Shown: piece after piece, positions 1-64,000 of the stretch
Position numbering within the stretch: position 1 is the first letter of the stretch
Layout: each line of letters opens with the position of its first letter
Source: Hydrolagus colliei
Taxonomy: Eukaryota
Direction: 5' to 3'
DNA: 64,000 nucleotides
Assembly: GCA_035084275.1 (NCBI GenBank)
Contig: CM068756.1
Span: 9,424,001 to 9,488,000, forward strand
Translations under genes and position numbers: made by a program
Notes under the pieces: model-generated
What the model was told of the DNA's origin: nothing
Seen by the model: the letters and a program-made list of their open reading frames with translations, nothing else
Databases searched by the model: none

Positions 1-656
1 AAGTAGTAATTTTGCTTCAACTATATTTTAAACTCAAGGCACTTCTGACTCCAACATGCATTACAGGCTGCAGTCTGGTAATCACTCTGGAGTCAGAATG
101 TCTATTGGTCATCAGCCTATAATTTACAATATTCTTTAAGAAAATACAATATTTTTTAGTTTGAAAATCTATTTTTCCAAGAAGTTACCTACCATTGAAA
201 TTTTTTATTTAAAATATATTTGAACTAAACAGAAGAAATGCGCATTCAGACAACATAAAATAGGCTACCTAAAGAACATGAATGTTTTGCTGTTATTTTT
301 ATGCAAATATATTACATTAAAGAAACTCATCATTTAGGATGAAAAAATTAAACATTTTATGACAAAAGATCACACTCAAAATGTTAAGTTGTCTTTTTTC
401 TTTCAGATTCTGTTCAACTTAGATGTGCAGCATTCTTAAATTTTAACTAACAAATATGTGTCTGGGATTTACATTTTTTTGGTCATTTTCGCTAAATGGT
501 GGATATATTTTAAAGTTCATTTGAATTTGAAGGTGTACAAAATACAATAGTTTGGTAAGAAAAGAAAGTACAATACTTTCTTCATGCTAAGATAAGATAT
601 TATTTACTCATACATATTATTTCATTGTATTGCATATTACTATTGCGTATTGCATA

Positions 657-1558
657 GTAATAGTAAATAGTGAGGAGGATAGTAGCCATCTGCAAGAGGA
701 TATAGACAAATTGGTAAAGTGGGCAGACACATGGCAGATGAAGTTTAATGCAGAGAAGTGTGAGGTGATGCATTTTGGGAGAAGAAATGAAGGGAGGCAA
801 TATAGGCTAGATAGTACCATTTTAAATGGTGTGAAGGAACAGAGAGACCTGGGGATTTGTGTTAGTGACTCGTTGAAGGTGGCAGGACAGGTAGACAAGG
901 CTGTTAAGAAGGCATATGGGATACTAGGCTTTAGAAATAGGGGTATAGAGTACAAAAGTCAGGAAGTGCTGACTAACCTCTATAAGACTTTGGTGAGGCC
1001 TCAGCTGGAATACTGTGTTCAATTCTGGTCACCACACTACAGAAAGGATGTGAAGGCATTGGAAAGGGTACAACGAAGATATACTAGGATGGTGCCAGGA
1101 TTGAGGGACTTCAGCTATGAGGAGAGGCTAGATAGGCTAGGGTTATTCTCTCTGGAGCAGAGAAGATTGAGGGGAGACCTAATAGAGGTTTATAAGATCA
1201 TGAGGGGTTTCGACAGGGCAAATAGAGAAAAACTATTTCCACTCGTGGGTGAATCTGTGACTCGTGGTCACAGATTTAAAATAGGTTCAAGGCGAAGTAG
1301 AGGGGAGCTGAGGAGAAATTTTTTCACTCAGCGAGTTGTTCGAATCTGGAATGCATTGCCTGAAAAGGTGGTGGAGGCTGATTCGATAACAACTTTTAAA
1401 AGGGAATTAGATCTTTATTTAGGGAGAACAGGTCTATTAGGCTATGGGGAGCGGGCAGGGCAGTGGGATTGAATCGCTCTTTTCAAAGAGCCGGCACAGA
1501 CTAGATGGGCCGAATGGCCTCCTTTTGTGCCGTAAAATTCTATGAATCTATGAATCTA
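657..1558 (+). mobile_element. CR1/L3 LINE, 5'-truncated: C-terminal part of ORF2 reverse transcriptase plus 3' UTR and tail
   Basis: ORF 630-1472 has CR1 motifs (WQMKFNAEKCEVMHFG, YKTLVRPQLEYCVQFWSP, LEQRRLRGDLIEVYKI, FFTQRVVRIWNALP); 3' end has GGGCCGAATGGCCT and an ATTCTATG/AATCTATG repeat tail. Confidence 0.95.
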
Positions 1559-2480
1559 ATCTATTTGATAATGGCTCAGTAAAATAACTGCATGTGAAAC
1601 AATTTTGCTGAAACTGTTGTTACTGAATATGTTGTTTAATTCTCACCATTACCGGTAATTCAAAAGCTGTCATGTTTTCAAATGATTTGATAATATTTGA
1701 AGGAATTTGCAGCTTTGGAGCTTTAATGGGGAGCTCAAACCTGTACCTAGCGGGCAGATACATTGCAGATTTTTTGTCAACAATTACATTTGCAGCTTTG
1801 GCAATACAACACTGATGACTACTAAAAAAAACAAAAAAAAGTACAGTACATCAATTTTATGAGTAATTTTCTGAAGCTAAGGTAAAAGTATATTTTGGTA
1901 GAGCAAAGAAAAACTTTACTGCGCATTTAGTCTGTAACTTCTGCCCCAAATTGAAATTCTTCCATTTCCAGGTAATTACATTCTCACCTGACAGAGAACT
2001 TGCAGAGCCAAGCTCACCTGCCTTTAATAAGTGAGATTTCCAGATGTTCATCAGATTGCTAGCTGTAACATTGTGAGTTACATGAACATTCCAAGAAATA
2101 CAAAGGAAAATCCTCAGTCCTAAGCAATCTAAAGAGACTGAAAAATGAAGAAAATATAAATAAAAAACAAGCCTGGCAGGGAAACCAGTGGCAAACCCTA
2201 ATGGATGTTAACCAACCTATTGGTGCCATGCTTTGTCACTTAATTAAATTCAGCCCTCCTTATAAGTACTGAAGTTCATAACGCAGCAAACATTTTGTTG
2301 ACTACTTTTCAATGGCATTTGATCTACCATGGGTGACACCAACATGCACATTAGAATTTAACTATGAAAAAGGGTAGAGAACTACCTTTATTTATGTTTG
2401 ATAATAAAATAATCTACCTCAAAAAGTTATGACTCATTCCTGGATTGGTCATTTGGAAGTAAATAATAACTCAAATTCAG

Positions 2481-2655
2481 CAATAATAAATAATCCTTGC
2501 ATTTAATATAGTGCAAGTTCAAAATATCACAAAGTACTTCACAGAATATACTGTAAAGTGAATTGACTGAATATTTTGAGGGCGAAACGTAGAAGCTAAT
2601 TGCGAACAGCAATGTCCCACAAACAGTCATGGACTGAGTGACCAAACTATTTTTT
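2481..2655 (-). mobile_element. 3' half of a tRNA-derived Deu-type SINE
   Basis: (TAA)n tail, CCTTGCATTT and CAGCAATGTCCCACAAACAGTC core shared with the full copies at 12218 and 50723. Confidence 0.85.
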
Positions 2656-4009
2656 TTGATGGATTATCTCTGGAAAAGCGATCTGCCAATCGACTAACAA
2701 GCAGGATACTGCCCCCTCCCCACATATACATGTAAAACCTACTCTTAGAATGGCAACAGTTGCAATTTTAAGCTAGAGTCACATACCAATGTTTCTCATC
2801 GTATCAAATCTGTCACTTAACTTAATGTCCTGCTCCTTTGCCCTAGTCACCAGTTAGGTGTCTTGTATTGGCATGTCTTCATAGAGTCAGTGGTCCAACA
2901 GAGTTTGTAATTAGGTTGATGTACAGCACCAGTGCACTCATTATACTGAGCACTCGGAAGACTGCCCCTGAAAGAAAGCACGAGTGTGGGGTATTGTGAG
3001 AACCTGGTGGTTCAGCCAGCCAAGGGATTGGAGGCTCAGCAGGTCTCAATGTCGGTACTGATTTAATATAGCACTCATTTTAAATGTAGGAATCAGAACA
3101 GGATCATGCAATGAGGAAACTGAATACTATTCTCAAAATTCAGAGTTGCAAATTATTTATGCAGAACATTATATAACTAAACAAATCCATCAGAATACAA
3201 AATCATTCTTGTAAATTTTATTTTGGCTTCATAGAAGCACAGATTGTGGCTTAATACAAAAACTCCATTGACTTATAAGTTTCACCAACTTCTTTTGCCT
3301 AGTTTATCATAACTCAGTTTCATACTGACCAGCAGAAATTATTTCAGATTTTGTCTTACTTAAAATAATATATAAAACTATTTTATAACAACATTTGCTG
3401 TATGCTGGGAGTTGTAGTTTGATAGCAGACACAAAATCCAGTGGACGTGGAATCAGATTCCAACTCTCAGCATGCATAGCAAGGCTTTTAGCCAACCAGA
3501 AAACAGAGGCCACTCTTAGAAATTCACGTTCCCTTGGTAACCGTCCTTTGCTGTCAGACCATCAATAACAGATCAGTCTATAGAGGCTTATTAATTCATT
3601 AGAATTGTTGCAATTTACTCAAATTTTACTCAACCAAATTACTAAAAGAAAAAGGTTTCAGATCTTATGCAAACTAATACAATATAGTTTATTTGCCCAT
3701 GGAAAGCTATATTCAATGTTAAATGGAAAAGCAATGTATCTGCAATACATTGCAGAAGCTTAGTAGATTTGGTTGAGAGGGAGAAAACTGTCCAAACTTA
3801 AATGAACAATGTAAGAGATGAATTTCAGTTCTCATCTTAAGAGGTAGCAAAGTACTGAGTCTGCACTCCAAAAGTTATTTCAATCACAAAAATGTTCAAC
3901 AATACAACTGTGGTTTGCACTCTGAAAAGTATGCGACAAAAGTACTCAATACTTCAGGTATGCTGGATAGCACCTAACGCTGACTTTCCTGCCTTCACCC
4001 TCAACACTG

Positions 4010-4300
4010 CTGTCCTGAATGAGCCTTAATTTTCTCTAACTCAAGAGTCGACAAACCCGAGACGATTCTGCTCCACTTCATTTGGTTCCACCACTAGCCG
4101 CTCTCTCCAGTCTTCACAACTCTGATTCATGCCCCTTTCCCACTCCTCCTCACAAACAGAGATGAGCTTTCAGCCAATTTGACATTGCTTTCTGAAATCC
4201 CTCTCTCCAACATGCTCTTACCTTTTTACCTTTTCTGCTTTCAAAACCCGATTAAACACCTATCACTTTGACATTGCCTTCAGCTGTACCCCCACCTCCA
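4010..4300 (+). mobile_element. Degenerate L2-like LINE 3' fragment
   Basis: Pyrimidine-rich; gctttcagcc...tttcaaaacc...cactttgacattgcctt resembles the AFS..LWN..FK..LKT.LF end of L2 ORF2. Confidence 0.4.
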
Positions 4301-5329
4301 ATACTCCCCTCCCAGACTCGAGTTCCCATTCCCAAGTGGCATAACTATAATAGTACAGTTAGGCTAGGGACAACAAGGCTATGGCGGCCCAACCCATTGA
4401 TTGGGAGAGTTATCGTGGTGGAAACATACCTTTGTCCCGTCCCATTCACCCACCCCCACCCCCCGCCTGCTAATATTTGAGCCATATTAGAAATATCTAC
4501 CTGTGTTTTGGACTCAAAGCCAGTTGTTTTTAATTCAGAGGCTCCACTGGTCCACTCCCAACAAATTCCTCCATTTCCTTTTATGATATGGCTACATCAG
4601 CCTGGGGAGAGAATATGACTTGTGGTCTCTCACTCTCCATTTTGAACAAGTATGCGCTTTGCCGGGGAAACAGGGAACATAACACAAGGAGATGGATTGG
4701 GAGACTTTTTTCCAAAACGGTAAAGATAAGCAAAATTTTTGATTTCAGAACCGGAAAGGGGCCTCTAAATCATTCGTGTACCAGGGACTCTTGAGGCCTA
4801 GTTACCCCATTGCCTCTCTGCTTCTGTAAATTTCGTTTTTAGACCGTGAATTTTTTTTATTTTTTCCAACCGTGAAGGGTATCATATGAATGCAAACGGT
4901 TGTTTTTGTAGAAAAAAACACAATTCCAGTGATGGGGTATTTTTTTAAAGTGCTCTTTCAAGGTACAATACCAATTCTAATAAAGTACATGGAAGCATTT
5001 ATGTATTTCAAAACATATATCGACTTAAAATTCAAATCATCATATTTTGTGGATGGTGTGGATTATTCTTTGCATTTTCAGGCCATCCTACCTCTGACAA
5101 GTGATCTTTCTGAGCAACATGCAGCATGAAAGAAATATTTTATTCCATAAACGTAAATCATTAAAAGGTGTGCTCTGATCTCAAAATGACTTTTGGCAAC
5201 ACCTCACAGAACAAACAGCTCCTGCATTAATATTAAAGCTGTTTTATGTGTATATGATATAAATGCCGAAGTAAAAAAACATGAGAGAGCAAGGCTATCT
5301 ATCACTTACAGTAGGCCCATTTGCAGTCG

Positions 5330-6080
5330 TCACATTCAGATAGGGCACTGAATTTTCTAATGATCTGTTCATAAGCAGCAGCATTTCATGACCCAGCAGT
5401 GAAGAATGGAAAGCCTCCTGCTATGAGCTGAATGGAACCCTTTAGTTGGCTCCTTGAAGAGCTCATTTTCGCATTACTCAGGCTTCATTATGCTGAATCA
5501 ATATTCGTTTAGTCACTGAGGTTATTGACATATTTTAAAATAAAAGTATACCCTTCAGCTATTGCACTCATTACAGGTAATTTGTCTTGTCAGGGAGCAG
5601 GGAATATTATCGCAGTCTTTCGAGGACTGACAGCTCATGGAAATACCTCCCCATGGTTACAACTGTAAATAATTTTGTGGTAAAATATTGAAAAATCAAT
5701 GACTGTTTCCTGCAATCTGTCACAAACAAATCAATCATAATCTGCACAGTCAGGGAGTGTGATATAGGGAGGGAAGGGAGCAGATGCAATCTTCCAGTGA
5801 AATCTCTCATTTCAAAATCACTTCACATAATGGTGTCATCATTTAAACACTTAACAGTCATTGGAACTGCCGCTCACAGCGTGGAATGGGAAAACCATGA
5901 GAAGGAGAAAAGCCATCACTGTTGTATAAACAAACATTTAATTTAAATGGCTTTTGCATTAGCTGGTTGTATAAGTGAGGCCAACTACCTGTCAATATTA
6001 CATAGCAGTTTTTCTGCTAATCAATTATGTATGGCTCACATGAAGCACATGAACAATTTCACTGCAAATTAGCTCCTGTA
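5330..6080. promoter_or_regulatory. Candidate conserved non-coding element in a Sowah intron
   Basis: Repeat-free; Pbx-Hox TGATTGAT (5730-5737, -) next to Meis CTGTCA (5717-5722); TGACAG at 5628; many TAAT cores. Confidence 0.45.
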
Positions 6081-7737
6081 GGAACTTAAAGACTTTGATA
6101 TTCATAGGTTCTATAAAAGTAAGAATTCGACTTAACTGTTTTTGCTAGATACTATGAATATTGTTATTGCCTTACTCTAGTCTTCACAAAATAAAAATAC
6201 CTGTAGTGAATATGTGGCATATCAATTTAATCTGATAAGTAATGAATATATGAATTCACAATAGCATTCTATAGAGTCATATGTATCTATGAGCTGTATA
6301 ATAATCCAGTGCATTGTGGAAAAAAAGCACAGATGACTTGTCTTTCACCTCAAGTCACAGGTTTCAATACCCATAGGAGGAAGATGATGAAAAAATCTCT
6401 GTCTATTGCCGGAGGCCAAATGTATTGGACTGGCGACTATTATGCAGCTACTTAGAGGACTAAAGGTTTTGTGAACAACATGGAACAAAACATTGACAGA
6501 TACTGCATAGTGCACATACTCAACTCTGCCATGGATTATGGATGTTTCTCTGCAGTTTTTTTTAGTTTTTTTTAACCCAAATAATATTTGTCTCTTATGT
6601 TCCCTGGTTTCCCACATTTATATACTGGCTTTATATCATCTGAAAAGGCAAAGTAAAATGTATATAAATGATATAATCAATACTCAGCTACAATTGTTTT
6701 TGAAACTGACCAAAATCCCAGTTTGAAACTGACCATTTCACCCAGGAGTACAATATATATTATATATACAGTATATCTATATTTGTATGTTCATGTATAT
6801 TTCAATGTTTCTCCAAGTGTACTACGTTTCTTTTGATTACAAATGCCTTGCAATATTGTTTGAATTTATTTATCATTAACAAAGTACTACTGTAAAGTAT
6901 ACAGTACTGTAAATTTATATAATTATAATTCATGGTAACCTGTGACATATTATTTTAAGTTCTACATAACTGATTTGCACTGAAGAATCTCAATCAATGT
7001 AAAGCAGCATTATTGGAAATAAAGTTGATAATTATGCCTGCCGTGAATTTTTATATATACTTTATTCACATAAGTGTGAAAAAAAAGTTGTACATTTTCG
7101 AAGGGATGCTTTCCGTGCTAAACAGAGCCTTTACTAATTGTGAAAATCATCTTATTTGCTGCAGCCTTATGCTGGAAGTCTCATCTGGCAGAGAATCATG
7201 CATCCAGGGAGGCAAGATTAGGGAGTTCAAATGACAGGGGAAAGAGAAACAGTACTTCACTTCTGAGAGGAAAGTTAGAGGGTACCGCTGGTATCGACCT
7301 GCTAAATATTTAAGTATACCAACAATATAATTTGGGGGGCAAGGTGGCGGAGAGATAATGCTTAATATTTCTAACAGGTGAGTTCAAAACCAGGCCCAAA
7401 CAATGTGCTAAAAGTTGCATTGCTTCACTGGCTCTAAGGGTGAAATTGTTTGTCTCAACTGTTTGTAATAATCACAGCACAGTGTGAGAGAAGCCATAAG
7501 AATGACTAGTCTGGGAATGAAAGGTCACACTGATATGTTAGAGGTTCTCTGCTGTGAGTGCAACTGACATACATTGTTGGGTATTAAGAACAGAATAGAA
7601 CAAGCCTCACAGCATAGCTTAGAAAAGAGCAAACTTTATACCACAACTTGTAGCACATGATATAAACATAGGAAGTGTTCACTTCCCTAGCACCAATATA
7701 CAGTATTTCACTTTAATGAACATAAAACATCTTAAAC

Positions 7738-7866
7738 AAAAACAGAAGTCACTGGGAACACTCGGCAGGTCAGGGAGCATCTATGGAGAAAGGAAAGTAA
7801 GTAAACGTTTCAGGTCCACGACCCTACTTTCCAGATTTCCAGCATCTGCAGTATTTTGCATTTTGT
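7738..7866. repeat. Short chondrichthyan-type interspersed repeat remnant, possibly Penelope-associated
   Basis: aaaacagaag..ctgggaacactcggcaggtcagggagcatctatggaga..aacgtttcaggtc..ccagcatctgcagtattttg resembles a common shark repeat as I recall it. Confidence 0.4.
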
Positions 7867-8177
7867 CAAAACATCTTAAAGTTAATGCAATAATAGAAGG
7901 ATATTAAGCAGGATCTTCATTGTTAATACAGCAACATGTTTCACAACTGGAGCAGGTTCCCAAATGAAGCTGTCTATGCATGAGTAGTCTAGACAGATAT
8001 TTCAGGTAAGAATGGATCAACATATATAGAAAGGGAGCCTAAATGTGCAGTAACAGTGGTGTGACAGAATGCAGCATTGATTAAATAAACTCCTGTGTTG
8101 CTAGGGTTTCAGGCCTCCCTTAAAGAGATTGCTCTGCCTCATCCCATCCCTTGCCTCCTTCAAGGACCTCCTCCTTA

Positions 8178-8420
8178 TGATAATAATAATAATCCTTGCA
8201 TTTGATAAAGCACTTTTCACATCTTCTAGACATCTCAAAGCACTTCACAGAATATAATGTAAAGTGAATTGACTGTACATTTGTGGGTGAAATGTGGCAG
8301 CCGATTGCGCACAGCAGTGTCCCACAAACTGTCTTGGATTGAAATGACCAATGTTTTTTTTGAAGAATTCTTATTAGGCATGCGGAGTAAGGAAATTTGC
8401 CTAAGGTTTCACCCTAATTT
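8178..8420 (-). mobile_element. Deu-type tRNA-SINE lacking most of the head
   Basis: (TAA)n tail, GCAGCCGATTGCGCACAGCAGTGTCCCACAAAC core, ATTAGGCATGCGGAGTAAGGAAA linker as in the 12218 copy. Confidence 0.88.
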
Positions 8421-8582
8421 GCTTTTATTTGACCATGCTTTTGATCTACCTCCTTCCGCCTCTGCCCTCCACCCTCCCCAATTCCTACTCCAGCTCAGGT
8501 CTCGAATACTGTCTGTCCAGTGCCTTGGGAAGTCCTCAAGATGTGAAAGATGTGATACAAATGTAATTTTGTTGATGTTGCT
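8421..8582 (+). mobile_element. L2-like 3' end with (TTG)n tail
   Basis: tttgaccatgctttt...gtgccttggga...gtgaaag..atacaaatgtaattttgttgatgttg. Confidence 0.5.
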
Positions 8583-11500
8583 CACCTATCTTCTGGAATC
8601 GAGAAGAAATTTTCCATACCAGCCTTGGGATTTCTTGGTTTTCTCTATCTTTTTCTGGAAAGGTGGTGTGGTGTGGTGAAAGGAAGAGGTGACACCCGGG
8701 TGACCAATAAACAATAAAGAATAGTCCAAGTACTGTATTGGGTGTGATGGACAATAATGTCTATCACAATGATTTGAAATCTTGTAGTACACTAAAACAA
8801 TTAGAAAAAAGTGTTTATAAAAGTTGATATTGTGCAAACCGATGCAATTTTTCACTACACTTTGCAAATTTCGCAATAAAATAAATGGGACATATGGCCC
8901 ACCAAAAGTGCAATTGCTTCCCAGCAGTTAGCATACTACAGTACAATGGCACTTTTCCAATAGCTACTTTTCTTTCACTTAACTAATAAAAAAAACTTTT
9001 GAAATCTAATCCCATGAGTCAATGTAAGTCAAAAAAGTACTTTACTTAATTAAAAAATTTAAGTCATTAGCAGACTTACTTTCAGCCTGTAGTAATATTT
9101 GAGATGTAAGGATTTCAAGCTTATTATATATTGCAGCAATTATAAATTGGCACCTTGAATTCCATGTATAATTTTTAAAAATTCAATAATGACTAGAATC
9201 ACTTTGCTGATGAAACAGGCCACAGATTTTTTTCTGTTTCATCAGCAACACTAAGTTTACAGCACTACCCAATCTGGTTACAATAAAGAAATAAAACAAA
9301 CATTATAACAGATGTTGGATTTAATAAACTGAATATTTTAAATGTGTGAATATTTTAAAAAGGTTTAGTGGGTTAATTCAAAACACTTATAAATAATTGG
9401 AATGAACAAAGATAGTGTCATTGTAACAAACCAAATAAATGAGAACGAAATCATATGAATATTAATTGTTTTTGAAAATAATATGTTGCCAGATTCCCTC
9501 TCAATCCTTACAAATTAAATAACATATTTTACTATTAATGTTAAATAGTGTCAAAGCCACATGTTGGGTGAACAATGTAAATGTATTCTTCTATGCCAAA
9601 CGTAAACCTTTTATTTGATCATGGCTTTTATAACAGATTGTGACATTTCAATGAACTCTCATAAAACAGTGACATATTAGTAGATATGTAACATTGTTTT
9701 TGAAACTTTCTCTGATGAAGATCATCTGCTAATCAAACAATGATTGCCTGTCACATGGTGTTAACAAATGGCACATACACAGTGATAGCACATCTTTAAT
9801 TCTCCATCACTGCCATTTTAAAACAATACATACAGTACTTGGGTACAGAGCCTTAATGGTTGCTTAAAATTTAGCAAGTAGAGATTCTGATGCAGGTAGA
9901 GATTCTGGTGTAGACATATTCTAAGTAGAAGAATATATTCCTTCAGCTTCCAAAACTCGTGTTCAATGTTTTTTGCCATGAATGCACCTGTTGCGCAAAA
10001 ATACCAACTTAATAATATAAAAATATACGTTATCCTGACAAATACCAGTGCGATATGTCAAACCTGAGTTTATTCCACAAGAATGATACAAATGTATTTT
10101 CCTAATCTGATCTACTTATGTAATAATTATACTGTACTTGCATTTGATACAGTGTCATATAAAGATGTCTAGGTGCCTTGGTGTCAGGCTCAAGTACTGT
10201 ACTCTGAAACACTATACTAATCATAATGCTTCATGGGATATACCGCAGAAGTGGTGTGACTGTATTTTTGGCCAAAAGCACAATTCTCATATCACATCAT
10301 AGATAGGTTATTTGATTTACAATATGATTTCTTTCCCATTAACACTTTTCATGCTTCTTGATTTATTTTGCATTGATAACAGTATTGAGCTTGTTTTAAA
10401 CTATTGCAACAAAACAATTGCCTTCTAAGACTATGCTACCATTTAGTGTTTGACTTCTGGCCTGCTTAAGTCTCGATTGGATCACTGCAGACCTGACTGG
10501 TTTTGCGAAGCATCCTTAAGGTCAGTTGAACCCAAGCAAAATCCTGCTAACCTCACTTCTCCCAAATATCCAGATATTTTAAACCTTGCATCCATTTTAT
10601 CATCCGTAAAATGGTACATTATAGTATATTCAAACCAGCTCAACTAAATTACCTGGGATATTAGGTTATGAACTGTGATCAATTTGGTGTCTTAGATGTG
10701 GACTGCCTTCAGTTAGCTGAACAAATAAAGCAGTGATCAGATAAATTTGCATCTCAGAAAGACACGAGGAAGAAAAAGGTTGTGCTGAAGAGATCAAGAA
10801 AATTATCACCATCGAAGGTATATGATCTCTGAGGGAGATTTTGGTGGACTTTAAATTGATATGGATCGAGCTCATCGAGAGATCACCATCATTTTTATGA
10901 ATTTGTAAATGAAACTTACATTGGTATCAGTGACCTGGTTCTTAAGGAAGATCACAAATGATGTGATACTTTCATGAATAGGCCTGAACTCATCATAATC
11001 GGACTTCAATTTCTTGTTAATCAATCATTGGTTTCTGGGAATCTAGCTGTCGCTGGACACTAATTTTTAAGACTGGGTTGTACACTACTTTTTAAATAAA
11101 ACCATTACCCCCAATTTTCTAACTTGTCTTTACTATTTTCGTTACGAAGATTAAGGTGAATAATATTTTGAAGGGGAGAATAAGAAATACAAAGAAAAAT
11201 ATTATTAACGGGACTATAACATGAAAGTCCTCAGCTCTACAAAATATATTTAACTAGGTTTTCTTCCATGATGTATATGGAGTTGTCATACACATGTATA
11301 ATATTAGTCAGCAAAAAAACAGCCTTCAAATATTTTGTAACAAAATGACAAAAAGAACACAGGACAAAATAAAAAACTTTATAAATATAAATGTCTTTAT
11401 TTGTGAATTTTAAACAGTGTTTAATGTTTTCACTATTACACTCTGTGGCACAAAATAGCACTAAATATTAAAAATGGGTGAAAGACTGTACCATGACAAT

Positions 11501-12217
11501 ATGACATCACTGGTTCTCAAGTTAGTGAAACCCAACAAATAAATTTGTTGAAATCATGCATTTGGATTTTAAATGGATGGAGAGAAGCATTCTCTATATA
11601 TAATGAAGAGACAAAATTCCATCTCACACATATTTATGTTAAAATAAGTTCACAAACAGAATGGCGATTTCGCTAGACATGAACACAGTTCTCGATTTAA
11701 AAAAAACGTTCTTCCAACAATACGTTAAAAGAGTTGCAGCCAATATTTCTGCTTTCATGACATACTCTCACATTTGTTCATGCTGTTAATTAATATAATC
11801 ATAAACACCTATTTAGACATTCCGCGTCTAACCACCGTTATCAATCATAACAACCACAAAATCCATGATTTACACTTAAATATACACTCAATGATAAGAC
11901 ATTAATAATCTTGCTTCTATATAATAATGTCAATACATCTAAACAGGTTGTAAAGCAAACTAAGTTGGAAGTGAACCGAATTTAATATAATTATAAAACA
12001 CTCAATGTTCTAACATTAATTGAAATGCAACCTGGAATTTTTGATCAAATTACATAACAACCCACCAAAAATGTATGTTATAAATACATATGAGTATATA
12101 CGTTAATCTTTTGCCTATAAATGGACATAAGCCAAAAATATTGTAAGAACATAAGAATTTGCTAGACAAAAGAAGACCAAGGTCCATTTAGTAACCTTCC
12201 ATCAACCTGGAAGTCAC

Positions 12218-12549
12218 TTAATAATAATAATAATCCTTGCATTTGATACAGCGCTTTTCATATCTTATCGACATCTCAAAGCGCTTCACAGAATATACTG
12301 TAAAGTGAATTGACTGTATATTTGATGGGCGAATCGCAGCAGCCAATTGCGCACGGCAGTGTCCCACAAACAGTCGTGGATTGAAATGACCAATTTTTAT
12401 TATTGTGTTTTTTTTGTTCGACGGATTTTTATTAGGCATGTGGAGTAAGGAAACATGCCCACAGTTTTGCCCTGATCTGTCTTGATTCGAACACAGGTTT
12501 CACTCTTGTAAGGCCAGTACTCTAACTGCTGAGCTACAGGAACTCCACA
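12218..12549 (-). mobile_element. Full-length tRNA-derived Deu-type SINE
   Basis: Minus strand starts GTGGAGTTCCTGTAGCTCAGC (A box), then GTTCGAATC (B box), Deu-like core and (TTA)n tail; abuts a CR1-type tail at ~12145-12215. Confidence 0.9.
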
Positions 12550-12588
12550 CTCGACATGTTGTGTCCCAAACTATGTACAATAACTTAC

Positions 12589-12763
12589 TGGGTAGCCCTT
12601 CCTGGGTAGCTTCTTGGAGTGCTTAAACTGTATCCCAAGATACTATTTTCTGGCAGAAATGATTCTAATTTGTTCTTTAAACAAAAAAATATTCTGCTTC
12701 CGGTATTATTATCATTATTGTTGAGCACATGTAACATTTTGATCATTGCATTTGTTCCAAAAC
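12589..12763 (-). CDS. Candidate internal exon of the Sowah-like gene (phase 1 to phase 2)
   Basis: tttatttcag acceptor, CA|gtaagt donor, open frame FGTNAMIKMLHVLNNNDNNTGSRIFFCLKNKLESFLPENSILGYSLSTPRSYPGRAT; no homology recognised. Confidence 0.3.
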
Positions 12764-13599
12764 CTGAAATAAACGACTGGATCTGAAAAGATCAAAGAAT
12801 CACATATATGAGCAAACAACTAAAGTAATTACAGCTAATCGATGGATAGTTTTCACTATTCTTGATGAATCATTGTTCATTTAATTCATTGATCATTTAT
12901 AGCCAAAATGCATTTAAAAAGTGCTTGTAGAATTAATCTTTGACAATGAATCAGTACAATAAAGTTAGGATAAAATTAAATGAATGTCAGACTGGACTCT
13001 ACAAGTTAAGATGAAGTATATTTAGCATGATGGATATCCTATAGTGATTACAAGGTAGTAATCCCATTAACAGGTTCAGATGACGTCATAACCACAAGAG
13101 TGGAACTCAAGCACTTGACAACTGTCATTTGAACCCCACAACAAGATTACAACCTTGAAATCATTTCCATGCATTCATTGGTTTAATAATTCAATTTCAC
13201 AAGATGAAGGGGTGCTTTGGTTCTATTTTTTTCTTCATAGTGGATATTAAAGCACATAACAAGACCCATAGCATTTCACATAGTTTATGTTTGATGACAG
13301 TTACACTGTTCTGATAATACCACTACCCATTTATTGATTGATAACCAAAAATTAATCACTGCAATATGTCCTTGAGGTTTGATTAGAAAAATATCATCAA
13401 ACTCACATTTTTCTACTTAAATACTGGGGGTGTTGGAAATGTGGGAAATATAACTGTTAATCTGTGTTTCATTCATTTCAATGGCACATTCCAATTTTCA
13501 ACAGAATTTACAAATATTTTAATCATTAAATGGCTTCTGCTACACTCCCGTTTTCACATTAAAATCTCATAAATTCCAAACGTCAATTTTTTTTAATAC

Positions 13600-13945
13600 C
13601 AACTATTCTCTATGCTGACTTTCCAGTGAAAATAAGGAGAACTGCATTGTTGGAGGTGCCATCCTTCAGATCATACATTAAACTCTATCAACCTATTCAG
13701 GTGGATGTTAAATAACTCATTGTACTATTCAAAAAGAGAAGAGGGATTCTTCTGGTGAAGTGGTCAATAATCCTTCAGAGAAATTGGTCACTTGCCTCCT
13801 GGCTGTTTGTAGAACCTTCTGTATGCAAACTAACTGTTATGTTTGCTTAAACATACACAATCACTGCTTTTTCGTACTTACCTGTGAAGGACTTTGAGAA
13901 GTTGGGATATTACTGGAGCTATATCAAATGCAATGGTTATTATTA
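13600..13945 (+). mobile_element. Old DeuSINE copy (SacSINE1/AmnSINE1-like)
   Basis: gcattgttggaggtgcc..cttcagat..gtggatgttaaa..ctattc..gctgtttgt Deu-domain pattern, degenerate tail. Confidence 0.7.
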
Positions 13946-15525
13946 GGAGAATTATTATTTCATTAGGGAATAAGATGAAAATCTACTCATCCCTAGAAAA
14001 GCTTTGACCACGTGCTCAATGTACTTTTCCTGAGAATTTGCTCTTTTGGACACTTTTAGTTAGAGTAATGCTGCTTCAAACCCTTTACATAGTGGCTTGT
14101 GTGGCTATCTGTAATGAGTATGTGGACCACAAGGGACTAATTAATATCCTACCGCCAGTAGAAGCTACTTGTAATCGATAAGCAGCTCATTTGAGGTAAA
14201 GACATTTTTTCTGTCGAGTAGTGTATACCGGAGCTGTAATTTGAGGTCAGAATTGTGTTTTTGAAAATATGAACCGGTCCCACCCTTCCGCACCAGTCAG
14301 TGGTATTAACTGTACCTATAATTTGTCATTTCTCTAGTTAGGATGTTCAGTTCCTAATTTTGACATGTAACTGAGAGGTAAGAGCCCTGGAGGACACATC
14401 GAATATCAAGTATATGTCCTTAGACAGGCTGCAAAATAGCAATACGTGAACTGTTCCCAAGGCATTTTTTCACCCATCACTACACAAACATATCAACAAA
14501 CAAATCCATCATCAGCTAAACCACCCATGCGCAATTATATAGGAAGTAGAAGTGACATCCTCAAAGAGTTGGTTTCGATCCCAACAAAATATGGTTGACA
14601 ACTCATTGCATTAAACCCTTAGTTATTTTTAAATATAGTGTTGTAATACCAAACATGGACAATTCATGAAAGTTATGAAAAGTATTGTAGCTGTCTTTAT
14701 GACCTTTAGTTTTCTATTATGTGCTGTAAATTATATGTAATTTTCTATTTTCTGACTGACAAACAGGAAACAAAAGTCATAATTTGGGAAGAGACTTGGA
14801 CTGTTACTATAGGACACAAAACCACAACTCTTAAATAAATCTATACAAGCTAGTATTTTAAAATTATAAAGAACTCAAAAAACATAGAATCATTACTGGA
14901 CAACAAAATATTCTTCCAAACAGGATTTGAGTTATTGTTCTTAACTTATGCAAAATTATATTTTCATATTTCCAGAGTTACCAAAAAATACAAAGAAATT
15001 TAAAAACACGTAGTAATTAAGATTTCAATAGATACTGTACTGTATTTAGAAAATTAATTCATTATTTTTTGTAAATCAATTATGTCTTTAGAGTTTCTGA
15101 TTCTTGAAAGAGTCTCCCTAATCACTTTGTGGTGGAATTTATTCCAAATGATAAATATGAAGTCCTTAAAATACTGTAAGACAGTATTGGTAACACTGCA
15201 ATACTGTATATACAGTACTTTAAATGCTTCCAGCACTGTGTAAAGTAATGATGATGTTCAAATGCCAGGAAATGTCAACATCATAACATTTACCCTTAAA
15301 AGTCACAATAGGAGCTTGATATGTTGGGAGTACATCTTTAAATAAAAACACATCAAAATAAATATCAATGTAGCAAAAACACTACTCTCATTGATCAATT
15401 GATAAACTTTATATTGAAACAGAATGTTTACTTACATGTGTTTATATTTATTTACATTTGTTTACCAAAGCAATACTGCATTTTCGAAACAAATTAAACC
15501 ATGAAGGAAATGGACAAATGTGGGG

Positions 15526-15597
15526 TCACAAATCCAACTGCAGATGCTGCTTCTGATGACTTATAAATATAACATACTTTTTAGTTTTAGAGGGATC
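15526..15597 (-). CDS. Candidate Sowah exon 3, DPSKTKKYVIFISHQKQHLQLDL then stop
   Basis: Phase 0 after cattag; resembles the Sowah DPDGTKYVVL motif that follows the exon 2 segment; weak pyrimidine tract, 127-nt intron. Confidence 0.35.
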   Translation of the reverse strand, partial: DPSKTKKYVIFISHQKQHLQLDL

Positions 15598-15724
15598 CTA
15601 ATGAATTTTTTTCAACGCTATATGCTGATTATGTCCACACAACCCAGCAGACTTGCTAAAACAAAAAGAAATTATAATATGATATCTTGCTTATATTGAA
15701 CAGAAATAAACAGAACAGCCTTAC

Positions 15725-15786
15725 CTCTTCTTCAGTGATAATACCAACTTTTGAAAGGACATCTCTGAATTGTTTTCGGTTTCTGT
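15725..15786 (-). CDS. sowah2: Sowah-family gene exon 2
   Basis: ctttatttttag acceptor and GAG|gtaagg donor; 62 nt, phase 1 to 0, in frame with exon 1; (D)RNRKQFRDVLSKVGIITEEE fits Sowah RxxFKxxVNxVAxVxxE. Confidence 0.75.
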
Positions 15787-18387
15787 CTAAAAATAAAGAT
15801 ATTAAAAAAAGTTTATTTTATTAAGAAGCTTTCATTGCCAGCTGGATATATGCAAAGATATTAGTTATTGGTTTAACGATAACTAAGTTACTGATAAAAA
15901 AAGTTCAGCGCAAAATGTTTTATTTTTCCTTTATTAGTGTATTATCCTGGGAGTCAATAACCATCATACATTCTCCTTTCACCAGGATAGGATGATCTGG
16001 ACCTCCATTCATGTTCATCACAATGATTATCCTACAGGAGGTGCATTTACAGTCAGGCGAGCCAAATATGTCAGTTTTAATACCCCCTCCCCACCATCCC
16101 ACCTCCCTCAACTTGTCCAAGGTGGAACATCTTGCCATAGCATGGGGCTCCATCTACTGTAGCATCCCAGCCAAGAAATGATGAAGTTCACTCCAAACAG
16201 TGGCAGACAAACTTGACTGGCAGACACAACTGGCACTCCAACCCACAACCATCTGTTTGTGAGGCAAGTACTTTACCACCTGTGCTAGCAATGCACATAA
16301 TAACTATACATCTTTGTTACAGAATTCCAAGATTTCAAAGGTGCAATTGAACAAGCATACATGGAATTAAAAACATTGTGATTTCTGGAGGGAAATATAA
16401 TTTCATTAAAATGATATCAGTGTTTATATCAATAAATATTTGAAGTGTTACTGACATGCTCCTATAATCTAAGCACAGAGACTGGGCATAAAGGCATGAT
16501 GTTACTTAGAGAATACAGCTCAGTGAGAAAATAAAAGGCTTCCATTTCTGTTCACTCTTACCTTTAGGCAAATATGAAATTAAAACAGTAGCCACACCAA
16601 TATCAACTTCTATCTAGAAAACATCCTTATTATTTGAGTGTTGCAACAATTGTTGCTCATTTTACAAATTGGGACAGATTTATATAAAAAATACACCTTG
16701 GCTACACAAAACAATTGATAACAGACTCTTTTTTTAAGTTATTTTCCATTTTCCAGCACTAAAACAACCTGAAAATAAAAGTGACTCCACAAACAATTAT
16801 AGTAACCCACTTATAAAAGAATACCAAAAGATGTGACAGTTCTTACACTAATTTGATCAGTGATTTTCTATAGCAAATGGAAATTTTGATTTTCTAAAAG
16901 TTACTACATAATGAGTGCAGTACTATACTGCATTATATAATAATTATTGTCAAATGAAAATAAATCTCAATACCATTATCTAAAGACAATCTTAGAGGTT
17001 ATATAATATATATTTTTAAATCATATTGTGCCAGAATAATTTGTCCCAACTCATCAATGTGTAAATTTATTGTTAAAGTTTCAGAAGAATACACATATTG
17101 CTGATCAATACTAACATTATCTATCCATTTTGGTCATGTTTGTTTTGCAAAAAATACCTGACTAGAAACTGCGTGACTCACTGCAAATCTGCATTGTTTG
17201 ATTTAAGTAAATTTAAGCTTTATATAATGGTAGGAGCAGACATTTTTGCATCAGAACAAGTTTTCCAACTGAATAGTTAAATGCTACCCTCAATGCTCAA
17301 TGTTAAGCACAAATTGATTCATACTGTAACAAAGTTCATATAATTCACATTTTAATATTTTAAAATATTAAAGAGTTAAAGTCAATATTTAACAGATGAA
17401 GTAGCCAATTAAATAGCAATAGCTAATTACTGATATATCTTAGTACAAGTTTCAGATTTGGAAAATACAAATATTAATGTAGCTCTTACATTGCCAATAT
17501 ACAAATTATTATGAAACTATAATGCTATAGTATTTATTTTGGATATCTCTAAATATTCAACGGATTATTAACAGAATATGCAACACCATTTAAATGGTCC
17601 ATTTTAGTCCACCGAGTACTTTGTATTTCTATTCAACGGTAATAAAAGTAGGTTTGTTCTTTTTGACATGTCCTGCTGTAATTGTATGCCTGAAAAGTAA
17701 AATTGCAGACACGAATATTGCAGAATTAAACTACAGTAATTCAATAAGCCAATTTGCAAGCTTTACACAGACGTGTTCTCAAATACTGTGCTGTAGGGAA
17801 AAAATTACAATTAAAATTAAAAAAAGTCAGTTATTCTTAGCGGAAAGGAAAATGTAACTTTCCAGCAATTGAAGCACCACATAAAACCGAGAAAAGTCTG
17901 TTTACTCAAAATGCTGCTGAAGAGTGCCAGTTTAATCAAAGCAAGCAATGTGGTCCGTAATCAGGGCCATTATAAAATAAGGAGCAAGTTTCCGTTGACG
18001 GCCCTGGAGCGTGTACGAAAAGAACAGCAGTTTCACAATTACTTTCCGTGTCCTAACAAAATCACACGGACAACTTCAATGTCTCTCTCGCTCTCTCTGC
18101 CTGTCCATCTCTATATACTGTATAGATATAGGTTTCATGCTATTCTAATGACGTCGAAAATAAAACTTAATGCAAACGCGGAGAATTAATTGCTGGCCAT
18201 TCCTCCCGAATTCGGAGTCAGTAAAGGAACGATTAATTGTCCAATGAATTGATGAAGAAGAAGACGAAAATAGAAAATAAAATGAACAAACACGAGTTCA
18301 AAGCCTCCGGGCTAATCCCAGGGATTTAAACTGCGTTTTAAAAAAAACAGACAGCAGGATAGCAGCGACTGTCACCCACTTACTTAC

Positions 18388-18526
18388 CCCTGACGTCTGG
18401 CGCGGCGTGGTACAAAACCGTCTCAAACATGTTGACCAGTTCTGCATATTTTATCTTGCCCCCTCTGTCGTGGAGTAGAGTGAGAATAAAATCCACCTTC
18501 GGCTCCTGCGATGCCGCCGAGGTCAT
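18388..18526 (-). CDS. sowah2: Sowah (sosondowah ankyrin-repeat family) gene exon 1, N-terminal domain
   Basis: ATG at 18526, MTSAASQEPKVDFILTLLHDRGGKIKYAELVNMFETVLYHAAPDVR, G|gtaagt donor; fits Sowah SQE..LDFL...GG.V.NA.L..HF..FL; lies in a CpG island beside an Irx gene, matching known Irx-Sowah synteny. Confidence 0.8.
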
Positions 18527-18584
18527 CCTCCCCCTCCTCCTCCTCCTTCTTCTTCGTTGCAGCGTCTCCTCCTTCCCGCTCACA

Positions 18585-18910
18585 CCGCACTTCCGGTCGC
18601 CAACCGCGTTACCTCGGCAACGACGCAGCAGCCCGGAGGAGCTCGTTTCGTCACCGAGTTACCAATATGCAAATGAGGCAGCCCGGACCACCAATCGACG
18701 ATCATAAGCGTGGGAGGAGCGGGGAAAGGCAATGCGGCGCGCTGCATCTCGGGACGTATAGTTCTTTGCTTGCGTTGGCCTGAGGTGAGGGGGGGGGGTG
18801 TGTGAAGGAATGGGACTACATCTCCCAGGCTGCCTGGTGCCTCCTCTTCACTCCTGCTACTCGTCCATCACTCCCAGATTTTCCAGGCAATGGCAAGCCA
18901 CGTGACCGGC
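18585..18910. promoter_or_regulatory. CpG-rich Sowah promoter
   Basis: ETS CACTTCCGGT 18588-18597; RFX X-box GTTACCTCGGCAAC 18608-18621; CCAAT at 18662 and 18691; octamer ATGCAAAT 18667-18674; ZNF143 motifs 18743-18762 (-) and 18815-18828 (+); CACGTGAC 18899-18906. Confidence 0.8.
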
Positions 18911-18984
18911 GGTGAGCGTTGGCAGTTGCAGCACCTTCAGAGCCGCCCGCAGCAGGCGTCTTCAGCTCAGCCTGGCTCCAGAGG

Positions 18985-19030
18985 CAGAGAGTGAGTGAGT
19001 GAGTGAGAGAGAGAGAGAGAGACAGACTGA
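18985..19030. repeat. (GAGT)n/(GA)n microsatellite
   Basis: Seen directly. Confidence 0.9.
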
Positions 19031-21962
19031 GAAAGTTTAAGTCAATACAAACAAGAAAATAATCTAATGCCTCGCGTCCATAGACCTAACATCAAACGCA
19101 ACGCGGGTAATATTTAAGGTGGCATCGAATAATGAATGGGGTCGATTGGTGGAGGTAATCATTTGCACCTAAAACCGAAAGATGTCGTGAAAAGCACAAA
19201 TTTGTGTAAAATCGAGGGTGTGTGTCGTGATATGATTTCCGATAGCGGCCACCCCAACCCCCCCCCCCCCCCCACCCCCACCCCAAAAAAACAACAACAC
19301 TGTTTGGATGGTATGGTGTGTGGCATGTTTTTTTTAAATAAAAAAAAGGTTTTCCATTCGTAAAAAAAATGATTTAAAAGCGCATTTGCCGTGTGCGCAA
19401 CGCTAAGTAATGCTTTGGCAATGGGTGTGCGCGCGCGTTTGTGTGTGTGTGTGTTCTGTCGCCTTCCAGAAGGATCGTGGTGATCGACCTTAAAATACAG
19501 GTATTGTTAAGAGGTGACGCAAGAATGTACTTGTAAATTTATAAACACACACGTGTAAGACCTATGTTTCAGCAATGTGTGGGAAAAAAAAGTTTTATCG
19601 CGAAGTAGCTTTAAAATGTGCGCATTTTTTGTTTGTTTGGGGGAAGAGTGCACGTTTTGCCAATGCTGAAATGTCTCCCAAGGTTTTTTTTGAATAACAG
19701 TGGTCATTCGCCTGTATAAATTTAGCTCTAGTAAGAGATGATTTCTGAAAGCTGTGGAATTAAGCCTTTAATCCACACCCAGAAAAAAAAAGTAATTGAA
19801 AGTAACAAAAACGGATTATATACAGATGAGAGCAAGAACAAACGTCTCAATCAACCATTAACATAGAATAAATAATATTATCAGAGCATTGTATTGTATG
19901 GGCAAAGAGCTTTATTATATTTATGGACCGAACACAACATTCAATGCGCAGATTAATCTCGCAGGGCAAAAGACTTTGAAAACTATCGATTTATGAGATT
20001 GTCTACTGAGATATGGGCCTGAGCAGAATAGCTGCTATAAGCAGACAAAGAGAATTAAATAAGTCAGGATATGTTCGTGTTGAGAAATATATCTGGTGGA
20101 ATCAAAGGAGATTACATCCGTTGATCGGTAGGGATTTATCCCAGTTCATATGGTTTTAATCTGCTTTCGCTTCTACCCTTTTATGAGTTTTAAAGAAGGG
20201 ATACCTGGTTCGTTTATTCGCTTTTATCCACCAGTAAACACTCATTTTGAGCTTAGAGTTCAAGACAGCGAATAAGGTAGTGCTAATATGTACCGGAGCT
20301 TAAAACCACACTCCTCTTTACAGATTGGAATTCTTCCAAAAATCTGATATGATTCAAAAAATATAAAACAAACTACTGCATTGTTATATGCTGCTGAAAT
20401 ATTGTTTCATTTTCCATAGAGCAATAGAGCTTCCAGTGTACTTCAAATCTAATTATTTGCAGACCAACCCTAACGCCATTTGCTTGAATTTATATCAAGT
20501 TAAGAACCTCTAAATTACAGAAGAAAATAATTGTTTCAGCAAATCACATTGTTCAGAAACATTATAAAGCTTTGTAAAGCATTATAAAGCGTTTTAATTA
20601 AAATTAGATTTGGAGAGATGGCAGTTCGGATAGTTGTATTTATATATTATAGTTCAAATTCAAGTTAGTTTAAAGCACAAATGACTTGCAAGTGTCTTCA
20701 TTTTGTGACCTGTACACCCAAAAGTTTTAGAAATAGGTTTGTCTAAAGATTACCAATCAGTTAACATTTTTAAAATGTCTCTGCCGTCAATCCAATTGGG
20801 AGTAAGATATTGACTGAAGGCCCTCCTCAAGATTGCAATAAACTGTATGTGGAACTGCAAATGTATTTGAAGAATGTGTTGTGTTTTCTATCATTTTAAA
20901 ATAAAATAAGCTCTGTTTTAAAAAAAAATCCAGAAAGATACTGTGCTTTAATTATCCAGTACAAGGGCATTTTCACCTCTGACCTCTCATTGTGTGTTTG
21001 TCTATAATTTCAAAATTTCCTCAGTTCAGTGGCTTCAAATATTACATTTTGAATGCAATATCAGGTAAGTAGAATGAAGACTTAACTATGTGGTTTGAAA
21101 TCAATGCAAAAAAAGCTTGAAATTTACTTTCACACAACAGTTAAAGAAAACGTCCGTTTTGATTTAGCATATATGGAATTTTAAATATCAATCTCAAATT
21201 CCAAAAGTTCATTCCTAAAATACATATATAAATTATATCTAGTATTAGTGTATTATCACCATGTAAATGTGACTGCAATACCAATATAGTAACATGATTA
21301 TTAAATATTTGTTGAGCTATATAGAATCGACATCTACTTCAGTATTCTCTCATTCATGGTATTTGCATTTCCACACAAGCTTACATCACTCATGACTAAA
21401 TGGTAACCTAATAAGTCTTCACCTCACCAAGAAGCTCTCTTATTAAAGGCACTAAAATGCAAAATTTCAAAAAGCACCAACTAACTCTTTGACTGTGACA
21501 ACCACGGCCATCAAAACCTTCAAACACCAAAAGGCTGCAACAAAGGCAAAGTCTCAGAACTCACAGATGTTGTCAACAGCTGCACTACAACTGTGCAGCA
21601 GCTGGGTGAAAGGACTTCAGTGAATTTCTCTTAAGCACAAGTTAATTTTCCAAAACTATGCATGCTCTGAACAGGAATTACTCTCATCAGAAGTGTGTGG
21701 ACCAGTTAAAACTCTGTACATATTGTTGCAGCGTATTGCCCTTAAAACAAACAAGAACTAAATAATGTAGGGTTGTAAAGTAGAAAGAAAACAAAGTGTT
21801 CTTTAAACAGATGACTTGCACACTTGACACAAAAAATGCAATAGCTTAAGGTGTACCACAGCTAATGAAAACAAATCATGCTTTCATTTCCTTCAATGAA
21901 AGGAACGTGTATTCGTTCTATTAGCAATTTCTTTGGTTAATATGTGTATCTATGTTAGTAAT

Positions 21963-22010
21963 TTAGCAGAACAGGCTCGACAGGCTGAATGGCCTACTCT
22001 TGTTGGAATG
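21963..22010 (+). mobile_element. CR1 3' UTR remnant
   Basis: gcagaacaggctcga..ggctgaatggcctactcttgtt resembles the CR1 tail at ~63510-63560. Confidence 0.6.
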
Positions 22011-23729
22011 TACTTATTTTAGTAAAACCTTCCTATTGTCGACAGATTAACCTCGGTGCACAATGGACTTCAGTGTCACATTAACAAGCAATATATACTG
22101 TTCCCTAATAATACCACAAAGTACAGGTTATAATGGCTACTGAGAGCATGGTGTCCACAGATTGCTTATAATCCACTACATACTTATTAATGGCTGCAGG
22201 CCTACTGTGAATCTATGGTTCTTCTCTGTGTCCAGCATTCCAGTAATGTGGATGCTTGCTGAGATTCACTGGAAAGGCTTGAGGATTCCCCCCACAACAA
22301 TTAGTTCAGCTTCAAACATCCAAAGTAAGAAGTATGCCATTGAAAACCTGATATAAAGTGTGGTGTCAGTTCCCAAGGGTATAATAAATCCAACATTAAC
22401 TGCAGTTTTAAGGTAAGATATTGCTCATCAGGTTACAGAAATTACTTGCAATGTCCTCAGCCTTCAGTTTCAGGCATTATAACAGATGTTCAGTCATTTG
22501 TGTAACCCTAGAATCAATACTTTACTGCTGTAGCCCTCAAGTACAAGTAACATTTGTATAATAGATTTGTACCAGAGACAAGATTTTGGGTTAATATGGA
22601 CTTCAAGTTCACATTGCCTTCTGAGGAGCATAAATTCTGAACCTCTGAAACTCAAATGTTAAAACGAGATCGCAAGTCAAACTCATTGTCGTTTTTACTC
22701 ATGGAACTCAGCACAGGTGAAAGAAATGGCTCTATAAATTTATAGAATTACTTATATAATGATTTATCATATGCTAAAGAGACTAGGCAATTAAATATTA
22801 GCCATACACATCCTCAACATAAACCTGTCTCAGCCTTATCTTCTCCCTAATATTCTACCACGATTGCCTTGTCTTATTAATATCTAAATAAATGTTCAAC
22901 TTTGATCAAATTTACTTAGCGAGAAAATGAGCCCATATTAACATAACATAGGTATGCAAGAGGAGAACAATTTATTCCAGTCGTCAGGGATTGTGGTTGC
23001 CGTTTTATTTTGGAGTTAAATTTAAGTTGAAAACAGTAACCCATTACAACCCTTTATGCAAACATAGCTTGTACCTTTTTGTTAACAATAACCTGGGTTT
23101 TATTGCTTGTAATGTTACTTATTAAAGACCGGTATTCATTGGTGACAATAAGCGAGCATTAGTGAAAAGGGAGTTTCTCATACTTTATGGGGTTTGCAGC
23201 CAAGTACAGTATATGTTATAATTACAAAGAAATATATATAATGTACATATAACAACTATATCATCAACTGCAAATCATTCCTCAATATTTTTTCAGTAAT
23301 GACAAAACAGTTGTTAATCCTTCAGTGTGAACCTCATTATCCGTCAGTGATATGGACTGCACTGGCAGCTGCTGGCAGAACAAAAAACAGACCTGAAATT
23401 GAATCAAATCACCATCAAATTAACCGTATATGCTGCTAACAGCATATAAAAATAATACCCTGGAGTGATTTCTAGGCAATAACATGATCTCTGGGTTCAG
23501 GAGATTGCTTAGTGGCATTTTATGACATTAGCTGCACCCCTAGATTAGGCAATGCAAGATCTGCAATTGTCATTTTAATACCTGGAAATGTTACGATGAA
23601 CAAACGTCCCGATTTAAAAATCTACGTGTAATAGATATACATACACCTGTAACGCCGAACAATAATCATCCCTCCTATTCAATCTGAAATTATTTGAAAG
23701 ATTAATTTAGGGGAAAAAAAGCTTGTTTC

Positions 23730-24285
23730 CAGTGCGTCCGGCTTGTATTTCGAATAAACTCATATGGTTGTGCTATGATTCGTCGGGCTCCTGTCACGTA
23801 CAGTACTGTATTAGCAAACTAAGTTAAGTTGCTGGAGCCTGGTAGAAGATTGCCATCCAGGGGCCGGCGTACTTGAGCCTTGGAAAGAGGCTTTTTTCCA
23901 GTGAGAGAGAGAGAGAGAGAAAGCCTCTCATTAGGTTGGTTTTGGCACCCCATCAGGCTGCCTGCCTTTCTTCCATTGACAACACCCTGATAGGAGGAGC
24001 TGCGAGTGCGTAGAAGGCGTCAGAAATCCTCAATTTCTAACTTGCATCTTGCAGGACCTTCTCTAAAGCAGCCCCATCCAAAGGAAAACTTCTGCAAGCA
24101 AGTAAACACTGAGTGGGAGAGTCAGCTCAGCAGCTGACAGACAGCACAGACCAGGCAAGCTGCCGGCCGCTGCTCTCTGTGACTGCCGATCACACCAGTC
24201 ACACAAAAACCTTTGGAAATATCGACTGTTGATTTTTTTCTCTCTCTCTTTATATATATATATTATATATAAAAATCTTAAAGCC
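23730..24285 (+). promoter_or_regulatory. Irx5 proximal promoter and 5' UTR (TSS not determinable)
   Basis: Raised CpG directly upstream of the ATG; (GA)n at 23903-23920; CCATTGACAAC; GCCATG Kozak context. Confidence 0.6.
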
Positions 24286-24522
24286 ATGTCGTATCCTCAG
24301 GGCTACTTGTATCAACCGTCAGCTTCTTTGGCTCTTTACTCGTGTCCAGCTTACACTACGAGCGTCATATCGGGACCCAGGACGGATGAACTTGGGAGAT
24401 CTTCCTCGGGCTCTGCTTTCAGTCCTTACGCCGGATCTACAGCCTTCACAGCCGCGTCCCCGGGTTATAACAGCCACCTCCAGTACGGTACAGATCCGAC
24501 CGCCGCCTTCACTTCCTACGTG
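24286..24522 (+). CDS. irx5: Iroquois homeobox 5 exon 1
   Basis: [23 protein letters not shown]...AFTSYV is the Irx5 N-terminus; GTG|gtaagt donor, phase 0. Confidence 0.97.
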
Positions 24523-24989
24523 GTAAGTTCTGCTTTTCTTAAGACACCATATTTACAATGTATTCATTATAACTCTTCCACATGACATACTTGGTGCCTT
24601 CCCCCCCCCCCCCCCCCCCACCACCCTCACCCCCCACCACCCCCAGTGATCTTTCAGCAGCTCACATCTCTCTCTCTCTCCCTCTCTCTCGCTTTCTCCG
24701 TTTTTTTAAAGAAAAAACTTTTTGTTTTAGTTGCTGCAGTCTGGTGTTTTATTTGATACGATTCATTTCGTGTCCAGATCAGCGCCGTGCTTTTTTTTTA
24801 ATTGAAAAAAACATAAATGTCATTGAAAAAAAACCTGTAATGGAATCGCATTCGGCTAGCCCTCGTTTTTTCTTAATGTTGTTTAAATGGTTATTTGCAC
24901 TAACTTATACGAACACTCACAGACTAAACGCGTTTGCTACCGACCAATGTGTTTTTTTTTAGTTTTGACGGGTGTTTGTTGTGTCTCAG

Positions 24990-25395
24990 GGCTCTCCCTA
25001 TGACCACTCAACGGGAATGGCTGGATCTATAGGATATCATCCCTACACAGCTCCTTTAGGCTCTTACCCCTACGGTGACCCAGCTTACCGAAAAAATGCC
25101 ACCAGAGATGCGACTGCCACTCTCAAAGCCTGGCTCAACGAGCACAGGAAGAACCCCTACCCCACCAAAGGCGAGAAGATCATGTTGGCCATCATCACCA
25201 AGATGACCCTCACCCAAGTGTCCACCTGGTTTGCCAACGCCAGGAGGAGGCTGAAGAAGGAGAATAAAATGACCTGGACGCCGAGAAACAGGAGCGAAGA
25301 CGAGGAAGAAGAGGAGAACATAGATCTGGAGAAAAACGACGACGACGAGCCGCAGAAGTCATTAGAGAAGGGCAACTCGTCGGAAGCAGAGTCAG
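24990..25395 (+). CDS. irx5: Irx5 exon 2: TALE homeodomain and acidic stretch
   Basis: tctcag|GGC acceptor; [63 protein letters not shown]; TCAG|gtgag donor, phase 1. Confidence 0.98.
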
Positions 25396-25808
25396 GTGAG
25401 AAGTGGATGAATATTTTATTTTAAAAGTCATTTCTAATCAAGACGCGGAATTGATCACTTGTTAACGATGGCTTGTTATTTATAATGCACATATGTGTGC
25501 GGATACTACGCACCGATTTTCGTTTGAATCCTAATTATGTTTGACCTACACGTGCCTACAACCTAAAATAGGTTCATATAAGGGGGAAAGCAGATTCCTG
25601 TGTCTGTGCGTATTTTTAAAAAATCATAATCAAACTGCTAGAATTCCTGCTGCATTAAGAAATAAAACTCTCCCGCAGTTTTGAATTTTCCACTGGAGTA
25701 GTGTGAAATAATGCATTTCAAACTAAATGGTTGCCTCTATTTTATTTGTTTCTCTCTCTCCCCCCACACCCCACCCCGCCCCACCACCCCCCAACGGATT
25801 GGAAACAG

Positions 25809-26548
25809 GAGATCCGAAAAGCAACCTGGTCGAAACTCCCTGTGAAAGATTTGAAGATGAAGAACCCAACAGTAAAGAAAGTGAACATATGATTAGCGAT
25901 TCGGAGTTAAAAGACCCCGAAGAAAGGGAGAGCTCAGAGTCGCCCAAAGCCACCACTTCTTCTGTTTCCTCGCTGCTGGTGCCTCACGGAGCCGAGCTCT
26001 TGCAAGAAACCAACGACCCTCAAGTGGAAAACACACGTACAAAGCCAACTCACCCCCCAACTCACAACACGGGCTCCAGCAATGTGACTTCGGTCATCCA
26101 TTCCACACCGGCAGCCACCTCCTCTAAGCCCAAACTCTGGTCTCTGGCCGAGATCGCCACCTCGGACAAGTCGAAAGAACAGAGCGAGCCACAGCAGAGC
26201 ATGTGCCCGGGTCAGGGCTGCCCGGGTGCCGTGTCGGCCAGCAACTCGTCCCCGTCTCACTCCCCCTGCCCTTACCCGAACAGCGCTGTGCTGGGCCGCC
26301 CTCTCTACTACACCTCGCCCTTCTACCCCGGCTACACGAACTATGGCAGCTTCGGGCACCTTCACAGTCACCACGGAAGCGGCTCCAGCACGCATTTCTC
26401 TTCCAATGGATTAAGCCAGACTGTCTTGAACCGAGTAGAGACTCTGGTAAAACTCAGTCCTGAGATTAAAACAAAGAGCCCGGCACAAATAGATCATTGC
26501 AAGGACACGTCATCTTTTGATTTGAAGAAAGGTATGTCGAATATTTAA
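25809..26548 (+). CDS. irx5: Irx5 exon 3: IRO box and C-terminus
   Basis: aaacag|GA acceptor in phase; IRO box KPKLWSLAEIATS; RPLYYTSPFYPGYTNYG; ends KKGMSNI-stop; total CDS 1383 nt. Confidence 0.95.
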
Positions 26549-27120
26549 TTTTGGTTCTTCGTCGAATCTCTGGACTCTATTTATTATTTTTTTTCCCATT
26601 TTGGCAAATTATTTTCCCATCAAGATACTTTTTAAGTAACAAAAGAACTTTTAGTTTCTGATATGTTTCGAACGGTTGATTCCAACTGATCGTATGTAAC
26701 ATGTCAAATGTCTTAACCAACCAACCAACCCACCAACCACCCACCAACCACGAGTTAATTTGTATCAAGACTAATTCTGTATATTTAATGTAGCATTTTT
26801 GTATTTAAAAAGGATAATACAATCTCTTTGAAGTAAATTATGAAACGAGTCTCTTGTACAGACATTATTGTTGTTCTTTCGTAATATATATAATATAAAG
26901 CTGTGTTTTTGAAAAAAAAACTGTTTCATAGTCGAGACGATGCAAGTTTAATTTATAATGGAAGCTTTTATTCCCTTTTCTTTTCTCGGATGTGTGTTTT
27001 TTTTTTCAAAAAAAGGTTTTAACAGGACAAAAATACAAAAAATTAGACTCACTAGTGAGAGGGAGAAATAAATCAATCAATCCAAGGCGCCGCAGTTGAA
27101 TATGTACATATTTAATTAAA
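26549..27120 (+). other. Irx5 3' UTR with candidate poly(A) signals
   Basis: AU-rich; (CCAA)n-like run ~26715-26750; AATAAA 27067-27072; ATTAAA 27115-27120. Confidence 0.55.
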
Positions 27121-27249
27121 ACAGTTTTAACTTACACATCCAGGCAACATTGATTATCATTTTGCTTTTGTTTTAAGTATTGACAGGCGTGTTTTTTTTA
27201 GGAGGAGAAAGAAACAAGACACACACACACACACACAAAGCGTGGCACC

Positions 27250-27560
27250 TTCGCTATGCAGCTGGTACTTTGGAAGAACTGGCTGGAATAATAAGTCTAC
27301 AACTAAAGTGCCATCCTTTAACCTAATTACATCCAATCAGTGTCCTGTTTTATGCAAAGCAATCAGCTGGTGAACTTTGCTAATGAGTTCGATTTTATGC
27401 CAAATTTAGTCCTCATTACTGTCGCAAACCAGCACAGCAGTGCTGTACGTGAGGCGGTCGGAGCTGAATCCATATTGACACCCATGCGAGGTAATCTGGC
27501 CTGCGCTCTCTAGCCCTCCAAAGTTACTGTCGTTTACAATGTAAATTCACTCAATTTGCC
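27250..27560. promoter_or_regulatory. Candidate enhancer just 3' of Irx5
   Basis: Two CAGCTG E-boxes, CTAATTAC, CCAATCA, TATGCAAAG, TTTTATG and CTAATGA clustered in unique sequence. Confidence 0.4.
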
Positions 27561-30519
27561 CGTGTTTGGCATCGGCTTTTCTTAGGCTTTTTGCTGCTCT
27601 TTATTTGTCCTACACCCCCCACCTCCCCTCAGTGTGGGTGTGTGTGTGTGTGATACTGCAAGTCTATTCAGTTAAAAGAAATGTTGACTTGAACTTTTCC
27701 CAGATTCGCAGGTAGGTGTCACACTTGTTCTGAACAGAAACCTTCTCACTTTCAACTAAATGCCCCCCGAAAAAGGCTCGTTTCCCTCCTTTCTGAATGA
27801 AGTACCACAATTTTTCTCCACATTAAAACCCTCTAATATTCTCTAAATTCGGGAGTTAAAAAAATTAGTAAGACACTTTGAAAATATATACACCGTGTAT
27901 ATCTGTATACACAGTATATACTGGAAACAAGGATCATCTTATTTGTTGGGAATAATTTCATTACAATCCAAGTTCTGAAAAAAAAGGCACTTTATTTTGA
28001 AGTGTGCTAACCACGAAATCCAGAATTGATTAATTTTTTTTTGGGGGGGGGGGGGTGGTGGGGGGGGGGGAGTGGGGGGTGAAATTCTGTCGTCAGTGTA
28101 TCGAGTGTACTGCAAGTAGGAAAAAAAATCGTTGAATTGTATTTTTGTAAGAACTATACCCAGAGCTTTTACTAATTTATGCGGCTGTTTTTTTTTGCAA
28201 AACAATGGACTCGGAAATGTTTGTAAATAAAAGAAAACTCAGCCTGATTTTTCCAAATGCGACTCGATGCTTCCTGTTTATGCTTCTGTTAGGTTTGATT
28301 CAGTCAGTTCATCTTAATTCTAAAAGATGAACAGATTGAGAAATGAAATATTAATGCCAGATGTCTCTGATTATTTTCGCTGCAGGAAAAAAATGAGGTG
28401 GGGGGTGGGGGGGGGGGGGGGCGCGAGAAACGAACTCATTTATGATGGCAATTAAACCGAAAATGTCAGCTCCTTTTCCTTCAATTGAATTTAGTCAGCA
28501 AACCCATTAAATTTTGTATAACGACGCTTCATCTCAATCCAGAGGTTTGATGTATCTGGTAGTTTGGTACAAATGAACCGCTGGAAGTTTTTTTTTCACT
28601 TGTCACGTATATTTTCCAAAGGTAAAATTTGTTTAGGTAAATTTTCATTTCAGGAGTGTTTTAACAAGCAATCAGACGGGAATAATTACATACGTTGGCT
28701 GTCAGACTAATTGAACAACGGTACGTTTAATAAATTAGCGGATTTTCCAATCAATTACATTTATCAAATCTTCACGTGGTTTTATATATATTATATTTAT
28801 AATATATGTTAGAGGAGCGCAGGCAGCGGTTTCACAATGAAAACACGGATAATACAATTTTCTAGTTTAAAAAGTTTTAAAGCTAGGCATGTTTGTCTTG
28901 TCTGCTTCGCATTTCTGTTCATTGTCACACTTGGGATTATTTTTCTTCGAGTTTAAATACAATCAGATTTACAACGGCCCTCGCTCCACCAACAAGCCAC
29001 AATCTGCCTGCACTCCCGGTGCACGGGGCGGTTTGCTGCTGCAGTGAGAAAACACACAGACATTTGCTAAAATTATTCATAAAACGACACCGCCAAAGTC
29101 CTCCTAGAACAAAAGATTGCAATTTGTTATCAAACGCCTGTATCACACCGAGCTAAAGTTACCCATTTATACCAAAGTTATTTTTAAATAAAAAAAGGAG
29201 ATGACATTATTTAGCTTCTGCCCCCCCCCCCCCCCACTCCACCCTCAACTCTCACACACACTTTAAAATACTTATGGATGGCTTTGCCATTAACCTTATT
29301 TAATTTCGTCTTTTTTAGTCTTTCAGTAAATAGTCGGGAAGTGATTCGTGGCTGGGGGGGCATATAAATACTCACGTAACACTCCTAAATGTGCAGAGTC
29401 TCTCGAACATTCACACGAGAACTTCTATTTTTATCTGGCGTTAAAGTGTGAGCGACACAGGCGCGATTGCAATATATCACCAGCCTCCACCATAATTATT
29501 AGTTTCTCTTCGCCTCCCCCTCCATCTGCCTGTTTCACTCGTAACTCCTCCACCCCTTTTTTCTGTTTACAAATTAATCAATATCTTAAAGTTACCAACA
29601 CTTTCAAACAAGGAATTAGTAGCAAACTACTTTTTTTGTCTCCCAAGGAAACTATGTAAATTAGTCGTGTGACTATGATGTCTATTTTAGGAATTAAATT
29701 AATCTTTACTTAATTTTAAAGGATTAGAGATTTACAGGCGGCGTTATAGGATTAATTTTGATTTTTTTCATAAAGAAGCGATCTTTTATGAGTTGCTGAA
29801 ATGCATTAGCGCAGATTTAGAACTGTTATTTCTAATGTTCTACACACAAGTCCAGTCCATGGCAAAACTATACTGCGCAGGTATCAGTGCCGGTTACTTG
29901 GTGGTTTGGATTAAAATTGTATGGGTATTGGGGTCATAGCCCAAGGTTGGAATTTACATATAAAATCACGCGAGTCTTCCTGCGGGGCAACGTTTTATAT
30001 TAACAGTAAGTTGATAACTAAATGCATATCAATAATGCCCAAGTGTGTGTGTGTGTGTTTCCTCAACGTTTGCCAATATGTTAGTGCTCAAACCTCTTGC
30101 CCACTCACCCAAACATAAAGGGAAAAAAAAGATTGGCATAATCTGATTTCATGTATTTTGGTTCAAAGTTAAATTGTTATTTGCTGGTAACACTACTGTT
30201 TATAACAGGTATTGCCTGTGTGTATCATATATAGAACTACCGAGGCATGCCCATACGCAAATGGCTGTTTAATTAAGCGTGTATTAACTGTTTACCCAGA
30301 TGGGCGTGTGTAGCACTTCTACATGAGTGTGAACGCACGTTACGTCCCTGTTTGTGTTACGACCTTACAACTCTGGTCTGTCACTAACTAATGCTTTCGT
30401 TTTGCCGGTTATACGATCTAACTGTTTTCTGTGCAGGTACCGTTCTAACCCTACATGCTGTTTAAGTTATTTTAAAGCAATTACAAATTTGCCCGCATTT
30501 CAGGCAAGAATAATGATAA

Positions 30520-30695
30520 TAAATAATAATAATCCTTGCATTTTGATATAACGCTTTTCACGTCTTCTGGACCACCCCAAAGAATATACTGTGAAGCGAA
30601 TTGACTGTACACTTGTGGGCGAAACTTGGCAGCCCATTGCGCACAGCAGTGTCCCACAAACAGTCGTGGATTGAAATGACCAAATTGTTATTATT
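30520..30695 (-). mobile_element. 3' half of Deu-type SINE
   Basis: Same tail and core as the 12218 copy. Confidence 0.85.
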
Positions 30696-30769
30696 AATCG
30701 ATGGCAATATCTATATATATATATCTATATATATATACCTACTCACATTCCAAACTATTTTTTAATTCA

Positions 30770-30836
30770 ACCGCTCTGTGGTCCCTGCCCAACGTGGAGG
30801 GCAGTATATAAATGCAATTGTTGTCGTTGTTGTTAT
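30770..30836 (+). mobile_element. L2 3' terminus
   Basis: cgtggagggc..tatataaat + (TTG)n, as at 44683 and 61710. Confidence 0.65.
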
Positions 30837-32156
30837 TTTTCTTTTAAACGAATTATTTTGCATCTTTGCACACAGGATTTATTTTGAAAAAAGAAAAGAT
30901 AGCGTTACTAATTCAACGCACTTTTAAACAAATGCACATTTCAGGCACGTGTATTTCCTGTGCTTTTAGAGTCCAGTACAGAATTTGTGGGAAGCGTTGA
31001 TGTCCATTCAGCTGGGAGTTAGTTCATTTGCATTTAACCTGAAAATCCGTTACTAGCTTCCCATCCCAGATATTAGCGAATTCGTGTGCACAAGCTCAAA
31101 GCATTTCTGTTCGATTGCAAACATCCTAACATTCTAGGAAAAGTTAAAGCAGCGAACGAAGCAGCTTTTGAAGTGAGAGAAGAAGCTTCGATGTAATGAT
31201 CTCCCGAATATAGCTCTGCCAAGTTAGCAAGGCGAGAGATCTGAAGGTTTAGAAGGATTTTGTTTTCTCCCCTGCTTATAATGAAGATATATTCAATGTG
31301 TGCACACAGAGACATTTGCACAAACCACCGTCAGCGATCACAAAAGGCATTATATCCCGGGCATTGTCCATTAACATAATAAGTGAGTCAAATAAACAAT
31401 GTGGCGAACATTAAACTACAGATGTAAAGACGAGGATCGTTTGTATTAACGTGATCCCTGTTCGTATTTTGTGCACATGGAAACCTGTAACTGACACAGA
31501 AAACAAGAACTAAGACACTGGATGTCGCTCCTTCCCTGGAGAATATTGTGTTTCAGGTAACCAATAACAGCAGATTAACGGAGCCTTTGGAGAGAACAAA
31601 ACACAACCTGGAGAGGTAAACTGGGAATGAGTTAGTCCAGTAGTTTTCCCGTTTGAGACATGCCCTCACCACCCACCCAAGATAGAGGAGGCTTTGCCAT
31701 TTCCACGCACTCAAACCTGTCGTTAACACTCCTTTTCATTGACTGGCAACAGAGGTGAAAAGCCTGTGTCTCCTCTTCCCGGCGGCGAATTCCTGACATT
31801 CCTATCTTTCCATGGTGAAAAACTGGAGCGCTGTAACAACAAGCAAATAGCGACTGCTCCCAGTGCCAGCCGAGGACAGAGGGGGGGGGGGGGGGGGGGG
31901 GGGGAGGGGAAACGAAAATCAACCGTTTCCACTCACTTCTTCTCGCCTGACAGGTAATGGTGTCAGAGTGAGAGTGAGAGAATGGCTGCCAGTTTTCCTG
32001 GTTCCTTTAGCCTTTTCTCATTGACAACCTGAGCTGCCTTCCCCAGCTTGGCTAAACAAACACTGTTCTACTTTGTTAAAAGTTACAGCGAAGTGACCCC
32101 TCCTGTCGGGGTGTTTTTTTTTCCGTGTGTGTGTGTGGGGGCTAAGGTGGTTTCTT

Positions 32157-32284
32157 NNNNNNNNNNNNNNNNNNNNNNNNNNNNNNNNNNNNNNNNNNNN
32201 NNNNNNNNNNNNNNNNNNNNNNNNNNNNNNNNNNNNNNNNNNNNNNNNNNNNNNNNNNNNNNNNNNNNNNNNNNNNNNNNNNNN
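32157..32284. other. Assembly gap, 128 N
   Basis: Run of N. Confidence 1.
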
Positions 32285-32402
32285 CGCGAAGAAGCAACAG
32301 TTTGTCAGTTCTCTTGCGGGGAGGACCCTTATTGTTTCTGTGAAGGTGTGAAACTAATTTTGTTTTAACCCTCTCCTTCCCTTCTCTCGCGAATACAAGC
32401 AA

Positions 32403-32436
<34 letters not shown>

Positions 32437-35400
32437 GCATATTGGTCTGGGTCGGTGGTGAAACGCCAGACGCGTTAAGGCGCATGTTGAAGGTCACAGC
32501 ATTGAGCCCTTTTTGTGTGAAAACGTCAAACGCTTTTGAGGTCAAGATGTTGTTCCCCCCCCCCCCCCCCCCCCCCCAATAACCTTCCTTGTGGAATACA
32601 GCCAGAGCGATGGATCAATGCATGTTTAAGTGTTTTTTTTAATCAGACATTTGATGTTTGGATTTCCTAGCTAAAGATTACACTTATTTATGGTGAATGG
32701 AGAGATGCATTACTCGCAACGCAGATTGGAGTTATTTTAGCTGCTGGAGACAGTGCAATGGTTTTGGGGACTCGACCGAAACAATAAAAAACGAAACCCC
32801 TATGGTTTCTATCTTTTGAAACATTATTTTATCATTATGTCTTGAAAGGGCACCCGCTTCCAAGTCTTGCGGTAAAACTTGGACCAGACAAATCAGTTTT
32901 ATTTCGCGATCTGTGTTCATTTGGCGATGGAGGCCTCGTCGCCTCAAACAGACTGTGGCGAGATTAGTTGACCATTTAATAACCTACTGCCGCCCGCCTC
33001 CCCCCCAACCCCCAAATAAACCTCAGTATCCAGACAAGGTGTGATCTGATATGCCTTGTACACTTTTGTGTACGTTTGGGAGCAAAAGGTGCCGTTTGCA
33101 CAGCACATAAATAATCATTTGGAGAGAAAACTAAAAAAAATGGTCTACAAATCGAGTCCATCTGGAGTTCGGGATGATCAAAGGCTATGCTTTGCTTGAG
33201 CTGAAATGTTAGTCTGTCTGTGTCCTGTGAGCATATTTAGGAAACTCGCTTCTGTACCTAAAGAAAAAACTCTACTGACCCCAACCCTTGACATTAACTC
33301 AACAGGGAGACGACTTTAAGAAGCTGTGTAAAAAATACAACATTTTCAGGAGGAATTGGACGGTAAACGAGACTCACCCCCCCTCCCCCCCCCGCCCTCC
33401 ATTCTTTCCTTTTTTTGCGGGGGTTGGGGAGGGGGGGGGGGGGGGGCGGAGGAGTAACAAATACAAACTTTGAAGTGCTGGCTGGCGCCGTGGATGGGAA
33501 CATTGTGACTAGTGCTAATGATTGCAAGCCTCTCTCTCTGCATTGAGTACGTCGGGGGGGCACCCCTGTTAGTGTGGTAATGAATAGATGGTCATCACCA
33601 CCGTAAGTAAATTAGAAAATAACAAAGTGGAGAGTTAATAACTTCTTATTTCAACTGTTTTCCTAATTGCTTTTAAAATGCCCTGTGTATACAACGCGGC
33701 AACGCGCCCTATCCCAGGGACCCCAGGGTTTCTTGAAACACCACTAGATTTTATTGTATTAAAAAATATATAACTAATCTTGTGTATGTTATATGTTGGT
33801 CTCTGCGGTCCAGTTCAGAATTATGTCCACTGCAAATAATATACACGTCGAGAATCAATGGGGGTATAATTATATGATTGTAGAGAGGTTCTTTCAAATC
33901 AGTAGAGAGAAAAGCACAGTGTATCCGACACACACATATATGTTCGCGTGTTAAAAATGGTTGAAACAATTCTGCCCACCCCCCACCAAAAAAAATAACA
34001 TGTACAGTATTCACAATGTCAATGCAACGAGTTGATTAAATGTTGTTTAAGGATATTCTTGAATGCTGAAGGGGTTTACAAAACATCCCTTGGGTTTTTC
34101 TTACATAATTGCTTTTCACATTGGAAATAAAATAGGAAGATGTCTCCAGCAACGTTAATGACCAGTACGCAGTTGCACTCGGCGTTACGTCTCTGACTGC
34201 TGTTATGCGAGGAAATAGATTCAGATGAACTTTTCTGACCTCACTTAAACTACATATGTGAGTGTGAAAGGAAAAGCAGGCTGGAGGTAATGGCTAGTAT
34301 GAGGTGCAGAGCTGAACTATAGTGATGTAATCATACTTGCTATTGATATATAGATGATTAGATGCAAGGTGTAACGCAGCGAGGGATACAGAGGCACTAT
34401 TTCCGATGGTTGTTGTACAATTAAGATGTGTCAATACGATTATTATGTGACTTCGAGTGGCTTATTGTCTAAGTACATGGTAAATTACGCGTTTAATTTG
34501 TGGCATGAATTTCTGAAGCCCTCTGAGCATTATTAGCTGGTGATGTAAGCCCGAATGAAGGTTGAACGAGCTGTTGGAAAGAGCAACCCGTCTCCATAAA
34601 TTCCTCCTGCTTTATCCGCCCTTTCAAGTGGTCTTTTTGCGTGTTTTTTTTATTTAAAAAAATTCTGTTCTCGTTTATCTTCACGCGGCTGAAACGGCGA
34701 AGAAATGTAAATAGATTCCAGATATTTTTTCACAACACACACACACACAAAGAAAAAGCAGCCGGTAATTCATTATGTCATAGCGATTTATTGACAAACG
34801 AGGTGATAGGTTGTTAATTATTATTATTATCCGGATGTACAAGTCCAGTTCTGCTACAGCAGCTAACACAAACACATCACCAGAGACACTGACAACACAC
34901 AGTCTGCCACTTCAGAGCACAATCAAAATCAGCGTAAAAGTGTGAAGGGATCTGTATTATTTGACCTGGTTAGATTATTAGTAAGGACACCTGTGACTGG
35001 CAGCAGACCAAATCTTGCCCAAAACAAAACAAAACAAAACGACTGTTTCTCCACCCCCACCCCATCTCTACAAAAGAGCAGTATGTTAATTCCTCTGTCC
35101 CCTCCCCTTAGCTTTAGGAAAAAAAATTGGCAGAGAACCCAGCAAGCGAGTGTAAACAGAAGCCTTTTGCAGAACAAGTAGCTGTTTTGAATTTACCTTT
35201 TGTGTGTGGCTACAAGCAATATTGTGGCATTTTCCTTCACAAAAAAGGGATTACAATGTACTACCCGCGTGGGACCAGGAGAGTTGGGCTGGAGTTAGAC
35301 TTTCAGGGAAATCGCAGAGGGGATAAGGGTCTTGCTTTATTTAATCATCAAATCCCGGGAATGAAGCTCTTAATTAATTATGGGTGCTAAAAATTCAGCC

Positions 35401-38400
35401 CAGCTGTTTCTTTCAGCTTGGCAGTGGCTCTCGCGAAGAAAGACAAACTCTGGGCTGAGAATCTGCTGCAATTCAGTTAGCATAAATCATTTCTTAATGA
35501 TACTCCTTGGTGAAAATGAACCTGTTAATGACGGATGGTTTATTGTCTCGCAGATTTCTTTTGCTCTGCACAGTGCAACACTGTCCAGGCGAGTTGTTAC
35601 CTATTAACGACTTAGCACTCATAAATGTTAAAAGCCTTTTAAATATTTATGGTGAAATTGTAAATTGACCTAGATAGATTGTCACAGTATGATTTACAAC
35701 TGTTTACAAATCTATCCAAAGAAGAAAAGTGTACGTGTATATTATATATATATGTGTGTGTGTGTGTATATAATGTGTGCATAAAAAGACTAAGATTTGT
35801 GAAACAACATTTCAGATTTATCAGATGAGGTTCTGCAAAGCAAACGAAAAAGTAACAAACACAAATAATCATGTGCCATGTTTTTCCAGTTCCTACAAAA
35901 GCCTCTGGGGAATCTTGTGTGTGATTCTTGCAGCTGTTTGATAGCACTCTACATAGTCCTTATTGCTGATCCATGCAGATCCTATCAATAGACATTGCAC
36001 GCTAGAATTTGAAAGATGTCATGATAGTTTAAGGTAAATCCAGGGTTTAGTTTATCTGTTTAAACACATTTAGATTTCGTGTCCCGTACACAGGATGACT
36101 ATAAATAGGTAAGTTGATGGAATAACTATACACACACAGATATAAAACGCCGAAAGCTTTCGGATGCGCATATGAATTACAATGGGCAATTAAACAGGTT
36201 AATTCTAACTTTGGATCAGAAAGATCTCGGGGGGGTTGCTGGGGGGTGGACTTCAGAAGTGTAGGGGCGATCTTCTACTTTTTAAAATGTCCCTCAACTT
36301 GGTGACAAGGGTAGACATGGGAGATAAATGGTAAAAGCCTGCGTTAATAAAACACACCGACCCTATTCTCCATCCATAGTTATATTGCCTCAAAGTCTGT
36401 TAGGTTTCCACCTCGCCGAGAATTTCCATCGAATAACTTTTTCATCGTGTCTAGAGAGGACAGACTTCGAGTTCGGGGACTTGCAGATCATTGGCACTTT
36501 GGTACCTCAGAGAACAAGTTGTTGTGAGACAGAACAGACAGGATCTTCACCCAGCCCCGAATAATCTCTGGGACTCCTCATGTTTAATGTGGACATTTCT
36601 CACCTAGCAGACAGTCCCTCCTCACTGCTGATCCGAGTACACCACAAGCTTAACAATAACACAGGTTCCACAAGTAGACACATAATAGCCTGGAACTATA
36701 TTTACAACCATTTGGAAATAGTCGGGGCTGGGAGCGGCCGCAGACCACCAAACAGGATTACTCTCTAGGATGAAAGGAACAGGTTCTGCCTCTAACGTCC
36801 CCTGAATAAGTGGTGAACGTTACATACAACTACCGCCTGTCATCCCATCACATTGTGAAAAACCACAAATGTCAACCAAATATTCAGAAAGAAGCTGCTG
36901 CACAACATGGCAATGTGACTGGAGATTAGTCAATACAAAAGCTCCAACCAGGAGCTCTCACTATTCTCCAGTAATCTATGTGGGACATGTTACACGCATT
37001 AGTTCGAGATCAACTTGAAAATTGCTAATGAAGAAAATGTCATTGCACAAGAAGGTGAAGGAATAATAGCGATTTCGTCACAAAAAGAAATATGCACGAT
37101 ACCACAATCCCGAAATTCAGTAGGCTGGTGCACAAACTTTAGTTTTTAAATTAAAAAAAACTTTGGGTAGGAGTTTGTTTTTTAAAAAAAGATATAAAAC
37201 ATTTCTGGCAACTAATGTAGCATTCAGCCTGCACAATAAGATATATTCATGTGTATTCTGAGCTTTGATTGTTTTATAGATGTGTATATTATATATATAT
37301 ATAATATATATATATACTGCGTGTGTGTGTATACTGAATACAGTATATATATAACAGCAAGTGGTGAGTATAAAATATGAATCGCATCAGATCACACGCT
37401 AAACTCGAACATTAGTGCAACATTGGTTATGGGTAATTACCATGTGTGGTTAACCCTACCTACCCATTACCCCATGTGTCAAAATCCACTGACTTTAAAC
37501 AAACTAGAACTAGTCATGGGGGTATATACAGTACACTCACTCTAGCGGTTTGGTTGCTGCGGGTGGAATATACTTGGTAATGGTCTACTGAAAGGCTGTG
37601 AAATATCAGAGTTTGCAACTTTTCACATCAAGGTGGTCAGTGCGGGGGAGAGAGTCACACTGAAGGGATGGGGAGAAAGTGTTTAGAATGGGAGAATTCA
37701 TTTGGGAGCAATTTAGAAAGCAGTAACCGAATGGCTTAATAAGGAAAACAGGAGAGCGGTGGGGACTCGCTTGGAGACAGGCAGATGGAAAAACTGAAAA
37801 CAAAAATGGGAGAGAGATAGTGAGGAGGGTGAACTTTTTTTTGAAATGTGGAAAGAGGTGGTGAGAGGCAGAACTCAGATAAAACATTGAAACTTGCATC
37901 CTATCAACGTAGCCTTGACTTATCAATTACCACCTTATGGACACGTTTTCTTTGCATGGCTCTGATACCAGTAGAGTACAGATATAGATGGGAGAAAATA
38001 TTAGAGAAGGTTGCAAAATAGTGGCAGGAGGGTGGTACAAGGGTATACAGGGGCACAAATGGTACAAATAGTGGTGCAAGTGGGGCCCCGAACCAACAGT
38101 CCATATATATAAGTTGGGTTTAACACAAACCAGGCGATTTCTGCATGTTTCCAAAACGTTTTAATATTGCAAGGAAACATCACGAGAAAAAATATTTTTT
38201 GAGATAGGTGGTTCATGAAAGAGATGCAAATGCATCTTATATCAGAGGTCACGCTAACTAACTATCACGCAGTTATTGCAAGAAGTATGTGTGTATATGT
38301 GTTCCATCTTTCGGAGTCATTGTAATCTCATGTTTGTATTATTGCTGGGTGGACTTGATGCAGGACCAAAATGGATTTTGTAGTATAACAATGCATTGTT

Positions 38401-40981
38401 TCAGATAAGGGTTTATTTCAATTTTTTTAAAACTGCTTTCATAAATATCCAGCTTTATCTCCGCGCACCTGTTCTAGGGTATTAGTTTAAAGGTTTGCCT
38501 TTGAGGCTTTCCACAGGCTGATGTGATCAGATAAAAGTTAACTTTTGAAAATACTAATCTGGCATATTTTGCCCAGACAACCCCTTTCCCCTAAAAGAAA
38601 TAGGCTTTTATTCATTGAAAGCAAACCACAGGCTCTCTTTACTTAAGCTTGATGGATGCAAATGTAAATGTGCACTTATTTAATTGGATCAGCTCCCAAG
38701 ATAAAAGAGATAAACGGCTCCCAGTTTGCCAAGTTATTTCCAGAGGTATGCAGTGATGTGTTGTAGGGAAAGTTAATGAAGAAGCAAAGAGACAAACTGT
38801 ACTTAAAATATCTTGAGTCTAGACTTGTTGAAAGGAAGCCTAGCGCTTTTTGCATGGAAGAGAATTTAAGAGAAGGATTGACTTGCTTTGCGGTGGAACA
38901 GGTGTTGATTTGTGGAGGATGGCTGCCTAAAGGATTATTGAATTAACAGGCAACCCCAGGCAACGATGGAAAGAGTCATTTTTCTCAAGATGAATGATAA
39001 TATTTCACAAGTTAAAACTCCAAGTTTCCTAAACACGACTTTCTGAAGTCCACAGACCCGAGCAACAGCTTCACCTTACAGTGTGCAATGAGACATTGGC
39101 TGCAAAACCAATTATTACACAAAAAATTCCCATATTGCTGTCTTTACTTGTTTTTTTTGTGTGGTTTTACATCCATATGCATGAGGCATTAGCAGACAGT
39201 TATTGATACAAACACTGTTTTTGTTGCTAAAGGCTTTCCAAAATAAATTCTTCAGCTGAGTGCCAATGTATGCATGTTGGCTTGGTGCAAGCTGATTAGT
39301 GAAATGATTTACAGCCTAACAGAAAGGATGATACTGTCAAGCCAGCAATTCAAAAAGACAGGATAGCACACCCGCAAGGCTCTTTTCATGTTACTGTAAA
39401 CCACCCAACAAATCAAGATCTACACCACAAATACCTGAAACAGCCAAGCAATCAATTGGCTGAAGATTAAATGCAGTCTCTATTATCAGTTTCTCTGGTA
39501 ATTTGTTACCCCTGACAATAGTATCTTCTGGCCGTTTTCAACCACCCTTCCTCACCTGTCTAACTGGGTGAGAATGGAGATATTTCAGGAGCCCAGCAGG
39601 GCATCTAATACAACACTTGCAATATTGCTTCTGCTTTCCCCCTTACATATAACAAGACAATATGTCTAAACGGTGGCTCACAAAACCGAGGGGTCAAAGG
39701 CTGTAATTTCAGCTGCATACAGTTGTTCCTTTTGTCACTCGACGTTCTCTTGCCTCCTGTTCATTAACAATAAAAAGAAATCATCCTCTTCACTAGTTGT
39801 CCTTGATGCAGAAAAGCCTTACTCCGCAATAAACTTGGGGACTTTGATCTTAGACCATTCACTTCGGTCTTTTTTAAACCGAAATCAGTGGCAAAACTAT
39901 GTGAACTTATTGTTCACACTTGCTGCGCTCTGGTTTAGAAAGAACTGATTTATTAGCTTGTCAAGGGAAGCATTGTTCAGGAAGGCAATCAAAAAGCACT
40001 TACCTAGCTAAACTAAAATTACTGCCTTTTCACTGGCTAATTTGTATAACTCCCACGGAGCAGCTTGGAAAAGGTTTGATGAGGCATAAAATGATGATTA
40101 ATGAATTTATTGCCCTAGTGCTCATCAAATAGGAGTCTGATTACATTCTTTTGGTGTAGGGGCTTCTGCAATGTAGGCTCCAGCCAGATACATGGTATCC
40201 AGTATGTGACTGATAGTTCTGGTATTGATAGGAAATTGTGTATATACTGGCCGACCTTGTATTTGCTTTGCCTTTCTAATTCCTTGTGATCTACATCCCT
40301 AATCACCTCTCCCCATTCACAGCTTCCCTGTTCACTTTCCAATGCCACCTGCGTTCCTTCTGGGTTCTGTTGCCAAATAAAGCACTCGACCGCCTTCACT
40401 TCACTTAGTTTAGACATCTTTGCTTACTTCCTCTCCGTACAATCAGTTTTTAGCATTATTGTCCATTCTCCATAAGATCCAATCTTCCTTTAAACTTATG
40501 AGACCCACCTCCACCCCCACTCCTTCTCCATTTCCTCATTTATTGCTCTTCTCTGGCTCTCTCATCCAAATCTACTTCTCCCAGACTTTCCCTGCCTATC
40601 AACCAGTCTGAAACTCTTTCACCCTCTCTTCAAATCTACTCATTCATCTGCCAGTTCAGTCAGATTGGAACCTAATGTCAGTCTAAAAGAACATGAGACA
40701 AGCTGTTACTACATCCACTGGGCAATGATTGGAATCAGACCCCAGCTGAACTGGACCATCAGTGTGATTGCAGAAAGTAAGTAATGGAATTGGTAGATAC
40801 GAAGAAATGAAAAACAATAAGAAACGAGGAGAATGAAAGTGGATGAGAAAAAATCAGGAAAAGACAAAGAAATAAATGGTAGAAGAACATAAGTTAGCAC
40901 TAAAAAAAATCTAAAGAAAGGAAAAGGATTATTTTTTAATTGAAAAATTTGGAGGAAAAATGATTTATATATTATAAGCTA

Positions 40982-41165
40982 TATAATCCTTGCATTTTGA
41001 TATGGCATCTTATCACATAGTCGAGATGTCTCAAAGTGCTTCACAGAATATACTGTAAATGAATTCACTGTATATTCTTGTGGGCAAAACACAGCAGCCA
41101 TTTGCACACAGTTGTGTCCCACAAACACTCATGGATTGAGTGATCAAATTATTATTTATTATTGT
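40982..41165 (-). mobile_element. 3' half of Deu-type SINE
   Basis: taatccttgcatt...cttcacagaatatactgtaaa...gtgtcccacaaac. Confidence 0.85.
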
Positions 41166-41937
41166 TATTACTTTTTTTGTGAGATTCAGGTAAAAAGAAG
41201 GAAAATGTAGCACATAATTAGTCACTGAAAAGTTCTGTAGAAGGCTTAAAAATTAGAATGGTGTCTGGTATCAGCGGTTTAATAGCCTGTGATATTTGAG
41301 GCAATGATAAATGGTGCTGTTGGTCTATGCAAAGATGTTAAAATATCAGTTCAACAACAATTCCAATATGGTCTCTTTCTAATTCTTTCTGACCTCATGT
41401 GACCTGTTAAACTTCCAGATGAAACGCAGGTAACACGAGGGACCAGTGAGACAAAGGCCGATTTGATAGAAAGTTAAATGGGAAATGTGAGGAAAGTTGC
41501 CGCAGGGAGGAGCCGCTCAGTTTTGGGCTTTCAGTCTCCTTGACCATTGAAGTGGTAAAATGAAGAAGTAACAGGATAAGGCACAAGCAAAAATGACATG
41601 AAAGGTTTCAAAGTTTCAAATAAAACTGAGAGGTGAAGCAATACACTTAAAAAAAAACTGGCAAAAGTAAAAACAGAAGTTACATTAAATGCATCAACAA
41701 AATAAAATTCTAATTTATCTTCTGATAAACATTGTTGATACAGCATTTTTCCATGGTTAGCAATTGATAAAATTTCACTGACAAACCCAACTGTATTTAG
41801 AAAATTGTGCTTGAAATATAAAGCATGCTAAAAATTGGGTCTCTACACAAAACCTCAGTCACATGAAAAATTGAGAATTTTGTGTAATAAACATTGCACA
41901 ATGTAGTTTTGAACATGGTACAATGAGTAGTCTATGG

Positions 41938-42156
41938 CAGGGTGGTCCAACCTTTTGGCTGCCGAGGGCCAGATGCCCTATTTGAGAAACGTCCGCAGGC
42001 TGCATAAAGAATATTTTTGTGTTTCCCTTCCAGAAACGTAATATAATATTTATGGGTTATGGAGGGAGCAGGTGGGCTAGATAAAAATGGAAGGAAGGAG
42101 CGTTTGGATGAAATAGGGCCACTTTCGGCCCACAGGCCGCCAGTTCGACCAGTCTG
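41938..42156. mobile_element. hAT (Charlie-like) MITE, 219 bp
   Basis: Imperfect TIRs CAGGGTGGTCCAAC / CAGACTGGTCGAAC; 8-bp TSD GTCTATGG (41930-41937) and GTCTAAGG (42157-42164). Confidence 0.85.
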
Positions 42157-44507
42157 GTCTAAGGTATGGAGGAATGATATTCTTCTACATTGGCCAGAAA
42201 ATTTAATTCTAATAGCTTTGTTTGTCTGATCACTTGCTATTTTACTTCTATGCAAATTATATGATTGGATCACAGACCCAGCTATCACAGATCGGCAGCA
42301 TTCTCCACCCCTACCCCCATCCCTGAATAATGGTATAAAATCACTCCATTTTCAGATGTTTTAGAAAATACACATAGGGATGTTCTAAGACATTAATATA
42401 CTGTGAGGACGAGATGAGGTTAATAAACTGTTTGAGATTTACTCTCATTATTTATAAGATTATCGCAGCCCATCAATTTAATAATAATTAGCATCGCTTG
42501 CATTTAATTTAGCACTGTGCACACCAGAACATCACCAAGCACTTGATGGGATTCGCTGTAAAATGTAGTAACTGCATTTTTTGGGTGAAATTTGCTTTTT
42601 CATTGTAGTACTGTACCTGGAATGCTATAAGAAATAAAATGGTGTAATGCAGTACAGTGTATGGTTTAAAAAATATTGTGGAATGTAATTTAGACTTTTG
42701 AACAGACATACATAGAGGTTAAAGATAACAAGATGTTAGTATTTTATGAGCTCTGTAGTAAAGAAACATGTGACGTTGTCATTGTAGCATTTTGTTGATT
42801 TGGATTCAAATCAGGCTCTTACCTACAATTTTAAACAGTTTGATTTGTGTCACTTGACAAATGAGAAACTGACTCTTTAGATCTCATAAGGTGTATGCAA
42901 CTCCTCAGCTCATGAGCACTTAGTATAAGCCATACTCTTATAAACACTACATCTTTGTAACATGCAGTATTTGTATCAAAGCAAGTTATGTGATAAGCAT
43001 ATATTAGGAGATTGGGTAACCCAATAGTTTAAAACACTGTCCTTTTAACTCTTAAACTTAGGTTTAAGTGCAGCTGGGACTGATAATGCAGAAGACTTTA
43101 TACTGTCTAACAGTTCTGAGTGAATGAGTTCGTCCAGCATCAATCAATTCCTAGTGAGTACAAGTCTGCAGTGCAAAACGGTCCATAATTCAGCACCAAT
43201 TGACACTAAGTTGGTAATCTTTCTTAGACAGTCTTTAAGGATGGTTAGTGTGGGAAGTGGAAAAAAATGCACTGGTGCAGTTAAGGGTGATCTTCTGAGA
43301 TTGGGGTTAAGTTGTTTTATAAGGACAGAGCGGAGGGAGTTTCTCTTTGCTCCTAACCCATGGTACCTCTGACCTGACAGTACTCAGTGCTTACACTGGA
43401 TGCAGAGAGTGGAAAGATGTTCAATTCTCTAAACAGTGATACCACTTCTTTTGATAAACACAAAATCTTCACCAAAGCAAATAGAACATTCATGATTTAG
43501 GAGATTCTTACGGAAAGGAATACTGACCAAATCTTATCGAGCAATTCCTAAAATTGTAACTGTTTTTATAGACTGTTCAATAAAAATGATAATTCCATTA
43601 CCACTGAATAAATCAGCAATTCTTTAAATACTTGTGTGTTATCAGTTAAGTCATTTGATACATTTGATGCTACTGACAGAAATTTTGACATTCAGAGGAA
43701 GATGACATTTTTGCTATTACTGCAGTAATATGTCTGAACATCAGCAGCATGAACATGTGGTAGAGAGCAGGGTTTGATTGATTTCCAGTAAATACAGTTT
43801 ATATCAATATAAGTAAAGAGATGGTATTAATAATAAGCATAATGTTAGACAGCAATAGTTTGCAGACATAATTGCTTTAAAGTGGGCAATTAAGACTAAG
43901 TGCATGTGGTTTTAGTGACTGCCCTACATTCCTTTGGATGATTACAGTGATCAATGCATATGATTTGTAAGTAGCTCCGTATTGATCAAGAGGTGGAACA
44001 TTCGACCTTGAAGAAGTCGTTCACGAGGACACCAAATGCAGTTTTCGTTTATGCTCTGAAGCCTTTTGTTTTAAAAAGGATATTTCTGTGCCTGCAGTGT
44101 TCCACAATGTGCTTCTTTTTTGCATTTTATTGATAGATTTTGAGATTTTATTGACTTTTTTGTGGCCTAAAAATAAAATTGTTTTCCATGATCCAGACTA
44201 TCATTTGCGCTAGTTCAACCTTTTGGTTAAAATGTGCCATTGATTAAATTGCTCTATTATATTTAAAAGCTAGAAAAATAATATGCATGTTCTAATCATA
44301 ATTGTTTTATTGAATGAATGAAAAAAATCAAGGTTATTACATGAAAGTCGACTTTTTTTTATTGCTAGACACAAGTATTATGGAAATGTAGCTCAATCAT
44401 TTATGATTTTTCATCAGTCACTTTTTAACCAATCATTCACCATACATACTGACATCACGGAAGGAAAGTGCTCACAAAAGGAACTCACTGTTAACTTCAC
44501 TTTGGTC

Positions 44508-45000
44508 ACAACAAAACAACAACAAAATTACATTTGTATAGCGCCTTTCACTCACATCACGGTGAGTGATGTAGATCCGAGCTGAGTTAGGGATCGGGGA
44601 GGGTGGAAGGAAGGAAGGGAGGGGAAGTGGGGTGACCGAGAGCACAATTGAAAAGGAGGGTCTTGAGGTGTGACTTGAAGAAACAACAACAACAACTTTG
44701 ATTTATACAGTGCCCTCCACACCGGACGGCGTCTCAGAGCGCTTAAGGAGGCTAGCGAAGGGCTGAGGTTGAGGTATTGCGGGATGGAATTCCAGAGGTT
44801 GGGGGCAGAATGGCTGAGGACTCGCCTGCTGATGCTGGGGTGGGTAGTTTGGGGGCCATGGAGCAGGCCAGAGCCCGCTGAGCAGAGGGAGCAGACAAGT
44901 TGATAGGGGATTAGGAAGTCACAGAGCAACTTAGGGTGGGGCAAGGCCATGGAGGGCTTTAAAAGTGAGGACCAGGATCTTGAATTGAATCCTCCGAATG
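44508..45000 (-). mobile_element. L2 LINE 3' fragments (two adjacent tails)
   Basis: Minus frame RRVLSHSAPNLWNSIP matches the L2 ORF2 end; (CAA)n tails at ~44510 and ~44683. Confidence 0.8.
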
Positions 45001-46864
45001 ATGGGGAGCATTGCACCATTACTTGCTCTAGCTTTAATTTGATTCTGGCAAGAGCCAGAAAAACACAGTCACCAGAACACAACTGGATATGCCACTTGGT
45101 GAGGGAATTTGAGAAATGGGCAGAAATGGATTTATCTCCAGCAGAAGTTTCATTATTATCTGCCAAGAGCAAAAATTCCAGGTTTGCTAACCCTATGTGC
45201 AATACAAATGTGTTATGTAACATTATTTTTCATTTGTCTTTCTTTTCAATTTCCCCTTTCCTTATCTCCTCCCTTTCATTCCCCACCATCATTGTTTCTC
45301 TCCTTGCCCATTTATTTCTGTTTTGATATTGTCAGAAACATCTTAATCCAGTCCTCGTTGAGATTCCAGGTCCCGCTGTCCAGCTCTCTACTGTGACCTT
45401 CACCATATTCTGCCTCTATAGCCATCATCTTCTGATACTTCCATTCACCTATTTCCTTACTCTATCCCCGCAATCTGCCTTCTATTCCCCCCCACCACCC
45501 ATCCCCATCTCGGAACTCTTATCTCCACAACCGTCTGGCTCTGAACACATCTATTTCCTAACTCTATTTCTCCAATCTCAAGCTCTTAGGTCAGCTTACG
45601 AACACTGATGCCTGCATTCAGTGCTGTCAGTAAGTTTAAAAATAGGCATCAGTTGAGTTTCAAGTAGGAGGGGACTGTTTGCAAAGGAAGAAACTGATCT
45701 GTGTGGTGTTAATTGGTGCATTAAATAAACCAGAGGTCCGGCAAGATTGTCAATATCTCCTGAATTGAGGGTTCTGCCTATAACATACATTACAGAGCAT
45801 GTTGAGATGTGATAAGGTGTTATATCAAATGTAAGGATTATTATTAGTGAAGTTAGTTTGGCTATGTACCCCTTACACAGGGGGTAAATATCAGTCATAG
45901 TTGTTTGACTTATGATCTTTTAAACCACTTCCTTGGTAAAATGAATAAAATAACAATAACTTAGAAAGGCCTTTTGATAAAAGTACAACATTTGAACTAG
46001 TGACAGATAATGATCAAACAAATGAAGGAACCCTGTGGATGGAGCAGCCTTTCAACACTCACTGGCCAGCTTATGCTTGAAGAATAGCTACTTAAGCAAG
46101 GTATCAGTGAGCTTCCAATGCCTGTGGGCCTGTATTCCATCAAGATTCAATGACAATGGGGGAGGGGGGACTGGAGGAAAGGGGAAAGAAAATAAAAACA
46201 TATCTGTTTCAACTTGAGTTATAAGAAACAACATCAAATATTACTGTGTGTGGTTTGGAAAGGTTCCTCCATTGAGTCAAGTTAACTGGTCCCTTGTCAC
46301 ACGTTTTTGACGCTTTCAATGAGACTCTCCCATTTATCGTGGGAAATAAAAATCAACCCATGTTGTAACTGCAGACCTGTGCTCAGTGTTCAGTTCATGA
46401 TCCAACTGAAAGAACACATAACTGGGGACTTAGACAAGATCAACACAGTCAGTGCAGAAACACTTAAGAAGATGCAGCGGAATCAAAGCAAGGCAGCCGA
46501 TGCCTGAGATCAAACTAGGCAGAGATTCTAATAAAAACACTGATGCACGTGTCTGCCACGACTAAGATATCACAGCAGCTGCAGCTGCCCATCCCCCTTC
46601 CCTCAGCTGCCAAAGGGTTACACAAATGTTAAAAAAGTTTGAAGTTTAATTATGTTGGAAACAAGTCAAATTCACAATCAACAATTTCCAATCTTTAGCC
46701 TGAGTTGAGTTTCAAGTCAATTTTTCCTTTTAAATAAGGCTTACTGCGCAACATATTTGAAACCCACAGAAATCTACTGATCTTACTGCTGATATCTTTT
46801 ATGAAAAGATATTTTACAAATAGATAAAAATCCAGGACTATGTTAATTGATAACAAAAGTAATT

Positions 46865-47200
46865 TATAAGCATGTGTGAGTATTCCACACTTCTGAGCCA
46901 CTTTTAAACATTGATCTGTAACTGATCTCAAATCTTCTTCCAACTTCATCCTGTAATTAAAGTTAATATTTTTCACATGTATATGCATTACTTTACATTT
47001 ATTCCCTTTAAACAGCATTTGATAATCATTATCCCAAATACCGAGTCCCATGAGAGACCTTTGAAGACTAGCTGCCTCTGTCATATGTGTTGCTATCCCA
47101 CACAATGTTGCACCATCAGAACATTTTACAATTCTGCTTTTGATCCCCTCATCTAGATCATTTATGTAGATTGAGAAAAGTATTGGTCCATGACTGTTCC
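46865..47200 (-). mobile_element. Old CR1 RT fragment
   Basis: Degenerate WDNDYQMLFKGNKCKVMHI resembles CR1 WQMxFNxxKCxVMH. Confidence 0.7.
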
Positions 47201-47607
47201 CCAGGGATCTCTTCTCTCCCTTTTTATAATTATTCTCAGTTTCTTATTGTCACGCTAGTTTTTAATTCAGTTCATGCTTTTTGCGCTAATTCCATCAGCT
47301 TTCACTTTGTTTCCAGTCTGCTGTAAGGTAGATTTGCGAATTCCCTTTAAAAGCCAACATAACTTTGGTAGTAGATAGCCAATTAGATTGAAACCCAAAA
47401 CTGTCAAACTTACTATTTGTAAATAACTGTCGAAAAAAACTGTCAAAAAAAGTCCAAAAAAATGTGTCAAAAAAAACTCCAAAAAAAATTATCAAAAACA
47501 TCGAACTTACTATTTGTAAGTTAGGATCTGCAAAGCTAATAATTGTAATAATGAAATGACAAAGAATAATCCATACTAGTATCCTTTTCAAAGCTTCTGC
47601 CGAATTC

Positions 47608-47820
47608 ACAATAATAATCCTTGCTTTGAGCAGGATGGCATCATTCTTTGCCATCTTATTGTTAGAATTATTAACTTGGTTATTAAAAATAATCTGGGTT
47701 TCCATTTACTGCAAGGTAAACAGAGGCATGTGGAATAAGAAAACATGCCAAAGGAATCACCCTGCCCGAGATTCGAACCCAGATCCTCCCACTCTAACCA
47801 ATACGCTACAGGATCTCCAT
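47608..47820 (-). mobile_element. Rearranged SINE: tRNA head and linker, Deu core missing
   Basis: B box GTTCGAATC on -; aggcatgtggaataagaaaacatgcc linker; aataataatccttgc tail stub. Confidence 0.6.
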
Positions 47821-48565
47821 GATATTAGGCTGCATAATGAAGTTAATAATGATGCAAATTCCACCAGCAGGTACAGATCTGGTATTCAAGACCGATTCTT
47901 CCAATCAAATAAAAAAAACTTTGGTCTCCCTGCAATGCAGAAATCTCAAACTAACTATCTTAGTTTAGGTTTAAAACAAGTTACATTTCCTAATCCTTTA
48001 TATGAAGCTGTATTTTTTTAAAATTTGCATTCAGATATTGAATAATAAAAAATGAGGTTGTTACTCCCGAAATTGGTTGTACTTTAAACAAGCTTTCAAA
48101 TAAGCATTTTCACTTCAACTCGAAATATAGTATAGCAATAACATAATGTCAACCTAGGCTGCATGGGCTGGAAGTCCTGCTGAAATCCACAGTCTCCGTG
48201 GAACCAACTGAATAAGGTTAAATACCTTATGTCAGTTTCTGTTTTTCTGAGCGAGCAGCAGTAATTTTGTTGTTGTTGTAGCTATGTCAAGCTATTTTAT
48301 CACCCTGTTTAAATAATAAAATATAAATGCTGAATATTCTCAGCTTCCAGATGAGTACAGTTCAGTTTAAGAGAAAACACAGGCATGCCAATAGGTATGC
48401 AAGGCATTAAAAGATCATGATATCAAAATATCACGTTTGTGACATTTATGTAATTTGCTCATTTTTCATTGTCTCCTATACTATTGCACAGCACTATGTG
48501 ACTGCACCAAGTCGCTATAATACAAAGCTGTAGTTGTCATAAACATTTTTAAAAAAATGCAGAAC

Positions 48566-48885
48566 AATAAGAACATAAGAATTAGGAGCTGGAGTAGGCC
48601 ATTCGGCCCCTCGAGCTTGCCCCCCCATTTGATAAGATCATGGCTAGTCTTCTGACCTAACTCTAATTACCTGCCCTATCCCCATATCCCCTAATCCCTC
48701 TATTTTTTTTAAAAAAAATCTATCAGTCTCAGCCTTGAAAATGTTCAAGGACTGAACATCTACAGCCTTCTGGGGTACCCTCTGAGTGAAGAAATGTTTC
48801 CTCAACTTTGTTCTAAAAGGCTGACCCTTAATTTTAAGACTGTGACCCCGGTTATAGATTCTCCTACCAGGGGAAACAATGTTAT
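48566..48885 (-). mobile_element. CR1 3' fragment
   Basis: RGHSLKI..FRTKLRKHFFTQRV with an internal deletion; ataagaacataagaa tail. Confidence 0.9.
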
Positions 48886-49949
48886 CAGATGAGCTAGCGC
48901 GCGTGGCAGAGGGGTCCCACGCTACATTGCTTCCATCCCGGGCAGTTGCTAAAGAAAAATATTTAAACTGCGTGTAAAAATAATGTAAAGAAAACTGAAT
49001 TGCATTTTCTGATAAGCTTTGCACGTTAAACCAGGCTCTGGTGGATAGTCCTATTTTATAAAAGAGCCCATAGAGGCTAAAACAGGAAGGATGCAGTCTG
49101 TCATAAAACATTAATTGAGCCTAAGCATGTGGTAGTGGGGGGTGTCTAATGCAGATGATTAAGCTATGAGTGGATAAGCAATACTACAAGCATTTCAAAT
49201 GAGTGTGCCTTTATTGCAAAGAATATGAAAAGTGTTGCATTTGCATATGAATGAATGAGCGCATTATTGCCTTCAGCAGAATATCTGTGATACTCGCTTT
49301 ATTCAACGAGTACTATTAATAAAGATATGCCTCCTCCTTATTCCTCTTCATAACTGCACAAAGATGATAAATGTTATACGGTACCAAATGCTATGGAGAA
49401 CTTCTGCAATAAAGAGTTAAAACTGACAAAAGGTTTATGCCAGCAACTCATTCACTATGGAAACTGTGATTGAGTTCCATTCTGTCTGCAACTCCTCACC
49501 CTAAAAAAAAGACATTACAGGTATATGGAGTCATTTTGCAGATGTGCAGAATCGTATCAAATTACATTGGAGTGTCAGAGCATAAATGCAATCTGACTTC
49601 AGTACAAATACTGTAATGTGTTGAAATTCTCTGAAACTAAACTGAACTTGACATGTCCCATCACCACCTAAATTTTGCATTGACACCCAATATAGAGCGA
49701 ACGCGGAGTGTTTTAACAGCTGCATTGGAACACAAAATGTGGATCCCGTTCAGCAGCGAGATCCGATTTGCTGAAACTGCAGCTTGAATATTTAAATATC
49801 GTTTTACCTTTCATTTGCTTCTCTCAGCAGGTTTGCCAGTGCGACAGAACAGAATAGGTGCACATAGCCACAGGAATTTAAGCGTCATTCTACGCTGCAT
49901 TTTGTAAACTTTAATTAAAAATGATTGCTGTCCAGTATGAAAGTATGGG

Positions 49950-50135
49950 AGAACGCGGTTGCAGGTTCAATCCCCTCATTCTGCCTTCATTTTCCTCCAG
50001 TGCAGTGCTGGGAGTGAGTGGCATTGTTGGAGGTTCTGTTCTTCGGATGAGACTTTAAATCGAGGCCCCATCTGCTTGTGGATGTTAAAGATCCCACTGC
50101 ACTACTCAAAAAGATAAAGTTTCTCCTGGTGCACA
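49950..50135 (+). mobile_element. Old DeuSINE fragment
   Basis: ggttcaatccc B box; gcattgttggagg..cttcggatgagac..gtggatgttaaagatccca. Confidence 0.75.
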
Positions 50136-50722
50136 AAATGTTCAGCTAAGTGGGTTGTCAACTTTCAGAACGATAGAAATTGAAATGCCTTCTGTATTGA
50201 GTTCAGCCCATAACCCCAAGAAGCAAATCGCCCTCCATCATCCATCTCGCTCTTTAATTTGCAATCAGTATAAACATATGATTTCAGTGTGTATAAAAAG
50301 AATAATGCAGGTATTTCATTGACTCAGGTTTCAAAGTATCAGTGTCAACTTTTGGGAGGGGTGTTAATACATAGATAGCAAAGTATTAAATTGATTGCCA
50401 CTTTAACCAAGGCATAATTCCCATCCAGTTCATTATGGTTCAGTTGTGACTATGAAAGCCTTCTCTGTGCCAAACCTCATTGAACTGAAGATTCACAATA
50501 GGGAGGTGTCATATCACACATCATAAATAATGTAACTGGAGGCCGTTTTCAAATTGTTCACAGAAGCATCTCTTATGTTTCATGTAAAAGTATTAAGGTT
50601 TACGAATTCCTTATTGTAGAAAGTGTAAAAAAAGTTTGGAGTGTGTAGTAAAAATATCATAAAATAATTTCTGATTGTTGAAATTTATGTCATAATGCTC
50701 TAGCTTGCATATATAAAGTAAT

Positions 50723-51030
50723 GTGGAGTCCTGTAGCTCAGTGCTTAGAGCACTTGCTCGCAAGCGACAGACCTGGGTTCAATTCGCGGCAGGACAAAAC
50801 CTTGGGCAAGTTTTCTTACTTCACACACACCTGATAATAATCCCTCAAGAAACAAAATTGGTCATTTCAATCCATGACTATTTGTGGGACATTATTGTGT
50901 GCTATTGGCTGCCCCATTTTGCCCACAACTATACAGTCGATTCACATTACAGTATATTTTGTGAAGCACTTTGAGACGTCTAGAATACAGGAAACATGCT
51001 GTATCAAATGCAATGAATATTATTATTATA
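50723..51030 (+). mobile_element. Full-length tRNA-derived Deu-type SINE
   Basis: GTGGAGTCCTGTAGCTCAGTG A box, GTTCAATTC B box, TTTGTGGGAC core, (TTA)n tail. Confidence 0.9.
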
Positions 51031-52669
51031 CTGTATAGTGTGTTAGATTTTGGGCTATCACACCAATTCATAGTTACGATTATGGTTCCTATAAGCCACA
51101 GTATCTCAAGCCAATACAATAACAAGTAATGGGTCTAACAATTGACTGATGTGCAGATTTAAGATACTGGAATAAGAACAGTGTCTTGTAGCACCGATCT
51201 CACACCAGAAGATGGAATATAAAGAGCGGAATAAAAATTCGCAAACCAATTAAATCAATCTGAATAAGTTTTTTTAAACAAAATGCTTAAGTAGCACTAG
51301 GTAAGCATTTGTTTTGCCCACAAAATATGCAGTCATTCCACTTTATATTATATTCTGCGAACTGCATTGAGACTTCCTTGTGACAAGGTGCTATATCAAA
51401 TACAAGGATATTATTATTATATTAAGATGATATACAAGTATCATTGAAGATTAATATGCTTCTTTCAATATTACAGAGGTGGATTTTGCAGTCCCTTGCT
51501 GCTGCAGCTGTAAGTAAAAAAAATTAATTGTTCTTTCCATAAATGCACCTTTGAAGCGCTAGGTTTCTTTCATGCAAGCATGGAATAACTGATTTGTTTT
51601 GTGTTGAATGTGAGGGTTTACTCATGCAGTTCGATCTACATGAAGTACCAGCAACTTTGTACAAGAACTGCAGATTTCTGGAATACCCGCTTTGATCTAC
51701 GTTTTATTTAACTTTTAAGATAAGCGATATAGAAACAGACATTTTCTGTACAGAAGGGAGCCATTTGGCCTATCGTGTCAGTGTCATGATGATGTACCTT
51801 AACAAATTTCGGCAGAAACCAACTCTGTTGTACGAGTGGAAATCTTTCTAGTTTTATGCTTGCCTGCAAAATACATCCTCACTATGCTTTGCAGTGAATC
51901 CTGTGAACCGCTTTGAGATGTCTGAATGACATAACTTGCTTAATTATTTTCCCATAGAAACCTGCTTTGATCGGCTGTAGTACATGAACACAAGATTCTG
52001 TACTTCAGCAAGAACTAATACTTTGTATGTACTCAAATTAGGACAGGAGCTCTTATTGCAGACAGCATGTGCATTGCTGCACCACGATCATTAATATAGC
52101 CTTTTCTAACAGCGTTCTGGTAAGTAATAAAGTTATCACTTTGATGCATTACTATTTCTGAACTGAGAGAAAGCCGCGGTCTTCCCTTAATTTAACCTTT
52201 GTTTAAATGGTATTCTTTGCTTGTTTAAGATCACAAAATGGTGTATTTCCCGTCAATTGTATTATCAGATAAACACACTATTTATAATTGCACTTCGTGG
52301 TTGCAATGTATTGCATTTCAGCCCTTGCCCCTAGTGTTACCTTTTCAATGTATGAACTCATCCAGTGAAGCGTTTCATATAAAAAAAAAGCTACATTATT
52401 TTGTTAATAATGATTCATGTCTTCAATTCAAGATTTTAACATTTGAAAGACTAGATTTGAGCAAATCATGAGCTATCAGAATTTTAAAAATGTGCTGTTA
52501 ATTAATAAGGGATTTACATACTTATTAATATTTTATTGAGACTACATTATTTATTCCCAAATTTCCTGAGATTACCAGTACTGATTAATATTTTTTGATA
52601 TGCCTAAGAGAAGGATAATATCACCAGTCTAATATCATATACAGAATATATATTTTGTCACATTAGCTT

Positions 52670-52935
52670 GTTTTAAGGCATATCCAATAAGACGTTAAAC
52701 CGAGGTCCTGTCTGTGTTTTCTGCAGTTGGATGTTAAAGATCCAAAACACTATTCGAAAGAGATGAGGGCATCTCCTAGAGAGCTTGCTTACTTCACGGC
52801 TGGCTATGGGTCCTGGCCGTGTGGAAATTGGCTGTCTCATTTGCCCCTCAAATATAGTCAGTACACTTGACAGTTGTGAGTAAAGTGGTTTGAGCCCTTT
52901 TGCCATTAATATCAAATGTAAGGATTTATTTATGA
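52670..52935 (+). mobile_element. Old DeuSINE fragment
   Basis: agacgttaaaccgagg..ggatgttaaagatcc..cactattcgaa..aattggctg. Confidence 0.7.
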
Positions 52936-53354
52936 TGTTTGTTTATCATTACACAGGATGTTCAAGGCAACCTGTTCAAATTCAGGTAAGCCTCAAAGGA
53001 AAATCCAGGCCTGCACAGAAGTGCTTAAAAGTACAGTGTAACTTCATTACAACAACAACAACTTACCCACCTTAGGTTGAGGAGACTAGATTTCTCATGT
53101 AGACCTGAGGCATGCACTTTCTCGTAGTTTGCACATGTACAAACACGAGTATCAAACAATCACATTCTTCAATCTCCAAAAGCTGTTTTCTTTAGAGTCA
53201 GCCAATGGCCTGGACTAAAGATTGATCTGATCGGGTCAATCTTTGTAAAAACATGTCAAGAACTGGATGACCAAACTCGGAGTTAGCCCCTGGTGGCCAA
53301 CTGCTACCAGACAGGGGTCACTTGTTTACCTCAAGTATCAAAACACACAGCTAC

Positions 53355-53720
53355 AATTAGAATGAACACTAACTTTTCTGTCCAGAGTTGAGAAAATTGA
53401 AAGGGGATCTGATAGACTGGATGTCGGGAGGCTGAAGTCCAAAACTAGAGGATATAAATATAAGACAGCCAGTAGTAGATCTAATAAGAAGTTCTTCACA
53501 CAGAGAGTGGTGAGAATATGGAATTCACTGTGCCTCAAACTGTGGATGAAGCTAATTGCATAAGGGAGAAGGAAGTGGTGGTTGAGGGGGAATAGGAGGA
53601 GTGGGGGCATATACATTATATATACATATACATTTAGTGACATATACATTCACAGTGTCACAGACCAGTTGAGCTAAATGGCCTGTTTTCGTGCTGGATC
53701 ACTCTATGTAACTATATAAC
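53355..53720 (+). mobile_element. Degenerate CR1 3' fragment
   Basis: ttcttcacacagagagtggtgagaatatggaattcactg encodes FFTQRVVRIWNSL; aatggcctg..ctatgtaactat tail. Confidence 0.8.
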
Positions 53721-56700
53721 TAATTAAAGGAAACAATTAACCTGTTTTTTTAACAACAGTTAGAAATATTTACAACAACCGCAATAAACACAAATCCAAA
53801 GCCCCGAATTCACTAGAATATCCTTATTTACAGCTTGAATACTACAAACCTGCGCTAAACCATGCTTATTGTAGCAAAAATCAAAGAATTGGATGGTATC
53901 AAAATTGTGTTGTGTGCATGTGTGTGCAGGTCATGTGTGTTCAGTATGGAGGCACCTTCTCTTAACACTCTGTTGAGAAATCTTCCTTACATCACTTTTT
54001 GCAGTGAACACAAAGTTCCTGCTGGGCCATTTAAAACAATTCTGTTCCTTACCAATACACTTTATTTATTTCATAAGACACAAAGAAATCCAAAGGGAGG
54101 ATTAGATTGCTCTTGCCAGTAGCACAAAGTATCCTCAATATAAAAGGAAAAGAGCAGTTATAAAAATGACGCGGAAAATGGAAATAAGCTGCAGGCTGCA
54201 GTTATTATGGTAGCAAAGTAGTGACTCTGAGAATTTAATGGTTCTGCTAATTACAATATGCGGTGATGAATCAGCGGAATATATAGCAATTCAATACCAC
54301 TAATTACAGTTTGCAAGTATAAAGTATAGTGGTGCAAAGAGGGCAGTTAAGCCGTTCTTTCACAAAGATAAACTCAGGAATAAGAGTGTATCTTTAAAAC
54401 TCAATTTTTTTTAAAGCAAGAATATAAACTGCAGTTTTCAAAAAACATGCAATATCTGTCGGATCATTTGAACAATTTAAGAAGACTATGTTGCTTTGCA
54501 TGTTCTAAAGGTTTAATGGACATAACCATAATATTATTTCTTTTCAATTTTCGGTTTTCCTTGGTTAGAAGAGAAAGGAAACTAGATTTAATTCAATGTA
54601 GATTTGGAATGTATTAAACAGAGTAAATAACGCTTCAGAGGATCAAATGCAAAATTACCTAAAAAGACCAGTGGGTAAAACTCCACCTGGGGTTACATTT
54701 ACTCTATTAATGTTACATTTCAGCATCCAGCATTTGTCAAATTGCATTCAGTGTTAACTTTGAAGCCAATTTTCTGCGTTTCTTAAAAGAATTTACAGAA
54801 AACCGATTTCAAAATTAAAACCTGTAGTTAAGAATTTGCCAAATATTGGATGCTCTGAAAAGCTATGTTAAAAGAGGAAATCCAGACCCAGGTGAAATTT
54901 CTACCCTTTGTTTGGACAATTATAAATAAATAATATATATATAATTTTAGGAGAAAAGATACAGTGCTGGTCTATTTACTAGAAATGGAGGGCTCATCAC
55001 TTGATGTGCTTTGATTGATTAAAAATAAATTGATTGTGATTTAACCTTTTTAATACAAAATTTCTGTTGAAGGGACAGGACATCACCATATTGGAAGACA
55101 CTGCAGATTTCAAGCTTGAATGTCCCCTTAATAATATATTTTTCATGCAAAGGAGCTGTTGATTTCAAACATTGCAAATTGATCTTGAAAGGGAGAATGC
55201 TATCACTACAATAATAAAAGGTGGGAAATATTTTAATTTGTTTATTTCGGATACAACAGGATTTAATAAGTGTCTGTTATAACATGGGCACAAGTTTGGA
55301 ATATGCTGTAGCATTAATCTATATAATGTGTGATCTTTTGAATACAGTCAAGCTCTTCAATAGATCCAAATCTATTTTAGTAACTGAGGAATGAAGGTCA
55401 CGATGATAACAATATAGTGTCTGTGTATAAAGCCTCCTTCCTTCTGATTAACAATTTAATTATTTAAATGAGAATGATGTAATGGAGGTTGACTTGAACA
55501 TAGTGACTTTGTGTCCATGGTGACATTGTTCATGGTATTTGTAAGCAGAGAGATAAAAGATGTCATGGCAACCCGTATGTTCTAAATAAAATAGCACATG
55601 GTCTTCTGGATAGAAAAATAAGGGACAGTTGAAATGAAAGGAGTTTTTTTTTAAAAAGTGACTAATGCATTTAACTGGAATGACTCAACAGAGAAGCTCA
55701 GAGATGTAGGGATGAAGGGTCTTTGGGCTAATTTTATCTTATCCAAGACTGTCTTCCCATTACAGCATTGAGCTGTTCCTTCAACATTCTGTCCCATTTT
55801 AAGACAAGAACAGCATGAGAAAAATCAGATATGGAGCGTCTTATTTCCTAAACTAATTTAGATACCTGGCTTAAATAAGAAAATAATTGGGTTTTGTTCA
55901 CATAGCGAGAAAATGATCTCAAAGAATTTCCAGAATAATAACAAGATGCATTTTATTCATCTGCTGTGTAATTATGATGGCATTAAAAAGTCACCACAGC
56001 ACAAATATTAATACTAAAATTAAACTGAAAGCATTGGAAATAAGCAGAAGTGCTATTGTGCTGCAATATATTTTTCCAGCAGTGATTGATGCAGTAGCAA
56101 TGCACTGCCACTAGATGCCTTTAGGGTAAACTATTGACAAGGTGGATTAGTGACATCAAGTGGGAAAGTACTTCACATTTTTCTGTCCTTTAATTACAAC
56201 AACTAGATACTCGTAAAATAATATTTCACTGCAAATTGAGTTGTTTTGGCACATAAAGGCTGACCTCAAGATAACTCAACTGCAGGTTTACCTCCGATAT
56301 TAGAATTTTATAAAGTGTAATCCTGTTACATACATTGTTATTGCAGTAGATGGACAAGGGTTTTATAATTAAACATTGTGATAATGACATGGTCTGTTTA
56401 ATTATTGGTTCTTATTGGAAAATAAAGGTCTCGGCAATGCTTTGTGTATATTAGGGACAATACCTGAAATGGAATTTTAGTAGGACAGTAAATACACGGC
56501 TTCAGCTAGAAATGGTTCTTTGAATGACCTTCTTAGCACTTCCTTCTTCTCTATATTTAAAATTTATATCGCAGATAAAGTGACAAATCCTGTATATTTC
56601 TTACAAGTTTGGAGAAAATTAGGTTCATGGGCAGGAAGGTGGCATAAATCCTTGCAGATGGTACGTTAAAGTAATTTAATGCAGTACAATAGAAGATTAA

Positions 56701-59700
56701 AAACCACTTGGCTGCATATCCCTTACCAACAGACCATTCTTTAATTACCCGATTCCACAGGCAGTGATGGCATTTCAGAAGTTAGCTTTAAGAGCAAATC
56801 TGAAAGATACAAGGTTTATGCACTGCACTGGTGTATGATTAGTTACCACTTTTACAGCATTTGACTTTTATCAGCACTAGCATACTATAAAAATGAATAG
56901 GCTTCATACATCTAGACAATTGCATTTTTAATGGAACAGACATTAAGCAGATACATAATATTTTGTGTAATGTTGACTTATCTTCTGCTTGCTGACCAGC
57001 CATCCACCTCTACTGTCAGGTCTCTTTGAAAGTCTTTTTCAGACCAAATGCAATTTCGTAATCTTAATACTGGATTTTATAGGAAGAGATTATCCCTCAT
57101 TCTATATCAATATATTCTATACCCCTCCTGAATGTTAGTTACCAAGTTATGCCATATGCATGATAGATTAATGTATAGAAGTTGCAGGTAAACAACGCTG
57201 AAGGTTGATAGCAGCAAAACAAAACTGGTCTTTGGGAAAAATAACATGTACGATTGAGAAATTGTTCTTCTGACTGGAAAAACATTATGTAAATGTAGAT
57301 TTGTAAGGATTAAAGGTAAAGATTATATATTTTAACCTATATGTAGAATTCTGTCCAGATAGGAATTGTGCCTATGTAACATGTAGCAATGTCTAGACTG
57401 GTTGGGGTACACCCACACCTTGCCTTTAAACAGCGCCGTTCACATTGGATAACAGTACCAGTGGTTTGAGGAACTGTAGATCTTAACCCAGCTTGAGTTT
57501 GTAAAACCGAACATTAATATGACAAGGCAGCTTCAAGTATAACGTACCTCAGCATTGTTCTGACTTGATTCAAATCCACGTCCATAGAAACTGCCAGTTC
57601 TGATGATTCCTCAGGACCATCACTAGGGAGGTCTTCTGCTCAATGGGAATGTGCCGGTGACAGAGGATATTCGCAGGAGAAAACATAATGTCCTCTTTGG
57701 GTCGCTGTTGTAGTACTGTTGTTTCAGCATTTCGTACTACTTTTGAGGCAAAAAAAGCTGGAGAAAAAAGCTGAATGAATAATTTCATTTGCGGTCAATA
57801 TTGTTTTTTTGCATTTCACAACAGTTCACCAAGTGTCCTTCAGGAGATGGGAAGCTGTCCCGACAAAGATATTCGGATCAATCTCATTGCTCTGGCCTTT
57901 CCTCAACAGCCTATGCAGCTATAGAAGCCAATCTCAATTCAGCTGCTTGGTTTAAGCGGTTGAATATTTCTCTCAATGGAGGCTATTCAGTTGCGTCAAT
58001 GTCTTCTCGCACCAATTTTCTCATCTCCCCTGTGCAATTAGCTTGAATTCTAGGGCTAAGATCAGGAAATCAATGATTGGGAAATCATGAGAACAAACCC
58101 ATCTCCTACTGGGATGGTTCATCACTGCATGTTTCTGCAGCAACAAATGTTTCTGATTTGTTTCGAACATTCGTTGAAATAAATCACTGATATACAGTAC
58201 TGTATATCGAGAGGAGAAATCAAACAAGTAATAGGGCAATTATTTTCTCTTCCTGTCATGCCTTTTCTTCTCTTCTCTCCTCAGCTCTTTTAAGCCTCAC
58301 TCGGCTGTGGTTCTGAATGTCCCCACCTACTCTTCTCCAGCTCAGCCACGATCGATCTCCATGAATATTCCCAGAACAATAGCTGCAAGCAGACTGTTCT
58401 CCTGTAATCTTGTTCTCACTCACGCAAATGCGCTGGTCAGTAATGAGGAGCAGGAATGCTGGCTAAGGGTTTGCCCTGGAAAGCCTGTGCTGCCCAGGCT
58501 AATTGTTGTGTCCGAAAGGATATCCCTGCTGAGATCAGCTAAATAGGGCATTGAGCGTATGACCTGTTCAGTGTTACATCCAGTGAATATCTTTACTCAT
58601 GAGGACATCAGGGAGAGTGGCAACTTTTTTTTAATAAGAGATAATTATGGAGACATCATAATAATGCTTGGACATAATATTGCTTCCCAGCTTATGATAT
58701 GAGCAGCAGTTGCTCTTAAACAGCATCCTTTCCAGGTACACTCTGTGAGTTAACTAGTTCGGTTATTATAATAATAATAATTGTTGGATTCAATACAGTG
58801 CCTTTCACACTGGAAGGGTGTCTTAAAGTATCTCACAAAATTTACTGTAAAGTCTAGTGACTGACTGTGTCCTTGAAGATTGTACTAATCCTTCAAAACT
58901 GTGTTCAAAACTTCGTTGATGTAATTTTGCCTCAATTTCTCAACACGCCCTCTCCTGCTAAAAAAAAATACCAATTGAGAAAAATGTGGCTTTTATAATG
59001 CATCAGTTTCACTACATACACCTGGAATGTAGGCTGAACCAAAAATGGGAGTCAACATGTTTCTTGTAACTATCAAAAGAAAACCTGACACCTTAAGTAT
59101 AGGAGGATTAACAGTTACAGTGATCAGTAGCAAATACCAAGAAGCTTAATATATACAGCCAGAGGGATAATTATCTGTAAATTGCCACTAGTGTTCTTCG
59201 ATTTAATTTATAAAATCTGGCACTTCAAATAAAACTAATCTCACTTAGCATTTTCATACAGCGTCTTTTTGAGAGAAAAAAACATATTGCAAATGTAAAC
59301 TGTAAAGTTATAAATGAGCAGTAGATATAGGGAGGCTGTTAGAACATGTACATGAAATAAATGGCAGGGGCCCACCCATTGGAACTCAGCATACAATGTA
59401 AATCATTCAACTTGTTCAATGCTACTAACATTACGATCCTTTTACTATTGCTTGTAGGCACTATTGTTTAATTGATGTAAGATTTATTGACCGTCTGGTA
59501 TTTCATGACATACAATATTTCTTGCAATTATTTGTATAACAGTTTCTTAAAACTCGCTACCTTTTGAGTTTAATTAGAAAGTAAATAAGCAGGATAGCCT
59601 TAGTCAAGAATGTCTGAAACTTACATTGTCTAATTTTCTTTCAAATATACAACTATAATTTCATAGAATCAGATACAACGTGTAATTGGTCTAAATTTGG

Positions 59701-61709
59701 CAATGGCACCACTTGCACAGATAAAATGTTAAAATGTGGTGTAATATTTCTGAAAGAGGATAAAAGCTAATTTTTTTGGTTCCCTTAGCTGTACTTAAAA
59801 ACCATTAAAACAAATCTTTTTAACACAATCTCTCAAATTCAGCAACATTTTCATGAAAGGATGTATAGTATTAAAAAATAACGGTACCTCGTTTTTATTA
59901 TTCCAGAAATTAATTCCTAAAAAGTTATGGTGAGGCCACCTTGAGAGTTCACCAGTCAGATTGTGATTCACTTCTTTCCAGACCTTTTAATAGTTATATC
60001 TTTCACCAAGGCGGCTTGCTGGCCCTTTGCTTTGCTTTGCTTTGATCAGTGCCCCATTCAGTCTCCATCCACCACTAACCTCTCTGCTTCGTTGGATTCT
60101 CTTTCCATGCGATAACCTTCAACTCCAAACACGTCAGCAAAATTTTAAAAAAATGTTAGACCTACAGTCATGTAAGATGTGTAGAGTATTCCTCGCCCCA
60201 GTGTTATTCAGGCAGACCCTTGATAGATTTCTTTGCCCCATTGTTGAACATGTAGCGCTACTTCCTGCTCTAACTCTGATCAGAATTAGAGTTTCTGAAA
60301 TAAACTTAAATTCTCCTCCTCCCCAAGTCTATTCCTCATTTGTGACCAAGGAGGTCTTTGATGAATGCTCCATTTCTAGTGCTACTCTCATTCTCACAAC
60401 ATCAACAATTTCCCTCCCGTCCTTACTTCCTTTGCCAACCTATGCATTTGCCAAATTACCCTCCACCATTTCGGCCACCTACAAGAGCCAAGAACACTAT
60501 ACTCATCTTGCCGTCTCCTCCCTTTCCCTCATCAGAGTCAGTAGAGAACAAGGCCTCAGTTCACTCCTTCAACACCCCCAACTCTGGCTGCTCAACAATG
60601 GGTACTTTCTCCTGCAATAATAGCAGATGCTGCTCTATTCCATCCAATAAAGCGATCCCCAGATCATCATTTCAATTGAAAGGCAGCATCTTCAAACTAC
60701 TTTGATACTTTAATTAAGATAATGGGATTGAAATGTAAAAGTTTTGTCTGCTCCACATCGACTCTACAATGTCATTTTTAATGCTTTAAGTTTACTGTGA
60801 TTTGTCAGACGGAGGATGTTGAATTAAAGTGACGTTTCATTCCTTTTACTGCAGATCACCAAAGTAAGAACATTATATATCTGATGGTGTCCATTTCAAT
60901 ATAACATCCTAGGAACGCCTGTGGTCCATCTTGTAAATCAATGCTTTGAAAGTGAAACTCTTCAACAAAAGCTTTGTGTCCTGTTATTATGTGTCTAAAG
61001 TTGTTTCCTTTCATTTCTAAATATATTAGAAGATGACAGGACACTACAGTAAGCGGAGTGAAGAGCCTTGTACAAAATCTAAGCATTTCATTTGCAACAT
61101 TTTCTTTAGAAAATTGAAAAATGCAACCTGTAATTGCATTAAGTGATTGCCTATTTCTACTCAAAGGTTGAATATTATGGAAAGAATAGAATTTGCTGCA
61201 TTTAAGATAAACTACACACGAACTCTAGTGACTAATGACTCAAACTTATCCAAAGTAGAGAGAAGTTCAGTCTCACACGGAAATCCCATCCTTTGTCACC
61301 TTGCCTCTACATTGTCTGATTCTCTGATGTCCCTGATAATGAAGCATTATTACAAGGTCAACTGAACATATTACTGAATTAGTGAAAGCTAGGGTTAAGA
61401 TTAGCAGTAACTCTAGTAGTTCATCTTGGTCACAGATTCAGTTACAGCATTCTTGTGTTGATCGTGTATGAAAAGTTAAATAAGACTTCATTCTCTGCAA
61501 CACTAGTATTTAGTTCACTAAGAAATAACCTATAATCGGCTCTTAAAAAGCAGCATTAATAATACATGGTAAACTATCTTGTTAAAAGGGATTGCTGAGA
61601 ATATTGCAAACAGATTAATACCAATTTGTGCTATATCAATTCATAATGTAGTTAAACTGATAGTGCAAAAAAAGAGGAAGATCGGTCTGAAAGGGATATT
61701 ACGAATGGA

Positions 61710-61772
61710 TGTGCTCTGAGACGCCATCCGGCGTGGAGGGCGCTATATAAATCAAAGTTGTTGTTATTGTTG
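61710..61772 (+). mobile_element. L2 3' terminus
   Basis: Reverse-complement match to 44683-44745. Confidence 0.75.
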
Positions 61773-62984
61773 GATGAATCCAAACAAGTGGTGCACTACA
61801 CTTATTTTTTCTACGATAGTCTATTTCTCTTGTTCCAGCCAGTCATATTTGCAACTGCAACTAAAATATCATATCATCACACATTCCCACCTCAGTGAGC
61901 AGATACATGGATACAGTAGGTATGGTTGATATCAGTAGGTATCAGAATGAATCAATATTTTGGAGTCAATGATAAAAATCATCCTCATATTTGATACAGT
62001 GCCTTTCATGTCAGGACAACACATCAAAGTGCTTCACAGGATATCCTGGAAAGTGCAGTGATTGTGTCCTGCTTGACTGCCATCCATAATTAGAAAGCAT
62101 TTGTACCCATGCGGGAAAATACAGTGTTTGAAGGAAGCTGTTAAATGACTATATAAACTCACTGGTCCACTGCATTGAAGACGACACCAAGAGCAACGCC
62201 AGGGAACAGCTGCTCATGGCTGTTAAAATGCATGCAGTGGATCCAAGAAACACAATTCTTCAATCACCTCTTTACTGCAGAAAACTGATTGTCTCCTACA
62301 ACGTCTTGCGACTTACTGGAAATTCCCTGCAGCATAATAGTTGTGGGCAGACGTGATCTTTATTGTTACTGATGGTTTGAAAAGTTCTCTCTCAGCCTCC
62401 CATTATAAGCTAAATTGACCTTTCCCCCTTTCTATCATCACAGATTTTCACAGTGGTTTCCAAAGGGTGGAGAGCACCGCTACTGTATAAACGGCTAATT
62501 CTTCCATTGGTAACATTTCTCTACATTCCACACAGTTTATGCACACCGTTGCTAATTGTGATGAACACAAGAATGTAATGCCCAAGGATATAATCTTTTC
62601 AGCGCCACAGACGTTGAATTACAACAGTAAAACATCCCTTTCTGTTGTAGGTCAGCATCTACTGTAAACCTTAACTGCAAGGATTGATGAAGCATTGAAT
62701 ATAAGTAAAAGCATGTAATACCCCACACCCCCCCAACCCAGTTAAATTGCTCCGAAACACATAAAGTTGAAGGCAGAACAGAGTCTCTAGCCTTGCCGAG
62801 GTATTGTAACAAAGCTGTCAAAATGACATGCAATTTCATATGTTGGGATTATTGACTTTTTAAAAGATTGTTGTAAAATGAATAATCAATAATTATTTCA
62901 CACAAAAATAACTGAATCAACTCTCTCACTGGTCTAATTGACACTAACACTGATTTGGTGGGATTTTTGATGTCTTCCTTTGAC

Positions 62985-63563
62985 AGGTCAGTCAGACTAT
63001 ATCTGAAGAACTGCGTTCAGTTTTGGGCACCAAACCTCAGGAAAGATGTATTGCCCCTGGAGGGGTGCAGCGCAGATTCACCAGAATGTTACCAGACCTA
63101 AATGGGTTAAGTTAAGAGGAAAGGCTGCGTAAGTTTAGATTGTATTCCCTTGAGCTTAGGAGTTGAGGGGTAATTTGATTGATGTATTTAAGATGATAAA
63201 GGAATTCGCTAGGAAAGATGCAGAGAACTATTTTCTCTGGTGGGGGAATGCAAAACAATGGGACATAGTCTTAAAATTAGAACCAGACAATTTAAGATTG
63301 AAATCAGGAAGCATTTTTTCACTCAAGGCGTGATAGAAATCTGGAATTCTCTCCCCCAAAAGGTCGTAGATGCTGGATCCATCTACACCTTCAAAAGTGA
63401 GGTTGATAGATTTTTGGTAGGTCAGGGTATTAAAGGATATGGGGAGAAAGCGGGAAATTGGAATTGAAAGGATTAGTTGAGGTACAGATCAGTCATGATC
63501 TAATTAAATGGCGGAACAGGCTTTCAAGGACTGAATTACCGACTCCTGTTCTTATGTTCCTAG
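62985..63563 (+). mobile_element. Frameshifted CR1 3' fragment
   Basis: CVQFWAP-like start, GHSLKI..KHFFTQGVIEIWNSLP, CR1 3' UTR and ttcttatgttcct tail. Confidence 0.92.
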
Positions 63564-63754
63564 GTATAAAGTTGTAGAGCAGAACTGAACATGCAAACTG
63601 TCTTTCTGGAAAGTTGCCACACAGTGATCTCGATGAGCAAGTGAGAGAGGACTAATCAGAAGTTTATTTTCTCTTTGCAACGGACCATGATTATCTGCCA
63701 TAATTGGAAAGACTTGAAATTCTTCTCACCTTGCTGACATCGATTGTTTTGCCC

Positions 63755-63853
63755 AAAAATAAAAAATTCACTTTACAGTATATTCTGTGAAGCTTTGAAA
63801 CATCTGGAAGACTTGGGAAGCGCTATATAAAATACATGGGTTATTATTATTAT
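63755..63853 (+). mobile_element. SINE 3' tail; similar stubs at ~10120, ~51300, ~58765 and ~61975
   Basis: ttcactttacagtatattctgtgaagc..gcgctatataaa..(TTA)n. Confidence 0.75.
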
Positions 63854-64000
63854 CAGCTCTTCCTCCTCAAAGTACTGGCCATTGAGACTCACAAGTGAGC
63901 TGGTAGGCATGAGTTCTACATGGTCTCATTCACTGATAGCGGTGGGGGTCCTGCACATTTCTTAAATTGCTGCATTGCTAGTTTAAAGGCAATCCTCAAA

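Follow-up and report, generated by a model that had tools for sequence, protein, structure and literature searches.

The Iroquois-Sowah genomic regulatory block was reportedly described by Maeso et al. 2012 (Genome Res 22:642), with pseudogenised remnants in tetrapods and replacement by retrogenes. The block is also outlined in a passage of PMC5803294. Passages of Hezroni et al. 2017 (PMC5577775) describe lncRNAs issued from genes with lost coding potential, such as Xist from Lnx3 and JPX from USPL. CRNDE, a heavily studied cancer-linked lncRNA, lies in human opposite IRX5, about 2 kb apart, according to the relevant passages of PMC3509318, and its ultraconserved element (UCE) functions in trans in the biogenesis of the 60S subunit (Lee et al.). 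No explanation of the origin of CRNDE was met in the literature searched, and no link of Sowah to CRNDE or its UCE was found in searchable literature, though Maeso 2012, de la Calle-Mustienes 2005 or Graham 2011 may already mention one. Here we propose, with a probability of about one half, that tetrapod CRNDE is the decayed 5' end of the Sowah2 transcription unit, inherited as a whole.

In the window, i.e. the whole 64,000-nucleotide stretch of Hydrolagus colliei DNA analysed, Irx5 (ATG at 24286, plus strand) and a Sowah gene (ATG at 18526, minus strand) form a divergent pair with 5,760 nt between the ATGs (Table 1). The minus-strand exon 1 is 89% identical to the Callorhinchus milii SOWAHC-like N-terminus (4 matches from 10 candidates). 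Together with the coordinates, this confirms the claim of an earlier note that a protein-coding Sowah first exon with its own CpG promoter diverges here from Irx5; the boundary at 15526 given in that note has to be corrected, as exon 2 lies at 15786-15725. The gene, Sowah2, is intact, with ten exons over 184 kb in a chimaera-type IrxB cluster. Eight of the exons are found beyond the window, reaching C23:9258651; the mapped exons contain no stops and their phases agree. In this mapping, the exon-6 acceptor is 3 nt inside the printed start and short linker micro-exons are left out. Sowah2 is oriented toward the Irx3 position, since FTO (C23:8.97 Mb) lies beyond its 3' end; the coding exons of Irx3 were looked for but not recovered. 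The divergent partner is Irx5 rather than Irx2 because FTO is on the same contig and the CRNDE UCE is located upstream. The CpG observed/expected ratio of the Sowah2 promoter island is mostly 0.7-1.3. Its putative motifs, which we take to match the respective consensus sequences, are CCAAT-type boxes (18695 and 18666), an octamer (18674), an RFX X-box (18621) and an ETS site (18596).

Table 1. Position of Sowah2, Irx5 and associated elements (window coordinates unless a contig is given).
Feature	Position	Strand	Remarks
Irx5 coding region	24286..26548	+	exons about 24286-24522, 24990-25395, 25809-26548; Homeobox_KN E 4.7e-19
CpG-poor spacer, ~3 kb	20500..23500	.	separates Sowah2 and Irx5 CpG islands
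Sowah2 5' UTR and likely proximal promoter	18527..18700	-	candidate motifs; within CpG island about 17,500-20,250
Sowah2 coding exon 1	18388..18526	-	139 nt; winged-helix domain begins here; AG/GT sites
Sowah2 coding exon 2	15725..15786	-	62 nt
Sowah2 intron 2, window part	1..15724	-	total intron 31,457 nt
CRNDE UCE orthologue (gVC-In4)	5455..5960	-	Sowah2 intron 2, sense strand of Sowah2
Sowah2 exon 3	C23:9408267-9408013		beyond window

This organization is similar to that of the Iroquois-Sowah block, as far as the latter is covered in the passages available. Indeed, an intron-containing Sowah, with winged helix and ankyrin, adjoins an Irx gene of the cluster, a conserved non-coding element (the UCE) sits in its intron 2, pseudogene-like remnants occur in tetrapods and retrogenes could replace the ancestral gene: besides Sowah2, the genome contains another spliced Sowah, on C26, and intronless SOWAH genes at four loci. 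Unlike in that block, turtle and penguin gene models suggest that amniotes retain Sowah2 exons which can be recognised and are spliced. The UCE was identified with a published 22-nt primer, which has one exact match (0.00 expected), and it is single copy in a megablast-type search. By eye, the chimaera UCE is identical to the printed human element over stretches of about 60, 66 and 36 nt. A collinear shared element, whose absence would have spoken against the earlier note, is thus present within Sowah2 intron 2 and in sense direction. The human UCE, as presented in parts of the 2024 bioRxiv preprint 2024.07.23.604857 and of Ellis et al. 2012 (PMC3509318), is orthologous to the chimaera element, with long identical runs and a common C box, but the latter is intronic in a coding gene, has a diverged D box and guide, and possesses an Irx2 ohnologue. 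This paralogue is located at C2:55425441-55425695, beside Irx2 and without Sowah; no Sowah remnant was detected by tblastn across 120 kb near Irx2, 95 kb of that upstream. Such an arrangement fits a predicted Irx enhancer role of the UCE. Human IRX2 presumably also has a divergent lncRNA (C5orf38); nothing on an IRX2 bidirectional promoter was found in the literature searched.

Comparison of Sowah2 across vertebrates revealed proteins in chimaeras, a shark, gar, bowfin and teleosts, and truncated gene models elsewhere. The coelacanth model (LOC106703735, 188 aa) comprises exons 1-3 without ankyrin, and it aligns to chimaera exon 1 at 18388..18526 (E 1e-7). The lungfish model (LOC122810404, 231 aa) comprises exons 3-6. 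The models of four turtles, among them Macrochelys RBU57_014061, are 120-170 aa long and cover exon 3 with or without exon 2, and the penguin model (M6G45_008910, 124 aa) covers exon 3, where similarity stops abruptly, as if frameshifted. All truncated relatives cluster with Sowah2 (support 91/100). Turtle exon 3 is 62-66% identical to that of coelacanth; in two of the turtle models it is joined to exon 2, and one model adds an upstream exon; the turtle first exons are GC-rich-looking and have no winged-helix similarity. Since two turtle models run beyond the exon-3 donor with a peptide corresponding to the chimaera intron start, they derive from the genomic orthologue and not from a retrocopy. 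The tetrapod remnants are annotated gene models, which are predicted to lie next to IRX5. No mammal, amphibian or squamate Sowah2 was present among the 30 of 150 listed matches that were looked up (7 of the 30 without organism name), and the absence from mammals is also supported by a passage in PMC5803294. When short Sowah2 fragments were sought by word matching, no score was obtained for any of 121 candidates, which is uninformative since such proteins exist, and the turtle fragment had no usable match in ESM Atlas. On the other side, a survey of eight species reported CRNDE in its tetrapods, zebrafish being unlisted in the part of PMC6868825 available. CRNDE and full Sowah2 are thus distributed in a complementary manner.

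CRNDE is thus probably a new example of a lncRNA that persisted after the loss of a coding gene. Its position and strand relative to the anchors are those of Sowah2, the gene is coding in the chimaera outgroup and truncated in coelacanth, lungfish, turtles and penguin, and redundant paralogues exist. Similarly, the lncRNAs in passages of PMC5577775 keep the position and strand of a lost gene with paralogues, share enhancer-like DNA and show scant exon similarity. In contrast to that mammal-focused set, the loss of Sowah2 is older and has graded intermediates; in the four supplements searched, mouse Crnde occurs only in the conserved-lncRNA sheet and is absent from the paired list. If CRNDE indeed had a coding ancestor of which intermediates survive, it would be among the oldest traceable coding-to-lncRNA transitions.

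In the scenario that we favour, the UCE would be an old Irx enhancer, predating the IrxA/IrxB split, that held the Sowah2 intron in place, while intronless SOWAH retrogenes and Sowah1 could have made the Sowah2 protein dispensable. In lobe-finned vertebrates, the ankyrin exons would have been lost first (coelacanth), then the exon-1 frame (turtles) and the exon-3 frame (penguin). The Sowah2 promoter may have stayed active, shrinkage of the CpG-poor spacer would have merged the two islands, and the leftover, poorly spliced transcript would have become CRNDE; the RNA would have acquired the snoRNA-like role reported for the human UCE only later. Retention through putative intronic enhancers, as suggested in the earlier note, accounts for survival of the DNA, given the Irx2 paralogue without Sowah, but alone leaves survival of transcription unexplained. 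More tentatively, CRNDE could be a still-running Sowah2 unit, promoter and exon 2 included, with every stage of the transition from coding gene through enhancer host to functional lncRNA retained in living animals. The intronic Irx enhancer would then predate jawed vertebrates and would later have been co-opted in ribosome assembly as a snoRNA-like RNA. The corresponding stages would be a full protein in chimaera and gar, an ankyrin-less one in coelacanth, an exon 2-3 fragment in turtles, a broken exon in birds and a lncRNA in mammals.

The layout of CRNDE was then compared with that of Sowah2. The human geometry claimed in the earlier note, with CRNDE divergent beside IRX5 and directed towards IRX3, agrees with print. 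Mouse Crnde consists of exon 1, a 64-nt exon and a 3.8-kb intron, and Sowah2 of exon 1, a 62-nt exon and the UCE-bearing intron, i.e. the same part order; placement of the UCE in the mouse intron is inferred from the human layout. Mouse Crnde also has a 106-aa frame and distal exons at a distance of about 30 kb. The human 64-nt exon shares two in-frame 7-mers with the chimaera exon (p 0.001-0.007, post hoc), whereas its score against turtle exon 2 is at chance level (p 0.23-0.76), so that a codon-level likeness of these two was rejected. A 9-mer and a 7-mer that the first exons of human CRNDE and chimaera Sowah2 share by eye were likewise put down to chance, on a rough estimate of expected k-mer counts. 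A scan of 15,500-24,300 gave no placement for the turtle first exons, whose scores were within those of shuffles; such a scan has little power, as coelacanth exon 1, a true match, did no better than equal the best shuffles. Spacing is uneven: the start-to-start distance is 1.2-2 kb in chicken and human vs about 5 kb in chimaera, exon 1 is separated from the small exon by 4.9 kb in mouse vs 2.6 kb in chimaera, and the small exon from the UCE by about 1.9 kb in human vs 9.8 kb in chimaera. From Irx5 to the small exon, human and mouse both have about 7 kb, and chimaera has about 8 kb.

This last similarity, not seen for the start sites, is what would be expected if CRNDE were chimeric, with a new start at the IRX5 CpG-island edge and the inherited Sowah2 exon 2 and intron 2 spliced or traversed, the old exon 1 being the conserved block of CRNDE intron 1, for example gVC-In1. 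This block is reported in passages of PMC3509318, where CRNDE conservation is intronic, not exonic, and human CRNDE and IRX5 have one common CpG island. The character of the turtle first exons, despite the well-conserved exon 3, points in the same direction, and such lncRNAs often adopted new promoters (Hezroni et al. 2017, PMC5577775, in part). On the other hand, the longest AUG frame of mouse Crnde begins 139 nt before the exon-1 donor, as in Sowah2, but the printed 400 nt of human CRNDE exon 1 have no ATG, so this agreement may be chance. Furthermore, passages of PMC3509318 describe two separate factor-binding regions in the human CRNDE promoter and high CRNDE in sperm, where IRX5 is low, and CRNDE silencing leaves IRX5 unchanged; the CRNDE promoter thus seems partly its own unit. 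We consider this chimeric origin possible but less likely than descent of the whole unit.

It is improbable that Sowah2 transcription died and that CRNDE arose separately, divergent from IRX5 and merely spanning old enhancer DNA. The intronic location of the conserved parts, the persistence of the UCE at Irx2 and the chance-level turtle exon test would agree with such an origin, as would the frequency of positionally conserved lncRNAs at developmental genes: passages of PMC5853149 list 665 positionally conserved promoters, with divergent lncRNAs common beside developmental transcription factors. Nevertheless, the turtle models joining exon 2 to exon 3, one with an upstream exon, suggest transcription into amniotes, and the complementary distribution of CRNDE and full Sowah2 would be left unaccounted for.

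Descent of the whole Sowah2 unit is preferred because the UCE lies in intron 2 on the sense strand, part order and distribution correspond, decay is graded, SOWAH paralogues are redundant and the human CRNDE promoter is partly independent. It is weakened by the chance-level turtle exon test, the unplaceable turtle first exons, uneven spacing, the common CpG island, the commonness of divergent lncRNAs and the gene-model nature of the tetrapod remnants. Accordingly, of the descent claimed in the earlier note, the UCE position and the truncated Sowah2 forms of coelacanth, lungfish, turtles and a bird stand, while homology of promoter, exon 1 and splice sites is conjectural, with one suggestive post hoc exon test and two chance scores.

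Since the UCE was extremely conserved before CRNDE existed and before the reported D box and guide arose, this conservation more likely reflects an Irx enhancer. This separates two often-merged matters, UCE conservation and CRNDE RNA function. If the UCE is an enhancer, deletion of its DNA should have an effect on Irx3 or Irx5 that does not depend on the RNA, with consequences for how CRNDE knockouts are interpreted. That Sowah2 anciently housed a C/D snoRNA-like intronic RNA, selection on which kept the transcript after protein loss, is very improbable: the trans action of the human UCE and the C box kept in chimaera (5842, minus strand) would suit it, but the D box is not kept at its published position, the 12-nt rRNA guide (5644-5620) has two extra mismatches (9/12 pairs with the human target vs 11/12 in human, by eye), Rfam on 19.8 kb gave no snoRNA family match and one chance-level miRNA match, and conservation far exceeds the boxes and extends to the paralogue on the Irx2 side. 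No non-human UCE copies were found in metagenome scans. Other CTGA motifs of the chimaera UCE region are located at 5753, 5593, 5558 and 5481.

The earlier note had claimed a divergent pair, and the pair was recovered. Sowah2, the minus-strand Sowah gene starting in the window, and Irx5 have their ATGs 5,760 nt apart, and Sowah2 carries its own CpG island, with about 3 kb of CpG-poor DNA between it and the Irx5 island. Exon 1 shows 89% identity to Callorhinchus milii proteins, so the animal is probably a chimaera too. With these proteins ten exons were mapped across 183,875 nt, bounded by canonical splice sites and consistent in phase. In a 24-row tree, built on residues 1-300 of the stored proteins and 1-120 of those from intronless copies, the window gene belongs to the Sowah2 group, separate from a second spliced Sowah on contig C26 and from the intronless copies. 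An exon corresponding to the alternative exon of C. milii isoform X6 is conserved but contains a stop, and is probably a non-coding element. The TALE homeodomain of the neighbouring gene, FTO on the same contig, a further Irx gene there and a paralogous Irx pair on C2 identify this neighbour as Irx5. In this 1.0-Gb assembly, two protein searches and one pattern found neither the Irx3 nor the Irx1 homeobox; a CpG island with a short N run occupies the expected Irx3 place.

Locations of features; those without a contig name are in the window (C23:9,424,001-9,488,000)
Feature	Location	Strand
Sowah2, ten exons	18526 to C23:9,258,651	-
Sowah2 exon 3 and intron start	C23:9,408,267-9,407,990	-
X6-type exon	C23:9,325,049-9,324,996	-
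CRNDE UCE	~5960-5455	-
Irx5	24286	+
Non-coding blocks downstream of Irx5	35300-35504; 33101-33183	
FTO	C23, 8.97 Mb	
Further Irx	C23, 9.68 Mb	
Presumed Irx3 CpG island	C23, about 9.119-9.128 Mb	
Upstream Irx2 CpG island	C2:55,439,500-55,445,300	
Second spliced Sowah	C26:7,099,654-7,149,798	
LINE fragments	591-1472; 48567-48777; 63213-63565	

The ultraconserved element (UCE) of the human lncRNA CRNDE, as printed in the supplement of Lee et al. (PMC11291168), agrees by eye with the window over uninterrupted stretches of roughly 60, 66 and 36 nt, and one published 22-nt primer has one exact match (0 in 100 shuffles). By these matches the UCE lies on the sense strand within intron 2 of Sowah2, 9.8 kb beyond exon 2 and at a distance of 18.3 kb from the Irx5 start codon. 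A collinear shared element had been set beforehand as the test of the proposal that CRNDE descends from the Sowah unit, which a UCE between Irx5 and the Sowah promoter would have contradicted. Irx2 has a UCE paralogue (264 nt, 64% identity, E 6e-16) that keeps the orientation and stands 19.6 kb upstream of its start codon; seven Sowah proteins detected no Sowah remnant there. A weaker trace (E 0.004) occurs at the presumed Irx3 island. The UCE predates CRNDE and does not require Sowah; these copies fit, at the sequence level, a candidate Irx enhancer duplicated together with the clusters. Of the snoRNA-like features proposed for the human UCE (C box, D box and guide; PMC11291168), the chimaera keeps the C box, has a disrupted D box, and has a guide predicted to pair at 9/12 positions.

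Position and element-level homology of Sowah2 and CRNDE are real and well anchored; descent of the CRNDE transcript itself from the Sowah2 unit is likely rather than proven, and the promoter may have been inherited with it. A serious alternative is a new start site arising from the IRX5 CpG island and spliced into old Sowah2 parts. Divergent lncRNAs are common at developmental genes (PMC5853149). In the eight-species survey of Muret et al. (PMC6868825), CRNDE is reported from the tetrapods; its distance to IRX5 is 2 kb in human and 1.2 kb in chicken. The Hezroni et al. supplement (PMC5577775) shows mouse Crnde starting with one exon, followed by an exon of 64 nt and an intron of 3.8 kb; the 64-nt exon resembles the 62-nt Sowah2 exon 2 in size and place. 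The human 64-nt exon has two in-frame 7-mers in common with chimaera exon 2, which seldom happens in simulation (0.0075, in frame 0.0012, for a statistic chosen post hoc), and its scores against turtle exon 2 are at chance level (p 0.23, 0.32, 0.76). The first exons of turtles found no place in the chimaera sequence upstream of Irx5, and intron lengths scale unevenly between CRNDE and Sowah2. In mouse Crnde the longest AUG frame opens 139 nt ahead of the first donor, the same distance as for Sowah2, whereas human CRNDE lacks an ATG at that site. The CRNDE peptide is described as primate-only in the accounts consulted and is therefore not a retained Sowah protein.

Among the best 120 of 768 homologue matches, four are lobe-finned (coelacanth, lungfish, two caecilians), and every one of these clusters with the C26 type. 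Some tetrapods therefore probably still have a Sowah with introns, judging introns from grouping and isoform names. The C26 gene itself sits upstream of a solitary Irx gene, the two arranged tail-to-head. A Sowah2 profile search gave 282 matches, and source names were sought for 30 of the 150 listed. The 30 comprise coelacanth LOC106703735 (exons 1-3, without ankyrin), lungfish LOC122810404 (exons 3-6), four turtles, a penguin, seven entries without a name and otherwise ray-finned fish. An exon 2-exon 3 junction is present in two turtle models, and two turtle models continue into an intron start matching this genome. All these fragments group with Sowah2 (support 91/100, below the tool's strong mark), and we infer that they adjoin IRX5. 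Coelacanth, turtles and penguin show strong conservation of exon 3 and of the bases that open the following intron, which suggests that the DNA itself is constrained. In sevengill shark, bowfin and gar, the Sowah2 models likewise stop at or inside the ankyrin region; among the matches listed, Sowah2 was recognised in no other shark. Erosion of the gene may be under way in several lineages, or its annotation may be disrupted by micro-exons.

Later papers credit the Irx-Sowah block and its pseudogenised tetrapod remnants to Maeso et al. 2012 (PMC5803294 among them). Coding-to-lncRNA transitions are a known class, and the paired list of lost coding genes and lncRNAs, in the portion of Hezroni et al. 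consulted (PMC5577775), is without mouse Crnde. No Sowah-CRNDE link was found in the literature searched, where Maeso et al. 2012 is known through secondary accounts.

Of the two blocks downstream of Irx5, the larger has a paralogue on the corresponding side of Irx2 (211 nt aligned at 68% identity, E 6e-19) and the smaller a weaker one (E 0.035); both are likely duplicated enhancers. From the Irx2 start codon the CpG island extends upstream for about 5.8 kb, equalling the distance from the Sowah2 start to Irx5; no sequence match was found for it, and it is possibly a leftover promoter island. The window also holds fragments of CR1-like LINE reverse-transcriptase ends and several dispersed SINE-like repeats.

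Follow-up and report, generated by a model that had tools for sequence, protein, structure and literature searches.

Two coding exons in the window

The window, the whole stretch of 64,000 nt analysed here, corresponds to C23:9424001-9488000 and carries the first two coding exons of a Sowah gene on the minus strand and the coding region of an Irx gene on the plus strand. The features are, in window positions:

1..15724, minus strand: part of intron 2 in the window (the whole intron 2 has 31,457 nt)
15725..15786, minus strand: Sowah coding exon 2, 62 nt
15787..18387, minus strand: intron 1, 2,601 nt, GT..AG, phase 1
18388..18526, minus strand: Sowah coding exon 1, 139 nt (46 codons plus 1 nt), first half of the N-terminal winged-helix-like domain
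18588..18621, minus strand: candidate Sowah core promoter, in a CpG-rich patch, 60-95 nt upstream of the ATG
24286..26548, plus strand: Irx5 coding region, three exons, TALE homeobox (PF05920, 68.1 bits)

Exon 1 starts with an ATG in GGAGGATGA context and ends at a GTAAGT donor. The acceptor of exon 2 consists of a pyrimidine tract and TAG, and its donor is GTAAGG. When the two exons are spliced, the phases agree and a 67-aa peptide results. Thus, the reading of the earlier note, which had proposed two minus-strand exons with canonical splice sites and matching phase, was reproduced at the same positions and with the same peptide.

A protein search with exon 1 gave four matches among ten candidates. 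All four are products of LOC103176098 of the elephant shark C. milii, 89% identical, all carry PF25877 in precomputed annotation, and the C. milii protein continues across the exon 1/exon 2 junction. Against a profile of 58 Sowah N-terminal domains, from which the clade of the present gene (IrxB Sowah in the following) was excluded, the 67 aa scored 38.3 bits, compared with 6.0 for the best shuffled peptide (500 made, 477 reported). When all six frames of the window were searched with this profile, exon 1 (E 3.5e-4) and exon 2 (E 0.97) were the top two open reading frames. A Pfam scan of the two exons returned PaaX at E 0.16 and no Sowah match because PF25877 is absent from the Pfam copy used. 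The ESM Atlas gave helix-turn-helix clusters, with all leads under 0.9. The proposed comparison of the spliced peptide with Sowah proteins hence supports its assignment to the Sowah N-terminal domain, both by the profile and by PF25877 on the C. milii orthologue. The description of the gene as hidden does not hold, as this orthologue has six RefSeq isoform models.

Both exons are spanned by contigs of one public run, possibly the assembly's own sample, with 0 differences in the exons and 4 in the intron; these contigs show no splice joint at the exon ends, which weighs neither for nor against splicing. Other content of the window comprises a C-terminal fragment of a LINE reverse transcriptase in Sowah intron 2 (591-1469, plus strand), presumably CR1-like, more LINE pieces at about 44500-49200, and an unrelated weak Rfam tRNA match of 33.4 bits (50727-50797, plus strand), probably the head of a SINE.

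Irx neighbours and candidate promoter

We take the Irx gene at 24286..26548 to be Irx5; the name rests on FTO synteny and on likeness to the human protein. Its ATG at 24286 (plus strand) lies 5,760 nt from the Sowah start codon on the opposite strand, so the head-to-head layout claimed before is correct. On one contig (C23), the order is FTO, the Irx3 place, Sowah, Irx5 and a third Irx gene, with the FTO start at 8.966 Mb, the head-to-head Irx gene at 9.449 Mb and the third Irx gene at 9.685 Mb. This arrangement supports the assignment to the IrxB cluster. Of the order Irx3-Irx5-Irx6 expected downstream of FTO, two Irx genes were recovered together with FTO itself; no Irx3 homeobox was, and its place falls on a gap.

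Only five Irx homeoboxes are present in the assembly. Those of Irx3 and Irx1 were not found in it, and each expected place holds a gap of 200 N within a CpG-rich island (C23:9121197-9121396 for Irx3, C2:54966581-54966780 for Irx1). A duplicated non-coding element of 1.18 kb with 77% identity (C23:9132518-9133671 and C2:54979284-54980434) lies close to both gaps, at distances of 11 and 13 kb. Downstream of the C23 gap is a 3'UTR-like stretch with a poly(A) signal. Because the gaps sit in CpG-rich islands near the same duplicated element, the absence of Irx3 and Irx1 is attributed to likely assembly gaps, and a true loss of both genes was rejected.

The candidate promoter contains the only RFX X-box match (18608-18621) and the only ETS-type match (18596-18588) of the window, for which 0.42 and 0.23 matches, respectively, are expected in a shuffled window. 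Between 18588 and 18680, matches to RFX, ETS and octamer motifs are clustered upstream of the Sowah ATG. CpG o/e is 0.95 in 18001-20000. Sowah and Irx5 have separate CpG-rich patches, and the spacer between the two starts is AT-rich with a CpG o/e of 0.35-0.39. Given the distance of 5,760 nt and this AT-rich spacer, a single short two-way promoter does not fit the locus. Judged from its motifs, the stretch 18588..18621 is likely the Sowah core promoter.

The complete gene and its microexons

We aligned the C. milii protein with the genome and obtained ten exons of ordinary size, all on the minus strand between C23:9442526 and 9258645, among them the ankyrin exons that had been expected to the left of the window. 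With the microexons described below, the gene has 15 exons over 184 kb, thirteen of which lie left of the window:

C23:9408267-9408013, minus strand: exon 3
C23:9375408-9375286, minus strand: exon 4
C23:9350106-9350044, minus strand: exon 5
C23:9334886-9334764, minus strand: exon 6
C23:9319822-9319811, minus strand: exon 7, microexon of 12 nt
C23:9316227-5, minus strand: exon 8, microexon of 3 nt
C23:9312757-5, minus strand: exon 9, microexon of 3 nt
C23:9299725-9299639, minus strand: exon 10
C23:9296533-1, minus strand: exon 11, microexon of 3 nt
C23:9296240-38, minus strand: exon 12, microexon of 3 nt
C23:9292884-9292812, minus strand: exon 13
C23:9264932-9264837, minus strand: exon 14
C23:9258832-9258645, minus strand: exon 15, with the stop codon

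The frame is open over 410 aa without a stop or frameshift, all 14 introns are GT-AG, and 364 of 409 residues are identical to C. milii isoform X1.

Two short pieces of the protein were missing after the protein search, and a scan of the introns supplied them as one 12-nt exon and four 3-nt exons. The 12-nt exon reads exactly as in C. milii. The 3-nt exons encode Gly and Phe in the first loop and His and Gly in the second, each placed between AG and GTAAGT. In the 6.75-kb interval concerned, AG-NNN-GT[AG]AG occurs at two sites only, His and then Gly, as required by C. milii isoforms X1 and X2, and the 182,649 nt of intron contain no more than 2 further AG-NNN-GTAAGT sites. For the Gly microexon of the first loop, weaker competing sites are present at 9319664 and 9316396. 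An extra AG-Gly-GTAAGT site upstream of the 12-nt microexon (C23:9322634, minus strand) is either a chance match or a sixth microexon. The Phe microexon is used in none of the nine C. milii proteins seen and is used by gar and teleost members of the clade; in fishes and caecilians, database isoforms drop microexon residues singly. Splicing of the gene in Hydrolagus is predicted from the RefSeq models of the C. milii orthologue. UGC motifs near a microexon acceptor are a neural-microexon signal. We found them near the acceptors of 5/10 microexons and 3/18 ordinary exons, a difference too weak to claim.

In PMC8042270 (Table S4), Drosophila sowah (FBgn0036302) is listed with FlyBase microexons of 12, 3, 3 and 6 nt (ME119, ME3, ME2, ME19). 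They correspond to a 12-nt exon, a 3-nt Gly exon and a 3-nt aromatic exon in the same order, followed by a second short unit, which is one 6-nt exon in Drosophila and two 3-nt exons in IrxB Sowah. Hence, the microexon layout is old. Our literature search, whose reach did not extend to the key Maeso 2012 paper and its supplements, returned no paper on Sowah microexons, and it returned none on 3-nt microexons encoding single amino acids.

Predicted protein

Three parts are predicted for the protein: a winged-helix-like domain at the N-terminus, an acidic linker that is disordered, and a set of four ankyrin repeats. In the model of the C. milii orthologue, calculated with a 61-sequence alignment, residues 11-74 and 221-340 mostly have a pLDDT over 90, and the linker between these domains is of low confidence. 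Residues 11-74 form a helix, a strand, three helices and two strands; the winged-helix label is taken from Pfam and UniRef names together with this topology rather than from a fold match. Residues 221-340 are ankyrin repeats, for which Foldseek returns ankyrins and Ank_2 scores 54.6 bits in the C. milii protein. A sequence search of the PDB gave ankyrins only among the 60 matches listed. A single-sequence fold of the shark orthologue had a pLDDT of 39, too low for use. In the C. milii model, residues encoded by microexons map to the loops that precede ankyrin repeats two and three. The IrxB Sowah protein likely works as a protein-binding adaptor, on which these would be adjustable loops.

Sowah genes in the same genome

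Four intronless SOWAH genes are located on C1, C6, C19 and C21, with 47-52% identity to the ankyrin part of IrxB Sowah. Their loop lengths correspond to the form with all microexons included; the parent message therefore likely held all five. IrxB Sowah does not match the SOWAHA-D retrogene type, which has a single coding exon and is unlinked to Irx.

A second intron-bearing Sowah was reconstructed with an open frame at C26:7099603-7135043 (C. milii XP_007910542 / V9KW91). This gene spans 35 kb and lies in tandem with, and 14 kb upstream of, an Irx gene (region to 7149800), which we take to be Irx7; IrxB Sowah, in contrast, spans 184 kb and is head to head with Irx5. The two genes share 15 exons, 14/14 intron phases and the same five microexons, which supports the intron-containing nature of the gene claimed before. 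Exons 2 and 7-14 are of equal length in both, with exon 2 of 62 nt flanked by introns of phases 1 and 0. The N-terminal domains, however, are only 28% identical. No collinear non-coding blocks common to the C26 locus and IrxB were evident among five unique blastn blocks. As RFX, ETS and octamer motifs are absent from the 600 nt upstream of the C26 paralogue, the regulation of the two intron-bearing copies may differ.

In the ankyrin tree (38 rows; shark and bowfin were omitted as too short), IrxB Sowah lies outside the retrocopy clade and groups with C. milii, gar and teleost proteins at 94/89, which is below the starred level of the tool. This IrxB-type clade is sister to the Irx7-type clade, and the intron-bearing sister clades are separated from the retrocopies at 99/97. 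The N-terminal tree has 20 rows and an unsure root; one teleost and one retrocopy were omitted as they had no domain match. Here, the stem of the IrxB clade measures 1.02 changes per site, and the tips in cartilaginous fishes are short. From these branch lengths, the N-terminal domain of IrxB Sowah appears to have changed fast once and then held. The earlier description of the gene as unusually diverged is therefore apt for the N-terminal domain and not for the ankyrin part, where the path is 0.46 compared with 0.68 for the paralogue. Among chimaeras it does not apply either, since identity to the C. milii counterpart is 89.0% for IrxB Sowah and 86.2% for the C26 paralogue.

Comparison with the IrxA cluster

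We compared 534 kb of IrxB with 670 kb of IrxA by blastn. Among the unique blocks, 15/21 are collinear; six of these lie in Sowah introns (4, 8, 9 and 10) and one just behind the Sowah stop codon. The 6/21 non-collinear blocks are probably repeats, and some short blocks, e.g., one of 81 nt at 9358210, may be repeats as well. In the 670 kb upstream of Irx2, a protein profile gave no Sowah coding trace above background (best 8.3 bits, reversed control 7.0), and an exon-by-exon DNA alignment of the 15 exons with IrxA gave no remnant above the reversed control. The blind exon scan also missed the one fossil exon described below, which is visible only in the anchored alignment.

For one element shared by IrxB (C23:9296340-9297230) and IrxA, the alignment extends over about 890 nt and includes the His microexon. 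The IrxA twin keeps the CAT codon with the GTAAG donor core, the pyrimidine tract and a branch-point-like motif, and does not keep the AG acceptor. The fossil single-codon exon is located at C2:55155081 (minus strand) in the conserved element C2:55154900-55155740. There are 13 occurrences of the CAT-GTAAG 8-mer on that strand within the 670 kb, and the flanks of the His microexon are themselves conserved; the 8-mer match alone is therefore modest evidence. The His fossil places a former Sowah gene in IrxA. The collinear copies of intronic elements, the stretch behind the stop codon and the microexon together argue that Sowah was there before the IrxA/IrxB split. The intronic elements are putative Irx enhancers.

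Survival of the gene across vertebrates

We picked 72 clade proteins by a motif derived from the listed matches; these are gene models, and the counts are lower bounds. Among the matches listed, at least 17/72 contain the N-terminal domain (nine from C. milii, six from gar and one each from shark and bowfin). At least 55/72 are without it; most of these are teleost proteins, and they include a partial sturgeon model and one unnamed protein. Only C. milii models among the 72 join both domains including the last ankyrin repeats; the shark, gar and bowfin models end before these repeats. No lobe-finned member of the IrxB-type clade was present among the matches listed (120, 120 and 150 rows). As these data consist of gene models and listed matches, erosion or loss of the IrxB Sowah copy in other vertebrates is only suggested.

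Caecilian proteins (Rhinatrema, Geotrypetes; among them XP_029470390 and XP_033819349) fall into the Irx7-type intron-bearing clade, and their isoforms differ by single loop residues, as microexon skipping would give. Caecilians thus seem to keep an intron-bearing Sowah, which does not fit the notion that all tetrapods lost the parental gene. The earlier statement that tetrapods replaced the linked gene by retrocopies agrees with the published view and would need an exception for these two caecilians.

In human, the same place is taken by CRNDE, which, according to PMC3509318, lies on the opposite strand head to head with IRX5, has its conserved parts in introns, reaches high levels in testis and brain and shows a correlation with IRX5 (R = 0.72). 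The same text shows differences from Sowah, as CRNDE is non-coding, starts about 2 kb from the IRX5 start and shares one CpG island with IRX5. We propose as a hypothesis that CRNDE may descend from Sowah. No paper on a CRNDE-Sowah link was found within the reach of the literature search, outside which lay Maeso 2012 and its supplements, and CRNDE, SOWAH, C5orf38 and IRX are absent from four supplement files of PMC5577775.

Discussion

The two exons in the window most probably begin an intact 15-exon, 184-kb Sowah gene that takes up a large part of the DNA between the Irx3 place and Irx5. This gene probably represents the IrxB-linked copy from the vertebrate genome duplications and is likely pinned by Irx enhancers in its introns; we assign this reading a probability of about 0.85. 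Transcription of Sowah would start at a CpG-island promoter of its own, some 5 kb away from the Irx5 promoter. The five microexons (12, 3, 3, 3 and 3 nt) would encode the two hairpin loops that separate ankyrin repeats; skipping them would remove single residues from these loops and thereby adjust binding. The intronic elements would act on Irx3 and Irx5, so that, as we propose, the gene cannot move, and the four intronless retrocopies would make its coding part dispensable. Pinned elements and a dispensable coding part would explain why IrxA is without exons and still has the elements, and why the gene seems to be trimmed in other lineages. IrxB Sowah is likely the most complete survivor of a copy eroded or lost elsewhere in vertebrates.

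The gene could also be real and kept beside Irx5 for its own sake, in an Irx regulatory landscape or by a divergent promoter, and be co-expressed like CRNDE. The head-to-head layout and an N-terminal domain that changed fast once and then slowly in cartilaginous fishes fit such an own function, as do the place and direction of human CRNDE and its IRX5 correlation (PMC3509318). However, the distance between the start codons with its AT-rich spacer speaks against one short promoter serving both directions, the motifs ahead of the Sowah ATG resemble a promoter that works autonomously, and IrxA lost the exons and kept the elements, so we regard this explanation as unlikely. Far less probable still is a decaying pseudogene whose exons persist only through the slow change of chimaera genomes or through enhancer overlap. 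Proteins of the clade without the N-terminal domain, early-ending shark, gar and bowfin models and the long stem in the N-terminal tree would agree with decay, but 410 codons are free of stops and frameshifts, splice sites and microexons are kept, identity to C. milii exceeds that of the paralogue, and C. milii has six RefSeq isoform models.

It is likewise very improbable, and already largely refuted, that the gene is a later duplicate of the Irx7-linked Sowah inserted into IrxB instead of an ohnologue in its ancestral place. Sister clades of intron-bearing genes (99/97 against the retrocopies) with the same structure would be expected from such an event. It is contradicted by the IrxA collinear copies of intronic elements, of the post-stop stretch and of the microexon with its flanks, and by the orientation of Sowah to the Irx3 place, which is that of the paralogue to its own Irx gene.

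The IrxB copy can be compared with known systems. The orthologue in C. milii is LOC103176098, "ankyrin repeat domain-containing protein SOWAHC-like" (XP_007887669.1, isoforms X2-X6), with common junctions and common loop residues encoded by microexons; RefSeq names it after the retrogene SOWAHC, from which it is distinct. Maeso et al. 2012 (Genome Res 22:642) reportedly used elephant-shark and teleost data, so the IrxB copy is probably described there already, and the supplements may hold an exon map and remnants. PMC5803294, PMC8793726, PMC12311624 and PMC3342872 present the Iroquois-Sowah regulatory block, and Kerner 2009 (PMC2674049) the Irx-Sowah linkage. In the model given in the first three, Irx enhancers in Sowah introns outlast the exons once retrocopies exist. 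The present locus resembles this block in its intron-bearing Sowah within an Irx cluster, conserved intronic elements, intronless retrocopies and remnants after loss; in the Hydrolagus genome, both intron-bearing copies and all four retrocopies coexist. A search for Sowah in the elephant shark found no paper on the IrxB Sowah gene in the literature as far as it was accessible. The basic finding is not new, as the block and its survival in fishes are published and the orthologue is in RefSeq. The most valuable additions are the map of all 15 exons, the fossil microexon in IrxA, the unequal survival of the two domains, and the proteins of caecilians, which do not fit a loss in all tetrapods.

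Taken jointly, these observations would allow a wider reading, which we put forward tentatively and consider rather unlikely. Chimaeras would hold the last complete two-domain IrxB Sowah, and elsewhere the gene would have been dismantled piecewise: teleosts without the two exons of the window, other fishes without the 3' ankyrin exons, IrxA with a fossil single-codon exon in an enhancer, and mammals with the promoter end as the cancer-linked non-coding RNA CRNDE. Tetrapod loss would be incomplete, as caecilians would keep the other intron-bearing copy.

The IRX3-IRX5 gene desert is tied to FTO and obesity genetics. The full exon map represents the ancestral content of this desert and lets enhancers and dead exons be told apart among the conserved tetrapod elements there. 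Three stages of the block are present in a single genome: intact in IrxB, compact in the Irx7-like locus and erased but for elements in IrxA. Two questions thereby become directly testable, namely whether CRNDE arose from Sowah and whether exons of one codon adjust the binding surface of the ankyrin repeats.
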